64,000 bases of DNA from Dipteris shenzhenensis (Eukaryota). The position numbers and the translations under genes are program-made. This document shows positions 1-64,000 of the stretch, in pieces. The notes below the pieces were generated by a model. It saw only the letters and a program-made list of their open reading frames with translations. It had not been told where the DNA came from and ran no database searches. Location of the stretch: NCBI GenBank assembly GCA_047967505.1, contig CM106538.1. One strand, given 5' to 3'. Each line of letters begins with the position of its first letter. The first letter of the stretch is position 1.

Positions 1-848
1 ATTGCTTCGACCTAAGCTGCTGCTCCTCCCCGCTCCCTTGCTGCCCCCTCTCCCTCAGCCCCTCCCTCCCTCTCTCCCTTGCCCTCAGTCCTTCCCCCTC
101 CCCCTCCCTCAGCCCCTCCCTCCCTTCTCCTCCTCTCCCTCTCAGCCCGCCCCCTTCCCTTCCTCTCAGCCTGCGCCGCCGCCCCCTCCCTCCCTCTCCT
201 CTCCCTCCTCTCCCTCTCAGAGTTCTTGTATGCAGAGTTCTTGATGTCCCATGGGCCCATTTTGGCCTCTAGTGGACAATAATACACTTTCTTTCTTTCT
301 TTCTCCTCCTCTCCCTCTCAGCTTGCGCCGCCCCCTCCCTTCCTCTCAGCCCGCCCCCTCCCTGCCTCTCAGCCCGCCCCCTCCCTGCCTCTCCTTCCTC
401 TCCCTCTCCTCTCCCTCTCAGCCTACGCCGCCCCCTCCCTTCGTCTCAGACCGCCCCCTCCCTGCCTCTCCTTCCTCTCCCTCTCCTCTCCCTCTCAACC
501 TGCGCCGCCGCCCCCTCCCTCCCTCTCCTCTCCCTTCTCTCCCTCTCCTCTCAGCCCGCCCTCTCCTTGCCTCACCGCCCGCCCCCTCCCTGCCCCTCCT
601 TCCTCTCCCTCTCCTCTCCCTAGCTATGCACTCCCTCCCTCTCAACCTACCCCCTCCCCTTCAGCCTCTCAACCTCTCCCCTCTGCCCCTCCCCTCCTCG
701 CCCCCTACCCCCGCTCCCTCCTCACCTCCTATCCATGTTCTCTACCCGCCTACCCCCGCCTTTTTCCTTTCTCCTCCTCCCACAGCATTTTTTGGAGTGG
801 AAGGAGCCCCCAAATTTGTCAGAGTCATCCTTCTCACCTCGATTGGCG

Positions 849-2405
849 ATGGATATTCCGTCAACCAATCCTACTCCACCTCCACCAGCCGTGAAAACTA
901 TTACTTTTTCTACAAACGAGTTGCAGCAGCTCAAGAAGGATGTAGAGATTGAATGCTCTACCATGTTGCTAGCACGCATCTTTGGATCTCACCCCTCCAA
1001 ATCCCAAGCCAGAGACTGGATGCTTGCGGCTCTCCCCCCAGACCTCACTCCACGATTGGTAGATGTTCGTCTTCTGGGACGAGGTTTTTTCCAGGTTGTT
1101 TTTGACACTCCAGAGGCTGCGAGCACTGTGCTCAAAGCTGAGTTTTTACACCTGGGACACAGGAAGATCTTCTTTGACGCCTTTGATATTAGTTTTGACC
1201 CAGTGGAGGCAGATAAGGAAATCTTTTCGCTCTTCATCAGATTTCCCGAGCTTCCCCAAGTTTACCATCGACTTCTTTCTGTTATTGGGGAGCATTTTGG
1301 CGCGGTTGCTGAGATCCCACCCCTCCCTGGGTTGCCATTGACTACAGCAGAGGCAACCAAGGCTGATGGGGTACCTAGAGTTAGGGTCCTTTGTAAGGAT
1401 CCTAACCTCAAGGTGGACCATGTTATGATCCAACGCCCGGATGGTTCCTTTTTTCGCCAGAGAGTAGAGATTTCAGGCAAACAGGACCAATGCAGGATAT
1501 GTAGGACCATTGGACACTTTGCCAAGGATTGCCCCACGAAGAAGAAAAGGCCCAAGAAGCCCTTTGGTACAGCTACCGCCCCATGGCCTCGACAGGGGGG
1601 TGGTACAAGTCCAGCACTTGCTCCTCGGCCTCAACAAAGGGGTGGTACAGGTCCAACACCTGCTCCTCGACCTCCGCATGGCGGTCCTCCTCAGGATGGT
1701 GGTGGGTACAAGTCCAGCACCTGCTCCTCGGCCTCGACAGGGGGGTGGTACAGGTCCATCACCTACTCCTCGACCTCCACCTACCTCAGGGGCACGCGAC
1801 GCATTCCAGTGGATTCCGGCTCGTGTGCAGATCCCTCCTTCAGTTCACGAGGGTATACTAGTGGACTCTGCTTCACCTCGAGCTGTCTCTCCAGTCTCAC
1901 CTCACACAGTCCAAGACACTGAAGCTTCGACCTCCTCCTCGGTTATAGCTTCTTCCCTAGAACCAGTGGTGCCAGACACTCCTTGAGGCAGTAGAGGTCT
2001 CTGCTGCTAGGCAGACACAGGATCGAGAGCAGTCCTCACTTCTTCCCTTGGATAGGGGGAAGGGAATGGTTTACACTATTGATCCTCTTCCCTTAGACGG
2101 GATCCTTCGCACTTCGGTGTCTGGCTTGCTTCACAGGAACTCATTTTCAGCCCTGGCAGATGATTCAGATTTCCCAGAGGAGAAGTTTGTGCCCGCTACT
2201 TTTGGTGAGCCAGTGACTGGGTTTCCTGTTGACAGGGCTTCCTCTTCAAGTGGCAGGGTTCTTTCCCCTGTTGATGATTTTCCGCCACTTGGTTCCATTC
2301 CTCAGTCCTCGGAGCAAGAGGTCTTCCCCTATTGAGAGGTTTGAGAGGTTTGTTTCCGCCACTAGGTCGGGTAAGGTGTTCCACTCTACATCCTCCCGTC
2401 GATGA
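849..2405 (+). pseudogene. LINE ORF1 (DUF4283/RRM-like + CCHC zinc knuckle), frameshifted
   Basis: MDIPSTNP...LLGRGFFQVVF...CRICRTIGHFAKDC. Frame lost in the Gly/Pro repeat region near 1700. Homologous to 20628-22169. Confidence 0.9.
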
Positions 2406-5400
2406 GGATTATTAGTTGGAACATACAGGGCCTAGGTGGCATCCCACATCGCCGCCGTAGACAGTTGGTCCGGGATCAACTTCATCCAGGTGTAGCTCAA
2501 TGGATTATTCTTTTGGTTGGAGGGCGTAAGGTTGGTTTCCTTAACCTGTATGCCTCCAACACTAGAGGGGAACATGTCCTTATGTAGAAGGATTTGCTCT
2601 CCTGGGCCCCCATTGCGGATTCATGGGTTCAGTTACCGTCAGACAAAAAAGGGGGCAGAGAAGGAGGACTTCACTCTTTGGAGAGAGCAACTTGGGATGC
2701 CTTCCTTTTTCACTTCTGTGGCAGAGATACTTGGTTGGACGATGCCTTTCTTATTCAGCCACAGTCCCTCCTGTTCTCTTGGTCGAACAGGAGGCAACAG
2801 ATGCCTATTCATGCACGCATTGACAGATTCTATGTAGATGATTGGGCACTAGACAGAGGTGGATCGGTATGCATTGCTGCTGGGGTTTTCACTTCACACC
2901 ACTTTCCTGTTGTGCTGGCTATCTCAGAGCCTCACTTCAGAGGCCGGTCTGCCAGCATCAGGATTCCAGATGCCTTGTACACAGAGGAGGACCTCACAAA
3001 GGCAGCCCTGCAGATATGGGTTTCTCATGTGCAAGGTGGGCAGCCATATCCATCACATGTAGCTGCTGCCCTTTCTGGTATTAGCGACTTCTACCTCTCA
3101 CTTGCTTGTATCAAAAGACGAGATATTCTCAGATGTGAGATTGGTGTTCGCCAGCAATGGGCAACTTTGCAGAGGGAAGAGCAGAAACGGCCTTCGGATG
3201 CTTGGATTCAGGAGCGCCTTGCTGCAGCAAGGGCTCATCAGTAGATATTGCTTGATCAAAGAGCAGAGTATGCCTTTCATGCACGGGAGTCCTTCTGGAT
3301 TCAGATGGGTGGTAGAGTCAATAAACACTTTTTTCTCTACTCTTGGCCCTAGACATAGTAGAAAGAGTGTATCCCAGCTTATTGACTCACATGGGGTTTT
3401 ACACACACAGCCTGATGATGTCTTACGCATAGCTTCAGATTTTTATTCCACCCTTCTTACTGCTGATCCTGAGACACAGGATAGAGAGGTTGCTAGGCAG
3501 GCTATTTGGCAGAGCATCCCTTTGTTGGTGAGTCCGGAAATGCATGTTTTGCTCGATGCACCTTTCACCAACACAAAGGGGGGATATGATTGGAGACTAC
3601 ATTACTTCAGCCCTGCATGCCATTTGGGACTCTAGTGAGATGCCTGCGTCGCTTACAGAGGGTCTCATCCACCTTATCCCGAAAGGAGGTTGCAGAAATT
3701 TAGTGTCCCAGTGGAGGCCTATCACACTTCTGGGGACTTGTTACAAGATTCTGGCCAAGGCAATCAGCCTCCGATTGCAACCCCTTCTCCCTGATCTTAT
3801 TCATGATACTCAGACGGGATTTGTGCATGGCAGAAGCATTTTTTATAACATTTTCTCTTTCTGGGAAGCTTCAGAGTAGGCCATGCAGAGTGGCCAGAAT
3901 CTAGCCATTCTACTTTTAGATTTTGAGAAAGCTTATGACAGAGTAGATTGGGGTTTTTTGGAGGACACCCTTCTACATTTTGGCTTTACTGATGCTTGGA
4001 TCAGAGGTGTTTCCTCTTTGTACAGATCAGCCCACAGCCAGGTACTTATTGGTGGGGTAAGGGGTGAGAGATTTCAGATTTCGAGATCAGTCCGTCAAGG
4101 ATGTCCCCTTGCTCCTTTCCTTTTTTTGTTCATGGCCGAAGCTATGAGTATCTATGTTAGACCTCAAGCTGACATCTTTGGGCTGAAACTTCCCATCAGA
4201 AGGGAAGAGGAGCTACTTGAAAGTGAGTTGGCAGATGACACAGCAGTTTACTTGGATGCCACTCCACAGACGCTCGCTTCTTTCAGGAAAGCATTGGATT
4301 TATTTTGCTTGGCGGCAGGGGCGCACATAAATTGGCATAAATCCAATGGCTTTTGGATCAGTGATGAGGACACTCCAGTTTGGGGGCTTGACATAGGATT
4401 CACTTGGGTTCAGAGGGGTGTGCTTGTCAGGTATTTGGGCTGCCAGGCCGGCATGGATATTTCTTCCATGCAGCAGTTTGCTCCCGTGTTGGAGAGCATC
4501 AGGAGGAAGCTCCTTTTCTGGAGCTCAGCCAAGCTGGATCTTGCCTCTAGAGTTGTGGTGGTCAACCAGGTCCTCTTGGCCACGGCCTGGTTTGTTTGTT
4601 CATGCTGGTGCCGTTCTAGGGACTGCATCATTCAGCTCAGGAGACCGATCAGAAACTTTCTTTGGAGTGGGCTTGATGGCACAGCAGATGCCTTAGCCAA
4701 GGTGGCTTGGGAGACCCTCATCCTCCCTACACATGAAGGGGGTCTCAATATTATTGATCCAGATTTACAGTGCAGGGCTTTACTATGCAAGATGGTGGTG
4801 CGGGGACTTGGGCAAGAACCGTGGAAGGACTTTCTTATTAGCAACATACAAAGGTGCACACCTTCTTCAGGAGGAGATTGGATGAGCAGCATTAGGTGGA
4901 TCTTCACCACAGCACACCTCAGATCACCTTCGTCCCCTCTCATGGTTGCCATTCTGAAAGCTTGGGCCAGTTTCAAGAGCACTCTTCAGAGGATTCCTCC
5001 TTCCTCTCGTGAAGAGATTGATAGGCAACCCATCATGTGGAATGACAGTAATTTAGATGATCATGGCAGACCATTGGGTGCCTCACTCGTGATTTGGTTG
5101 ACATGACATCTCAGAGGGAGTGCAAGGAGGATCTTGCAGATTGAGGCAGCCCTTCCAGAGGTTCGGATAGACACAGATGATATGCCACTCACTAGCTCCA
5201 CTTGGGCAGGTACTTTTATGAGAGGCGGTGTTCCGCTTCACGTTTTGGCCTTTCGAGATGCACAGGAGGATGCTTTAGTTTTTAGTATGCAAGATGGTGG
5301 CAGATTGCTCAGGTCCACAGAGGGCCTCTTGCTTGAGTCTGCTTTTCAGCCTATCAGGGTTGTAGGTCTTTTGGTGCAGGGATCAGATTTGGAGTGGTTC

Positions 5401-6358
5401 CTAGACCCAGAGCCCCGGCTACTCTCCACCGGGTCTTGGAGGCTTTGGCTCTATGGGGAAGTTCCCATCAGGTATTTGCAGTGGGACCCCGGAGAGTGGG
5501 AGTGGATTGACGCAGGGCATCAAGAGAAGAGCATCCCCTTCTTTTGTTACACGGTCAGTAATGCCAAGAGATTTCAGATTAGTAGTAGAGGTTGGAGACC
5601 TTCCAGAGTTCCTCATTGGGGGACATTTGATATCATTGCGGATCTGCAGAGATGCTTCTAGAGGAGACTCTGGAAATCCCACAGGAATAGAAAGATCACT
5701 ATCTTCTTTTGGCTCTCTATCCATGGTGGGATTGCAGTGAACCTTTGGAGATCCAAGTTCGGAGCCGACCCTACTTGCCCTCGTTGCCTCTCTGCTTCAG
5801 AGACATTCAGCATTGCTTATGGGATTGCAGACAAGCCAGGATGATTTGGATAGGGGTAGCCAGGATTTTCAGTCACTTTGCCCACTCCCCATTCTTTATG
5901 ACATGGGGCTCAGTGGCTTGGCTTTCTCTTACAGGGCCTCAGGTATTCTATGAGAGATTGACTCCTCTCGGGCCATTTCGGTTCGACGTCATCAGATTGA
6001 GTCCTGTTCATTGGATGTGGTACCACACCTTCCTTTCACAGCTGTACGTGCCTCTATGGATACTTCTTGGGAGATTCTAGCGAGCATAGCATCCTGGCAT
6101 ATCTGGAGAGCCAGATGCACAGAGGCTTTGGAGGGTACTCAGGTTCATCCCTCGCATACATTAGCTAGTATCTGGACAGAAACCGTACATACTTTGATGG
6201 CTGTATGGACGAGTACGCAAGGAGACTCCTGTGCAGCCTCAGCTAGGAGGGCTTCTTTCTTTAGGGAATGAAAGGATTCTCCTTTCTTCTCTGAGACTGC
6301 TACAAGGTTGAGGTGGAACTTTCAACCTCAGCCTTGGTTGTTTTCCACCTCACTCTGA
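2402..6358 (+). pseudogene. LINE ORF2 (APE endonuclease, RT, zf-RVT), disrupted by stops, frameshifts and deletions
   Basis: MRIISWNIQGL, RIDRF, WRPITLL, LLDFEKAYDRV, RQGCPLAP and ELADD are spread over several ORF fragments. Confidence 0.93.
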
Positions 6359-6456
6359 GGGGATTTTATTTATCCTCATGATTTCATGATGTATTCCGCT
6401 TTAAGCTTGCTCTCGCGGGTTTTTTCTCTTACTTAATAGAAGTCTCTTTCATGAAA

Positions 6457-6478
6457 ATATATATATATATATATATAT
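6457..6478. repeat. (AT)n microsatellite at the LINE A1 3' junction
   Basis: atatatat... directly after catgaaa. Confidence 0.9.
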
Positions 6479-6620
6479 CATCCCGCTTTGGTGTGGTATC
6501 CAAGATATCACTAATATCTAAAGCATAACAATAAGTTAGAGTCTAGACTCGAGATTATTAATTAACATTCAAAATCAAAGAAACAAGATTCGATATTAGG
6601 ATTGTAGGTTTATAAGTTAC

Positions 6621-8197
6621 CATGAAGGACTAATATCCATATCTAGAACGGTGGAGATCTAATCTCTGCAATGGCTTCTTTCATGACGTGATGGAGAAGC
6701 CCTAAAGCCCCCTCCATGTCCGACATGCGTAATACCTTTTACAAGGGTGTAATGGCAATGACAATGGCCTTCACCCCTTGCCAAAAAGACTCTCTCAAGC
6801 AAAGCCGTTGAATGTCTTTGGCATCTTATTGAGTTGCATTGGACTCTCCTTCAAGCCATTCTTTATATTCATCGGACACGATCGTCTTTTGGAGCTTGTT
6901 TTGAACATCATAGAGCCGCTCAAGAAGTAGCCACATAGCAGCAAATCGTGTCTTTGATGGCTGCTTGAGCTCCAAGTCGGAGTAGATACGAAAGATGGCA
7001 AGAAGCTTGTTTTTGGAGTTGATGAAGCTCACAATGGAGCAAGCGTCACTCACAATGGTCTTTACCCAAGGCAATTTACCAGTGTCCTTCATGAGAAGAT
7101 CAAGGCAATGACTAGCACATGGAGTCCACACTGTTGAGGGAAACTCCCCTTCAAGCATGCGACCCATGGACCTACAATTGGAGGCATTGTCCATTACGAC
7201 TTGCACCACATTTGGGGGACCGACCTACATGACAAGTTTCAGCTTGTAAGATTCAAGAAGAAGAAGTAGATTTGCTTATGGAGATCAAAAAATATAAGAA
7301 GCTAGCTGCTACATGACTCTCGAGTCTCAACTTACCTCAAGTATAGCATCCCGAATGTGACGATAGATAAAGGAGGCGGTGGTTTTCCTTCCCTTCTCTC
7401 CCGCATCCACAGCTTGCAAGAAGTATGTGCCAAGAGAGCAAGAGACAAGAATGTTGATGATGCCCCTCTTCTTTCTATCACACCATCCGTCGGAGAGAAT
7501 GGAGCATCCATACTTAGCCCACCCGACACGCACGGGCTCAAGAGATGTGTTGATTCTCTCCCTCTCTTCATCTAGCTTCTTGGTGCGCATGTCGTTGTAG
7601 CATCCCACCCTTCACATGGACCAAATGAGGCTATGGCTTTCACCATTCTTCGCCACCGGTCACATCGAAGCACATGGAAAGAGAGATTGCACTCAATGAC
7701 GGTACGTGCAACCTCAATTCAGCTTGTCTTTGCCACTCCTTCAAGAATGACACTGGACCGGAGAGGCCACCCATGGCTTGGGCAAGAGTGGCTTGCCTCC
7801 TCCTTGGTGCATCACTTGTCTTCATTCTCTTTGATGCCGTACCGAAGGACATAGTAGCCCCAGTGGAGGCAACGGAGACGGATTGAGAGGCCCCATCCTC
7901 CGCTTCGGATGAGGAATTATCCGGGCACACCATCTCGTCTCGTGCCATAGAGGTCTTCTTCCTTCGCTTCAAGGGTAAGTACTTTTGACAACAATCTTGA
8001 AAAATGTCACTGGGAATCCCCGTGCATGGTCCGCATTGCCCACCCAACTTGCACAAATGGATAAGAAGGCCGGTCACACTACTAGTTTGGGCCTTGGGAC
8101 AATACTTGCAACTCCACTTACAAACATTGGACTTCTCTTTCACTCTCTCAAAGTAAGCACAATGCAAGGAAAAGGCCTCATGAATAGTTGGTGCCAT
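6621..8197 (-). pseudogene. hAT transposase (BED zinc finger + DUF659), with intron 7225-7335
   Basis: MAPTIHE...WSCKYC...HL...C (zf-BED); GCSILSDGWCD...IINILV; VVQVVMDNASN; WTPCASHCLDL; SKTRFA. Removing a GT..AG intron (7335-7225) gives ILE-VGPPNVVQ in frame. Frameshifts and stops present; next donor (GTAAC) at 6620. Confidence 0.88.
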
Positions 8198-8207
8198 TGC
8201 GGGCAGC

Positions 8208-8242
<35 letters not shown>

Positions 8243-8339
8243 GAAGGGAGAACGACGAAGAGACTTGAATCTTGATGCTTGGAGAAAGGGATGGAGATGA
8301 AGAGAGAGAGAGATGGAAATGGAGAGGAGCTTGATGGAG

Positions 8340-9185
8340 AAAGAAAGAAACAAAGAAAGAAATTTTATTAGAGTCTTCGGAAGACCGATGGGTCTATGAG
8401 ACTGAAAGAAAACCTGATACAAATCACAGTAAGGGTGGAGCTACTGAAACGAGCATCATCACCCGTGCTGAATCCTAAGTCTAATCATACATAATCAAAT
8501 ACATCTGGATGTAACAATGAAAAGAAACGGACTGGAGCGGAGCGGAATCCTCCGTATGTCATGTCCCCCTGGCTGGTGCATAGCTGGCGATGGGACGTTG
8601 GTGCCCGTCAAGGGGTGCCGTGCGTCTCGGTCTCCTAGACGAGGCTCGGTGCAAGATCAGAGCCACCGTGACTCCCGTGGGACGTATCCCGGGTCTAAAC
8701 AATGACGAGAGGCCCCCCAGAGTGATCTGTGTGTCCCCTCGATGTCTCGTGTGTCGTGCTGCGATTGTCGGGTCGGAGTCTCTGTCACGTCGACGGCTAG
8801 AGACTGGACGATCAATGTCACTTGATGGGAAGAACTCTGTGATCCTGCTCTGAGAGGTGTCTGATGATGTGACCAAGCCCCGTCGCCTGAGTAAGTACTC
8901 TCTATGTCGGATTCCCTCGTGAATGAAGGCCGCGAGGCATCTCTGATCTAGGTAGGCGAGGAATCTCGAAAGGAGCTCGGAGCCGTCTCTGAAGAGGCAA
9001 TGGCAGCGACCTCGGATCTCATAGTACACTTAAAGTGCTCCTCCAACTCAACCTCCTGACAGTCGCACAGTATGCATAAGCGATGCTCCCTAGGAATCCC
9101 CTCTGCTCTGCCGCTCTCTATGCGGAGGCGGTGTGATGATACCCGAAATTGTCCGATGGAGATCCGTAGTGAGTGAGGCATATGA
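8340..9185 (-). mobile_element. 5'-truncated non-LTR retrotransposon, RTE/RTEX-like ORF2 C-terminus with 3' UTR and (TTTC)n tail
   Basis: FRVSSHRLRIESGR..IPREHRLCILC...EEHF..C..YYEIR is a C-terminal CCHC motif unlike the L1 families here. Ends AATAAA + TTTCTTTCTTTGTTTC. Interrupts the GA-rich repeat on both sides. Clade assignment is from motif recall only. Confidence 0.75.
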
Positions 9186-9860
9186 AGGGAGGAAGAGGGA
9201 GAGGGAGGAAGAGGGAGAGGGAGAGGGAGAGGGAGAGGGAGAGGGAGGGGCCCAAGGGAGATGGAGAGGAGCTTGATGGAGAGGGAGAGAGAGAGAGATG
9301 GAGAGGGAGCTTGATGATGAGGCCCAAGGGAGATGGAGAGGAGCTTGACGGAGAGGGAGAGAGAGAGAGATGGAGAGGGAGATTGGTGGAGATGCCCAAG
9401 GGAGATGCAAAGGCCCAAGGGGGATGGAGAGAAGCTTGATGGAGGGGGAGATGGAGATGGAGGGGGAGCTTGATGGAGAGGGAGAGGGGGATCGAGATGG
9501 AGAGAGAGCTTGATGGAGAGGCCCAAGGAGATGGAGAGAGAGCTTGATGGAGAGAGAGAGAGAGAGAGCTTGAAGAAGAGGGAGCTTGATGGAGATGGAG
9601 ATTAATGAAGATGGAGAAGTGATGGAGAAAGGGGAGCTTGATGGAGAGGGAGGCAGAGCTTGATGGAGAGGGAGGGGGAGAGGCAGAGAAAGAGGGAGAT
9701 GGAGATGGAGATGGAGATGGAGATGGAGATGGAGATGGAGATGGAGAGGAGAGAGGGAGAGGGAGAGGGAGAGGGAGAGGAGGTGGGCAGCGGGCTGCTT
9801 GATGGCTAGGGAGATGGAGAGGCAAGAGTGCTTGGGGGAGAGGGGGAGGGGTAAGAGGGG
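9185..9860. repeat. GA-rich compound minisatellite (GGAGCTTGATGGAGAG, GCCCAAGGGAGATGG, (GATGGA)n, (GAGAGG)n) in the hAT 5' region
   Basis: Repeated units visible directly. The same unit recurs at 8320-8340, on the other side of the RTE-like insertion. Confidence 0.9.
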
Positions 9861-10016
9861 TATATATGCAGGGTTGGAGGACAGGCTGGCCCAAACAGTC
9901 AAAAACGGGCAGAAAACAATCAAAAAATGGTCAAAAAACGAAAACCCTAATCGATCGAAAACCTAAAAAACAAGCGACCGTACGGAACAGTACGGAACGA
10001 AACGTAGGCAACCCTG

Positions 10017-10240
10017 GGCCACTTTGGTGAAGATATCCACCACATTGTCCTCAAATGGACAATAGATGAGATCAATAAAGCCATTTGAAATACAATCCCG
10101 TACATAATGATAATGATTTTCAATGTGTTTCATGGGGGCATGAAAGACAGGATTGTTGGCTATGGCGATGCAACTCTGGCTGTCACAGAAGATAGAGTTT
10201 GCTTCGCCATCCTGTGCATGATGCAAGTCATGCAAAAGCG
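10017..10240 (-). pseudogene. Ty1/copia RNase H remnant
   Basis: IFCDSQSCIAIANNPVFHAPMKHIENHYHYVRD...DNVVDIFTK. Confidence 0.9.
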
Positions 10241-11703
10241 ACAAATGGAGCAGATTACCCATGGAGGCAGAGGCGAGACTTGGCGCCGTAGCGCATCTAC
10301 GAGGGGCAAGGCAGCGGATGAGAGAGATTGACCTAGCCATCCCTGAGTCGTCCTGATGGGAGGGACTTCACAGGTGGAGGGACAACACTTAGTTGGGGAA
10401 GTTTTCTCGGACTGGTGTCCCTTTGAGGATGATGATGACACGCACCCCGGCTTCTACCATGTCAAATCGGGAGGCATACTCCATCCGCTCACAGAGAGGG
10501 ACCCGGAGATGGATGGGAGTCTTGATGGGATTCACCTACAGATGATCAAAGTGGTGGGACATTTGGGGAAGGATTGGCACATCGACCCTCTCAGTATTTC
10601 AAAGCAGGATGCCCCCAAATGGCATCTCTGGCTGTGGGAGGATAGACCCTTGAGGGAGGTCCAGTGGAATCCAATAGAGTGGTTCTGACCCTCCAGGGGT
10701 GGCCTTGCCGAGCAAATGGATGAGATGCCCTTCCTTTCATATACCACACAGATTGGCAAGAGGCTTCAGATGGACTCTTCGAGATGGACCCCTCGAGGGA
10801 GCGACATTGGGTGACCCACAGAGTGCCCCAGGATGTCCGTTCTAGGTTTTGGACACGGCTATGGTCCAGTTTGCGGCCGAGGAAGATATCCTACTTCTTC
10901 TGGCTGGCCGCCCGGCTTACCCATCGGACCGTGGTTGGAGCAGATGCGAGTGGAGGGGCAGTGCCACTATTGCTCTCGTGGTTTCCTGGAGACGATTCCG
11001 CACTACTCGTGGAGCTGTCGCAGAGCAGTGAGGATCTGGATGGGAGCCCTCCGGATCATGAAACGCATGCAGAGCCTCCACAGGGACTACACCTAGGGGA
11101 TGGTGGCCTGGTTGACGGAGAGAGGACACACGTTCCAGATTGATGAGGTCTCCCCAGCCTACCAGATACAAGGTCAAGCATACAGAGGATAGCGCTCCAT
11201 GAGGCAGTCCCTCCGGATAGCCTAGCTCCCCTCTCTCCTTCGGAGGACAACGTTTGGGAGGTGGTAGCCAGCATCACTACCTGGAACATCTGGGTGGCTC
11301 GTTGCAGTCTTGTGATGGGTGAGCACTAAGTTCCACCCTCGACTACCATGGTCGCCATCTGGCAGGATATCATCTATACTCTACTCTCCACCTAGAAGCA
11401 TGGGACTCCAGGCTCTAGAGCGACTATTGAGCAGCGAGCTCGTTTTTGCAAGGCTTGGCCTGCAAGAGTCTTCTATATCGTCACTCCACAAGGGATTCGC
11501 TGGTTGTATAGTCCCCCCACTTGGCTATTAGCCCCAATATTAGAGATTCCCTAGGCAATGAGCTGGGTTTCTCTGAAACATGCCCGTTTTTTTCTTTCAG
11601 CCTTTTCCTGGTTTTTCTCGATACTCAGCACCTTCAGGGCTGCTGTTTTGTATGAAGTTTTTCAAGCATTAATAAAAGATTCCTTTCTTTGAAAAGAAAA
11701 AAA
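10240..11703 (+). mobile_element. 5'-truncated L1 LINE, divergent relative of family A
   Basis: WHLWLWEDRPLREVQWNPIEW and CHYC...ETIPHYSWSC (zf-RVT) parallel the family A C-terminus. AATAAA at ~11671 and an A-rich tail. Confidence 0.8.
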
Positions 11704-11849
11704 CAAAGTTAAGTAACTTTGACCAATAGAAAATAACTCTTTGACCATAATTAAATAAATGGAGAACTCTATAATTATGATCAAATAAATGGTCAACTAA
11801 AACTTTGACTTGGAGTATTTACAACTTGGTGACACTTTGTCCACATGTT

Positions 11850-13477
11850 TCTAACCCAACCTTTGAAAAAAAATTGCTCGAGGTCGAAGGCCATGCACAT
11901 AGCCGACAATTGTGTTTGCTCTTAGCGTCTCGTTGGGTAACCCCGAATGTACTTTCACACTAGGAATCTTCCCTAAAAGGTATCCCCCATCCAGTCGAAG
12001 AGCCCCTTGGCTTGTCTCGTACGGTCGACGTTCTTCCTAAGCATCCGCATGCGCTTGGGATGTAGCTTTATTGAAGAACTTTTTGGCACTACGGCTGAGC
12101 GGCTCCCATGAGGATAGTTTCAAGACAGTTGGTGCTTTGAAGAAGCTCCTTGAGCCACCTTCCTACGACGTAGGAGAATTTACTTTGCACTTCGTGCATG
12201 GGCTTGGCTCCTGTTTCATTGGCTAGGGCCCACTGCACAACATTTTCTTTCGGCTTCTGAGCTCCCTTTTGGGAGGGAGTTCGACCTATGGGCTTCTAGT
12301 TCTGCCATTATCAAGCTTTTGGCTCGACTCTACACGTCTTCGACTCGATTCTACAGATCCACCGAGCTCAACAAGAAAGCGTCTAACTACATCAAACTAT
12401 TTGGGAGTCATGTAACATACCCTTTTCTTCTAAGTGCAGGGTAAAGCTAGGGTAGGAGAGAAATTGGCCAAGAATGTCTGTCTCATCCCAGCCCTGCATA
12501 TCCACATCCTGGCAATGATTTCCTAAATCTTTCGACACAGCCGCCACCTGTGCCACAAATCTATGACAGCCCCTTCTCGACATGTCACGAGCCCGTCACC
12601 TCAACAATTGAGGTGCCGTTTCCCTTATCCCCTCTGTCACTAGAAGAGGCCATCTCAACTTCCTCAGCCATCAATCTTTACTTGATAAGGAGGAACCCGT
12701 GAACATCATTTCAATCTAGAAGCATCAGCTAACCTATCTCGCTTTCTTCGATTTGCTCATTTGCTCCTCAACTCTGCTGCTGTTGTGTTTCCTCCTTTGG
12801 CACACCATGCTAACCTATCTCACTTTCTTCAATTACAAACTTGCTTTTCACAAACTTTTACTTTCAAACGCGCAAAAAACTTTGCTCTAATACCAATATT
12901 TATATCCAGGACTTCCAGCATAATGGGCCAGCTTTTATGCATCCACTAAGCACTCTTCTAAGCACTGATATTGCATTCAAAGTATGCTAAAACTCACCTA
13001 AGGATCACTTACATCAAGGCAAATTCATTTGCCAACATACCCCTCTAAACTCTTCTGTTCACTGCAAACAGCCTGAAATAGAAAAACATGCATAACTCTG
13101 CTATAAAGGCTTCAAAAGCAGCAAAACTTTGTAGGATTATATCTCTATATGAGATGCTTCCACATACCAAAGCATGTATCCAAACTCCTTCCACATTTGG
13201 AGTTATCAGCACTAGTTGTTGACAGCCCAGACAGTTTGCAAGTGTAAGTTGTCACACACCTTGTATCCAATTGCTACAAAACTTTGTGAGCATGGTCACC
13301 CTATCAAGGGTTTCACAAAATTCTTATCTGGTCAAAAGTTATAGGCACTCTGAGATTTATGGCTGTAGGGGTTTGAACGCTCATATCTTTCAAGGTCCAC
13401 CACCATTTGTGCTCAAACTTCCTCCAGAGCTTAGCTTTGGCAAAGGATTTAAGGAAACACTTCGGGTTCGGGAGACC

Positions 13478-13516
<39 letters not shown>

Positions 13517-13820
13517 ACCCGCTTTGATTCTATCTCACGAGATAACTATCAAATGATCTCAAACATAGCAGTTCCAATTCTCATAACAAAGGGATTATTC
13601 ACCCAAAAGATGGCATCCTAACTCACTCTTAATCAAGAGAACCAATCAACCACGAATTTCACATATCGCTGCTTCGTGTGAGCTCAAAGTAGGACAAAGT
13701 GCAATATTAACAAGTTGTATTGAAGCTTGCAAAGTAGCAATACAATCCTTAGAGTCTTAGAACAAGAGCTCTCTCCAATGTACAAGATCTCCAGTCACTG
13801 TTGTTGTTGAAGCAGCTCAC
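11850..13820 (-). mobile_element. Degenerate LTR-retrotransposon 5' remnant (LTR-like 12897-~13820, PBS, decayed gag-like region)
   Basis: Minus-strand TGGTATTAGAGC at 12884-12895 (1 mismatch to tRNA-iMet PBS) followed by a decayed reading frame (MAEEVEMASSS...). No partner LTR seen. Confidence 0.45.
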
Positions 13821-13952
13821 ATCTCTTAATTGTCTATGTGTTCCCTAGATAGATTCCACTTTTACTTGTCATATATCGAGATCTTTTGATGCTGTAATTG
13901 CAAGTTTCCTCTTTGGGAGCTGTCTCTTGTAAAATAAATTTGCATCCAAAAA
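13820..13952 (+). mobile_element. Very short 3' tail of a family B LINE
   Basis: Aligns with 35085-35229 and 29600-29740. Hairpin at 13904-13920, A tail, then (TG)n. Confidence 0.7.
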
Positions 13953-13969
13953 TGTGTGTGCGTGTGTGT

Positions 13970-16900
13970 GTACAAGCTGTACCTTCTCACGGCCCCTTTT
14001 CAGCTTCCTTACCTGTCCATACATCCTCCGTACAACCTGTACGGAACCCCTTTTGTACGGAACCCCTTTTCGACCTCCTTGCCTGTCTGTACATCCTCCG
14101 TACAACCTATACGGAACTGTACATTTGTACGGACTGTTGCTGCTAGTCTCTGCTGTACCTGCGGGCCTTGGGAAGAGCATTCATCGTCAGTTTTGACTTC
14201 ACACCTGCTGCTGCATATCGTTTTGGGTCTCCCTTCACTCCTTTTGCTGTTTTTGTTGCTGATTTTCGTGTCTTTCATATCCTTGCTGCTTTGCCCTTTC
14301 TCTGTTGTGATCTGGGTTGATTTTGGGATAGGTTTTCGCCTCTTTTGTGAACTTGTCTTTCTTCTCTCTAAATCCTTAAATATTTCTTCCCTCTCCTTCT
14401 CCTTGCAAATACACTATTTCCTTTTTCTTTGAGGGCTGTTTTTTCGCGACTGTTTTTTCTCTTTTATTACTTTACAGGTACCCCCTTTTTGGGTTCCATC
14501 TCTTTCAGAAGACATGGCTGAATACTCCTATGAAAAAACTTTTCAAAAGGATCGATCGGCTCAATGCAAAAAGCAAAAGCAGGCTGAGTGTCAACATGAC
14601 CCCGTGCATGATTCTGTTGAAGCACAACTGGTGTATGATGTCATGCACGAAGGATTTGCAAACACAAGGAAAGAGTGGAAAGACTCTGTTCCATCCGTTG
14701 GTCTCATGGTTGAAGTGGATGAAATTGTGGATCCAATTAGAGAATATGCCAAAAATGCAGTCATTTTATTTTTCCCAAGTCGGATGCCACCTGCTGTAGA
14801 GGTAGGCAAATGGTTGACCCGAACACTAGCTGACTCATTTGTTCGTAAGGTACACTATGCAGCCAAAGGCTTTTTTGAGGTCATTATGGTAGATGAGATT
14901 CACAGGAAAATGCTTTTGGAACATTCGCCACTCTTTTTTGGGCAGCAAATGGTGCACGTTTTGCCATGGTCCCCCACAAGGGATTATCAGGCTCTGATTT
15001 GACATCGATGTCCGGTCTGGGTTGAAGCTGTAGACTTCCTGCAATGCATGGCTTCACTCTTGCCTAAAATTGCAGCAACTTTAGGCAAAGTGGTTTACCC
15101 ACTGCGGCCTAACGGCAACTCTAATCGATTTTCATTCTCTGGGATACTGATAATCCCACACCGGAGCCTTATTCAGTCACACGGTGAACAATGTTGACAT
15201 GGGAAGTGCATTTTATAAATTGAAATAGGGATTGTTTGCAAGGGCTTGTTTTGAATGTAAAAAATTTCGGCAAAGCTTCGCAGTGTCCAATGAGTCAACA
15301 TAAAATGCCTCCTGCTACTTTGCTTGCTCAGATGCCCAATAAGGATGCTCCTACCTCTATTGGGAATAAAAATAAAGGTAATAGACAGCTTTTTGTGAAT
15401 CCGGATAATGGCAAAGCCCCACTTGTTTCAAAGGGGAATGCTTCTTCCCCTTCACTTCCTGCTATTCAACTTTCAGCAAAAGGACCAAAATTGATGGATG
15501 GCAAAGTCCAAGAAAAGTTATTTCTGTTAGAAGACCTCCACCCCCTCACACTTGGAATGGTGCATCTTCTAGTGGAAATTCTCCAAAGGTCAACTCAGGC
15601 ATTGGAATCACGTGGGCTGCAGTGACAGCTAGCAGAACCCTCTTCCCTGAAGAAGAGGTTGCTGCATTGCTGTCCAATCCTCAGGTGGATGTTTATTCTC
15701 AGGGAAGAGGCCCTGACCCTGAGGTAGAAATGCACGGCTGACATCCTAAAGGTTGCTGCTGTACATAACTTTTTTTTCCTATAAATATCTGTAAATATGC
15801 TTGCTCATATCAAATGCCTTACCTTAAATGTTCAGGGGATGTGCGACAGTAGGAAATGGAAATCTATGTGGCTGTATATCAAGCGATTTCAGCCTGATAT
15901 AGTGGCATTACAAGAACACAATCAGCATGTCTATGCAAGAAAGACACGTCATTATTGCGGCTATGATATCTTTTATGCTGGGGAGCACTCTCTTTCTCAG
16001 GTGTAGTCATTCTGATTAAGCATGAGCTTCAGCTAGTTATTGCTTTAAATGACAATCAAGGCAGATGGATTATTCTTCAATGCATCATTCAAGGCGAGGT
16101 GTTTGAATTTGCTTCTGTATATGCACCTCAATCTTCTTGGGCTAGAAGTGCAATTTGGGATGCCATGCACCGATATCCATGGAGATATCATGCCTTTATA
16201 TGTGGGGATTTGAATAATGCTCCGCAACAGAGTAACAATACATCAAGAAATACTCACATGTTAACCTCTAAAAGGCATGCATGGTCTCAATTACTGATTC
16301 ATCTTGATTTGGTTGATCTTTGAAAGGAATTGCAACCTTTGTCACCTGGATACACTTTTCAACATAATGCCCTTTCTTCTTACCAGGCACGTCTGGATCG
16401 TTGGTATAGCGTAGCCCCGCAACAAAATGATAATTTCACATGCAAAATGTGGGTTGACTATGCCTTTGCATTCAGATCACGCACCGTTATGGTTGAGGCT
16501 ATCTTTTCATGATATGCCATATGATAGACTGCCTCAAAGGCAACATCTCATTGTGAACAATAGCTATTTGCAGCATGTTACTTTCAAGGCAATGGTTACT
16601 AATGCCTATCAATCTCTGTTTTCTCAGAGCCACTTTGATATTGATAATGCATGGGGTTCTTTTGTTTCCAAAATGCAAGTTGTAATTAGAGGTTATGGCA
16701 AGTCTTACATGAAGACTTTGAGGGAAACTGTTGCTCAAGCTAAATTGACTTGCCAAGACCTCACTGAACTCAGTCAATTTCATCCTTTGTTCTTGCATGA
16801 GCAAACAACACTATGCCAAGCTAAACATTGTCTCCAAATCAATGATCACAGGAACCTTGCCAAATGGGAGACCAGAGCAAGACAAAGAGCTTTCATAGAT

Positions 16901-19165
16901 AAAGGTTGTTCTTCCAAACAATTTTTTAAAAGCTTGCATCAGAAGAGATTAAGCACAAACATTTGCAAGGTGCTTATGCCTAATGGTTCATGGACTACAT
17001 CACGGTCACAGCTTGCTTCTATTTGTGTACATCATTTCTCTCAGCAGTTTGGTTATGCAGATCCTCCTTCACAACAGGTTTTGTCTGCAAGAAATCTGCT
17101 TTTACAACATGTCTCTCCTATTATCTCCACTACTCAAGGAACCTTTTATTGAAAGGGAATTGTCAGATGCAATCAAATCTTGTGGTAGATGGAAATCTCC
17201 AGGATGGGATGGTCTTACAGTTGAGTTTTTCTTAGAATATTGGCCTCTTTTGAAGCCAGTTATTTACAAAATTACTACCAAAATGATTGTTGATCGGATA
17301 AATGGCTATTTGCATGATGGATTGCATCCTGCACAATATGGTTTTGTTCCTCGTAGGCATATCATAGACAACATTGCTAATGTCTATGTTGGAATAGAAT
17401 ATGAGCAGGATGTTTTGCTATTGCAAGTTGATATTGCCAAAGCTTTTGACACTATTCAGTGGGACTTTATTTCACAAACAATGCTGTGAGCATAATCTTT
17501 TTCCAGATGCAAGCATTTTATTGACATTTACATGTTTCCATTAATGCATCATTTGCCTTGGGATTTGGCAAAAAAATGCAGCAAGTTATCAATTGGCTAT
17601 ATCAAGATAGTAAAGCTGCCTACATACTTTCAAGGAATATTTCTACAACATGGACTCTTGGTTGTTCTGTTCGACAAGGCTGTCCCCTTAGTGCTTTACT
17701 ATTTGCCATAGTCACTCATCCAATGCTTCAATATATGGACCACCTTTTGGACACCGGCATGTTGTATGGATTGGAAATTCCTAGCGGACGCAGCATGATC
17801 GCTCAAGCATATGCTGATGATTCTTTCTCTACCCCGAAAAATACTCAGAGCAATTTCTCCTTGTTTATGCAGGCTCTTTCTACATATGGCTTGGCTACTA
17901 GTTTTCATGTGAATTTTCAGAAATCCAAGCTCTTGCCGTTGCATGCTAAAGATTGGCATAGTCTTTTATGGCCTGGGGAAATTGTTCCACCTTCTCAATT
18001 GATTCGACATCTTGGCTTCTTTCTAGGTTGGGGGCTCACTCGTTCTCAACAAACTAATTGGGTGCTCACAAACCTGAGGAAAAAACTTGAATATTGGAAG
18101 CTTGCAACTTGGCCATTACATGTTCATTTGCGAATAACGCAATCCATTTTGATAGCATACATACAATTCTATCTGCCCCTCATTATGTTTAGTAAGGCAA
18201 ATCTGGCTTCCTTATGGAGATTTTTTGGCGTTCAAACAATAGCAAAAAAAGTCTCAGATTACTCTCTATGCATCGTGTCTGTTTTCTAAAGACGCACGGG
18301 GGTTTGAACATACTCAATATTCAAGTGCATATACTTGCTCACAAGGGGAAAATGATGTTGCAGTTTATGCAAGGGGATCAGCCTTGGGCTTTCATGATCC
18401 GCTCTCTTCTATTGCATATTAATACTTCTGCTTTTGGGCATTGGCAGCCTACATAGTGGGATTTTCTACTTGGCTCTATTCAAGGCAAGATCCGAGGCTG
18501 CCCTTTTGTCTCTCGTTTGCTTCTTGATTGGAAGCATATTTTATCCCACTTGGAATGAAATGGCAAAGATTCTTTGTTGGGAAATTCCTTGAGGGCTAAG
18601 AATATTTATTGGTCCAAAGTATTCCACCCCCCTTTGGCTATACAAGAACCCAAGTGTTCTCATTTTATCTCTCTCAAAGGTATTGCTTCTATGGCGGATG
18701 TACTTCAGGACGATGGCACTCTTTTATCTTTTTCTGCAGCTGCTAGCAAGTATGATTTGGGAGCTCATTATCATCCTTTATGGCACAAAATTTCAGAGAT
18801 GCTTCAACCTTTCTTGCCAGTACCTCGTTTGGAACTTCAGGATAGGCTTGAGGATTGGACTCTCCATTCTTCCTTCTCTTCAGCCCGTCCTTTGAAGCTC
18901 ACATATCACAGTGCCTTCTCTGTATAAAATGTTGTTACCTCCGTCTTGGGTTTCTGACAAAGCCAATTCTGTTTGGCATATAGATCACCCATCAAAGTGG
19001 TGGAGAAAGCGGCTGCGTCTCCTTTGGCATTATAAAGTCCCTCTTCAGCAACAAGTTTTCCTCTGGCGAGTCCTACTTGGCGTTTTTTCATCTGGGCAGT
19101 TACTCGCGCATAGACATATTGTCTCTGCTATTTGCCACCGATGTCCACATTCTGCTGAATCTCTG
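13970..19165 (+). mobile_element. L1-clade LINE family B copy B1, decayed, 3' end lost
   Basis: CCGTAC-rich 5' UTR. ORF1 from 14514 (MAEYSYE...KGFFEV...CPVWVE). ORF2 from 15797 (LTLNVQG, ALQEH, CGDLN, SDHAP, SPGWDG, VDIAKAFD, RQGCPLS, YADD, CHRC). Stops abruptly inside zf-RVT. Confidence 0.92.
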
Positions 19166-20627
19166 TGCCTCACACAGGGTCAAAAACCTATTGTAACATG
19201 GGATGAAAAGATTCCACTAAAAAGGGCACTTCTGTATCCCAAACAGAAGGAGACTCTGGCACAAGCATCAGAGGCAAAGGAGCTAGATTAACATCTGTAT
19301 CCTCCGACGAAAGAGATGCATCTGATAAAGCAGGACTCAGCATTTCAGCTTCAATTCGAGGATCACAACCTGAGAAAGAGCATGTGCAGCATCCTGTATG
19401 ATCCCCTTTGCAAGGGACACATCCATATCTAGAGGAGAAGGAGGCTGATGATGCTCAACAAGAGCCGGATCCTGAACTTCTTTAGCAAGAGGAAGATTAA
19501 CCTGTGATTTTTCTACCTTCCTCTAGTAATGCTTCGGAGCAGTAAAAGAAGGCTTATCTAGTAAAGCCTTAGCGGAAACCGGAGGAGAAGGAAGAGTACA
19601 CTTTACAGTTGAAGAAGGAACAAGAGGAGTGGTCATGGAAGGCGAAGGGCAAGCACGTGCAAAATGACCAACCTGCCGGCACCGATAACATGCTATAGGA
19701 AAAGAGGCAAAATGCAACCTAATGCGCATCGGAAGAGCAAATCCCAAATCAAGATCCAAAGTAGAGGGCACGGGCTGCATCATATCCCATAAAATACAAA
19801 GGCGAACATCCCGAGTAGCCTGCAAAAACTCCTCTCTCGGAATATGTAGAGGCCTCCCCAAAAAAGCTGCAAGAGTAGGAAGATGCTGAAGAAGAGGCAG
19901 AGGCAACACTTTGATGGTAATCCAAACCGGACAATGAGTCAGAAGAGAGGCAGACGAATCAAAAAGCGGATCCCACATCCACATGAGCTGCTGCTCCTCC
20001 CCGTTCCCCTGCTGCTCCCCCTCCCCTCTCCCTGCCTCCGTCCCCTCCCCCCTGCTGCTCCGCTCCCTCTCCCTGCCTTCGCCCCTCCCCCCTGCTGCTC
20101 CCCTCTGCCCCCTGCTGTCCCGCCCCCTCTCCCTGCTGCTCCGTACCCTCCCCCCTTGCTCCGCCCCCTCTCCCTGCTGCTCCCCCTCTCCCCCTGCCTC
20201 CGCCCCTTCCCCCCTGCTGCTCCGCTCCCTCTCCCTGCTGTCCCGCCCCCTCTCCTGCTGTCCCGCCCCCTCCCCTGCTGCTCCGCTCCCTCTCCCTGCT
20301 GTCCCGCCCCCTCTCCTGCTGTCCCGCCCCCTCCCCTGCTGCTCCGCTCCCTCTCCCTGCTGTCTCGCCCCCTCCCCTGCTGTCCCGCCCCCTCCCTGCT
20401 TGCTCTCCCGCCCCCTCTCCTCCTCTCACTCCTCCCTTTCTTCTCCTCTCCCTTCCCCTCCCTCCTTGCCCCTCTCCCCTCTCAGCCTTAGCCCCTCTCC
20501 TCCTTCCCTCCCCTTCCCCCCTGCTTCCTCCTAGCCTCCTTTCCCCTCCCTTGCCCCTTGCAGTTTTTTTTTGGAACGGAAGGAGCCTTTTTTCCTGTTC
20601 GAGTCGGCCTCCTCACCTTGATTGGCG

Positions 20628-22169
20628 ATGGATTCCCCGTCAGCCAATCCTACTCCATCTCCACCGGCCGCGAAAACTATCACATTCTCTAAAGACGAGT
20701 TGCAGCAGCTCAGGAAGGATGTAGAGATTGAGTGCTCTACCACTTTGTTAGCACGCATCTTCGGGTCTCACCCTTCCAGATCCCAAGCCAGAGACTGGAT
20801 GCTTGCGGCTCTCCCCCCAGACCTCGCTCCTCGATTGGTAGATGTTCGCCTTCTGGGACGAGGTTTCTTCCAGGTTGTTTTTGACACTCCAGAGGCTGCG
20901 AGCACTGTGCTCAAGGCCGAGCTTTTACACCTGGGACACAGGAAGATCTTCTTTGAAGCCTTTCACCTTGGTTTCGACCCAGTTGAGGCAGATAAGAAAT
21001 TCTTTTCGCTCTTCATCAGGTTCCCCGGGCTTCCCCAGGTCTACTATCGACTTCTTTCTGTTATTGGGGAGCATTTTGGCGTAGTTGCTGAGATCCCACC
21101 CCTCCCTGGGTTGCCATTGACTGCAGCAGAGGCAACCAAGGCTGATGGGGTTCCTAGAGTTAGGGTCCTTTGCAAGGATCCTAACCTCGAGATGGACCAC
21201 GTCATGATACAGCGCCCGGATGGTTCCTTTTTTCGCCAGAGAGTGGAGATTTCAGGCAGGCAGGACCAGTGCAGGATTTGCAGGACCTCGGGACACTTTG
21301 CCAGGGATTGTCCCAGAAAGAAGAAAAGGCCTAAGAAGACCTCTGGTACAGCTACCGCCTCAGGACATCGACAGGGGGGACAGGGGGGGAGATTAGACCC
21401 GGCACTTGCCCCTCGACCTCGACAGAGGGGTGGTACAGGTCCAGCTCCTGCTCCTCATTCTTCACGTGGCGGTCCTGCTCAGTCAGGTGGTGGTACAGGT
21501 TCAGTACCTATTCCTCGGCCTCACCAGGGGGGTGGTACAGGTCCTGCTCCTCGACCCCCACCTCCCTCAGGCACACGTGACGCTTTACAGTGGGTTCCAG
21601 TACGTGTGCAGGTCCCTCCTTCAGTTCACGAGGGTACCTTAGTAGATTCTGCTTCACCTCGAGCTGTCCTTCCTGTCTCACCTTGCACAGTTCGAGACGC
21701 TGAAGCTTCGACCTCCTCCCCAGTTGCAGCTTCTTCCTTAGATCCAGCACTGCCAGATGTTCCTCTTGAGGACGGAGAGATTTCCGCGGCTGGGCAGACA
21801 CCGGGTAGAGAGCCTTCCTCACTCCCTCCCTTAGACAGGGGGAAGGGGATAGCTTACACTGTTGATCCTCTTCCCTCACAAGGGATCCTTCGTACTCCGG
21901 TGTCTGGATTGCTCCACAGGAACTCATTTTCAGCCTTGGCAGAGAGTTCAGATTTCCCAGAGGAGGAGTTTGTTCCCGCTACTTTTGGGGAGCCAGTGGT
22001 TGGATTTCCTATTGACAGGGCTTCTTCTTCAGGTGCCAGGATTCTTTCCCCTATTGACTTTCCTCCACTGGGTTCCTTCCCTCCATCCAGGAGGTCTTCC
22101 CCTGTTGAGGGGTTTGTTTCCGCCACTAGGTCGGGTAAGGTGTTCCACTCTACATCCTCCCGTCGATGA
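20628..22169 (+). CDS. LINE ORF1p: DUF4283/RRM-like domain, CCHC knuckle, Gly/Pro/Arg repeats, disordered tail
   Basis: Open 513-codon frame from ATG 20628; CRICRTSGHFARDC. Stop overlaps the ORF2 start (ATGA). Confidence 0.93.
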   Translation: MDSPSANPTPSPPAAKTITFSKDELQQLRKDVEIECSTTLLARIFGSHPSRSQARDWMLAALPPDLAPRLVDVRLLGRGFFQVVFDTPEAASTVLKAELLHLGHRKIFFEAFHLGFDPVEADKKFFSLFIRFPGLPQVYYRLLSVIGEHFGVVAEIPPLPGLPLTAAEATKADGVPRVRVLCKDPNLEMDHVMIQRPDGSFFRQRVEISGRQDQCRICRTSGHFARDCPRKKKRPKKTSGTATASGHRQGGQGGRLDPALAPRPRQRGGTGPAPAPHSSRGGPAQSGGGTGSVPIPRPHQGGGTGPAPRPPPPSGTRDALQWVPVRVQVPPSVHEGTLVDSASPRAVLPVSPCTVRDAEASTSSPVAASSLDPALPDVPLEDGEISAAGQTPGREPSSLPPLDRGKGIAYTVDPLPSQGILRTPVSGLLHRNSFSALAESSDFPEEEFVPATFGEPVVGFPIDRASSSGARILSPIDFPPLGSFPPSRRSSPVEGFVSATRSGKVFHSTSSRR

Positions 22170-25100
22170 GGATTATCAGTTGGAACATACAGGGCCTAGG
22201 TGGCGTCCCACATCGCCGCCGCAGACAGCTGATCCGGGATCAGCTTCATCCAGGTGTTACTGGTGGTCCCATTGATATATTATTTATTCAAGAGCACAAG
22301 CTGGATTATAGAGATTGTGCCAAGTCAGGCAAGTTGCTCTCAGGACATACTTTTTGGTCGCCTGCATTGGGCACTAGGGGAGGCACTTCTATTTCAGTTT
22401 CGCAGTCGGTTCTCCCCTTAGTTGTTGGGCACGGAGTCATTATCCCCTCTAGAGCTCAGTGGATTATTCTCTTGATTGGAGGGCGTAAGGTTGGCTTCCT
22501 CAACCTATATGCCTCCAACATTAGAGGGGAACGTGTCCTTATGTGGAAGACTTTGCTCTCCTGGGCCCCCATTGTGGATTCTTGGGTGATTGGAGGTGAC
22601 TTTAACATGGTCGAGTTACCTTCAGACAAAAAAGGGGGTAGAGAAGGCGGACTTCACTCTTTGGAGAGAGCAGCTTGGGATGCCTTCCTTTTCCATTTCT
22701 GTGGCAGAGATACTTGGTGTGATGATGCCTTTCTTATTCAGCCACAGTCCCTCCTGTTCTCTTGGTCGAACAGGAGGCAACAGATGCCTATTCATGCACG
22801 CATTGACAGATTTTATGTAGATGACTGGGCACTTGACAGAGGGGGATCGGTATGCATTGCTGCAGGGGTTTCCACCTCAGACCATTTCCCTGTTGTTTTG
22901 GCTATCTCAGAGCCTCACTTGAGAGGCCGATCAGCCAGCATCAGGATCCCAGATGCCTTTTACACAGAGGAGGACCTTACAGAGGCAGCCCTACGGGTAT
23001 GGTTTGCTCATGTCCAGGGAGGGCAGCCACATCCTTCACATTTAGCCGCTGCCCTCTCTGGTATTAGTGACTTTTACTGCTCAGTTGCTTCTACCAGGAG
23101 ACGAGATATTCTCAGACGTGAGATTGGTGTTCGCCAGCAGTTAGCAGCTTTGCAGAGGGAAGAGCAGAAACGGCCTTCAGATGCTTGGATTCAGGAGCGC
23201 CTTGCTGCAGCGAGGGCTCACTTGCAGTTATTGCTTGATCAGAGAGCAGAGTATGCCTTTTATGCACGGGAGTCCTTCTGGATTCAGATGGGTGGTAGAG
23301 TCAATAAACACTTCTTCTCTACTCTTGGCCCTAGACATAGTAGAGAGAGTGTATCTCAGCTTATTGACTCACATGGGGTTTTACAGACAGAGCCAGATGA
23401 CGTCTTACGCATAGCTTCAGATTTCTATGCCACCCTCCTTACTGCTGATCCTGAGACACACGATATAGAGGATGCTAGACAGGCTATTTGGCAGAGTATC
23501 CCAGTGTTGGTGAATCCGGATTTGCATGTTCTACTTGACGCACCTTTCACCAACACAGAGTTCAGGACTGCACTTTCAGCCCTTCACAAGGGCAAGTGCC
23601 CAGGTTTAGATGGCCTCACTCCGTCTTTTTTCATTGCATTTTGGGATATGATTGGAGACTATATTACTTCAGCCATGCAGGCCATTTGGGACTCTGGCGA
23701 GATGCCTGAATCGCTTACAGAGGGCCTCATCCACCTTATCCCAAAAGGAGGTAGCAGAAATTTATTGTCCCAGTGGAGGCCTATCACACTTCTGGGGACT
23801 TGTTACAAGATTCTGGCCAAGGCGATCAGCCTCCGATTGCAGCCACTTCTCCCTGATCTTATCCACGACACTCAGACGGGATTCGTGCATGGCAGAAGTA
23901 TTTTTGATAACATTTTTTCTTTCTGGGAAGCTTCAGAGTGGGCCGTGCAGAGTGGCCAGAATCTTGCCATTCTACTGTTGGATTTTGAAAAAGCTTATGA
24001 CAGAGTAGATTGGAGTTTTTTGGAGGGCACCCTACTACGCTTTGGATTCACTGATGTTTGGATCAGAGGTGTTTCCTCTTTGTACAGGTCAGCCCATAGC
24101 CAGGTACTTATTGGTGGGGTAAGGGGTGAGAGATTTCAGATTTCGAGATCAGTCCGTCAGGGATGCCCCCTTGCTCCTTTCCTTTTTTTATTCGTGGCCG
24201 AAGCTATGAGCATCTATGTTAGATCTCAAGCTGACATCTTTGGGCTGAGACTTCCTATCAGAAGAGAAGAGGAGCTGCTTGACAGTGAGTTGGCTGATGA
24301 CACAGCGATTTATTTGGATGCCTCTCCACAGACATTGACTTCTTTCAGGACAGCATTGGATTTATTTTGCTTGGCGGCAGGGGCGCAGATAAATTGGCAT
24401 AAATCCAATGGCTTTTGGATCAGTGATGAGGACACTCCAGTTTGGGGACTTGACATAGGGTTCACTTGGGTTCAGAGGGGTGTGCCTATCAGGTATTTGG
24501 GCTGCCAGGTCGGCTTGGGTATTTCTACCACGCAGCAGTTTGCTCCCGTGTTGGAGAGCATCAGAAGGAAGCTTCTCTTTTGGAGCTCAGCCAAGCTGGA
24601 TCTTGCCTCTAGAGTTGTGGTGGTCAACCAGGTCCTTTTGGCCACGGCCTGGTTTATTTGTTCATGTTGGTGCCGTTCTAGGGACTGCATCATTCAGCTC
24701 AGAAGACCGATCAGGAACTTTCTCTGGAGTGGACCTGATGGCACAGCAGATGCCTTAGCCAGGGTGGCTTGGGAGACCCTCATCCTCCCTACACAGGATG
24801 GGGGTCTCAATATTATTGATCCAGATTTACAGTGCAGAGCCTTACTTTGCAAGATAGTGGTGCGAGGACTTATGCCAGGACAGGAACCGTGGAAGGACTT
24901 TCTTATCAGCAGCATACAGAGGTGCACACCTTCCTCAGGAGGAGACTGGATGAGCAGTGTTAGATGGATTTTCACCTCAGCACACCTCAGATCACCTTCA
25001 TCCCCTCTCATGGTTGCCATTCTGAAAGCTTGGGCTAGTTTCAGAAGCTCTCTTCGGAGGATTCCTCCTTCCTCCCGGGAAGAGATTGATAGGCAGCCCA

Positions 25101-26512
25101 TCATGTGGAACGACAGTATTTTAGATGATCGTGGCAGACCACTGGGTGCCTCACTCTACATGCAGTGGGCCAGGTGGGAGAGGGGACCTGCTTCTTCTTT
25201 GGGATCTTGGAAAGCCTTCCGTAGGCTTCCAGAGGAAACCAAGTCAGGGTTGATAGGACATCTCAGAGGGAGTGCAGGGAGGATCTTGCAGATTGAGTCA
25301 GCCCTTCCAGAGGCTTGGATAGACACAGATGACATGCCTCTCACTACCTCCACTTGGGCAGGTACTTTCTCGAGAGGCGGGGTTCCACTTCAGGTCTTAG
25401 CCTTCCGAGGTGCACAGGAGGATGCTTTGGTTTTCAGTGTCCAGGATGGTGGCAGATTGCTCAGATCTACAGATGATATATTGCTTGAGTCTGCTTTTCA
25501 GCCTATCAGGGTCGTAGGCCTTTTGATGCAGGGATCAGATTCAGAGTGGTTCTTAGACCCTGACCCCCAGTTACTCTCCACCGGGTCTTGGAGACTTTGG
25601 CTCTATGGAGGAGTTCCCATTAGGTATTTACAGTGGGACCCCGGAGAGTGGGAGTGGATTGACGTGGGGCATCGAGAGAAGACCATCCCCTTCTTTCGTT
25701 ACACGGTCAGTAATGCCAGGAGATTTCAGCTCAGTAGTAGAGGTTGGAGACCCTCCAGAGTTCCTCATTGGGAGACTTTTGGTATTACTGCGGATCAGCA
25801 GAGGTACTTCTGGAGGAGGCTCTGGAAATCCCACAGGAATAGAAAGATCACTATCTTCTTTTGGCTTTCTATTCATGGAGGGATTGCAGTGAACCTTTGG
25901 AGGTCCAGATTCGGAGCCGACCCTACTTGCCCTCGTTGCCTTTCTGCTTCGGAGTCTATTCAGCATTGCTTATGGGATTGCAGACAGGCGAGATTGATTT
26001 GGATGGGGATAGCCAGGATCTTCAGTCACTTTGCCCATTCCCCACTCTTTATGACTTGGGGCTCGGTGGCTTGGCTTTCTCTTACAGGACCTCAGGTTTT
26101 CTATGAGGGACTTGACTCCTCCCAGGCCATTTCAGTTCGACATCATCGGGTTGAGCTCTGCTCGTTGGATGTGGTTACACACCGTCCTTTTACAGCTGTA
26201 CATGCCTCTGTGGATACTTCTTGGGAGATTATAGCGAGCATAGCAGCCTGGCATATCTGGAGATCCAGATGCACAGAGGCTATGGAGGGTACTCAGGTTC
26301 ATCCCTCGCACACATTGGCTAGTATCTGGACAGACATCGTACACACTCTGATGGCCGTATGGACGGGCATGCAGGGGGACTCCCGTGCAGCCTCAGCTAG
26401 GAGGGCTTCTTTCTTCAGGGAATGGAAGGATTCTCCTTTCTTCTCTGAATCTACTACAGGGTTGAGATGGCACTTTCAGCCTCAGCCTTGGTTTCTTTCC
26501 ACCTCACTCTGA
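22166..26512 (+). CDS. LINE ORF2p, 1448 aa: APE endonuclease, reverse transcriptase, zf-RVT; no RNase H recognised
   Basis: SWNIQGL, IQEHK, NLYA, GGDFN, RIDRF, SDHFP; PGLDG, WRPITLL, LDFEKAYD, RQGCPLAP, LADD, YLG; CPRC...HCLWDC. Confidence 0.97.
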   Translation: MRIISWNIQGLGGVPHRRRRQLIRDQLHPGVTGGPIDILFIQEHKLDYRDCAKSGKLLSGHTFWSPALGTRGGTSISVSQSVLPLVVGHGVIIPSRAQWIILLIGGRKVGFLNLYASNIRGERVLMWKTLLSWAPIVDSWVIGGDFNMVELPSDKKGGREGGLHSLERAAWDAFLFHFCGRDTWCDDAFLIQPQSLLFSWSNRRQQMPIHARIDRFYVDDWALDRGGSVCIAAGVSTSDHFPVVLAISEPHLRGRSASIRIPDAFYTEEDLTEAALRVWFAHVQGGQPHPSHLAAALSGISDFYCSVASTRRRDILRREIGVRQQLAALQREEQKRPSDAWIQERLAAARAHLQLLLDQRAEYAFYARESFWIQMGGRVNKHFFSTLGPRHSRESVSQLIDSHGVLQTEPDDVLRIASDFYATLLTADPETHDIEDARQAIWQSIPVLVNPDLHVLLDAPFTNTEFRTALSALHKGKCPGLDGLTPSFFIAFWDMIGDYITSAMQAIWDSGEMPESLTEGLIHLIPKGGSRNLLSQWRPITLLGTCYKILAKAISLRLQPLLPDLIHDTQTGFVHGRSIFDNIFSFWEASEWAVQSGQNLAILLLDFEKAYDRVDWSFLEGTLLRFGFTDVWIRGVSSLYRSAHSQVLIGGVRGERFQISRSVRQGCPLAPFLFLFVAEAMSIYVRSQADIFGLRLPIRREEELLDSELADDTAIYLDASPQTLTSFRTALDLFCLAAGAQINWHKSNGFWISDEDTPVWGLDIGFTWVQRGVPIRYLGCQVGLGISTTQQFAPVLESIRRKLLFWSSAKLDLASRVVVVNQVLLATAWFICSCWCRSRDCIIQLRRPIRNFLWSGPDGTADALARVAWETLILPTQDGGLNIIDPDLQCRALLCKIVVRGLMPGQEPWKDFLISSIQRCTPSSGGDWMSSVRWIFTSAHLRSPSSPLMVAILKAWASFRSSLRRIPPSSREEIDRQPIMWNDSILDDRGRPLGASLYMQWARWERGPASSLGSWKAFRRLPEETKSGLIGHLRGSAGRILQIESALPEAWIDTDDMPLTTSTWAGTFSRGGVPLQVLAFRGAQEDALVFSVQDGGRLLRSTDDILLESAFQPIRVVGLLMQGSDSEWFLDPDPQLLSTGSWRLWLYGGVPIRYLQWDPGEWEWIDVGHREKTIPFFRYTVSNARRFQLSSRGWRPSRVPHWETFGITADQQRYFWRRLWKSHRNRKITIFFWLSIHGGIAVNLWRSRFGADPTCPRCLSASESIQHCLWDCRQARLIWMGIARIFSHFAHSPLFMTWGSVAWLSLTGPQVFYEGLDSSQAISVRHHRVELCSLDVVTHRPFTAVHASVDTSWEIIASIAAWHIWRSRCTEAMEGTQVHPSHTLASIWTDIVHTLMAVWTGMQGDSRAASARRASFFREWKDSPFFSESTTGLRWHFQPQPWFLSTSL

Positions 26513-26744
26513 GGGGGTTTTTTATTATCCTCATGATTTCATGATGTATTCCGCTTTGAGCTTGCTCTCGCGGGTTTTTGTTCTTACTTAATAGAAGTCT
26601 TTTTCATGGAAAAAAAAAAAAAAGCGGATCCCAGGGCATCACATAAGCAAAGAAACCAGCCCCATGAATACCTGCATGACTGACAAGTCACTCCACCACA
26701 TCAGTCGAAGAGCAGTGAGCATAATAAAAACCTTTGCCAAGACA

Positions 26745-28276
26745 GAGTAAGACATTTGGGCTATCCCATTGGCTGGAAAATCAGAAATAAGCAACAAATA
26801 TCATGGGTGTTAAACAAAATTCAGGATAAATTAGAATATTGGAAGATCTCCACTTGGCCCCTGCATGTACGGCTTCGAATTGTCCAGTCCATTGTTCTAG
26901 TTTATGTCCAATTCTACCTTCCTCTATTACATTGGTCATCTCGAGATCTCACTTATTTTATGTCTCAAGCCATGGAGATTTTTTGGAAAACTAAGCTTCA
27001 TAAAAAAGCTTTAAGGTTGCTCAAAATGGACTTGCTTTGCTCACCAAGAATGCATGGTGGTTTGAATATAATAAACATCAAATTTCATGTGTTGGCAAGA
27101 AAGATCACTATGCTCAAGACATTTTTTCAACAAGAGCAGCCTTGGTCTATCATGTTGGCAATTTTGTGTGGTCAGATGCGCACAAATGCTTGTGGACATT
27201 GGCTAGTTGATCCATCGGAAGTAGTACTTGGCAAATTTCAAGGTAAAATCCCTGGTTGTCCATTTTCTACTTCCTTGATTCAGGATTGGAAGCAAGTTCT
27301 CTCTCGCATCAAATGGTCTCCCCATCCTGCTTCTATAGCTTCCTCACTCAAAATGGAAAGCATTCATTGCTGTACAACAACCAATCAGAGCTTACAATCT
27401 TATGAAATTGGGCATCCGGTTCATTGATGACGTGGTAGATACGCAAGGACATATTCTCTCTTTTCCGGTAGCATGTCGACAATACAATCTTGGGATGCAT
27501 CACAAACCTATTTGGAAAGCTACTGCTGATCTCTTACTCCCTTTGGTTCCGATTCCAACATTGAATGTAAGAGACAGGCTTCAAGATTGGCACCTTCAGT
27601 CTTCAAGTCCAAGAATATCCTCTCGGCCTTTGCATTTATTGACTTCTATACAGGCTTACCGATTGATATTACCTCCTCCTTGGATTGCTCATCATGCTAA
27701 TTCTCTATGGCATCTGAATAAGTCGTTAGCCTGGTGGAAAGGAAAATTGCAATTGATATGGAAGTTGAAAATGCCATTGAAGCAGAGACTCTTTCTATGG
27801 AGATGCATTGTTGATATTCTTCCAGTGGGAGTGAAATTGGCTCAAAGAAGGATTGCCTCACCTCTTTGTCCAAGATATCACCATACTCCTGAGAGTATTC
27901 CGCATTTATTGTGGTTTTGTTCATATTCCAGAGATCTTCTAGACAAGATCTCCTATTTCTTATCTCTCAGATTTCCTGCACACATGTTCTTCAGGTTTTT
28001 CTGGATGTATGGCAAACTATCAACTTCTTTGTTACAGCATTCTCTTTTCTTCCAATGGATCAGATACTGGGCCTTATGGACCCTCTGGCTGCAGCGAAAT
28101 CATGCATATCTGAATTCTCCCCTTCAGCACCCTTATGCGTTCTTCCGAGCCTCATTGCGGCAGTCTTTATATGATGCCTTACTTTTACTGCTTCTGATGG
28201 ATAGGGCATTGGCTCTTTTCTCGAGCACTACCCTGATGTAAATGAATGTTTCATAATATAATTTTCTTGGTTTCAC

Positions 28277-28280
<4 letters not shown>
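26745..28280 (+). mobile_element. Family B LINE, 5'-truncated (B2)
   Basis: RHLGYPIGW...GGLNI...zf-RVT homologous to 33200-34687. Tail TTTCACCAAA, then (GA)n(GT)n. Confidence 0.9.
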
Positions 28281-28315
<35 letters not shown>

Positions 28316-28350
28316 TGTGTGTGTGTGTGTAGTGTGTGTGGAGAGAGAGA
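28281..28350. repeat. (GA)n(GT)n microsatellite between family B copies
   Basis: Seen directly. Confidence 0.95.
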
Positions 28351-29735
28351 GGAGAAAGGACTTGCAGCCCTTGCTCTAGCCTTCCCATCAGCTCCAGAGC
28401 CTCCCCTAACCAGCCCTTTTGCTTCAGCTACCTATTGCGCTACATCAGAGCTCAAAAAAGGCGATTTGAAGCTTCAAATACCTGCTGTACAGCCCACCAC
28501 AGTTCTGTACGGTTTTCGTACAAGTGTATGGCCTGTCTCACCTTCTTCACGTTGCTGCTGTCAGTTGACTACCTGCTCTTTGGGTTGATTTTATGCAGGG
28601 TTTGGCTCACAGACTGCTCTATACGCTGGTTTTGAAGGCTCTCTGCTTCCCTTTCCTCTCCTCTTGGGTTTCCGGGTCCTGTGTACTTTTTCCATCGCCA
28701 AAATCCTCACTCTTTTTCTGAAATTTAGTTCATCTGGGAATTTTTATTGGTTTTTTTCTCCTCTTCCTCTACAGAACTTGTTTTTTCTTTTCTCTCGATC
28801 CCTACATCTCTCTTTCTCCTTCTTCTCCTCACAAATACACTAGTTTCCTCTTTTCTGTGGGCTGGTTTTTTGGGACTGTTTTTTTCTCTACTATCACTTC
28901 TCAGGTACCTCCTTTTTGGGTTCCATCTTCTTCCAAAGACATGGCTGAATATTCCTATGAAAATACTTTTCAAAAGGATCGATCAGTTCAATGAAAAAAG
29001 CAAAAGCAGACTGAGGGTCAGCATGACCCAGTGCATGATTCTGTTGAGGCACAACTAGTTTACGATGTCATGCATGAAGGATTTGCAGACACAAGGAAAG
29101 AGTGGAAAGACTCTGTTCCATCGGTTGTTCTCATGGTTGAAGTGGATCCAGTTAGAGAATATGCCAAAAATGCATTTATTTTATTTTTCCCAAGTCGGAT
29201 GCCACCTACTGCAGAGGTAGGCAACTGGTTGACCCGCACACTGGCTGGCTTGTTTGTTCGGAAGGTACACTATGCAGCCAGAAGTGTTTTTGAGGTCATT
29301 ATGGTAGATGAGATTCACAGGAAATGCTTTTGGAACATTCGCCCCTCCTTTTTGGGCAGCAAATGGTGCACGTTTTGCCATGGTCACCCACACGGTATTT
29401 TTAGGCTTTGATCCGACACCAATGTCCGGTCTGGGTTGAAGTTGTAAACTTCCCGCAATGCATGGCTTCACTCTTGTCTTTCCTTTACATGGGTTTACTA
29501 TCGGGCACTATGGACTTTATGGAAGGCCTAAAACCACAGGGCCTTTGGTGATATGTCCCTTGGCAAGTATCACCTCTTCCGCACATCTTTGCAGCAATCG
29601 TTCTTCGACTGTCTGCACTCAAGGACTTGACTATCCTGCTTTCTTGTCATATTATGAGATATTTTGATGTTGAAGCTGCATATCCTCTACCTGGGGACTA
29701 CTTTTTCTAATATATGTGTGTGTGTGATTCCACAA

Positions 29736-29740
<5 letters not shown>
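28330..29740 (+). mobile_element. Family B LINE, internally deleted (B3): 5' UTR + ORF1 N-half joined to ORF2 extreme 3' end
   Basis: ORF1 from 28941 closely matches 14514 onward. At ~29475 it switches to ...ALWTLW...SLQQSFFD and the family B tail. Confidence 0.85.
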
Positions 29741-29742
<2 letters not shown>

Positions 29743-29783
<41 letters not shown>

Positions 29784-29790
29784 CTGGTAT

Positions 29791-29828
<38 letters not shown>
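29743..29828. repeat. (GT)n microsatellite
   Basis: Seen directly, with one short interruption. Confidence 0.97.
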
Positions 29829-29831
<3 letters not shown>

Positions 29832-32800
29832 CTGGAGCGAGCGACGGTGAGTGAGCGACGGTGAGTGCAGGCACCCGACCCCCTTAGGTCTTCTCCCCCT
29901 CCGTCCGTACGTCCGTACGATCGCCGTACGGACGCTCCTGTTGTGCAGGACTGTAAGCTTCGTCGTCCCCCCGTTACGTTTCTACTTTCCCCATCAGCCT
30001 TTCCGTACGACGTGACATCGTCAGGGTATTCAGCTTTTCCGTACCACCCCGCCTCTTTCCGTATAATCTTGTACATCTTCGTCAGCACTTCTTGTCCGTA
30101 CAAAATCACTGTTGCACGATCCTCCGTACAGAATCCCGTACAACTTTTCCGTACAGTTTCTTTTCGTACAGTGCTCTCCGTGCAGTTTTCCGTACAGTGC
30201 TCTCCGTACAGTTTTCGTACAGCCTACCTGCACAGGCCTTCCGTACAGCCTCTGCCGTACTGTTCTGCACCTTCTCCCGGTGCTTTGTCTTTTCTCCATT
30301 TCTTGCTTGCTTTGCCATACCTCAACCATGGCTTCAGGTTCTGATGCCTGTACATATGCTCGAAAAGATAGACCTGCAAATGCCAAGCGACGTCCTTCTC
30401 TGCCTGCATCTCAGGATGATGAGCTCACTCTGGAAGCTCAATATGTGTTTGATACACTCAAGGATGACTTTCAGCAATCACAACAAGAATGGGGCAAACC
30501 AGTTCCAGAGGTCACATACAAATTGAAATTGCCCTCCCTTGTGAATCCTCTTAGGAAGCTATCTCAAACCGCGGTAATTATTTTCTTTCCAGGAAGAATT
30601 CCAGCTGCCAGTGATGTTGCGCAATGGATCAAGTCTATTCTTGGAGGATGCTTTATAGAGGGTGTATATTTTGCCTCCAGAGGCTTTTATGAGGTGCATT
30701 TATCTGATGCTTTGTGCAAGCAGAAGCTCCTTGAGCTTTCTCCCCTCTTTTATGGGAAGCAGATGGTACATGCCATGCCTTGGTCCCCAAACAAGGATTA
30801 CCAAAGTCTTATACGCCATCATTGTCCTGTATGGGTGGAGGTTGTTAACTTCCCGTACTATATGCATGAAGAATTGTCTGGTCTGGCCGCTTCATTGGGA
30901 CAGGTCATTTGCCCTCCACGCCCCATGGGAAATCGTAACAGATTCTGCATCCTCTGGGACACTGACATACCTACCCCTCCTTCTATTGCAGTGGAAGTTG
31001 AGGGTGTGCAATTGGGGAAAAAGTTTTTTGACTTGAAATGGGGTGTATTTGCAGGCGCTTGCTTTGCTTGCCATAAGTTTGGGCATCTAGCCTCTGAATG
31101 CCCAATAGTTCTGCATCAACCCCCTCCTAATGCCTTGCCACCTCAGACAAGGGAAAAGAATGAGAATTTGCAAGTCAAGCCAGCAACTCGAAATGGAGCA
31201 AAGAATCTTGCTTCAGTCTATGCCTCCCAGACTTCTGCCATGAGGGCCTCTCTATGGGAATCTTTAAGCAAATATCCATGGAGATCTAATGCATTTATCT
31301 GTGGAGATTTTAACAATTCTCCTCTGCTGAGAGATAATACCACTTCACGATCTCATATGCTTTCATCGGAAAGACAGAAATGGGATAGCATGCTTCTCTT
31401 TGTGCAGGCTGAAGATTTATGGCTTCTTCTACAAGGGTCAGTGCCCGGATATACTTTCCATCATAATGCATTTACCACATACTGGGCAAGGCTTGACAGA
31501 TGGTATCTGTTCTTTCCACAACAATATGCAGATTTCAGCCTTCATCTCCTCATAGATTTCTCATTGGGATTGTCAGATCATGCCCCATTATGGTTAAATC
31601 TGCAATTTGGTATGCCACTGGATGATTTGCCGACTCTCTCCAGCAGATTACTGCATGTTAATCAGGCTTATTTTCGACATCAATATTTCCAGCAAATGAT
31701 CAGAGTTGCAATTCATCCCTTGCTTTTGCATGCTCAGGAGGACATGAATTATGCTTGGGACAGCTTTGTCTCTCGTATACAGAATGTCATTAGGGACTAT
31801 GGAAAATGGCACATGGCTACATGGAGGAATGAGGTCAAATGGGCAAAAAGGACAGCACAACAGCTGACTGAATTTTCACATTTAAGGCCTCTTTCTGAAT
31901 CAGAAAATGATTCCCTCTCACAAGCCCGGATTAAACTGACTGACAATGATCAGCGGAAATTGCACAAATGGCAGATTAGAGCAAGAATGAAACCCCTCAT
32001 GGATAAGGGCTGCTCATCAAAAGCCTTCTTCAAGGGCCTGCATGCCACTCGAAAGAAAAACTCATGTCTAAGGGTCAGGAAACTAGATGGATCTTGGATG
32101 CACTCCTTCTCTGATCTCCAAGATGAATGCCAGAATTACTTCCAGACACTGTTCTCTACCCCTGGATCCCCATCAAATCAAATGACTGATGCAAGGACTG
32201 AAATTCTTCAATATGTTACTGGGATAGTGAAAATGGATGATGCTCTATTATTTGACAGACCTTTTACTGACACGGAACTTGAGAATGCATTGTCCCATCT
32301 TGGCAAATACAAGTCCCCTGGCTGGGACGGTCTTACGGTGGAATTTTATATTTCTTTTTGGGATGATTTGAAAGATGTTCTCTTACAAATGATCAATGTT
32401 GCCTGGCAACAAAATCAATTGCCGCACCTCTGGAAGCATGGCATCATCAAACTTGTGCCAAAAAAAATCTTTGTGATCATATGTCAGATTGGAGGCCTAT
32501 TACTTTGATGCCTGTAGTTTACAAACTCATTGCCAAAATGATTGTATATAGGCTTCAAGGGACTCTGAATGCGGGCCTTCATCCTCATCAGTATGGATTT
32601 GTGCCGCGAAGACAAATTCATGACAATATCTCCAATGCATTGACTGCAATTGAATATGCTAAGTACTCGAATCAAGATGTGCTCATATTGCAGGTAGATA
32701 TCTCTAAGGCATTTGATACTGTACAATGGGATTTTATCTCTCAAACCATGACAAAGTTGGGATTTGGTCCCAAGATTGCAAATGCAATTTATTGGCTTTA

Positions 32801-34778
32801 TTCTGGCTCTACTTCCCAGTGCATTCTCGGAAGCCATCTATCTCGGTCATGGACATTGGGTAGATCAGTCAGACAGGGCTGCCCCCTTAGTGCTCTTTTC
32901 TATGCCATTGCGACTCATCCCCTCCTGATGTATCTTGATCACCTTACAAGCACAGGACAGATGACTGGTCTTAAAATCCCTGGGGCTGCATCCTTTTTGG
33001 CACAGGCATATGCTGATGATTCCTTTTTTATGCCACAGAACTCTCCTCGGGAAGTCCGCATGCTTATGGCCACATTATCATTGTATGGATAAGCAGCGGG
33101 ATTGCATATCAATTTTGACAAATCCAAATTGCTTCCACTGAAACAATGTGACTGGCATTCTATTCTCTGGCCTGGTCAGATAGTGCATTCCAAAGAGGTT
33201 GTCAGGCATTTGGGATATCCTATAGGATGGCATATCACCAGGAAGCAACAGCTTAAATGGATCTTCCAAAGACTTCAATATAAATTGGACTATTGGAAAA
33301 TTTCTACTTGGCCACTTCATGTTAGGCTCAGAATAGTCCAGTCTATTGTAATGTCTTATGTTCAGTTCTTCTTGCCTTTAATACATTGGTCCTCTAGAGA
33401 TATCTCAGCTTTTATGTCTCAAGCGATGGAGCTGTTATGGAAGACAAAAACTGCTGTGAAAGCATTGAGACTGCTGAAGATGGAAATGGTGTGCTCCCCT
33501 AAGATGCATGGAGGACTTAATGTTCTAAATATCAGATATCATGTACTTGCAAGGAAGGCGACTATGCTCAATGCCTTTTTCCGTCAAAAACAGCCATGGA
33601 CTTGTATGATAGCATCCATGTGTGTCGGACAAATGCTTATGGCCATTGGACTACTGATCATTGGGAGGTTGTCATTGGGAGATTTGTAGGGAAGATTCCT
33701 AGATGCCCTTTCTCTACTGCTCTGATACTGGACTGGAAACAAGTGCTTTCTAAAGTCAAATGGACTCCTGATAATCATTCGGGGACAAACTCAATGCGGA
33801 AAGAAAGTATTCATTGGAGTGCCATCTTTGACACTCCACTTGCTTTACAGGAACCGGTAAGGGCATATAATCTCATGAAATTGGGAATCAGATACATCAA
33901 TGACGTGGTAGATGATCATGGCCATATTTTATCTTTTCCTCAGGCCTCTGCCACTTATGCATTGGGAATGCACCACAGGTTGATATGGAAGAAAATTGCT
34001 GATCTCTTGCATCCTTTCCTTCCTATTCTCCCTGTGGCTGACACAGACAGGCTTATGGATTGGAAATTGTACCCCACTGCTACATGCTCTCGTCCTATTC
34101 CTCTGTCCGTTTTGACCTCCATCAAAGTCTACAAGCTTCTTCAGCCTGCCCCTTGGATTCATCAATATGCTAATACTCTGTGGCATATCAGGCGGCCTCT
34201 TTCATGGTGGCGGAAGAATCTCCGACTAATATGGAGGTGTAAAATGCCTTTGAAACAAAGACTTTTTCTTTGGAGATGCTTGACTGGCACACTGTCAGTG
34301 GGAATCACACTTGCTAAACGTCACATTGCTTCACCCACTTGCCTACGGTGTCACGCTCCTTCAGAGACTGTCCTTCATCTACTTTGGCATTGTCGGAAAA
34401 TTTCAGATCATCTTCGCCTCCGTTTCCCGAGTCACATATTTGGGAAACTCTTTTGGTTATTTGGCAAATTTAGGATGTCATTATCTCAATACTCACTCTT
34501 TTTCTCATGGGTGAGATATTGGGCTCTTTGGACAATTTGGGAAGAACATAATTTGGCATATTTGGGCCGTCAGTTTCAAAAGTCATATGAATCCTTTAGA
34601 GCCTCATTGCGGCAATCTTTATATGATGCCTGCCATGAGGGTGATATACATGCATCTTGCATTGAGCTTTTCTTTTTATGCTTCTGATCTGTGGAATACT
34701 CTCCATCTTGGAGACTTTCCCTCTTGTAAAGTTATGACATTATAAATACACAGCACTGGATTTCACTTTAAAAAAAAA
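29829..34778 (+). mobile_element. Family B LINE copy B4, near full-length with internal deletion
   Basis: CCGTAC-rich 5' UTR, ORF1 from 30328, EN/RT/zf-RVT, A tail 34770-34778, then (GT)n. Confidence 0.93.
30328..34687 (+). pseudogene. B4 ORF1 fused in frame to a truncated ORF2; frameshift ~32465, stop 33090, frameshift ~33620
   Basis: CFACHKFGHLASEC...GAKN|LASVYA...CGDFNN...SDHAP...SPGWDG; WRPITL, VDISKAFD, RQGCPLS, YADD. Confidence 0.9.
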
Positions 34779-34790
34779 GTGTGTGTGTGT

Positions 34791-35229
34791 TTTCCTTTAT
34801 GGATCTTTATGGTTTTTTCTGATACTCCCTACACCGATCCCTTCAAGATGCACGTGCACAAGGAGATCTTCCTCTGGCCCAATCAAAATCTTTCTTTCAC
34901 TATTTTTAGTTCAGAGTAGAAGTTGCTCCTCTTTGGCGCAGCTTTGAATGTATATTTTTCTTGGCTTTTTCCATCTTCTTCTAGTTTATGAGTAGTAGTT
35001 GTCTCACTTTGGGAGGGCTATGAATGTACATTCTTCTTAATGAAAGATTCTTGACAAGAAAAAAAAAAGTGTGCGATAGTGTCTTTCTAAGATTGTCTGT
35101 GTTTTGGTCAAATAGATTATTCTGTTTACTTGTCTTACAATGGAATTTTTTGATCTTGTAATTGCATGTCCCCTCTTTGGGGACTGCTTCTTGTAATATA
35201 AATATACACAGATTTCACCCCAAAAAAAA
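34791..35229 (+). mobile_element. Two stacked short family B-type 3' fragments (34791-35068 and ~35075-35229)
   Basis: The first encodes SLHRSLQDARAQGD (cf. B4 SLRQSLYDACHEGD); the second aligns to 29600-29740. Each ends in an A tail followed by GTGTG. Confidence 0.75.
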
Positions 35230-38200
35230 GTGTGTGGTAGTGTGTGGAGAGAGGGATAGGAGAGAAAAGGATCGCTGCTTCCCTGGTCGTCTTTCCATCC
35301 CTCTCTAGGCGTTCTCTAGCCTCTACATCCCCTCGTCAGGGCTCTATCTGAGTCACGCTGCTCTCCTGTACTTCTATCCTTGCTCACGCCTGCTGTACAG
35401 AGCTTGCCTAGGCTTCCTTTCCCTGCGTGCAGGTCTTCTTGCCCTTTGTCTTCAGCCGCGACACCCTCCTTTCTGCTGCTCTCTTTCTGCTGCCCTTTGC
35501 ATTCTGTTTTTGCCCAAGGGGCATGTGAGTGTGGTGTGTGTGTCTGGGCATTTCTGGGTTTTTCATCGCTGGTGTGTGTACGGTTTTGATGCTTTCAGTC
35601 TCTACTAGTTCGCTTGCTCATAGGCTCTGTTTTTCCTTGCTGTTAACACATGTAATTCCTCTCCTTGTACCAACTGTTTATACTCTCTCTTAGCTGCTGC
35701 TCTTTTGCTGTCCATAAACCTTGTCTTTCAAACTCCTTTGCTCTCCCCAAAATCCTGGTTTTCCAACCTCTCTTTGTTGACCCTCAACCCTGGTTTTGCA
35801 AGCTCTCTTTGCTGTCTATATACCCCGGTCTTTCAAGCTCTCTCTGCTTTCTGATTTTCGCTGTGTGTTGGGTTATTTTCCTGGCTGAAATGGATCCAGT
35901 TCAATACAAAAGGGCCAACCTCAAGTGTCATCAAGAGTTGGTTGCAAAAGGTCCGGAACAATGCCTCAATCCTGAGCTGCAGCCTTTTGCAGACACTTTG
36001 CGGAAAGGTTTTTCTGAGATTAATCAAGCATGGATGCCGTTTCTGTTCCGGTCAAGTTTTATATGTTCCAATCATGAGCTTGGCCCAAAAAAGCAGTTGT
36101 TTTTTTCTCTCGGAAGGATGCCTGATGCAGCAAATGTGGGACAATGGTTGAAATATGTCTTGAAGGGTGGGATGTTGCAGGTTCTTATAAGGCTACCAAG
36201 GGATTTTATGAGTTATCATACATGCTCAATACAAGCAAAAGTTTTTGGAGAAATCGATTGGTGCACGTATATGCGTGGATGCCTACTAAGGATTACTAGA
36301 GTGTTATACGGCACAATGCCTATCTTTGTGGAAATGGTAGATTTACCACTATATTGCAAGCCAACTTTGCCGTACTTAGCAGAGGCTTTGAGGAAAGTGG
36401 CTTGTCCCGCATGCTCTTCTAGCAATTCCAGTCATTTTTGTGTGTTGTCCTCCACATGTGGCTTTATAAGTAGATATGCCGGGTATGCCTTCTCAGCAGG
36501 TCTTTTTTAAATTGAAATGGTGCAATTTTACAGGAGCTTGCTTTGAGTGTGGAAAGTTTGGGCACATGCAATCAGAGTGCCCTCAGCTTCTGTAGAAGCA
36601 TCCCCCCACAACTGCAACCCCTAATGATACTTCTTTGCCACGGCCATGTATCATGCAACAAACTCGTGGTTTGGGGACAGCAACCTCACCCAAGGCTAAT
36701 GACAAGAGCAAGGCTAAAATGCCTTCTACAACCTCCAAGACAGGGATAAAATGGCAACTAGGAAGGAAGACGCTTGTTCTTTATTTATTTTCCAAAAAGA
36801 TTACTTCATTAAGTATTAATGAAAACCGCAAGAGCAAGCTCTAATGCGAAAGTACATCATGCCATGCATGAGAAAAAAACCAGCTCAAAATGAGCTAACC
36901 AAAAACCAAGGTGGAGTCTGAAAATGCCACCTCAACCCTAAAGGAGACTCAGAGAAGAAAGGAGATCCCCTCCAAACTCTGAAAAAAGTCTCTCTCCGGG
37001 CTGTAGCTACTCTGGAGGATCCCTGCATGCTCACACAGATGGCCATCAGTGTGTGTATAGTATCAGTCCATATACTGGCCCTAGACTGGGAAGGGTGAAC
37101 CTGGGAACCCTCCATCGCCTCCATACACCTGGCCCTACAAATATGCCAAGCTGCAATGCTAGCCAGAATCTCCCATGATGTGTCTACCGAGACATGAGCA
37201 ACTCTGAAAGGAGTGAAGGGAACATCTTGGAGAGAACATGACTCCACAGAGTGTCATCGTATAATGAAGGCTGAGTCTGAGTCATGTCCCTCGAAAAAAA
37301 CCTTATGGCCAGTAAGAGAGAACCATGCCACTGATCCCCAAGTCATGAACAAGGGTGCTCTATGAAATATGCTAAATATCCTGGCAACACCCTTCCAGAT
37401 TGTCCTCGCATGTCTACACTTGCAAAGGCAGTGCTGAACTGACTCAACTGCTACATGGCATCGAGGACAAGTAGGGTCAACCCAGAACCTGGATCTCCAA
37501 CACAAGTTCACTGCAATTCGTCCATGAATAGAAAGCCAAAAGAAGAGAGTGATCTTTCTATTCCTCTTGAGGGATTTCCAAAGCCTCCTCCAAAAGACGC
37601 TTATTCTGATTGGCAACAACCTAGAAATTGCTTAAGCCGAGACCTATGGCTAGTAAAAACTAGACGGAGACTGAATCCACTTCTAAGAAGGCTGCTGTAG
37701 CTAACAGTTTCTGGGGTTGGCAGGCTCTGGTCTACAATGATTCGTGCGAATCCTCTATATCTTTCACATATGGCAGCCATTTCACCGAACAATCTTGCCT
37801 CTTCCACACGTATTTCCAATGATGAACAAGGGAATGCTTATGATGGGTATGCTGGCTCACCACATCCCGGTGCAACCATGCAGGTTGAGACTTGAAGTTG
37901 CAGCCCACTCAAATGCTTTTCGTATAATGCTCGGGGCCTCTGTAATATAAATAAGTGAATATTGGCTTGGGATTACATAGTTAATCAAAAGCCACATATT
38001 AAATTTTGCAATAATACAATCGGCACTTTTTTGCAGGCCATGAAGGTTTCTTTGGGGGATTTCATATTCAGCAGTTGCTATGCTGATACATCATGATTTA
38101 CAACCGTTGTTGGAATATAATGACCCACTTTGTCATTAGCTGTTTGTCAGATGCTTTAATTTATGTCTCCCATACATCTGCAGTTCAAGCTAAGGCGTGA

Positions 38201-39700
38201 AATCATTTGACCAACTATCCCTAGAGAGGAAATGCTTTCATATGTGGGATTTTAACAATTCCCCTTCCACTAAGGATAGCAGTACTCATCGATCTCACAT
38301 GTTATGGAGAGAACAAGATGTCTGGACACAAACGTCTCATACTTTGCATGCTTGTCGCTTATGGTATACATTTCATCTTAATGCATTCACTCAGTATTGG
38401 GATCGGTTAGATCGATGGTACATGGCAATTTGATGATATAACTTGTGAGATGGGTTTGGATTATACTTTGCATCTATCAGATCACTTTCTGATATATATC
38501 ACTTTGCATTTTGGTCCTCCGGTACATGATGTGCTGTCATTGCCTTGTAGAAGGCTCTTATTGGTTAACAATTCATATCTAAAGCATCATGACTTTACAG
38601 TTATGGTCAATGATCTCATTCGCAGACGTGTTTTGCATGCACCAGCAAATGTCAACTCTTCTTGGGTATGCAGGATTTGATCAAAAGTCATGGCAAATGG
38701 TACCTAGGGTGATCTACGTCAAAAGGTGGCTAATTCAAAGGATCAAAATCAGCAATTAACAACTGCTGCGCAGCAACGTCAACTGTCTCAGGATGAGCAA
38801 TCTATCTTTCAAGCTGCCCTCCATTGTTTGGCTGAGAACGATCAAACCATGTTAACAAAATGGCAGCTACGTTCTCATCGAAAAGGACAAGCTGTTCTTC
38901 TAAGGCTTTTTTTTTAAGCTTGCATACCTCCCAATAGATGCATTCCTTGCATCGGGTGCTGTGTCTGAATGGCTCGTGGACAATGAATAAGCAAGAGCTA
39001 GATGGGATGTCCAGCACTATTATGCTAGTTTGTTTGCAGCCCCTCCTCCTTTACCTATAGAGATTGATGCCAAGGAGGTATTTCTTAGCCATGTTAAACA
39101 AAATATCTCATTAGATGAGGCTCGTGTTTTGGAGTTGCCGAGGAGCATTGTCTAGGTTGGGATGCTCCAAATCCCCAGTCTGGGATGGTCTCACTGTTGA
39201 GGTTTTTGTTGAATTCTAGAATCAATTGAGCACTGTTCTATTGTACACGATTAATGATGCGTGGCTCCCTAGCACTATGCCGTGGAAAAAGGGATTGCTG
39301 TGTTTGATTCCCAAAAAGCCATCATACAAATATTTGTCAAACTAGAGGCCAATCACAGTCACGCCTGTGATATATAAGCTGATTTCTAAAATGTTGGTAT
39401 TGCACATATCACATTACCTGTATACGGGGTTACACCTTGCTCAGTATGGTTTGTGTCCCCACAGACAGATAATGGATAACATTGCAAATGCTTACATTGG
39501 CATTGAATATGCCAAATACATGCAACAAGATGTTTCGATCATGCAAGTGGATATTGAAAAATCATTTGACACTATTAGATGGGATTTTATTGCAGATGTT
39601 ATGCGGCGGTTCAGCTTTGGACCCAAAATGCAAAAGTGGTATACTGGCTTTATGAGGATGGCACAGCCTACCGACGCTCTGCTATCCTCTCAATGACTTG
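35230..39700 (+). mobile_element. Family B LINE copy B5, heavily decayed, 3'-truncated, interrupted by a family A fragment
   Basis: 5' end resembles 28330. ORF1 from ~35890. EN (SYNARGL, DFNNSP, RLDRW, SDH) and RT (VDIEKSFD) remnants. Ends in (TG)/(CATA) repeats at 39730-39835. Confidence 0.85.
36781..37593 (-). mobile_element. 5'-truncated family A-related LINE with 14-bp TSD
   Basis: FWRRLWKS...CPRC...WHFQTPPWF. TSD AAGACGCTT(G/A)TTCT at 36767-36780 and 37594-37607. Confidence 0.92.
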
Positions 39701-42700
39701 CTTTTTGACATACATAAATGTACATCATCTGTGTGTGCATGAATATAGATGTATATGTGTGTGCTTGTGCGTGTGCGTGTGCATGAGTGTGTGAATATAT
39801 ACATACATACATGAATACATTCGTGCATGTATGTATAAAGGCAAGATAACCGCTGCAGTCTTAACCTCATGATAGTCACCCTCAAGATACAAAACCATAA
39901 ACTCCATCATAGAAATTTCCTTGTTTCCAAGGGCAATACAGCAGAAACCCAAACGAGAAACACAGGCTTAACCTTCAAAATTCTCTTAATACTGTTTTGC
40001 AGCCAACCATTGCACCACACTTCTCCCACAATTTTGCTTGAACAAAAACACATATACACCTCAACACACCTGATCTTTCCTTGGGACGTCATTCCTTATC
40101 CATCTTCGACACAAAACATAGAGAGAGGTCGAATCAGAATCAGCTGCAACACTCACCTAACCAAAAAAGGAGAAAAAAAGGTTGAGCAGCAGCACACAAT
40201 TCCAATAGTTCAAAACTAGAAGCCAAAGTGTTTTGATGTTGAAATGAAGAAAGAGCAAGGAATGAATATGAATGTATCTTCAAGGCAGCCAAACGTCTAA
40301 AAATTAAATGCTGAATTTTACCAGCTTTAACAAAATGAATGTCTAGATCCAAGCATCAAAACATACACTCGCCTGTAGCTTTAGGTTTGCCTGTATCCCG
40401 CTTGCCTTAGCACTCACTCCATTGCACAAGAGACACTTCCTATAAAGTGCCTAAAGTTCCTTGATTCACTTCTTAACATACATGAGCAGGTCTTGTAAAT
40501 TGAGACTCTACAGCATAGCCACTTTAAAGACACTTGGTTGTTACAAGGTTAGTACAATAAACAGCCTTGCAATGTCATCCGGGTTGCTAAGTAATCAAGG
40601 GATCTTTTGCATGCACGGAAGGATTCAATGCTGAGGTGAAACGCTACAAGTATCGGGACCTTACCATCCAAGCTTTCACTTTCAGCACCATTTCAAACTG
40701 GTCTCAAGACCAACAAGACGGCAATAAAGACAACTAACCAGCTAAAGACGTCACACAAGAATATTCAGCAAGTAACCCAAACACAGATTGGGGGAGCTAG
40801 AGCGCTCCTACTCAATAGCAAACACAGACTGGGCCCAAAGCCTTGGCGCCCCTTCAGGTCTCTCTTTATTAATTGGAGAGTCCAGCAAGTAGATTACACA
40901 ATGAACTCAAACTCACTTGCATTCAGTGCTCTTCCCACTCTCAGTAGGCACCAGTATCCCAACCATTAGCGCCCTGCTCTCAAATCCCAATGGCAATAGG
41001 CATCCAATTCAGTGCAAACACCTCCATAAAACTTGGGCTCTTGCTAGCAGCCCATACGGGGTCACACAACTCCCCAAACTACCACAAGTGACCACTGACT
41101 CACTGGAATACCCAAGCAATGGGTTAAAGCATAGTTAACCTGCCCAATCCTTGGAAGCAGGAACTTGCTCTGCAAGCATTCACTGTGTATCACCCTGCCA
41201 AGCAATTATGTCCAAAAACACAGCTCACTACCCAATAGCAATAACTAAAAAGCATGAGTAAATTCTTTACCAGCCCGGAGCCCAAGCTCATCCACAGCCA
41301 ATGCACATCACCTGGAAAGCTTTCTATACACACTGCCACACAGTTAGCTGCCCAAGCATCCTTAGCTCAAATGCACGTGCACCTAGCCCACGGCCTCTGC
41401 AAACAGCCCACGAGTTGTACGGCTGATCAACATTAACTATTCACAAGTCCGTACAACCTGTACGGAGTGCTTCAAAGCTCCCACGTATGGCTGTACGGCC
41501 TACACCAGAACTGTACGAACTCCAAACTGTCTGCTTCAAGACCCTCTACGTACGGCTGTACAGATCTGTCCATCGCCTATCGTACAGCTGTACGAGCAGC
41601 TTCACAATCGTGCAGATTTCAACGTCTACCGTACGGCTGTACGAAATGCTTCAGTACTGTCCTGTGTCTACCATACAGTTGTACGGACTATTTCATAGCA
41701 TTCAATGCACCGCCTTGTTGACCAACCTTTCAGCCCATTTTTCCCCGCTCTGTGAAAACACCTTCCGTGACTTTTTCCCTTCCTGGGACCTTCCACAGAC
41801 CACCTTGCTAATTGCATTTTTGCATGGACATGCCACATGAAAGCCCACGTTTTTAAAAATGCCCCCAAGTCCCAAGTGATCAAAGCAATGACCAACTTTA
41901 AAGCTCATTTGCCCCTTGTCCCTTCTAAGGGGGCCAAACCAATGGCCAACCTCAATCCTAAGGGTACTTTGCCCCCTCTTTGGACTTATTGGACTTGAAC
42001 GTCTCATTTATCCCACTAACTCAGGTGGCAGTATGTTGACAGTATCAAACCACAATTCCCTAGGGGGAAAACTTGCACATCCATACCTCGCGGCTTTGCC
42101 AGCTAGTTTTTCTTGGTCGTGCCTACATGCAAGTACAAAACTCATGCCCTCATGACATACCCCTCTCTTGAAACATGACACGCAACCTCAATTGCATCAA
42201 GATGTTACAAAAATATATAGTAACTGAAATACATGTGAATATACCAACATGAAAGCATGTATTACCATTTGAGACAGCATATATGATTGTTCAAAACCTA
42301 GGATAGCAATCTATATAAACTGCAAAAACCAACTCATAGTGATTAGTACACTTATCATAGAAGTCTCAAGGCAGATATACTATCAACAAACATACAATGT
42401 CACCAAGAGATCTCTAGATATCTGAGCTTGTCTGTGGAAAAGGAACAAAGGTACTACCCCTCTCTTGAGCATTAGACAATGCTACAGACCTACGCTTTGT
42501 TGAGCCTGACGGAGCCACAAGTGAAGTCGGCTCAAGCTGAAAAGATTCTAGATAGCGCTATAATAACTGAGGTTTATATGCCAGATCATCCTCTTCCAAC
42601 CACTTTGCATGCAATGAAGATACGAAGTAGCGGGGTGGTAAATTCTACCTCTGATCTTCCTTTTCTTATGTGGAACTAGGATCTCATCAAGCTTCTCAAC

Positions 42701-44800
42701 CTCTAGTTGCATCTCAACAGGCATATCCTCTAGCACATCGCCCTTGAGGCATATCCTCTAGCACATCGCCCTTGAAAGGCTTAAAGAGACTCACATGAAA
42801 AGCATTGTGAATCCTCCAATGATTCGGTAGCTTCAACTTGTACCTATATCGCTTAACTTCTCTGAAACTTAAAAACGCCCATAATATCTCATGCTGAGCT
42901 TGGGGAACAACCGGTCTTTGCCCCTCTTCTTTTTCAACCTTGCCTTTTCGAAACACAAAAGAACCCAGTCACCTTTGTTAAAGATCAATTCACGACGGTG
43001 ACGATCAGCTGCCTTCTTTTTTTTTGGCCTGAGTCTTCTGGAGAGCCTATTTCACCTTTATATGCCACATCCATGCTTTCAACATACTTATCAACCTCAA
43101 AAACCTTATCATTAGTATGCAAGATAGGCGAAACTTTCCTACCCCCTTCCACTATTGCAAAAGGAGCTTCTCCCAATGGAAGTATGCACAGTATGGTTGT
43201 AGGAAAATTACACTAAGGGCAAATACTACTTCCATTGTGTCTTATGCTCATACACATAACATTTCAGCAAATCAAGAGCAGTGGAATTAGCCTCTTCGGG
43301 TTGCCCATCTGACTAAGGATGAAAGGAAGATGAAAATCTCAATGTAGTGTCCATATTCTTAAAGAGCCCTCTCCAAAATAGACTCGTCATACGCGGATCT
43401 CTGTCACTCACGATAGACTGAGGCATCCCATGATATTTGAAAATGTTCTACATGAACAACCTTGGCACGTGATCCGCTGTAATTTTCTTCCTCAATGGAA
43501 TAAAGTGTGCCTGCTTGCTGAATCGGTATATAATAGTCCAACGGCCATCATTCCCTGTAGATGTCCTAGGAAGATCAAATATGAAATCCATGGCAATGCT
43601 CCCTCACGGTCTATCTAGGATTGGCAATGGTTGCAACAATCCAAGTGTCTTTTGTTGGTAAAACTTGACCTTCTGGCAAATGATGCATGTTCAGACAAAG
43701 GCATCCGCATCCCCTCTCAAAGCTGGCTAATAGAAAAAGTGCTCCACTGCTTTCACCATGGCATCAATGCCTCTATGCCTTGCATACGGTGGAGCATGAC
43801 TTTCTATCATAATCTTTACTTTGTGACACAAAGGCGTCCATGCATCATAATAAATCCATCTCTGATACCATAATGGTCATGCCGTTGATTATTAGACATC
43901 TGATCATAAATCCTAGAAAAATCCTCATCCTGAGCATACTGGTCCTTCATTGCATCTAACGCACTGTGTGGTAAGCAAGGGTTACTCCGGAAACCTGAGG
44001 CTTCCTTGACAATGCATCGCCCACTACGTTCTTTTTATCTTCAACATGTACTATCTGGAAGTGAAATATAGATAAGAAATTGGACCAATGCATATGCTTC
44101 TCAGATAATTTTGAATGAGTGAGGAAATATCTCAAAGACTGATGATCTGTCTGCACTATGAAATCAGCCCCAAGTAAATAGTGCTTCCATGTAGCAAGGG
44201 CATGAATTACAGCCAACAATGCCTTTTCATTAATGCCCAAATGTCCCTCATCATCCTGCAAAATCCTACTCTCATAGGCCACTACCCGTCCTTCCTGCAT
44301 AATTACCACTCCAAGGCCATTCTTCCCACATGCACCAGCTTGAACATGAAAAGCTTTCCGCAGACTTGGTAAGATCAACACTAGATCTGTGGTAAGCTTT
44401 TCTTTAGCATCTCAAATGCTGCAATCTGATTCTCAGCCCATATGAAGGATGCTTCCTTCTTCTGCATAGCATAGAGAGGTGAAGCAATTTCAGCGAAAGG
44501 GTGTATGAACCGCCTATAGTACGAGCATAAGCCCAAAAAGCTTCGTACTTCATGCAAATTTTTCAGCTCTACTCGCCAATTGTGAATTGCTTCAATCTTA
44601 GCAGGATCCATGCGCACTCCAACTTTAGAGACAATGTGTCCCTAAAAGTGAATCTCAGGCATAAAGAATTCACTATACTTGCATTTACAATCAGCCTATT
44701 CTTGCTGAGTTCTGCAAATACTATTACCAGATGCTTCCTATCTCTACCTCATCTTTTGGGTACACTACCATATCATCGAAGAAAGTGTCCACAAAAGACC

Positions 44801-45262
44801 TATTACGCTCTAGCCGAGGTAGCATGACCTCGGAAGAATCAGTCGACATTTCCCTTATAGGATCTATCTTTGTAATATATGTGTTTGCGCTTTATGTAAA
44901 TGATCGGGAGGGATTTAATGTCAAGGTCCTAGGTGAGGGCTGATAGCACCAGACTAGATAGATCTGAGACCAAGGGCCTAGTGCTAAGATTGTGCCTAGG
45001 GGCAAGGAATTGAATGCATCCCAAGAGAGGGGTGAAATGTTGCATTAGGAAGGCCCTATATGGATGGCATGTGGCATCTAGATCTATCTAGGGATTTGGG
45101 GTTTGCTAAGGCTAGTGAGAGAAGAGAAGGAATGGATTTATGTGAATTTCAACATAGATCTCTGCCTTGCTTTGTGCCTTAGCAGAATAGGCTGGGAGGA
45201 GAATCATGGTGCTACTCCCGTGATCTGCAGTAGAGGCTAGTATAGAGAATAGTTGGTTGACA
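44801..45262 (+). repeat. 5' LTR (462 bp; begins TA instead of TG)
   Basis: Matches 51193-51654 with 3 G/A differences found by eye. Confidence 0.97.
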
Positions 45263-45264
45263 AT

Positions 45265-45276
45265 TGGTATCAGAGC
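45265..45276 (+). promoter_or_regulatory. Primer-binding site for initiator tRNA-Met
   Basis: TGGTATCAGAGC, 2 nt after the LTR end. Confidence 0.95.
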
Positions 45277-46484
45277 TCGGTTGAGTGAGCAAGGGACGGG
45301 AGACGTTGTTTGTGAAGGGCCTGCGAGGGGACTTGGATCCCTGTAACGACGTGACGTGACCTTAGAAATAAGGTGACAGTTGGTATCATCACGCACGTTG
45401 ACGAACTTGAAGGCTGGCTGGCCGACGAGCAGTAACGGGCTAATGGCGCATGCAAGAGCTCACAAGCTGGATGTTTGGCATCGCGGGAGCTATGTGCTTG
45501 GCCCAAGGATCAGCCTTGGCCCGTCGCGTGGGCAAGGATCCATCTGAAGGTCGCGTGAGCTCGTGGAGGACCTGGTATGCACGTCGTCCGGGGGCTTGGC
45601 CAGAACTGTCGATGCACAGGTTGGTGGCTTGGAGGCATATTTCATCACGGACTCTTCCGCTCGTCAATTGTGTCTTGGTTGGAGAGGGGCTGCGCCTTGG
45701 CGCCTAGCTTTCTTGACATGTGAGCTCGGTTGGAGAGGGCAGACGGTTCCAAGTGACTCTTCCTACTGGTTAGTCACAAGGCCCTTGCTGGGCCACGTGT
45801 GGTGTTTCGGGAGTGCCATACATGAATGTTGGCCTCCACCCGCTGGTGGAGGCCTATAACGCAAAGCGTGATCGTCGAGTTCTGGAGCGGACGACAGGTT
45901 AGGAGCGCAGAGGCGACGCAGGACAATCTGGTGACCCGTAATGAGCTGTGACCTGCTTCCCTGGTGCACATACGCTCAAGATCTCCAACGCCAAGCAGCC
46001 TGTACATAAGCTGTGACTGCAGACTGGTCGCAGGAGTGCGGGAGACTATTGGCTGGATTTGCATGGAACCAAGACGGCTGTGACGAAACCGTTGATGACC
46101 AGGGAGCTCTCTTTGACCTCCATCAGTTTCGTGTTTTTTTTTCCTTCTCGATTTAGTCAGTTGATGCTCTACTCCATAGACAGGATCTCGTGAGTGATCA
46201 GCCTGCATGAAGCTTGGATGGTAGCAGGGACAGATTATGCTTGAGACTATGCCTGTGTATTTTAGTCTGAGTTGACTTGCAGGAATTTCCCTAGTATAGG
46301 GAAAGCAGGATTTGGGATATATGCATGTATCAAATGCCTAGTTAGTGTGAATCTGGGATTGCAGGTATTCCCTAGTATAGGGAATTGTGTCAGAGTGTCA
46401 GTACACTGAATTGCATCAGTTTGTAAATACAGTTTTCTAGCTGTGTCTTTTTTTTTTTTTAAAGAAAACCACCCATTGACCTGA

Positions 46485-49400
46485 ATGGAACCAGAAGAAG
46501 GGGCTTCCAGGAGGGACCCTGGTGAATCAGGAGTCCGGCCGACCCAACAGGGATCGCGCCCAGTAGCTCACACTTTATCTGGCAGAATTGCATTGCTGGA
46601 GGATGCCTTGCAACAGTTGTTAGCGCAGCAATTACAAGCCAACGCAGGACAATCTGAACTTAGGAGAGCGTTACAGAGTATGTCTGCCAGACCTTCTCGA
46701 GAAGAGAAGGGAAAGGCTCCAATGGAATTGGAGTCTAGTGTCCATATGGTCGAGCCTAGTAAGGCTAAAGTGCCGAATATTGCGAATTACAGACCGGAAA
46801 AGTATTCTGGTCGGATGAACGACCGTAGCTCCGATGTCATTGAGACCTGGTTACACAAATGGGACGAGGCGTTCGCCATTTGTGAGATCAGAAATGACAT
46901 CAAAAAGATCCGCGAGGCCACCCATATGTTTAGTGAGGCTGCGGATCGGTGGTGGATTAAACAACAAAAAGATGGCATAGCATCCACTACCTGGGAGGGG
47001 TTTAAAAGAGAGTTCAGGAAACACTTCTTACCTCCTGACGAGGCATCCCGAGCTTGGGATCAATATAGGAACCTTCGTCAGAGAAATTTATCAGTGGCAG
47101 AATACACTGATAAGTTTCGAGAGAGTGTAATGAAGGTTGACGAACCCCTGCCTCAATCAATCCAAGTGAAAGATTTCATATTTGGATTGAATGATCGAAT
47201 AAAAATGGAAGTTCGGGCTAAGTACACGAACACGCTAGATGATGCAATAGCTATAGCCCTGAACTACGAGGATGCCAAGGGCAGCAAGCCAAGTGGGTTT
47301 GCACAGGTCGGAACCCAGTATGGGTATCCGAAGAAATCTGGGTTTAAGAAGAAGTGGGCTAGTAGAGGGAGTGGTTCGCAGCCGAGTGGTCAAGCCAAGC
47401 AGGCGAGACCGGCTGAAACTCCTAAACCAAGTACCACCATTGGAGTGAAGAGGAAAGTAAATCCAATGGCAGCCCGGGCTTGGTCTAAGTCTCCCTTGAA
47501 CCCAGAACAAAGGGAAAAAGCGAGGAGAGAAGGATTATGCTTTGGTTGCCTTCAACCTCATCAGTGGAGAGATTGTATACGTAATAAAGATCGTCGGATG
47601 GCTGAGATGGTGATCTCAGAGTGCGACGTGGAGATGCAGGGAAGTCCCAGAGCGGAAGAGATGCAAGCGGGATCTTCTCAGAGGTTAGTACCTTGTTTGT
47701 TCTGTGTGTCTGTTACTAAGTTAGTGACGAGTGCACCTGATAACATCCTATCTAAGCCCGCAGCAACGGGGTATACAGCCTTCAATGATACGGAGTTAAT
47801 CAAAATGAAAGGGCAAGTGGCCAGTCATGATGTCATTGTGTTGTTTGACTCAGCGTCAACTCACAATGTGATTAACTCCAAGCTCGTGAAGAGGCTGAAA
47901 TTAAAGACAAGTCCATCTGACTATGCGTATACAATCAGGATGGCCGATGGAAGTTCAACTGAAGTATGGGACCAAAGGGTTACCCAGTTAGAGCTTCGGA
48001 TTCAGGACTATGCTGAGAAGCTTGATTTTGAAATAACCAAGCTTGCTCATGCGGATATAGCCCTGGGAATGGCGTGGCATTCTAGGAAGAATCCAGCCAT
48101 TGATTGGAAAAAGCACGTATATCAATTCAAGATGAATGATGTGCTTTATGTCTTGCGAGGTGAAAAAGATATACCTCAGGGACCGTTGGTTTCCGTGATG
48201 GAAATCAGAAAGGCTCAAGTAGAGTTTTTATACCTTTGCACAGCATCGGTAGAGTCGGTGGATGAGTCTTCGGCTAGCACTGATGTTACGCAAAGTGATG
48301 AGATGGCCAAGCTGGCTAATCTTATAACAGAGGAGTTCTCTGAATGTTTTAGGGATGAACTACCTTATGGGTTACCTCCAGAGCGGAAAGTTCAGCATAA
48401 GATTGAGCTGATCCCGGGGGCAGAACCTGTAAATAGACCTCCCTATAGAATGAGTTTTACTGAAGAAGCGGAGGTGCGTAGGCAACTGGAAGAATACCTC
48501 AAGTTGGGGCAGATTCAACCAAGTTTCTCACCTTTTGCTTCACCAGTGATATTAAAGAAGAAAAAGGATGATACGTTTCGCCTCTGTATAGATTACAGAG
48601 CATTGAATAATATCACTGTTAAGCACAGGTATCCGATGGCTCGGATTGATGATTTGCTAGATGCACTACATGGAGCCGTGATTTTCAGCAAGATAGATCT
48701 TAAGTGCGGCTACCATCAGATCCGGATTAGAGCCGAGGATGTGCATAAAACCGCTTTCAGGAGCAGGTTTGGTCATTATGAGTTTTTGGTGATGCCCTTC
48801 GGACTTACCAATGCTCCAGCGACCTTCGTCATGCTTATGAACGATTTACTACGTCCGTATATCGGAAAGTTCGTAGTACATTTTATTGACGATATCTTGA
48901 TATTCAGTAAAAGTGTTACTGAGCATTGTGAGCACTTAAGGATAGTGTTCAGTACTTTGAGGAAAGCCAGTCTTTACGTGAATAAAAAGAAAACTATACT
49001 GTGTATGGTTAGGCTTGAGTATTTAGGGTTCATAATTACTCCACAGGGGGTAGAAATGGATCCGAAGAAAGTGGCTGCGATACTAACTTGGCCAATCCCT
49101 CAGAGTCTGACCGCGTTTGCGATCATTCTTGGGATTTGTCCAGTTTTATAGAAGGCATATCAAAGGATATTCCGGAATAGTATCGCCATTGACTGATCTG
49201 ACCTCAGATAAAGTACCTTTTATTTGGGGACAGAATCAACAGGAAAGTTTTAACACCATAAAACAAGCTGTGGTCTCAGGACCGGTGTTAAAAATAGTTG
49301 ATCCCCAGAAACCGTTGTTCCTAGAAACCGATGCAAGTGGCATTGCGGTAGGAGCAGTCCTCCTTCAAGAGGGAAGGCCAGTAGCCTTCGAAAGCAAGAA

Positions 49401-51180
49401 GCTTTCTCCCTCTCAAAGGAATTGGCCAACTCATGAATTGGAGTTGTATGCTGTTATCCATGCTTTGAAAACATGGAGGCATTATCTGTATGGTTCAGAG
49501 TTTTATGTGGATGTGGATCATGATACTCTGAAACATTTCTGTAAACAGCCTGACTTGAGGGGCCGCCAAGCTAGGTGGGCAGAGCTCATGCAGGAGTTTA
49601 ATATAACGATTCGGTACCGAAGAGGAAAAGACAATAAGGTAGCTGATGCGTTGTCTCGCATTATGCACAACCTGAGTTTCACGATATTAGAGAGTGCTCT
49701 AATGACCGAGATCAGAGAAACTCAGAAGGTGGACGAGTTTGTCCAGAGCTTATGGCCTAAGGCTCAAGTGTTAAAACCCGGGGAAAATGAAAGGGATGAC
49801 CTGGCATCCAGAAAAGGCCAAACTTATGCAAGATATGCCATAAGGGATGGTATGCTAGTTAGAAATGGCAAGGTTGTAGTACCTGGTCAGAATGATCTCA
49901 GGCAGAGAGTCATTCGACAATGCCATGATAGCCCGTGTGCGAGACATCCAGGGGTCGAGAAGACATATGATCTCGTGAGGCGAGATTTCTTTTGGCCAAA
50001 GATGAAAAAGCATATTCATGAATATGTGACACGGTGTTTCTCGTGTCAGGTAAGTAAGGCCGAACGGGTGAAACCACCCGGACTTTTACAGCCCTTGGAA
50101 ATACCACTAAGTAAGTGGGAGAGCATTTCCATGGATTTTATTGTAGGGCTACCTGCAACACAAGGAGGATATAATTCTATCCTTGTGGTGGTTGATCGTC
50201 TAACCAAGATGGCTCACTTCATTCCGACTAGAGAGTCTGTTAGTGCCCCGCAAGTAGCAGATTTATTTATTAGACATATATTTCGTCTGCATGGATTGCC
50301 TAGATCCATAGTGTCAGACAGAGATGTCAGGTTTACCGGTCACTTTTGGACAGCGGTATTTGAGACACTAAGGACTGAGTTGGGAATGAGTAGTGGGGAT
50401 CATCCTGAGACGGATGGTCAGACGGAGAGAGTCAACCAGACTTTAGAGGATATGCTGAGGGCATATGTGTCATTAAGGCAACATACATGGGACAAGTGGT
50501 TACCATTGTTGGAGTTTGCCTACAATGATAGGAAACATTCATCTACTGGGTTCAGTCCGTTTGAGCTGAACTATGGTTATAGACCGGCCAATCCGACTAT
50601 AGTTGGAGTACCTCAGAAAGTGCCTAGTGCCGCGAACTTTGTAGTTCAGATGCGGGAGATGCTAGCACTTGCGAGAGCTAATATCCGCCAGGCTATGGAT
50701 AGAGCCAAGGTGTATGCGGATGAAAATCGGTCTATAAGAGTATTTGAAGAAGGAGAAAAAGTTTTTCTCAGAATTCCTTCGCACTCGAAGTCGTTGACTT
50801 CAGGAGAGTGTGCTAAGTTATCACCTCGATACTGTGGGCCGTGGTCAATTCTAAAGAGAATAGGCAGTGTAGCCTATAAATTAGAATTGCCACAGGGGTG
50901 TAAGGTGCACCCGGTTTTTCATGTTTCACGTTTAAAGAAATTTTTACATACTAGTGACTCACTAATCGAAGGTGTGGTTTTGTTTCAGGAGATAGAGGAT
51001 ATTGCAAGGCGCAAACCAACAAGAATCCTGGACCGAGGAACAATGCAAATACGAAATCGGAAGATACCCACGGTGTTGGTTGCATGGCATGGTCAGCCTC
51101 TATCCGAAGCTACCTGGGAATCCGTATATCAGTTGCGGAGAGTGTTCCCAAACTTTATCATCGAGGACGCTGATGTCTGA
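46485..51180 (+). CDS. gag-pol polyprotein (Gag, PR, RT, RNase H, IN, chromodomain) with one frameshift at ~49117
   Basis: Retrotrans_gag-like region, CFGCLQPHQWRDC, LFDSAS, LCIDYRALN, MPFGLTNAP, FIDD, ETDASG, HHCC, SMDF/SDRD/GQTER, GPW, VLVAWHGQPLSEATWE. One extra T (GCG TTT GCG vs GCG TTG CGA) breaks PQSLTALRSFLG. Confidence 0.95.
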
Positions 51181-51192
51181 AGAGGGAAGGAA

Positions 51193-51654
51193 TGTTACGC
51201 TCTAGCCGAGGTAGCATGACCTCGGAAGAATCAGTCGACATTTCCCTTATAGGATCTATCTTTGTAATATATGTGTTTGCGCTTTATGTAAATGATCGGG
51301 AGGGATTTAATGTCAAGGTCCTAGGTGAGGGCTGATAGCACCAGACTAGATAGATCTGAGACCAAGGGCCTAGTGCTAAGATTGTGCCTAGGGGCAAGGA
51401 ATTGAATGCATCCCAAGAGAGGGGTGAAATGTTGCATTAGGAAGGCCCTATATGGATGACATGTGGCATCTAGATCTATCTAGGGATTTGGGGTTTGCTA
51501 AGGCTAGTGAGAGAAGAGAAGGAATGGATTTATGTGAATTTCAACGTAGATCTCTGCCTTGCTTTGTGCCTTAGCAGAATAGGCTGGGAGGAGAATCATG
51601 GTGCTACTCCCGTGATCTGCAGTAGAGGCTAGTATAGAGAATAGTTGGTTGACA
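51193..51654 (+). repeat. 3' LTR (462 bp, TG...CA)
   Basis: Preceded by PPT AGAGGGAAGGAA. Confidence 0.97.
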
Positions 51655-52736
51655 AGACCTATGCTCACAGAAGATTCTATCCATCATCCGATTAGAAGTG
51701 GCAGGAGCATTCGTAAGCCCAAATGGCATAACCAAGAACTCATACAACCAAAGCTGGTCCTGAAGGATGCCTTAGACACATCCTCTGGATGAATGCATAT
51801 CTAGTGATACCCACTCTTAAGATCTATGCCACTGAAGATGGCTGACCCCTCCAATCTATACAAGATATCATCTATTCTTGGAATAGGAAATCTGTCTTTT
51901 ATGGTTATCTTGTTCAGTGCACGAGAATCAATACACATTCTCCAAGAACCATCATTCTTTTGCACTAACAAAATTGTTGAATAGTAAGGGGAAGAACTGA
52001 ATCAGCCCCTTCTCTAAAAGATCCTTCGCCTAGCTCATGATTTCTTCAAACTGAGCTGCCCTCACCTATAAGGTCCCCTCTTTGGTCGACTACTACCTAG
52101 CACTATATCAATTGCATGATGCTCTAGTCCTCTCAAGTGAACGTTCACCTGGCAATGAGTCAGAAACACACTCTCCAAACTTATTAGGAAAATATGTCCA
52201 CTCTTTATCTAGCTTAGAGATTACAAATTGTGGATCGTCAAACTTAGTATCCCTTGTAAAAAATAAATACGCAGAAACATGATGTTTCATTACTGAGGAT
52301 ATAGCTGAAGCAGATACAACAGGGACCGACTCTCCCTTAAGTTTGACATCCAATACATGTTTCTTTCCTCTATGCTCGAGGGAAATTTTCCGATTGTAAG
52401 TATCCACCAAAGCATGATCTTTGTGACACCAAGGCATACCCAGCAAAACATCACAGCCCTCAAGAGGCATTATATTAAATTCCTCGTTGTCTACAAAGCT
52501 CTATATGTGCAAGCGAAGCTTTCCAATGATAAGGGTAACCAGCGTGCTAAACCCAAGACAACACAGATTCCAAGTTTGTATGTCAATTCTTGAGAGATAA
52601 AATTTGCATGAGTCCCTGGGTCAAAGAAGATTAATGTCATCTGATCTCTCGCTTTGCCCCATGCCCTACAAAGCTCTGTAGCATCGCCATTGGGCTGCTC
52701 ACTGATAACATGTAACATGCAACGGTAATTTGATCA

Positions 52737-55700
52737 TGTAATCACAGTAAGACCTTCTTTAAACCTTTAGCGAGGAATTAGCGTTATGTACCATAAAGAG
52801 AGAAAGGAGATAAGGGTGAGAGAGAATGGAGTCTACAACTGATTGGATCCTTGTACCCACTGAGGGCCCCCCAATAAGGGGAGAATTTGCTTTATACTTG
52901 GAGAACTGAGAAATACAAATAACACTCTTCGAGCGAGCACGGAAATGCGCTTTTGAAGAGTACATTGTGCACATGTATCGCAGACCCAAAGACCTGAGAG
53001 GCAACGCCGACCAATACCGAGACCTTGATGCTGTCCACATTGACAATGTAGAGCACAAGGCAAGAAAGAAGCTTGTGCTGTCCACCGGAATGCAAGGTTA
53101 CTCCATGAGTGAGAGAGTGAAAGCTAGGAGTAATAGAATCTAATATAGAGCTGCGAAGTGAGTTGTGCAAACTGTAAAAGATAACTGAAAAGAGCTGCTG
53201 AAACAGTACCCAAACCTTGCTCTGTTTGCTGGTCCAACAGCTTGCTGACGGGCTGCATGTACTTCTCCCACGGATGGCTGAACTGATGGCCAAGGGACCG
53301 AGGCTGATCAGGTCCAAAATAGAAGGCACAGAGGCTGCTCTGAGGGGCTGAGGACTGGCTGAAGGAGTGCTGAAGGCTGGAGGTTACTAAGTGAGGAAGA
53401 GAGGGCAGCAAGGGCCTATTTGTAGGGCTGGAAATGAGCCAACCAGCCCCAAAACTGGCCGACTTGTTGGCTGTTTTAGGCTGCTGGTTGGGCTCATTTG
53501 CCCCATAAAAGGCCCCATTGGGTGGGGGCAAGGCAGCCCATTCCCCTTCACATGTTCCAGCCTTGAGGGACCCTAGCAGGGCTCCTATCCTAGGTTGGAC
53601 CTAGACCTATCACTAATCCTAAGATGGAAACACTAACCTATTGTTCCCCAATGGATACCAGTGAACGAGGCTAAGAGACTGACTTACGTAGCTTGTGCAT
53701 GATTGTCCTTGGGAAAAGGCTCACAAAGGGGTCGAAAATATTTGGGACCTATTACACACTTGTTGATGTAGCCAGTGTGTCACATTGCACCCAAGTGCAG
53801 GGGTGCATGTGACATTCCCTCCTTAACTTGGCGGTAGGTTCATTGCTTCCAAGTAGTTCGCCAAAATTTGTGGGAACTCCTGAAAAAAATCTTCGCCCAA
53901 CCACATTGCTTCATGGGTACCTCCATCACAAAACTTAGTGTAAAACTCTTGGATCCTGCGTCCTGACCCATGCTTGAATTTATGAAGAAGGATCTGCTCT
54001 CGCTGCAAAACTTCGGCTTCATCAAGAACTTCAGATTGCTGCTCGTCGAAAATCTCGGTAAGAGGAGGTCCAAAGTACGGCTTCAACCAAGCTACATGGA
54101 ACACATTGTACATAGTCCAACTGTCCGGAAGGCATAATTTCATTGACACATCATTGATCTTTTAAATGATAGGGAATGATCCAAAGCTCCTGAAAGACAG
54201 CTTAGGGCATCGCTTGTCCACCTGCTTCAATCTCTCCTTGATAATTCGTAAGTATACCCATTGACTCTCTTTATACTAGACATCTCGTCTGGATTTGGCG
54301 ATGCGGGTTTTCATCGACTCCGTAATCTCTGCCATTTATTCGGTGGTTTTGTTGGCTTCGAGAGATGGAGACACCATCCGGGTGACGAGTGATGTAAACC
54401 GCTATCCAAACGCCGCTTGACAAGGTGTGTGACCAATGCTTGAGGAAGAGGTATCGTTCAAAATGGCCTTCACAAGCGGAAGCAACCCTCCAATGGGATA
54501 CCAATACTTTATGAAGAAACGAGCTACATCTTCAACGCTGGCCATCTGTTTGCAAGGAATAAGCATACAATATTTACTAAAGCGACAAACAATAGCAAGA
54601 TATTGAGTGTTACGCGTACCTAAGGATGCTGGAAGTGGTCCCACTAAGTCCATACCTATGTTCTGGAAAGAACCGTTGGGTATTGGCAATGGCGTAAGTA
54701 AGCCAACCACTTTCTTGTGGGAAGCCTTGGCCTTTTGGCATATCTGACAATTCTGAACATAGCCGTATACATCATTCCGCATCTTTGGCCAATAAAAATA
54801 GCGCTCTAACTGGGGAATGAAAGTGGATAGTTGCAGGGCACCAAGAGAAGAGCATCCCCTTCTTTCGTTACACAGTCAAAAATGCCAGGAGATTCCAGCT
54901 CACTTGTAGGGGCTGGAGGCCCTCTAGAGCTCCTCATTGGGATTCTTTTCAGATTTCTGCAAAGATGCAGAAAAACTTTTAGAGGAGGCTTTGGAAATCC
55001 CTCAGGAATAGGAAAATCATGTTATTCATCTAGCTTACTATTCATGGAGGGATTGCAGTGAACCTGTGGAGATCCAGGTTCGGGGTTAACCCTACATGTC
55101 CTCGATGCCACTCAACAGTTGAGTCAATGCAGCGCTGCCTTTGAGAGTGCACTCAGGCGAGGACGGTTTGGAAGGGTGTTGCTAGGATACTTTGCAATTT
55201 TCATAGAGCACCCTTCTTCATGACTTGGGGATCAGTTGTTGGTTGTCACTCACTGGTCCACAGGCTTTCTTTGAGGGACATGACACGGACACATCTTTCT
55301 TTGTTCGACGACATCTTGTGGAGTCATGCTCCCTCCGGGATGTTCCGTTTCCTCCATTCAGAGCTTCCCACGCTTCTGTAGACACATCTTGGGAGATTCT
55401 GGCTAGTATGACAGCATGGCATATTTGGAGAGCCAGATGTACAAAGGCTTTGGAGGACTCCCAAGTTCACCCTTCTCAGACTATGGCCAGGTGGGCAGAT
55501 ACTATACACACTTTGATGGCCATTTGAGCGAACATACAAAGAACCTCCAAGACTGCTACTGCTAGGACGGTTGCTTTTCTCAGAGTCTGGAAGGATTGTC
55601 CTTTCTTCTCTGACTCTTCTTCAGGGATGAGGTGGCATTTTCAGCTGCCACCCGAGATTTTTGTTTGCTCATTCCAAGCTGTTTTTTCTCATGCATGACA

Positions 55701-57174
55701 TGATGTACTCCCGCACTTGAGCTTGCTCTGCAGTTTTTATTCATACTTAATGAAGTACTTTTCTTGAAAAAAAAAAAAGAAATAGCGCTCTTACTTCTCC
55801 AAAGTACCATTGATACCCCTTTGACCACCGGTGAGGGCGTCATGGGCATCATGAAGAAGTAACTACCATTTGTCGTTTAGTATATATAATCTTTTCTTCT
55901 TATAGAAAAGCCAACCGTCCTCTATTGAGTGATGGCCTGGAGCAAGAGTCGTGGCTAACTGGAACTATGTGCCAAACTCTTTTGAATCCGCGTACTGTGC
56001 CTTCATACTATCAAGATCCTTTCCTTGGATTTTAAGCACAGTGGCCTACTCAATGGTCTAGATTGAGCCTTTCTGAATGAGAGCATCGGCAACGGGTTTT
56101 TTTTTTCGGCCGAAGACGTACTCGATCATTCCCCCAAACTGCTGGAATATCTGACTCCACCGTTATTGCCATCACTCCATTGTGAACTAGGCATTATCTA
56201 AAGCCACTTAAGGGCTTGGTGATCTGTCTTGATCGTGAAAATCCATCCGTAGAGAAAAGGCTTCCAATGTTTTAATGCCTGGATGACACCAAGTAGCTCT
56301 CTATCATAAACTGAATAGTTCTTTTCGGCAACGTTAAGCTTTCTGCTATGATATGCCACGTGCCTATCCTCTTGTTGTGAAACTGCCCTAATGGCAACAT
56401 TGCTAGCGTTTGTGATTACCAGAAATCGATCCGTCCCAAGAGACGATCTTCATAACTGGTGGTGTTGTGGCCAGCCGTTGCAAGTCATGGAAGGCCTACA
56501 AAGCTTTGCCTGTAACCTGAATTTTGTGTCTGCGTGTCTTTACCCCCTTGAGTAAATCTGTAAGAGGGACTGTGTATGTCAAGAAATCATCCATATGCGA
56601 GCTGTAGGCTTGACACAAACCCACAAAGGATGGTATCTCTTGAGCCGTTGTGGAGACAATCCAACTGGTGATAGCTTGAATCTTCTCTCGATCTAATCGG
56701 AATCCCTTGAGCAATGATGATGTATCCCAGATACTTAATTTCCAACAACCCAAACTCCCTTTTTTTAGGTATAACTGGTTCCCGCGCAATAACTATAGGG
56801 CACACCGCGCATCCTTAATATGTTGCTTTGCTATAGTTGAAAAGATAAGGATATCATCGAGAAAGATGAACATGCACTTCCCAATATAATCTGTAAATAC
56901 CCGAGACATCATCTTGTTGAACGTCGGTGGTGCATTCTTCAAACCAAATGGCATAACGATGAACTCGTAATGAGCTCGCTCTGTCCGAAAAGCCGTCTTT
57001 GGGATGTCAGCTTCAAAAATCCGAACTTGGTGGTAGCCACTCTTGAGATCGACTCTTGAGATCGATTTTTGAGAAAAAAATTACACCATTGAGTCTTTCC
57101 AAGATATACTCAATGTGGGACATAGAGAACTTGTTTCTTAGTGTAATCTTGTCGAGTACTCTGTAGTGTACACA
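52737..57174 (-). mobile_element. Third Ty3/gypsy chromovirus, decayed: 3' LTR 52737-53814, chromodomain, IN, RNase H, RT; gag/PR deleted
   Basis: PPT AAGGAGGGAA + TGTCACA at 53814; YNVFHVAWLKPY; CQICQ...GMDLVGPLP; MPFGLKNAP, FLDD. A related LTR piece recurs in the same orientation at 59393-59712. Confidence 0.88.
54808..55779 (+). mobile_element. 5'-truncated family A-related LINE with 12-bp TSD, inside a gypsy integrase
   Basis: TSD AAATAGCGCTCT at 54796-54807 and 55780-55791; poly(A); the host frame (ERYFYWPKMR) rejoins across it. Confidence 0.93.
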
Positions 57175-59392
57175 TGTTGAGGGATGGGTCTTTCACCCTT
57201 GGAGATATCTCATACCCATCAACATTTGCCATAGACGAGCCTCTTGGGTCCATTGCCCGAAGGATTTGTCTATCCCCCACAGTTGGTTATCTTGGGGTCT
57301 CCACCCAAGGGGACACCCCAGATGCAACAGATAGATGTGAGGGGTCTTCCACCCATTAGGCCTCTTTCGGTCAGTTCCTATGGGGCTTCCGCCCTTGCAA
57401 CTCAATTGGCCACATCCGTTTTAGTCGGAATGACTCACATTTCACCTTCTCATTAGGAGTGTTCAAGACTAGGGGGCTTAGTTTCCAGTCCCACTGGCCG
57501 TGATGCTCAACAGGAGAGGACGTATCAGGAGTTTGCCAGACCAGTGTCAGGCCTCGCAGGAGGGAGTACCCTCATAATTGGAGTCGCAGGTATAGCTATC
57601 ACCAGTACGGAGGTTGATGATTCCTCAGCAGTTGGTGAGGATAGTCATGCAATTTCCTCCGCAGCTCCCCTTCCTCCGTACATTAGGGAAGCAGTAGTTA
57701 CAGTACCAGTCAACAAAGAGGTTGACGAGGCCTTCCCATTGTTGTGTCCTGCACTCCGAGAGGTTAGTCATACAGTGTCCTCTCCATCTGATAGCGAGCC
57801 ACCAGCAACAGCAGTGACTAGTGTCTACACCAACAGTTCCCTTGGTGATGACACCAGTTCAATCGATTCATCAGAGGTGCTCAACAACCTTGGTACTTCC
57901 TCAGTACCTCAGGGGGGCATGCTTAGTCCCAGTATCCAATCACGAAGAAGCTATGCCAGCCATCTCTCTTTTCTTTCGAGAGGCATACCAATCATTCATG
58001 GTAGACAAGGTGTTCTCAACAGTCCTAGACATCTCACAATTCTTTCAGGTAGCATCCCATTCACTTAGAGTCATTAGAGGGGTGCCAAGTAGCTCCTCCG
58101 TTCCTTCGCAGAGCATCCAATACAGAGTCTCCTCCTTGGAGAAATGTTCTACAGTGCCGAACGCCGCTCAGCTCCTTGAAAAGACAACCACAGTTCCATC
58201 TCTCTCGGAGTTTCTCAAAGAGACACCTACAGTTTCCACAGCTCCCGACATCACGCAAGTTCTTCGGGAGACATTTCCATCCATAGCTCCAAATTCCAAG
58301 AGGGTGGCAAAGTTTTTACCCTCACCAATTATCACGCCAGCAGAGGAGGCAGGTTCATTCCAGCTTTCCCTCACTGCAGTCATGCAGACAGCGGTACCAC
58401 ACTTTCCAGAAGTGCATGTGAGTATGCAAGAGTTCCCAAGTTTTCAGTTTTGGTTGCCTAGCTTCAATAGCTTTCTCATCACCCTAGCAATTCCTGGAGT
58501 AGCACTAGCATTTCTATGTCGGTGTATCTTCCACAGTGGGGACAATGCATGCCAAAAGTTGATAGCCAATTTCATGCCATTAGACTTCCGGAGTGCAGCG
58601 CCTCCACATCAGCAGCCCAATCAGTCATCGACAAGTCACGAGGACAGCAAGCAGTTCCTATGTCCAAGAGCCTATCAAAGTGCCATACCAACCAAGGATC
58701 AAGAGTTCGCAGTAGTAGCGTGGTGGGATGACCGGCCTCAACAGTTTGGCTTCCAGTCTTCACAACAGTACCGGTTCTCAAGAGTTTTTATTGAGCCGCC
58801 GTGTTATTATAACACAACATTCGTTCCTCGGCCTTTTGGAGCAGTACCAGATCAGTCCCAGTGCCAAACTGTTATTCCTCAGTTCTTCGGGAGGACAACC
58901 AAGTTTCGAGCAGCAGTTGGTGGTCCGCACGATCACATTTTCTTCGCAGATTTGCTCAGTCTCTCAGCAGCTATCATCATCCAGAATTGAAGCAGGAGGG
59001 AATGTCACATGCACCCCTACACTAGGGAGCATGGTGACACAGTTCAGGACTCCGCTGGCCCAAGGTTGGGTGGTTCCCAGCCCTATATAGGGGCCTTCAG
59101 CCCTCCTTCTCACTCACTCATCTTCCCCAGTTCAAGACTCAGCTCCCAACCTCCAACATCGCTTCCAGCCAGCATAGGTGCGAGGTTTGGGTATCCTATT
59201 TCCACAACATAGTTTCATCTCCCGTATGTCTTAGTTAGGGGAGTGGTCTCAGCACAGTTTTATATGCCGATTTGGCAACCATGTATAAATACAACAGTGT
59301 ACTATAGTTAGGTAAATCTCATGTGTCTCTCATGCTTGAGTTAGCCTTTTATCTTCATCCATTTTCTGCGCAGCAAGTCTCTGCATGTTACA
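57175..59392 (+). mobile_element. 3' part of an LTR element with an unrecognised ORF, PPT and 390-bp LTR (59003-59392)
   Basis: GCAGGAGGGAA + TGTCACATGCACCCC...TATATA...TGTTACA. The host gypsy LTR sequence resumes at 59393. Confidence 0.7.
57821..58990 (+). CDS. Hypothetical Ser/Thr/Pro-rich protein with one hydrophobic stretch, ending immediately before the PPT
   Basis: 389 open codons; start uncertain (may extend upstream by frameshift); no domain recognised. Confidence 0.4.
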   Translation: MSTPTVPLVMTPVQSIHQRCSTTLVLPQYLRGACLVPVSNHEEAMPAISLFFREAYQSFMVDKVFSTVLDISQFFQVASHSLRVIRGVPSSSSVPSQSIQYRVSSLEKCSTVPNAAQLLEKTTTVPSLSEFLKETPTVSTAPDITQVLRETFPSIAPNSKRVAKFLPSPIITPAEEAGSFQLSLTAVMQTAVPHFPEVHVSMQEFPSFQFWLPSFNSFLITLAIPGVALAFLCRCIFHSGDNACQKLIANFMPLDFRSAAPPHQQPNQSSTSHEDSKQFLCPRAYQSAIPTKDQEFAVVAWWDDRPQQFGFQSSQQYRFSRVFIEPPCYYNTTFVPRPFGAVPDQSQCQTVIPQFFGRTTKFRAAVGGPHDHIFFADLLSLSAAIIIQN

Positions 59393-59712
59393 AATGCGCT
59401 TCTAAAGAGTACATTGTGCACACGTATTGCAAACCCAAAGACCTGAGAGGCAACGCCGACCAATACCGAGACCTTGATGCTGTCCACACTGACAATGTAG
59501 GGCACTTTTGCAAGGCAAGAAAGAGGCTTGTGCTGTCCACCGGAATGCAAGGTTACTACGTGAGTAAGAGAGTGAAAGCTAGGAGTAATAGATTCTAAAG
59601 AGAGCTAAGAGTGACTGAAATATAGAGCTGAGAAGTGAGCTGTGCAAACTGTAAAAGATAACTGAAAAGAGCTGCTGAAACAGTACCCAAACCTTGCTCC
59701 ATTTGCTGGTCC
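59393..59712 (-). repeat. LTR fragment homologous to ~52944-53235 (probable 5' LTR remnant of the third gypsy)
   Basis: Shared GAGTACATTGTGCAC...GACCTGAGAGGCAACGCCGACCAATACCGAGACC...CAGTACCCAAACCTTGCTC. Confidence 0.85.
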
Positions 59713-60660
59713 TGCCCAGGCCAAGCGTAAGAGTATGCAGATGAACATAGGGGTTATCTAGAATTTAAAGGAGGGGATTTCATGCATTTCCTCATCCACA
59801 AGGGATGTGCCTTGTTGAAGCTAAACACCAACTCCAAGCTATTATGGCCCCAACATTATCCGCAAGGTTGGGGAGTAGCTTCTCGGTTGGAGCTACCACC
59901 ACCTTCAAGGATCCATGATATGTTTCATGTGGGCTCCAAGTGTGCATGTTTTCTCTGAGCCACCACCTATTAATCAGGAGGGTCACCTTTAATCTCGGAG
60001 CTCATCATGGGCCTCAGAGGTCAAACACTTCAAAACAAGTTCTGCACATGGTATGGTATCATAAATAAATGCCTATGAGAACATACCCTGGCAACCACAG
60101 AGCATCAGGCACAAGCACCTCCATCTTGGCAAATTGATGGACAGCATCACCACTTGATAATAGATACCTGTCCAGGACAGCCAAAGTTGCCATTTTGTGG
60201 GCAACATTTCATGGGAAGGGATGGCCATGATAGATGGGAAATGAAGCTAGAGTAGGAGGGATTAGCTGTAGAAATGCTAGGGGTCTTTTAAAAAGAGGGC
60301 TACAACAGTGGTATGTGAACAAGACTATACAAGTAGCCTTAGTCCCATTGGACTCATGCTGATGTAACCCCTACGACTCTCCCTCGCAACCTTCTCTGAG
60401 TCTTAAAATGGGCAGTATACCAGGAAGGAGTAGCACTTATCAAAGAGTTCAAATCAAAACCAAAAGACTCTCAGTCTAAAATGATGTATGGCTAGCTATA
60501 TATAAGTGTGTGTGTTTTATCTAGGTTATCACGTAGGTACTTAATAGAAATGGAGCTGCCTCTGCACTCAAGGGAGCTGCCTTGTGCCCTCCCTAAGCTG
60601 ATGTACTAGATGGTTTCCATGTTGTCCCATAGACCTCTTGGTCTCCCGTGGACATTAATA

Positions 60661-60709
<49 letters not shown>

Positions 60710-61071
60710 TTCTCTCCCACACCTCTCGTAGTCCTCTCACCTCCCACCGCTCTCACAGCTTCAGCCCCCACAGCCCTTGCATCCCTCAACTAGTCATTGC
60801 CTCAGCCAAACTGGCCACCACCTAGGTTTACTCCTCGCCTAGATCTGCCTCAGCTGCCGTTTAGCCCATCAAAGGTTGCAGCCCTCAGCCCCTCTTTTCT
60901 CAACCCTAAGTTGGGCTGAACCCCCAGCCCAAGCTTAGGGGTTAGTTCAGCCAGGGGGGTATCTCAGAAATGGCCGGCATGGGACAGCCAGGTTCCAATT
61001 CGAAATCCCCTTCCCCTTGCTCAGCCTCTCCAACCAGTAGGCTTCTCTACTCCACAGTTGCAGCTGCTCCC

Positions 61072-61289
61072 ATGAAACCTAGGAAGTGTGAGCACGACTA
61101 ACCACGGGAACAGATCTGCTATCTCCGGCAAGAAGTTCGAGAGCTCACACTTCAAGTTGCAGTTCTGGACAGCAACAGGAAACAAGAAATTATTCAAGAA
61201 GCATTACATAGATGTGACCTGCACCACAGCTTGATTCTACAGTCAAAGATCTGTTCATAATGAAGTGTAGATACCTAATCTCTCTCTCT

Positions 61290-61339
<50 letters not shown>

Positions 61340-61834
61340 GAGACGCTACAAGAAGGAAGATATTGTAGAGGTCGACACAAAGGCAAGTAACACTGAAATC
61401 CAAGAAGAAATCAAAGAACATAAAGCTAGAAGTGAGAATGCATTGAAGATTATAAAAAGAGGGGGACTCCCTGAAGGATGGTACAAAGATGAAGACTCTT
61501 TTGCTGACACTTTAACACATATCAAGGAAGCCATGTCCAATATTGAATGGAAGGTTGATGAAGATAATGATGATGATGACGATGATGATGGAGCAACTAA
61601 TATACGGCACTCTAGAGGACATGCTATCATTATGCATAAATCACGAGACTTACGACTCAAGCTTCTTCGACAATCTTACAAGCTCAGGAACTCACACGAG
61701 CTCAATTGAAGAACAAGGCAATGGAATTAGCCAAGGTTATGGCTGCTAGGAAGGATGGAAAATGGGCAATATACTGTGAAGGAATAGCAATTATCAAAGA
61801 GTTTAAATCCAAACCAAAGGACTCTCAGTCTTAA
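61072..61834 (+). pseudogene. LINE ORF1-like protein (coiled coil + GLPE RRM-like + C-terminal domain), disrupted
   Basis: MKP...LRQEVRELTLQV...KARSENALKIIKRGGLPEG...LLRQSYKL...ELT...ARKDGKWAIY; interrupted by (CT)n(CA)n at 61279-61336. Confidence 0.65.
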
Positions 61835-62427
61835 ACTGATGTATGGCTAATTATGTGAATTTTAGACTATTATGTAGATACTCTAAATAATCGGAGTTGC
61901 TTCTTGTACTCCTTGGGAGCTCCCATGCGCCCTGTCCCATACACCCATTGGTCTCCCGTGGACTCTCTCTCTCTCTCTCTCTCTCTCTTAGCTCCTCACT
62001 CCGTCACTCAGCCTCGCTCCCAGCACGTTTTCATTCCCCTTGCTCAGCTTTTAGCCTCCCGTTCAGGTCCCCCCATGTTCTGCCAGGTCCTCTAAACAAA
62101 GCAAGGCCACCGCTCAGGTCATCATCGTCTCACCAGAGCTCTCTCAGCCCCTTCTTTTCACTCAGGCCTCTCCTGTCCGAACTGGTAGCAGGCTCCCACG
62201 CGAGTGGAGGGACTGCGAGCGGGCTGAAACCCCCCAGCCCATCTCAGCGGGGATTAACTTGCAGGAGAGGGGTCTTTCGAATGTGCATAGGCCAACATGG
62301 AGACTCCCAAGGTGCCCAAGCCAAGGCTTGCAACCCCGCCACCCCCGTGAAGCCCTTGAAGCCCATGTATTCATTTGTTGCAGGTTTTACCCCAACTCCC
62401 ATCTCATATGCGAAAACCTATCACACG

Positions 62428-62995
62428 ATGAAGCCCCCCGATCCACAAGAGCGTATCTATCACCTTGAACTTGAAGTCTGCAAACTCAAACTTCAGCTTG
62501 GGCCATGATATGGAGGGGAATGGAAAGCAAGAGGTCATCAAGGAGGTGCTACAATGGGGAAATGCATCTCCCCCAACATCAAAAGTGAACAAAGTTGATC
62601 TATACAGGGAAGTGAAAGAGCAGCAAACCAGAGAAGACAACAAGCAGATCTTGCATGGGGGGGGGGGGGGTACCAGAAGGTTGCCTTGATACAAAGGAGT
62701 TCATAGAAGATAAGATCCATTGCCTAAAAGAGAAGATACCACAAGTGGAATGGGATCCAGATGCTATCTGGAATATTGAGCCGAGGGGAACACAAATACG
62801 AATCACTCTCAGTGACAAGGCAGCCAAGACCAAGATTCTCCAAGAAACACACAAGCTCAAGAGGACGAAGATATGGATATCTGAGGAACTCACTCCGACA
62901 CAAAAGCCAGGAAAGCAGGAAAGTGGGCAGTCTACCAAGATGGGATTGCACTAACTAGAGATCTCGTATCTAAACCTAAAGACCCTCGGTCTTAA
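62428..62995 (+). pseudogene. LINE ORF1-like protein, second divergent copy, disrupted
   Basis: MKPPDPQERIYHLELEVCKLKLQL...EQQTREDN...GGVPEG...KILQETHKLKRTKIWISEELT...ARKAGKWAVY; G-run frameshift at 62657-62670. Confidence 0.65.
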
Positions 62996-63611
62996 TCCGA
63001 TGTAATTAAGGCCATTTTTGATACAGTACTAGGACTTACACGCGTCCTAAATAATCTCAAGCTGAGTTGCCATGTCCACTCCTCGAATCTCTAAGTCTCA
63101 GAGATGCAGTAGTGACTCTTTTTGGTGTGTACTCTGTCTCATAGTCCCGTGAGGGCTTCTGAAGCTGTTAATATATCATTCTTTTTTTTATTTCTCTCTC
63201 TCTCTCTCTATGCTCCTCCTCTATACCTGTCCCATCTCATCTCCTAAAGGCACATATTAGGGTCAATAAGGCTTAACAAGGTACCCCTCTCTTGTGCTTT
63301 TTTTTGATAATTCGAATACTACTTCTCACTCTCCCTCAATCAAGCTGCTGCGCATGTACAGTGGCTCTAATAAAGCACCAAACCCAAAGATACACTTCAA
63401 TGCAGCTTCCAAAATCATGCGAACTGCGAAAACTGTCCGTGACAGTCGATAACTCCCTATCTGTCAAGCCTCAGCCAAGGTAACGTTCTGATTCTTCCAA
63501 AATCCTTCTGGTTCCAAAACTCTGCGGCGTCTGCGCCATCGCTCAAGGCTATAGATTAAAGGATTGACAACCGGATTTGTGCCGTGCGCTGTCTCTCAAA
63601 GTCACCAACTT

Positions 63612-64000
63612 AGCTGCTGCTCCTCCCCGTGAGCTACTGCCCCCCCCTCTCCCTCTCTCAGCCAGCCCCCTCTCCCTCGCTGCCTCCCCTCTCCCCCCTT
63701 CGCTGCTCCTCCTCTCCCTCCCCTCTCGCCAGCCCCCTCTCCCTCCTCCCTCACCCTCCCTCTCCCCTTCCTCCTCCCCGCCCTCCCTCTCCCCCCCCGC
63801 TGCGCCCTACCTCTCCCTCTCTGCTGCCCCTACCTCTCCCTCCCCGCCCTACCTCTCCCCCACCCGTCAGCCCCCCCCTGCCCCCCGCCCCCTCCCCCGT
63901 CATCCCTCTCCCCCCCCGCTGCCCCCCTCCCTGCTGCCCCCTTCTCCTCCGCCCTTCCTCTCCCCCGCCAGCCCCCCCGCCCCTTTCTCCTCCCCCGCCC
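63612..64000 (+). mobile_element. 5' end of a third family A LINE, running off the window
   Basis: AGCTGCTGCTCCTCCCCG at 63612-63629 followed by the same kind of C-rich tract as at 15 and 19986. Confidence 0.8.

Follow-up and report, generated by a model that had tools for sequence, protein, structure and literature searches.

Mino is an insect R1-clade LINE whose tail is the repeat itself, and its original description is reportedly that of Kojima and Fujiwara in 2004. To our knowledge, the known microsatellite-specific LINEs (Waldo, Mino, Kibi, Koshi and Dong) have a 3' tail that consists of the target repeat. The Anopheles element MinoAg1 is described as an (AC)n-specific LINE with an APE-type endonuclease (PMC3812793), and Kibi, Koshi and the crocodilian Tx1 families are placed in the Tx1 clade of the L1 group, with (TC)n, (TTC)n and (TTCC)n as targets (PMC4494074). 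The same source offers a practical criterion for microsatellite specificity, namely that over 20% of flanks carry the same repeat. Togen is described as a set of (TG)n-specific fish families (PMC4640811). The microsatellite-specific LINEs named in the literature covered are all from animals, and within those sources the sole green-lineage retroelements with a microsatellite bias that our searches found were Chlamys, Penelope-like elements of green algae (PMC8557442). Within the green lineage, self-clustering is described for Zepp, an L1-like LINE whose nested copies form a single cluster on each chromosome in trebouxiophyte algae (PMC3446292).

Here we analyse a window of 64,000 nt, meaning the whole stretch of Dipteris shenzhenensis DNA considered (GCA_047967505.1, contig CM106538.1), in which eight copies of plant L1-type LINEs, family B, are stacked head-to-tail with GT repeats at the joins. 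The features are as follows, with junction coordinates good to within 2 nt:

13824..13952, + strand: copy (a), a 5'-truncated B 3' end with an A5 tail; 5' boundary uncertain, 13790-13824
13953..13971, + strand: spacer (a)-B1, 19-nt TG, TGTGTGTGCGTGTGTGTGT
13972..19165, + strand: B1, with intact 5' end, ORF1, putative APE endonuclease, RT and zf-RVT
19166..19975, - strand: X, a LINE ORF1 piece (DUF4283 and CCHC), which resumes past the family-A element from 26634 to about 26730
19976..26623, + strand: nested family-A L1, ORF1 and ORF2 intact, A14 tail, outside the stack
26730..28280, + strand: Bb, 5'-truncated; C-terminal part of ORF2 with zf-RVT; tail CACCAAA
28281..28330, + strand: spacer Bb-B3, (GA)17 then (GT)9
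28331..29740, + strand: B3, internally deleted, keeping 5' UTR, N-terminal ORF1 and the last ~270 nt; A7 tail
29741..29828, + strand: spacer B3-B4, 88 nt, GAG(TG)21, an 11-nt interruption, then (GT)18
29829..34778, + strand: B4, the least decayed B copy; A9 tail
34779..34791, + strand: spacer B4-E1, 13-nt GT, GTGTGTGTGTGTT
34792..35068, + strand: E1, a 277-nt 3' fragment with an A10 tail
35069..35082, + strand: spacer E1-E2, 14 nt, GTGTGCGATAGTGT; upstream copy of the E2 target-site duplication
35083..35229, + strand: E2, a 147-nt 3' fragment with an A8 tail
35230..35238, + strand: spacer E2-B5, 9 nt, GTGTGTGGT
35239..39660, + strand: B5, the most decayed B copy; 5' end intact-looking; truncated inside RT

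The stack at 13953, formed by copy (a) and B1, and that at 26.7-39.7 kb lie only ~0.9 kb apart once the nested family-A element is subtracted. Because nothing but a ~0.9-kb reverse ORF1 piece and this young element (19976-26623) separates them, the two stacks form one locus, so that the six B junction events do not sample the genome independently. GT is the repeat at 6/6 B 3' flanks in the window, but these all belong to one locus, and the 20% criterion of PMC4494074 refers to the flanks of a whole family. A profile built from the six B 3' ends detected no others in the window, whichever strand was searched (next match E=0.26). Copy (a) is identical to E2 at 91/123 positions (nhmmer E=1.6e-16). 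In B1, homology ceases at ~19165, the 3' end being absent. B5, which contains an A-like fragment nested in reverse orientation (36780-37596), is followed by a degenerate GT/ATAC tract (39720-39835). The family-A L1 that splits the locus is bounded by a 15-bp target-site duplication (TSD; 19961-19975 and 26619-26633) and served as our in-window control.

Judged by its predicted domains (APE endonuclease, RVT_1, zf-RVT and a DUF4283/CCHC ORF1), family B is a plant L1-type lineage; nothing in this domain set or among its nearest named relatives links it to Tx1. RVT_1 of the LINE type was detected in B4 (E=6e-26), B1 and B5, the best solved-structure relative of this RT being human L1 ORF2p (E=1e-18), and zf-RVT in Bb, B4 and B1. 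DUF4283 passes the cut-off in B4 and is weak in B1. The nearest named relatives are proteins of ferns (closest) and liverworts, and a 1248-aa relative bears a plant-type zf-RVT. B1 is 42-50% identical to the fern protein P0003; the endonuclease of P0003 clears the cut-off and has the human L1 endonuclease as its best match. No intact B endonuclease was found in the window: B1 has a plausible N-terminal start for it at 15797 and is frameshifted, its Exo_endo_phos pieces falling under the cut-off (E=0.02 and 0.045), and B4 retains a remnant (E=7.5e-4). In B4, ORF1 is joined in frame to an endonuclease starting at ~aa 100-120, so the N-terminus of that domain has been deleted; with ~100 residues missing there, B4 does not merit the label 'full-length'. 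Half of the copies (4/8) are 5'-truncated.

Similar to Mino as described, family B combines AC/GT dinucleotide flanks, a putative APE-type endonuclease and a fixed orientation (8/8 copies lie on the + strand, their sense strand on the GT strand throughout). However, family B is of the plant L1 type, carries zf-RVT and a DUF4283/CCHC ORF1, and has poly(A) between its body and the GT: a 3' tail made of the target repeat unit was not found, an A-run intervening in 6/6 copies. Kibi, Koshi and the crocodilian Tx1 families share with it L1-group membership, an APE endonuclease (putative in family B) and an association with microsatellites, but are described from vertebrates and at other repeat units (PMC4494074). 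Togen shares the TG/GT target, yet is reported to be NeSL-related, with a restriction-like endonuclease, and animal (PMC4640811), and Chlamys, with a GIY-YIG endonuclease, is assigned to a different retroelement class (PMC8557442). Similar to family B, Zepp is a self-clustering L1-type element of the green lineage; unlike it, Zepp is described with nested copies and not with a head-to-tail arrangement across microsatellite spacers, nor does the material consulted mention a link to GT (PMC3446292). Ordinary plant L1s, represented here by family A, share domain architecture, poly(A) and TSDs with family B, and the conserved 3' end motif of family B recalls the 'stringent' plant L1 lineage, as these lineages are set out in PMC3472496. 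Family A differs in having unrelated flanks and no stacking.

At all six B 3' ends in the window, an A tail of 3-10 A is followed by a GT tract, as the preliminary description had claimed; the tails end at 13952 (copy (a)), 28280 (Bb), 29740 (B3), 34778 (B4), 35068 (E1) and 35229 (E2). GT begins within 3 nt of the tail in five cases and in the sixth, Bb, is reached through (GA)17. Its further claims, that B copies are stacked in one orientation, that B 5' ends begin right after (GT)n and that family A has no such flanks, agree with our data: a GT tract directly precedes each of the four intact 5' ends (B1 at 13972, B3 at 28331, B4 at 29829 and B5 at 35239), and GT followed none of the five non-B LINE tails in the window (6457, 26623, 55778, 11703 and the minus-strand piece ending near 36780). 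The 5' sides of copy (a) and Bb, each leftmost in its stack, are without GT. Only 0.9% of positions in the window have GTGTG or TGTGT within the next 4 nt. The pattern A5-N(1-3)-GTGTG gave 14 overlapping matches at 5 distinct sites, each a B tail, compared with 0.44 +/- 0.77 in shuffles, of which 0/100 reached 14, and the four GT-flanked A-runs among the 32 of at least 7 nt (16 per strand) are likewise all B tails. Both the stacking and the GT flanks are real, far beyond what chance would give. No element was found at a 33-nt (AC)16 tract (61305-61337) or at a 10-nt GT run (60506) in the same window.

The nick can be placed at five junctions (B1, B3, E1, E2 and B5), and the base preceding it, and hence the duplication, is always A; this A belongs to a resident tail in four of the five and otherwise to a GA run. 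What is targeted may hence be the junction of an A-run with GT, or no more than the resident tails. An ordinary L1, with an endonuclease that prefers T-/A-rich sites, would nick a resident poly(A) tail or A-rich TSD and copy GT passively, its first copy having landed by chance beside a GT tract, later TSDs having carried GT along and some tracts having expanded. A poly(A) tail requires a T-ended primer in the L1 mechanism, which favours this account, as do the four spacers of exactly TSD length (9, 13, 14 and 19 nt) and the confinement of all junctions to a single locus. We nevertheless consider it unlikely, since no stacked B copy is present at the five non-B tails, A12-A14 included, or at the other 28 A-runs of at least 7 nt in the window, which also have no GT. 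Moreover, the 5' end of B4 follows a pure (GT)18, with the nearest tail 88 nt away, the B3 nick falls at a GA/GT edge outside any A-run, and six successive insertions at one small site demand an attractor stronger than A-richness. Several observations run against GT homing as such: the nicks fall at A-runs, where an ordinary L1 endonuclease would also place them; poly(A) cannot pair with an AC primer; copy (a) and Bb are without GT on the 5' side; the (AC)16 tract at 61305-61337 and the GT run at 60506 are free of insertions; no B endonuclease in the window is intact; and the junctions all come from a single locus.

The sequences flanking E2, GTGTGCGATAGTGT and GTGTGTGGTAGTGT, form a direct repeat identical at 12/14 positions (35069-35082 and 35230-35243), non-repeat bases included, and B3 is flanked on both sides by GAG(TG)n, identical at 20/20 positions, a repeat that takes in the tract's GAG edge. 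The corresponding 'duplications' of B4 and E1 are uninformative because GT repeats are low in complexity. Together with the greatly differing decay of the copies, the E2 and B3 repeats suggest that the GT flanks are duplicated target DNA from separate insertions, unlike a normally templated tail. An AATAAA-like signal lies 15-35 nt upstream of each B A-run, which marks these runs as probable genuine poly(A) tails and would leave GT outside the ordinary transcript. It might still be argued that specificity resides in the RNA and not in the endonuclease, a read-through A(n)(GU)n tail pairing with the AC strand at a nicked GT tract and priming there. Site-specific LINEs can use read-through target sequence, and GT lies directly downstream of every B copy in the window, so that read-through transcripts of such source copies would end in A(n)(GU)n, with GT partly templated; the A-runs are also short and fairly uniform, 3-10 nt as against 12-14 in family A. 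But the AATAAA-like signals and a conserved GATTTCAC motif ahead of the A-run in B 3' ends fit normal polyadenylation, and the E2 and B3 repeats resemble local target duplications, making RNA guidance of this kind distinctly improbable.

The copies differ strongly in decay. B4 has accumulated 2 frameshifts and 1 stop over ~1200 aa and B1 6 frameshifts and 3 stops over ~1107 aa, while just 234 aa of ORF2 can be aligned in B5, which also contains a nested insertion. Such unequal decay points to separate events across a long time, and since the B copies are just 66-87% identical pairwise, the GT flank is a trait common to diverged subfamilies. A single complex event, or a few, in which RT, on reaching the 5' end of a B RNA, switched to the 3' end of a second one, would instead deposit a concatemer per insertion. 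Tails do adjoin 5' ends across short spacers, and B3 pairs a B5-like 5' terminus with an ORF1 part 87% identical to B1, a mixed make-up that indicates RNA-level recombination in the B lineage. We regard template jumping as extremely improbable, however, in view of the unequal decay of neighbours, the insertion nested in B5 alone, the 5'-truncated E1 and E2 inside the stack, an E2 direct repeat that takes in the first bases of B5, and GT spacers that it leaves unexplained. Because the E2 repeat includes those bases, a later copy landed within the GT region that borders B5 at its 5' edge. This is what the suggestion of self-stacking in the preliminary description requires; the start shared by B3 and B5, on which that suggestion drew, is real but short and low in complexity (identity 46/63; score 36, where shuffles reached at most 33).

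GT tracts could also act without any preference of the element, as a fragile or non-B (Z-DNA-prone) site where breaks or open chromatin draw LINE cDNA whatever the specificity of the endonuclease, family B merely being the lineage active when the tract was exposed. In both plants and humans, microsatellites are indeed called 'landing pads' of transposable elements, most strongly at tracts prone to unusual conformations (PMC12477314), and B4 has no endonuclease N-terminus. Against this, the shared orientation of 8/8 copies and the TSDs indicate a strand-specific, endonuclease-type event, and family A, of which the window contains a young and intact copy, left the tracts unused; we therefore think a fragile site very unlikely.

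Taken together, a microsatellite-homing plant L1 is plausible and partly supported. We give roughly an even chance to the reading that family B consists of L1-type LINEs that inserted successively at this locus through target-primed reverse transcription, in every case at a GT tract. In this scheme the bottom (AC) strand would be nicked at or beside the 5' edge of the tract, after A, the poly(A) RNA would be reverse transcribed from the nick, and a top-strand cut 9-20 nt further on would yield a GT-rich TSD on both sides of the new copy, with the element sense strand fixed on the GT strand. The new 3' end would recreate an 'A tail + GT' site and GT would remain before the 5' end, and because each insertion rebuilds this site the landing pad would multiply, with mixed subfamilies and ages stacking head-to-tail. 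That the preference belongs to the B machinery itself, through endonuclease nicking or A/GT pairing, and holds genome-wide, is something we infer with the balance about level. More tentatively, and with some doubt, family B may be a fern-type land-plant L1 with independently evolved (GT)n homing, whose endonuclease recognises a purine-run/GT junction rebuilt at each insertion, giving a self-made landing pad and long-lived arrays of head-to-tail copies in a single orientation.

Target-specific LINEs serve as models of integration-site choice by endonuclease and RNA together, and as starting points for targeted insertion tools. If family B homes to GT, this niche strategy would have arisen again within the canonical L1 clade; as a safe haven it is known, in the literature covered, from animal R1, Tx1 and NeSL elements and algal Penelope-like elements, and would be new for a poly(A)-tailed plant L1. 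With the unspecific family A and family B in one genome, the two would then form a natural pair for mapping the determinants of specificity, and such homing would partly explain the association of microsatellites with transposons in large plant genomes.

Self-comparison of the window, combined with an ORF scan and a Pfam scan, told apart two L1-type lineages in what is plant-type nuclear DNA rich in LINEs. In family A, ORF1 combines DUF4283 with a CCHC knuckle, while ORF2 carries Exo_endo_phos, RVT_1 and zf-RVT. Family B, the lineage with GT-flanked and stacked copies, carries RVT_1, zf-RVT and DUF4283, and within matched stretches its ORF2 shares merely 24-36% protein identity with that of family A. 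In the family B copy B1 we recognise a plausible start of an APE-type endonuclease (MLAHIKCLTLNVQG...ALQEH), with Pfam matches under the cut-off. For family B the closest named relatives, from a search with 4 hits in 3425 candidates, are one liverwort protein and hypothetical proteins from the fern Adiantum nelumboides, which are 48% and 61% identical across 38% and 25% of the query; its best solved relatives are the human L1 endonuclease and ORF2p. Family B is represented by eight pieces, which differ enough from one another (66-87% DNA identity) to be assigned to several subfamilies.

LINE pieces in the window
ends 6457: decayed family-A copy
ends 11703: third LINE
~13824-13952, + strand: family B copy (a)
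13972-19165, + strand: family B copy B1, 3' end missing
19166-19975 and 26634-26730, minus strand: X, a LINE ORF1 piece split by a nested family-A element
19976-26623: intact family-A L1 with A14 tail; ORF1 of 515 aa and ORF2 of 1457 aa (EN, RVT_1, zf-RVT), uninterrupted
~26730-28280, + strand: family B copy Bb
28331-29740, + strand: family B copy B3, with internal deletion
29829-34778, + strand: family B copy B4
34792-35068, + strand: family B copy E1, 5'-truncated
35083-35229, + strand: family B copy E2, 5'-truncated
35239-~39660, + strand: family B copy B5
36780-37596, minus strand: A-like 3' fragment
54812-55778, + strand: A-like 3' fragment

The preliminary description had family B copies lying in one orientation and flanked by GT repeats; the orientation holds for all eight pieces, each on the + strand, and the GT flank for all six 3' ends and the four intact 5' ends. 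All six 3' ends consist of an A tail (A-runs of 5, 3, 7, 9, 10 and 8) and then GT, with the GT tract placed directly after the A-run or after GAG in 5/6 tails and reached via (GA)17 in Bb. The four intact 5' ends all begin with A right after ...GTGT, and the spacers between copies measure 19, 50, 88, 13, 14 and 9 nt. When the window was searched with a profile of the six 3' ends, no others came up on either strand (next match E=0.26, a weak second match inside E1 at 34890-34954), so we take these six tails to be the complete set in the window. Also as described earlier, family A is free of such flanks: GT follows 0/5 of the non-B LINE tails. For comparison, GTGTG or TGTGT lies within 4 nt downstream of 0.9% of window positions, and the pattern A5-N(1-3)-GTGTG gives 14 overlapping matches that fall at 5 distinct sites, each a B tail, against 0.44 matches in shuffled sequence, where none of 100 shuffles reached 14. 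Among the 14 GT runs of at least 8 nt on the + strand, six are spacers, three lie within B copies and one forms the first bases of B3; the remainder comprise one in a fragment nested in B5, two past the broken end of B5 and one free run (60506). The GT-flank pattern of family B is thus confirmed as genuine and non-random. A compound (TC)12(AC)16 microsatellite at 61279-61337, with a 33-nt (AC)16 tract from 61305, has no LINE beside it; on the minus strand it reads (GT)n(GA)n, similar to the GT-GA with which B3 and B5 begin. Ahead of B4, the 88-nt GT tract is itself broken at 29783-29793 by TTCTGGTATGA, a sequence that resembles the first bases of B4 (ACTCTGGAGCGAG) and may be what remains of a B4-type 5' end or a local duplication of one.

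Three observations point to GT being target DNA and not template. The flanks of E2, GTGTGCGATAGTGT and GTGTGTGGTAGTGT, are identical at 12/14 positions, non-repeat bases included, and the second copy of this repeat takes in the five bases with which B5 begins; E2 therefore arrived later than B5, duplicating the GT region at the 5' edge of B5. B3 has GAG(TG)n on either side (20/20 identical), the upstream copy being the boundary where the (GA) and (GT) tracts meet. Finally, an AATAAA-like motif lies 15-35 nt ahead of each B A-run, and a conserved GATTTCAC-type motif precedes the A-run in 4/6 copies, as would fit a genuine poly(A) site with the GT outside the normal transcript. The flanks of B4 and E1 are pure repeat and uninformative on duplication.

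An extension of B1 to 19426 rested on a weak 35% match and was rejected, as firm homology stops near 19165; AAGACAGAGTAAGAC upstream of Bb, considered as a target-site duplication, proved on alignment to B4 to be Bb coding sequence, and we found no recognisable duplication at the Bb 5' junction near 26730. Homology of copy (a) is firm from 13824 only, and the upstream TGTTGTTGTTG is no convincing partner of the TG spacer. A candidate conserved 3' hairpin in family B was set aside (5-bp consensus stem, -2.6 kcal/mol, few compensatory changes); E1 seems to hold a ~65-nt tandem duplication (34885-35015) spanning the conserved hairpin-like motif of the 3' UTR. In B4, ORF1 continues in frame into the endonuclease at residue ~100-120 (30067-32508). 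A deletion took the last part of ORF1 together with the N-terminal catalytic portion of the endonuclease, and this best-preserved B copy therefore cannot be autonomous. The 5' UTRs are mosaic (28331-28773 in B3 versus 13972-14348 in B1 and 35239-35300 in B5): B3 ORF1 and the neighbouring UTR match B1 (87% over ~715 bp), but the first ~60 nt of B3 are like B5 and unlike B1, which suggests that 5' leaders were swapped within the lineage.

All B junctions belong to one locus, because B1 and Bb are separated by nothing but X (DUF4283 + CCHC) and, nested in X, the young family-A element. Before the family-A insertion the stack at 13953 and that at 26.7-39.8 kb lay ~0.9 kb apart, which rules out two independent B loci. 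The family-A copy, nested within this older reverse-oriented ORF1 fragment, is flanked by an exact 15-bp target-site duplication, AAAAAGCGGATCCCA (19961-19975 and 26619-26633), and is probably recent and possibly active. B1 ends abruptly inside zf-RVT at 19165, abutting X, and X abuts the 5'-truncated Bb at ~26730; these junctions may reflect deletion, inversion or a twin-primed insertion. X and Bb together may be one twin-primed (5'-inverted) insertion into B1, but the remainder of B1 then expected downstream is absent. Counted against the intact relative P0001, decay is unequal: B4 has 2 frame changes and 1 stop over ~1200 aa, B1 has 6 and 3 over ~1107 aa, Bb has 1 and 0 over 441 aa, and B5 is down to 234 aa of alignable ORF2, with a LINE fragment nested inside. 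This unequal decay and the presence of the 5'-truncated E1 and E2 among the stacked copies argue for insertions made step by step over a long period and not a single concatemer.

The simplest account of the stack would be repeated target-primed reverse transcription at GT tracts with orientation fixed, in which GT-rich target-site duplications would create further landing pads. For the copies whose nick can be placed (B1, B3, E1, E2, B5), an A precedes the nick, supplied by a resident tail or the GA run, and the duplication begins GTGTG, TGTGTG or GAGTGTG, so that the target may be a purine-run/GT junction, which each insertion might rebuild at its own tail; this would explain both the duplication-length spacers of 9-19 nt and the self-stacking. 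Site choice could be determined by the endonuclease, by priming at the junction or by a GU-carrying read-through RNA. As main rival we consider ordinary tail targeting in which GT is copied passively; the A at nick sites, the duplication-length spacers and the single locus all speak for it. Against it, 28/32 A-runs of at least 7, including the A12-A14 tails of other LINEs, have no adjoining B copy, the tail closest to the B4 start is 88 nt away, with a pure (GT)18 in front of B4, and the B3 nick lay in the GA/GT edge. Homing of B copies to GT tracts is the best explanation, with about an even chance of being right, but all of its evidence comes from one locus. The endonuclease preference for (GT/AC)n proposed in the preliminary description, and any Tx1 relationship of family B, are unsupported.

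Several other repeats were noted. C+T-rich tandem repeats (unit ~23-128 nt) at 305-730, 20005-20550 and 63600-64000 make up the 5' part of family-A copies; the last block is probably the start of another such copy, and a GA-rich block at 9171-9860 may be a reversed version of this region. The 461-bp LTRs of a Ty3/gypsy chromovirus (44803-51655) share 99.6% identity; of its two long ORFs the first encodes gag-protease-RT and the second RNase H-integrase-chromodomain, and the element looks like a very young insertion. Direct repeats at 52943-53235 and 59392-59712 (86% identical) lie ~6.5 kb from each other and are possible LTRs from an older element; ORFs between them had no Pfam match. A further repeat family (60405-60719 and 61759-62022, 67% identical copies) ends ...GGTCTCCCGTGGAC and then (CT)13-21, with a similar GGGAGACCAA(CT)18 at 13470 (13465-13515), and may represent a second association of transposable element and microsatellite in the Dipteris shenzhenensis genome.

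The microsatellite-specific APE-type LINEs named in one account, Waldo (ACAY), Mino (AC), Kibi (TC), Koshi (TTC) and Dong (TAA), are all animal (PMC3812793), and in fish (TG)n is the target of Togen (PMC4640811). Among crocodilian Tx1 families the preferred repeat is (TTCC)n or (TTTC)n, and the paper on them works with a criterion of >20% of flanks (PMC4494074). In green algae, Chlamys Penelope-like elements have a preference for (CA)n, with copies arranged head-to-tail (PMC8557442), and Zepp forms clusters of nested copies, one per chromosome (PMC3446292). For plants, a stringent 3' end is described in one L1 lineage (PMC3472496), and a review mentions microsatellites as landing pads for transposable elements (PMC12477314). 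In the literature covered, which is incomplete and cannot prove absence, we found no plant LINE described as microsatellite-specific. If flanks genome-wide confirm the pattern, microsatellite homing would have arisen within the poly(A)-tailed plant L1 clade.
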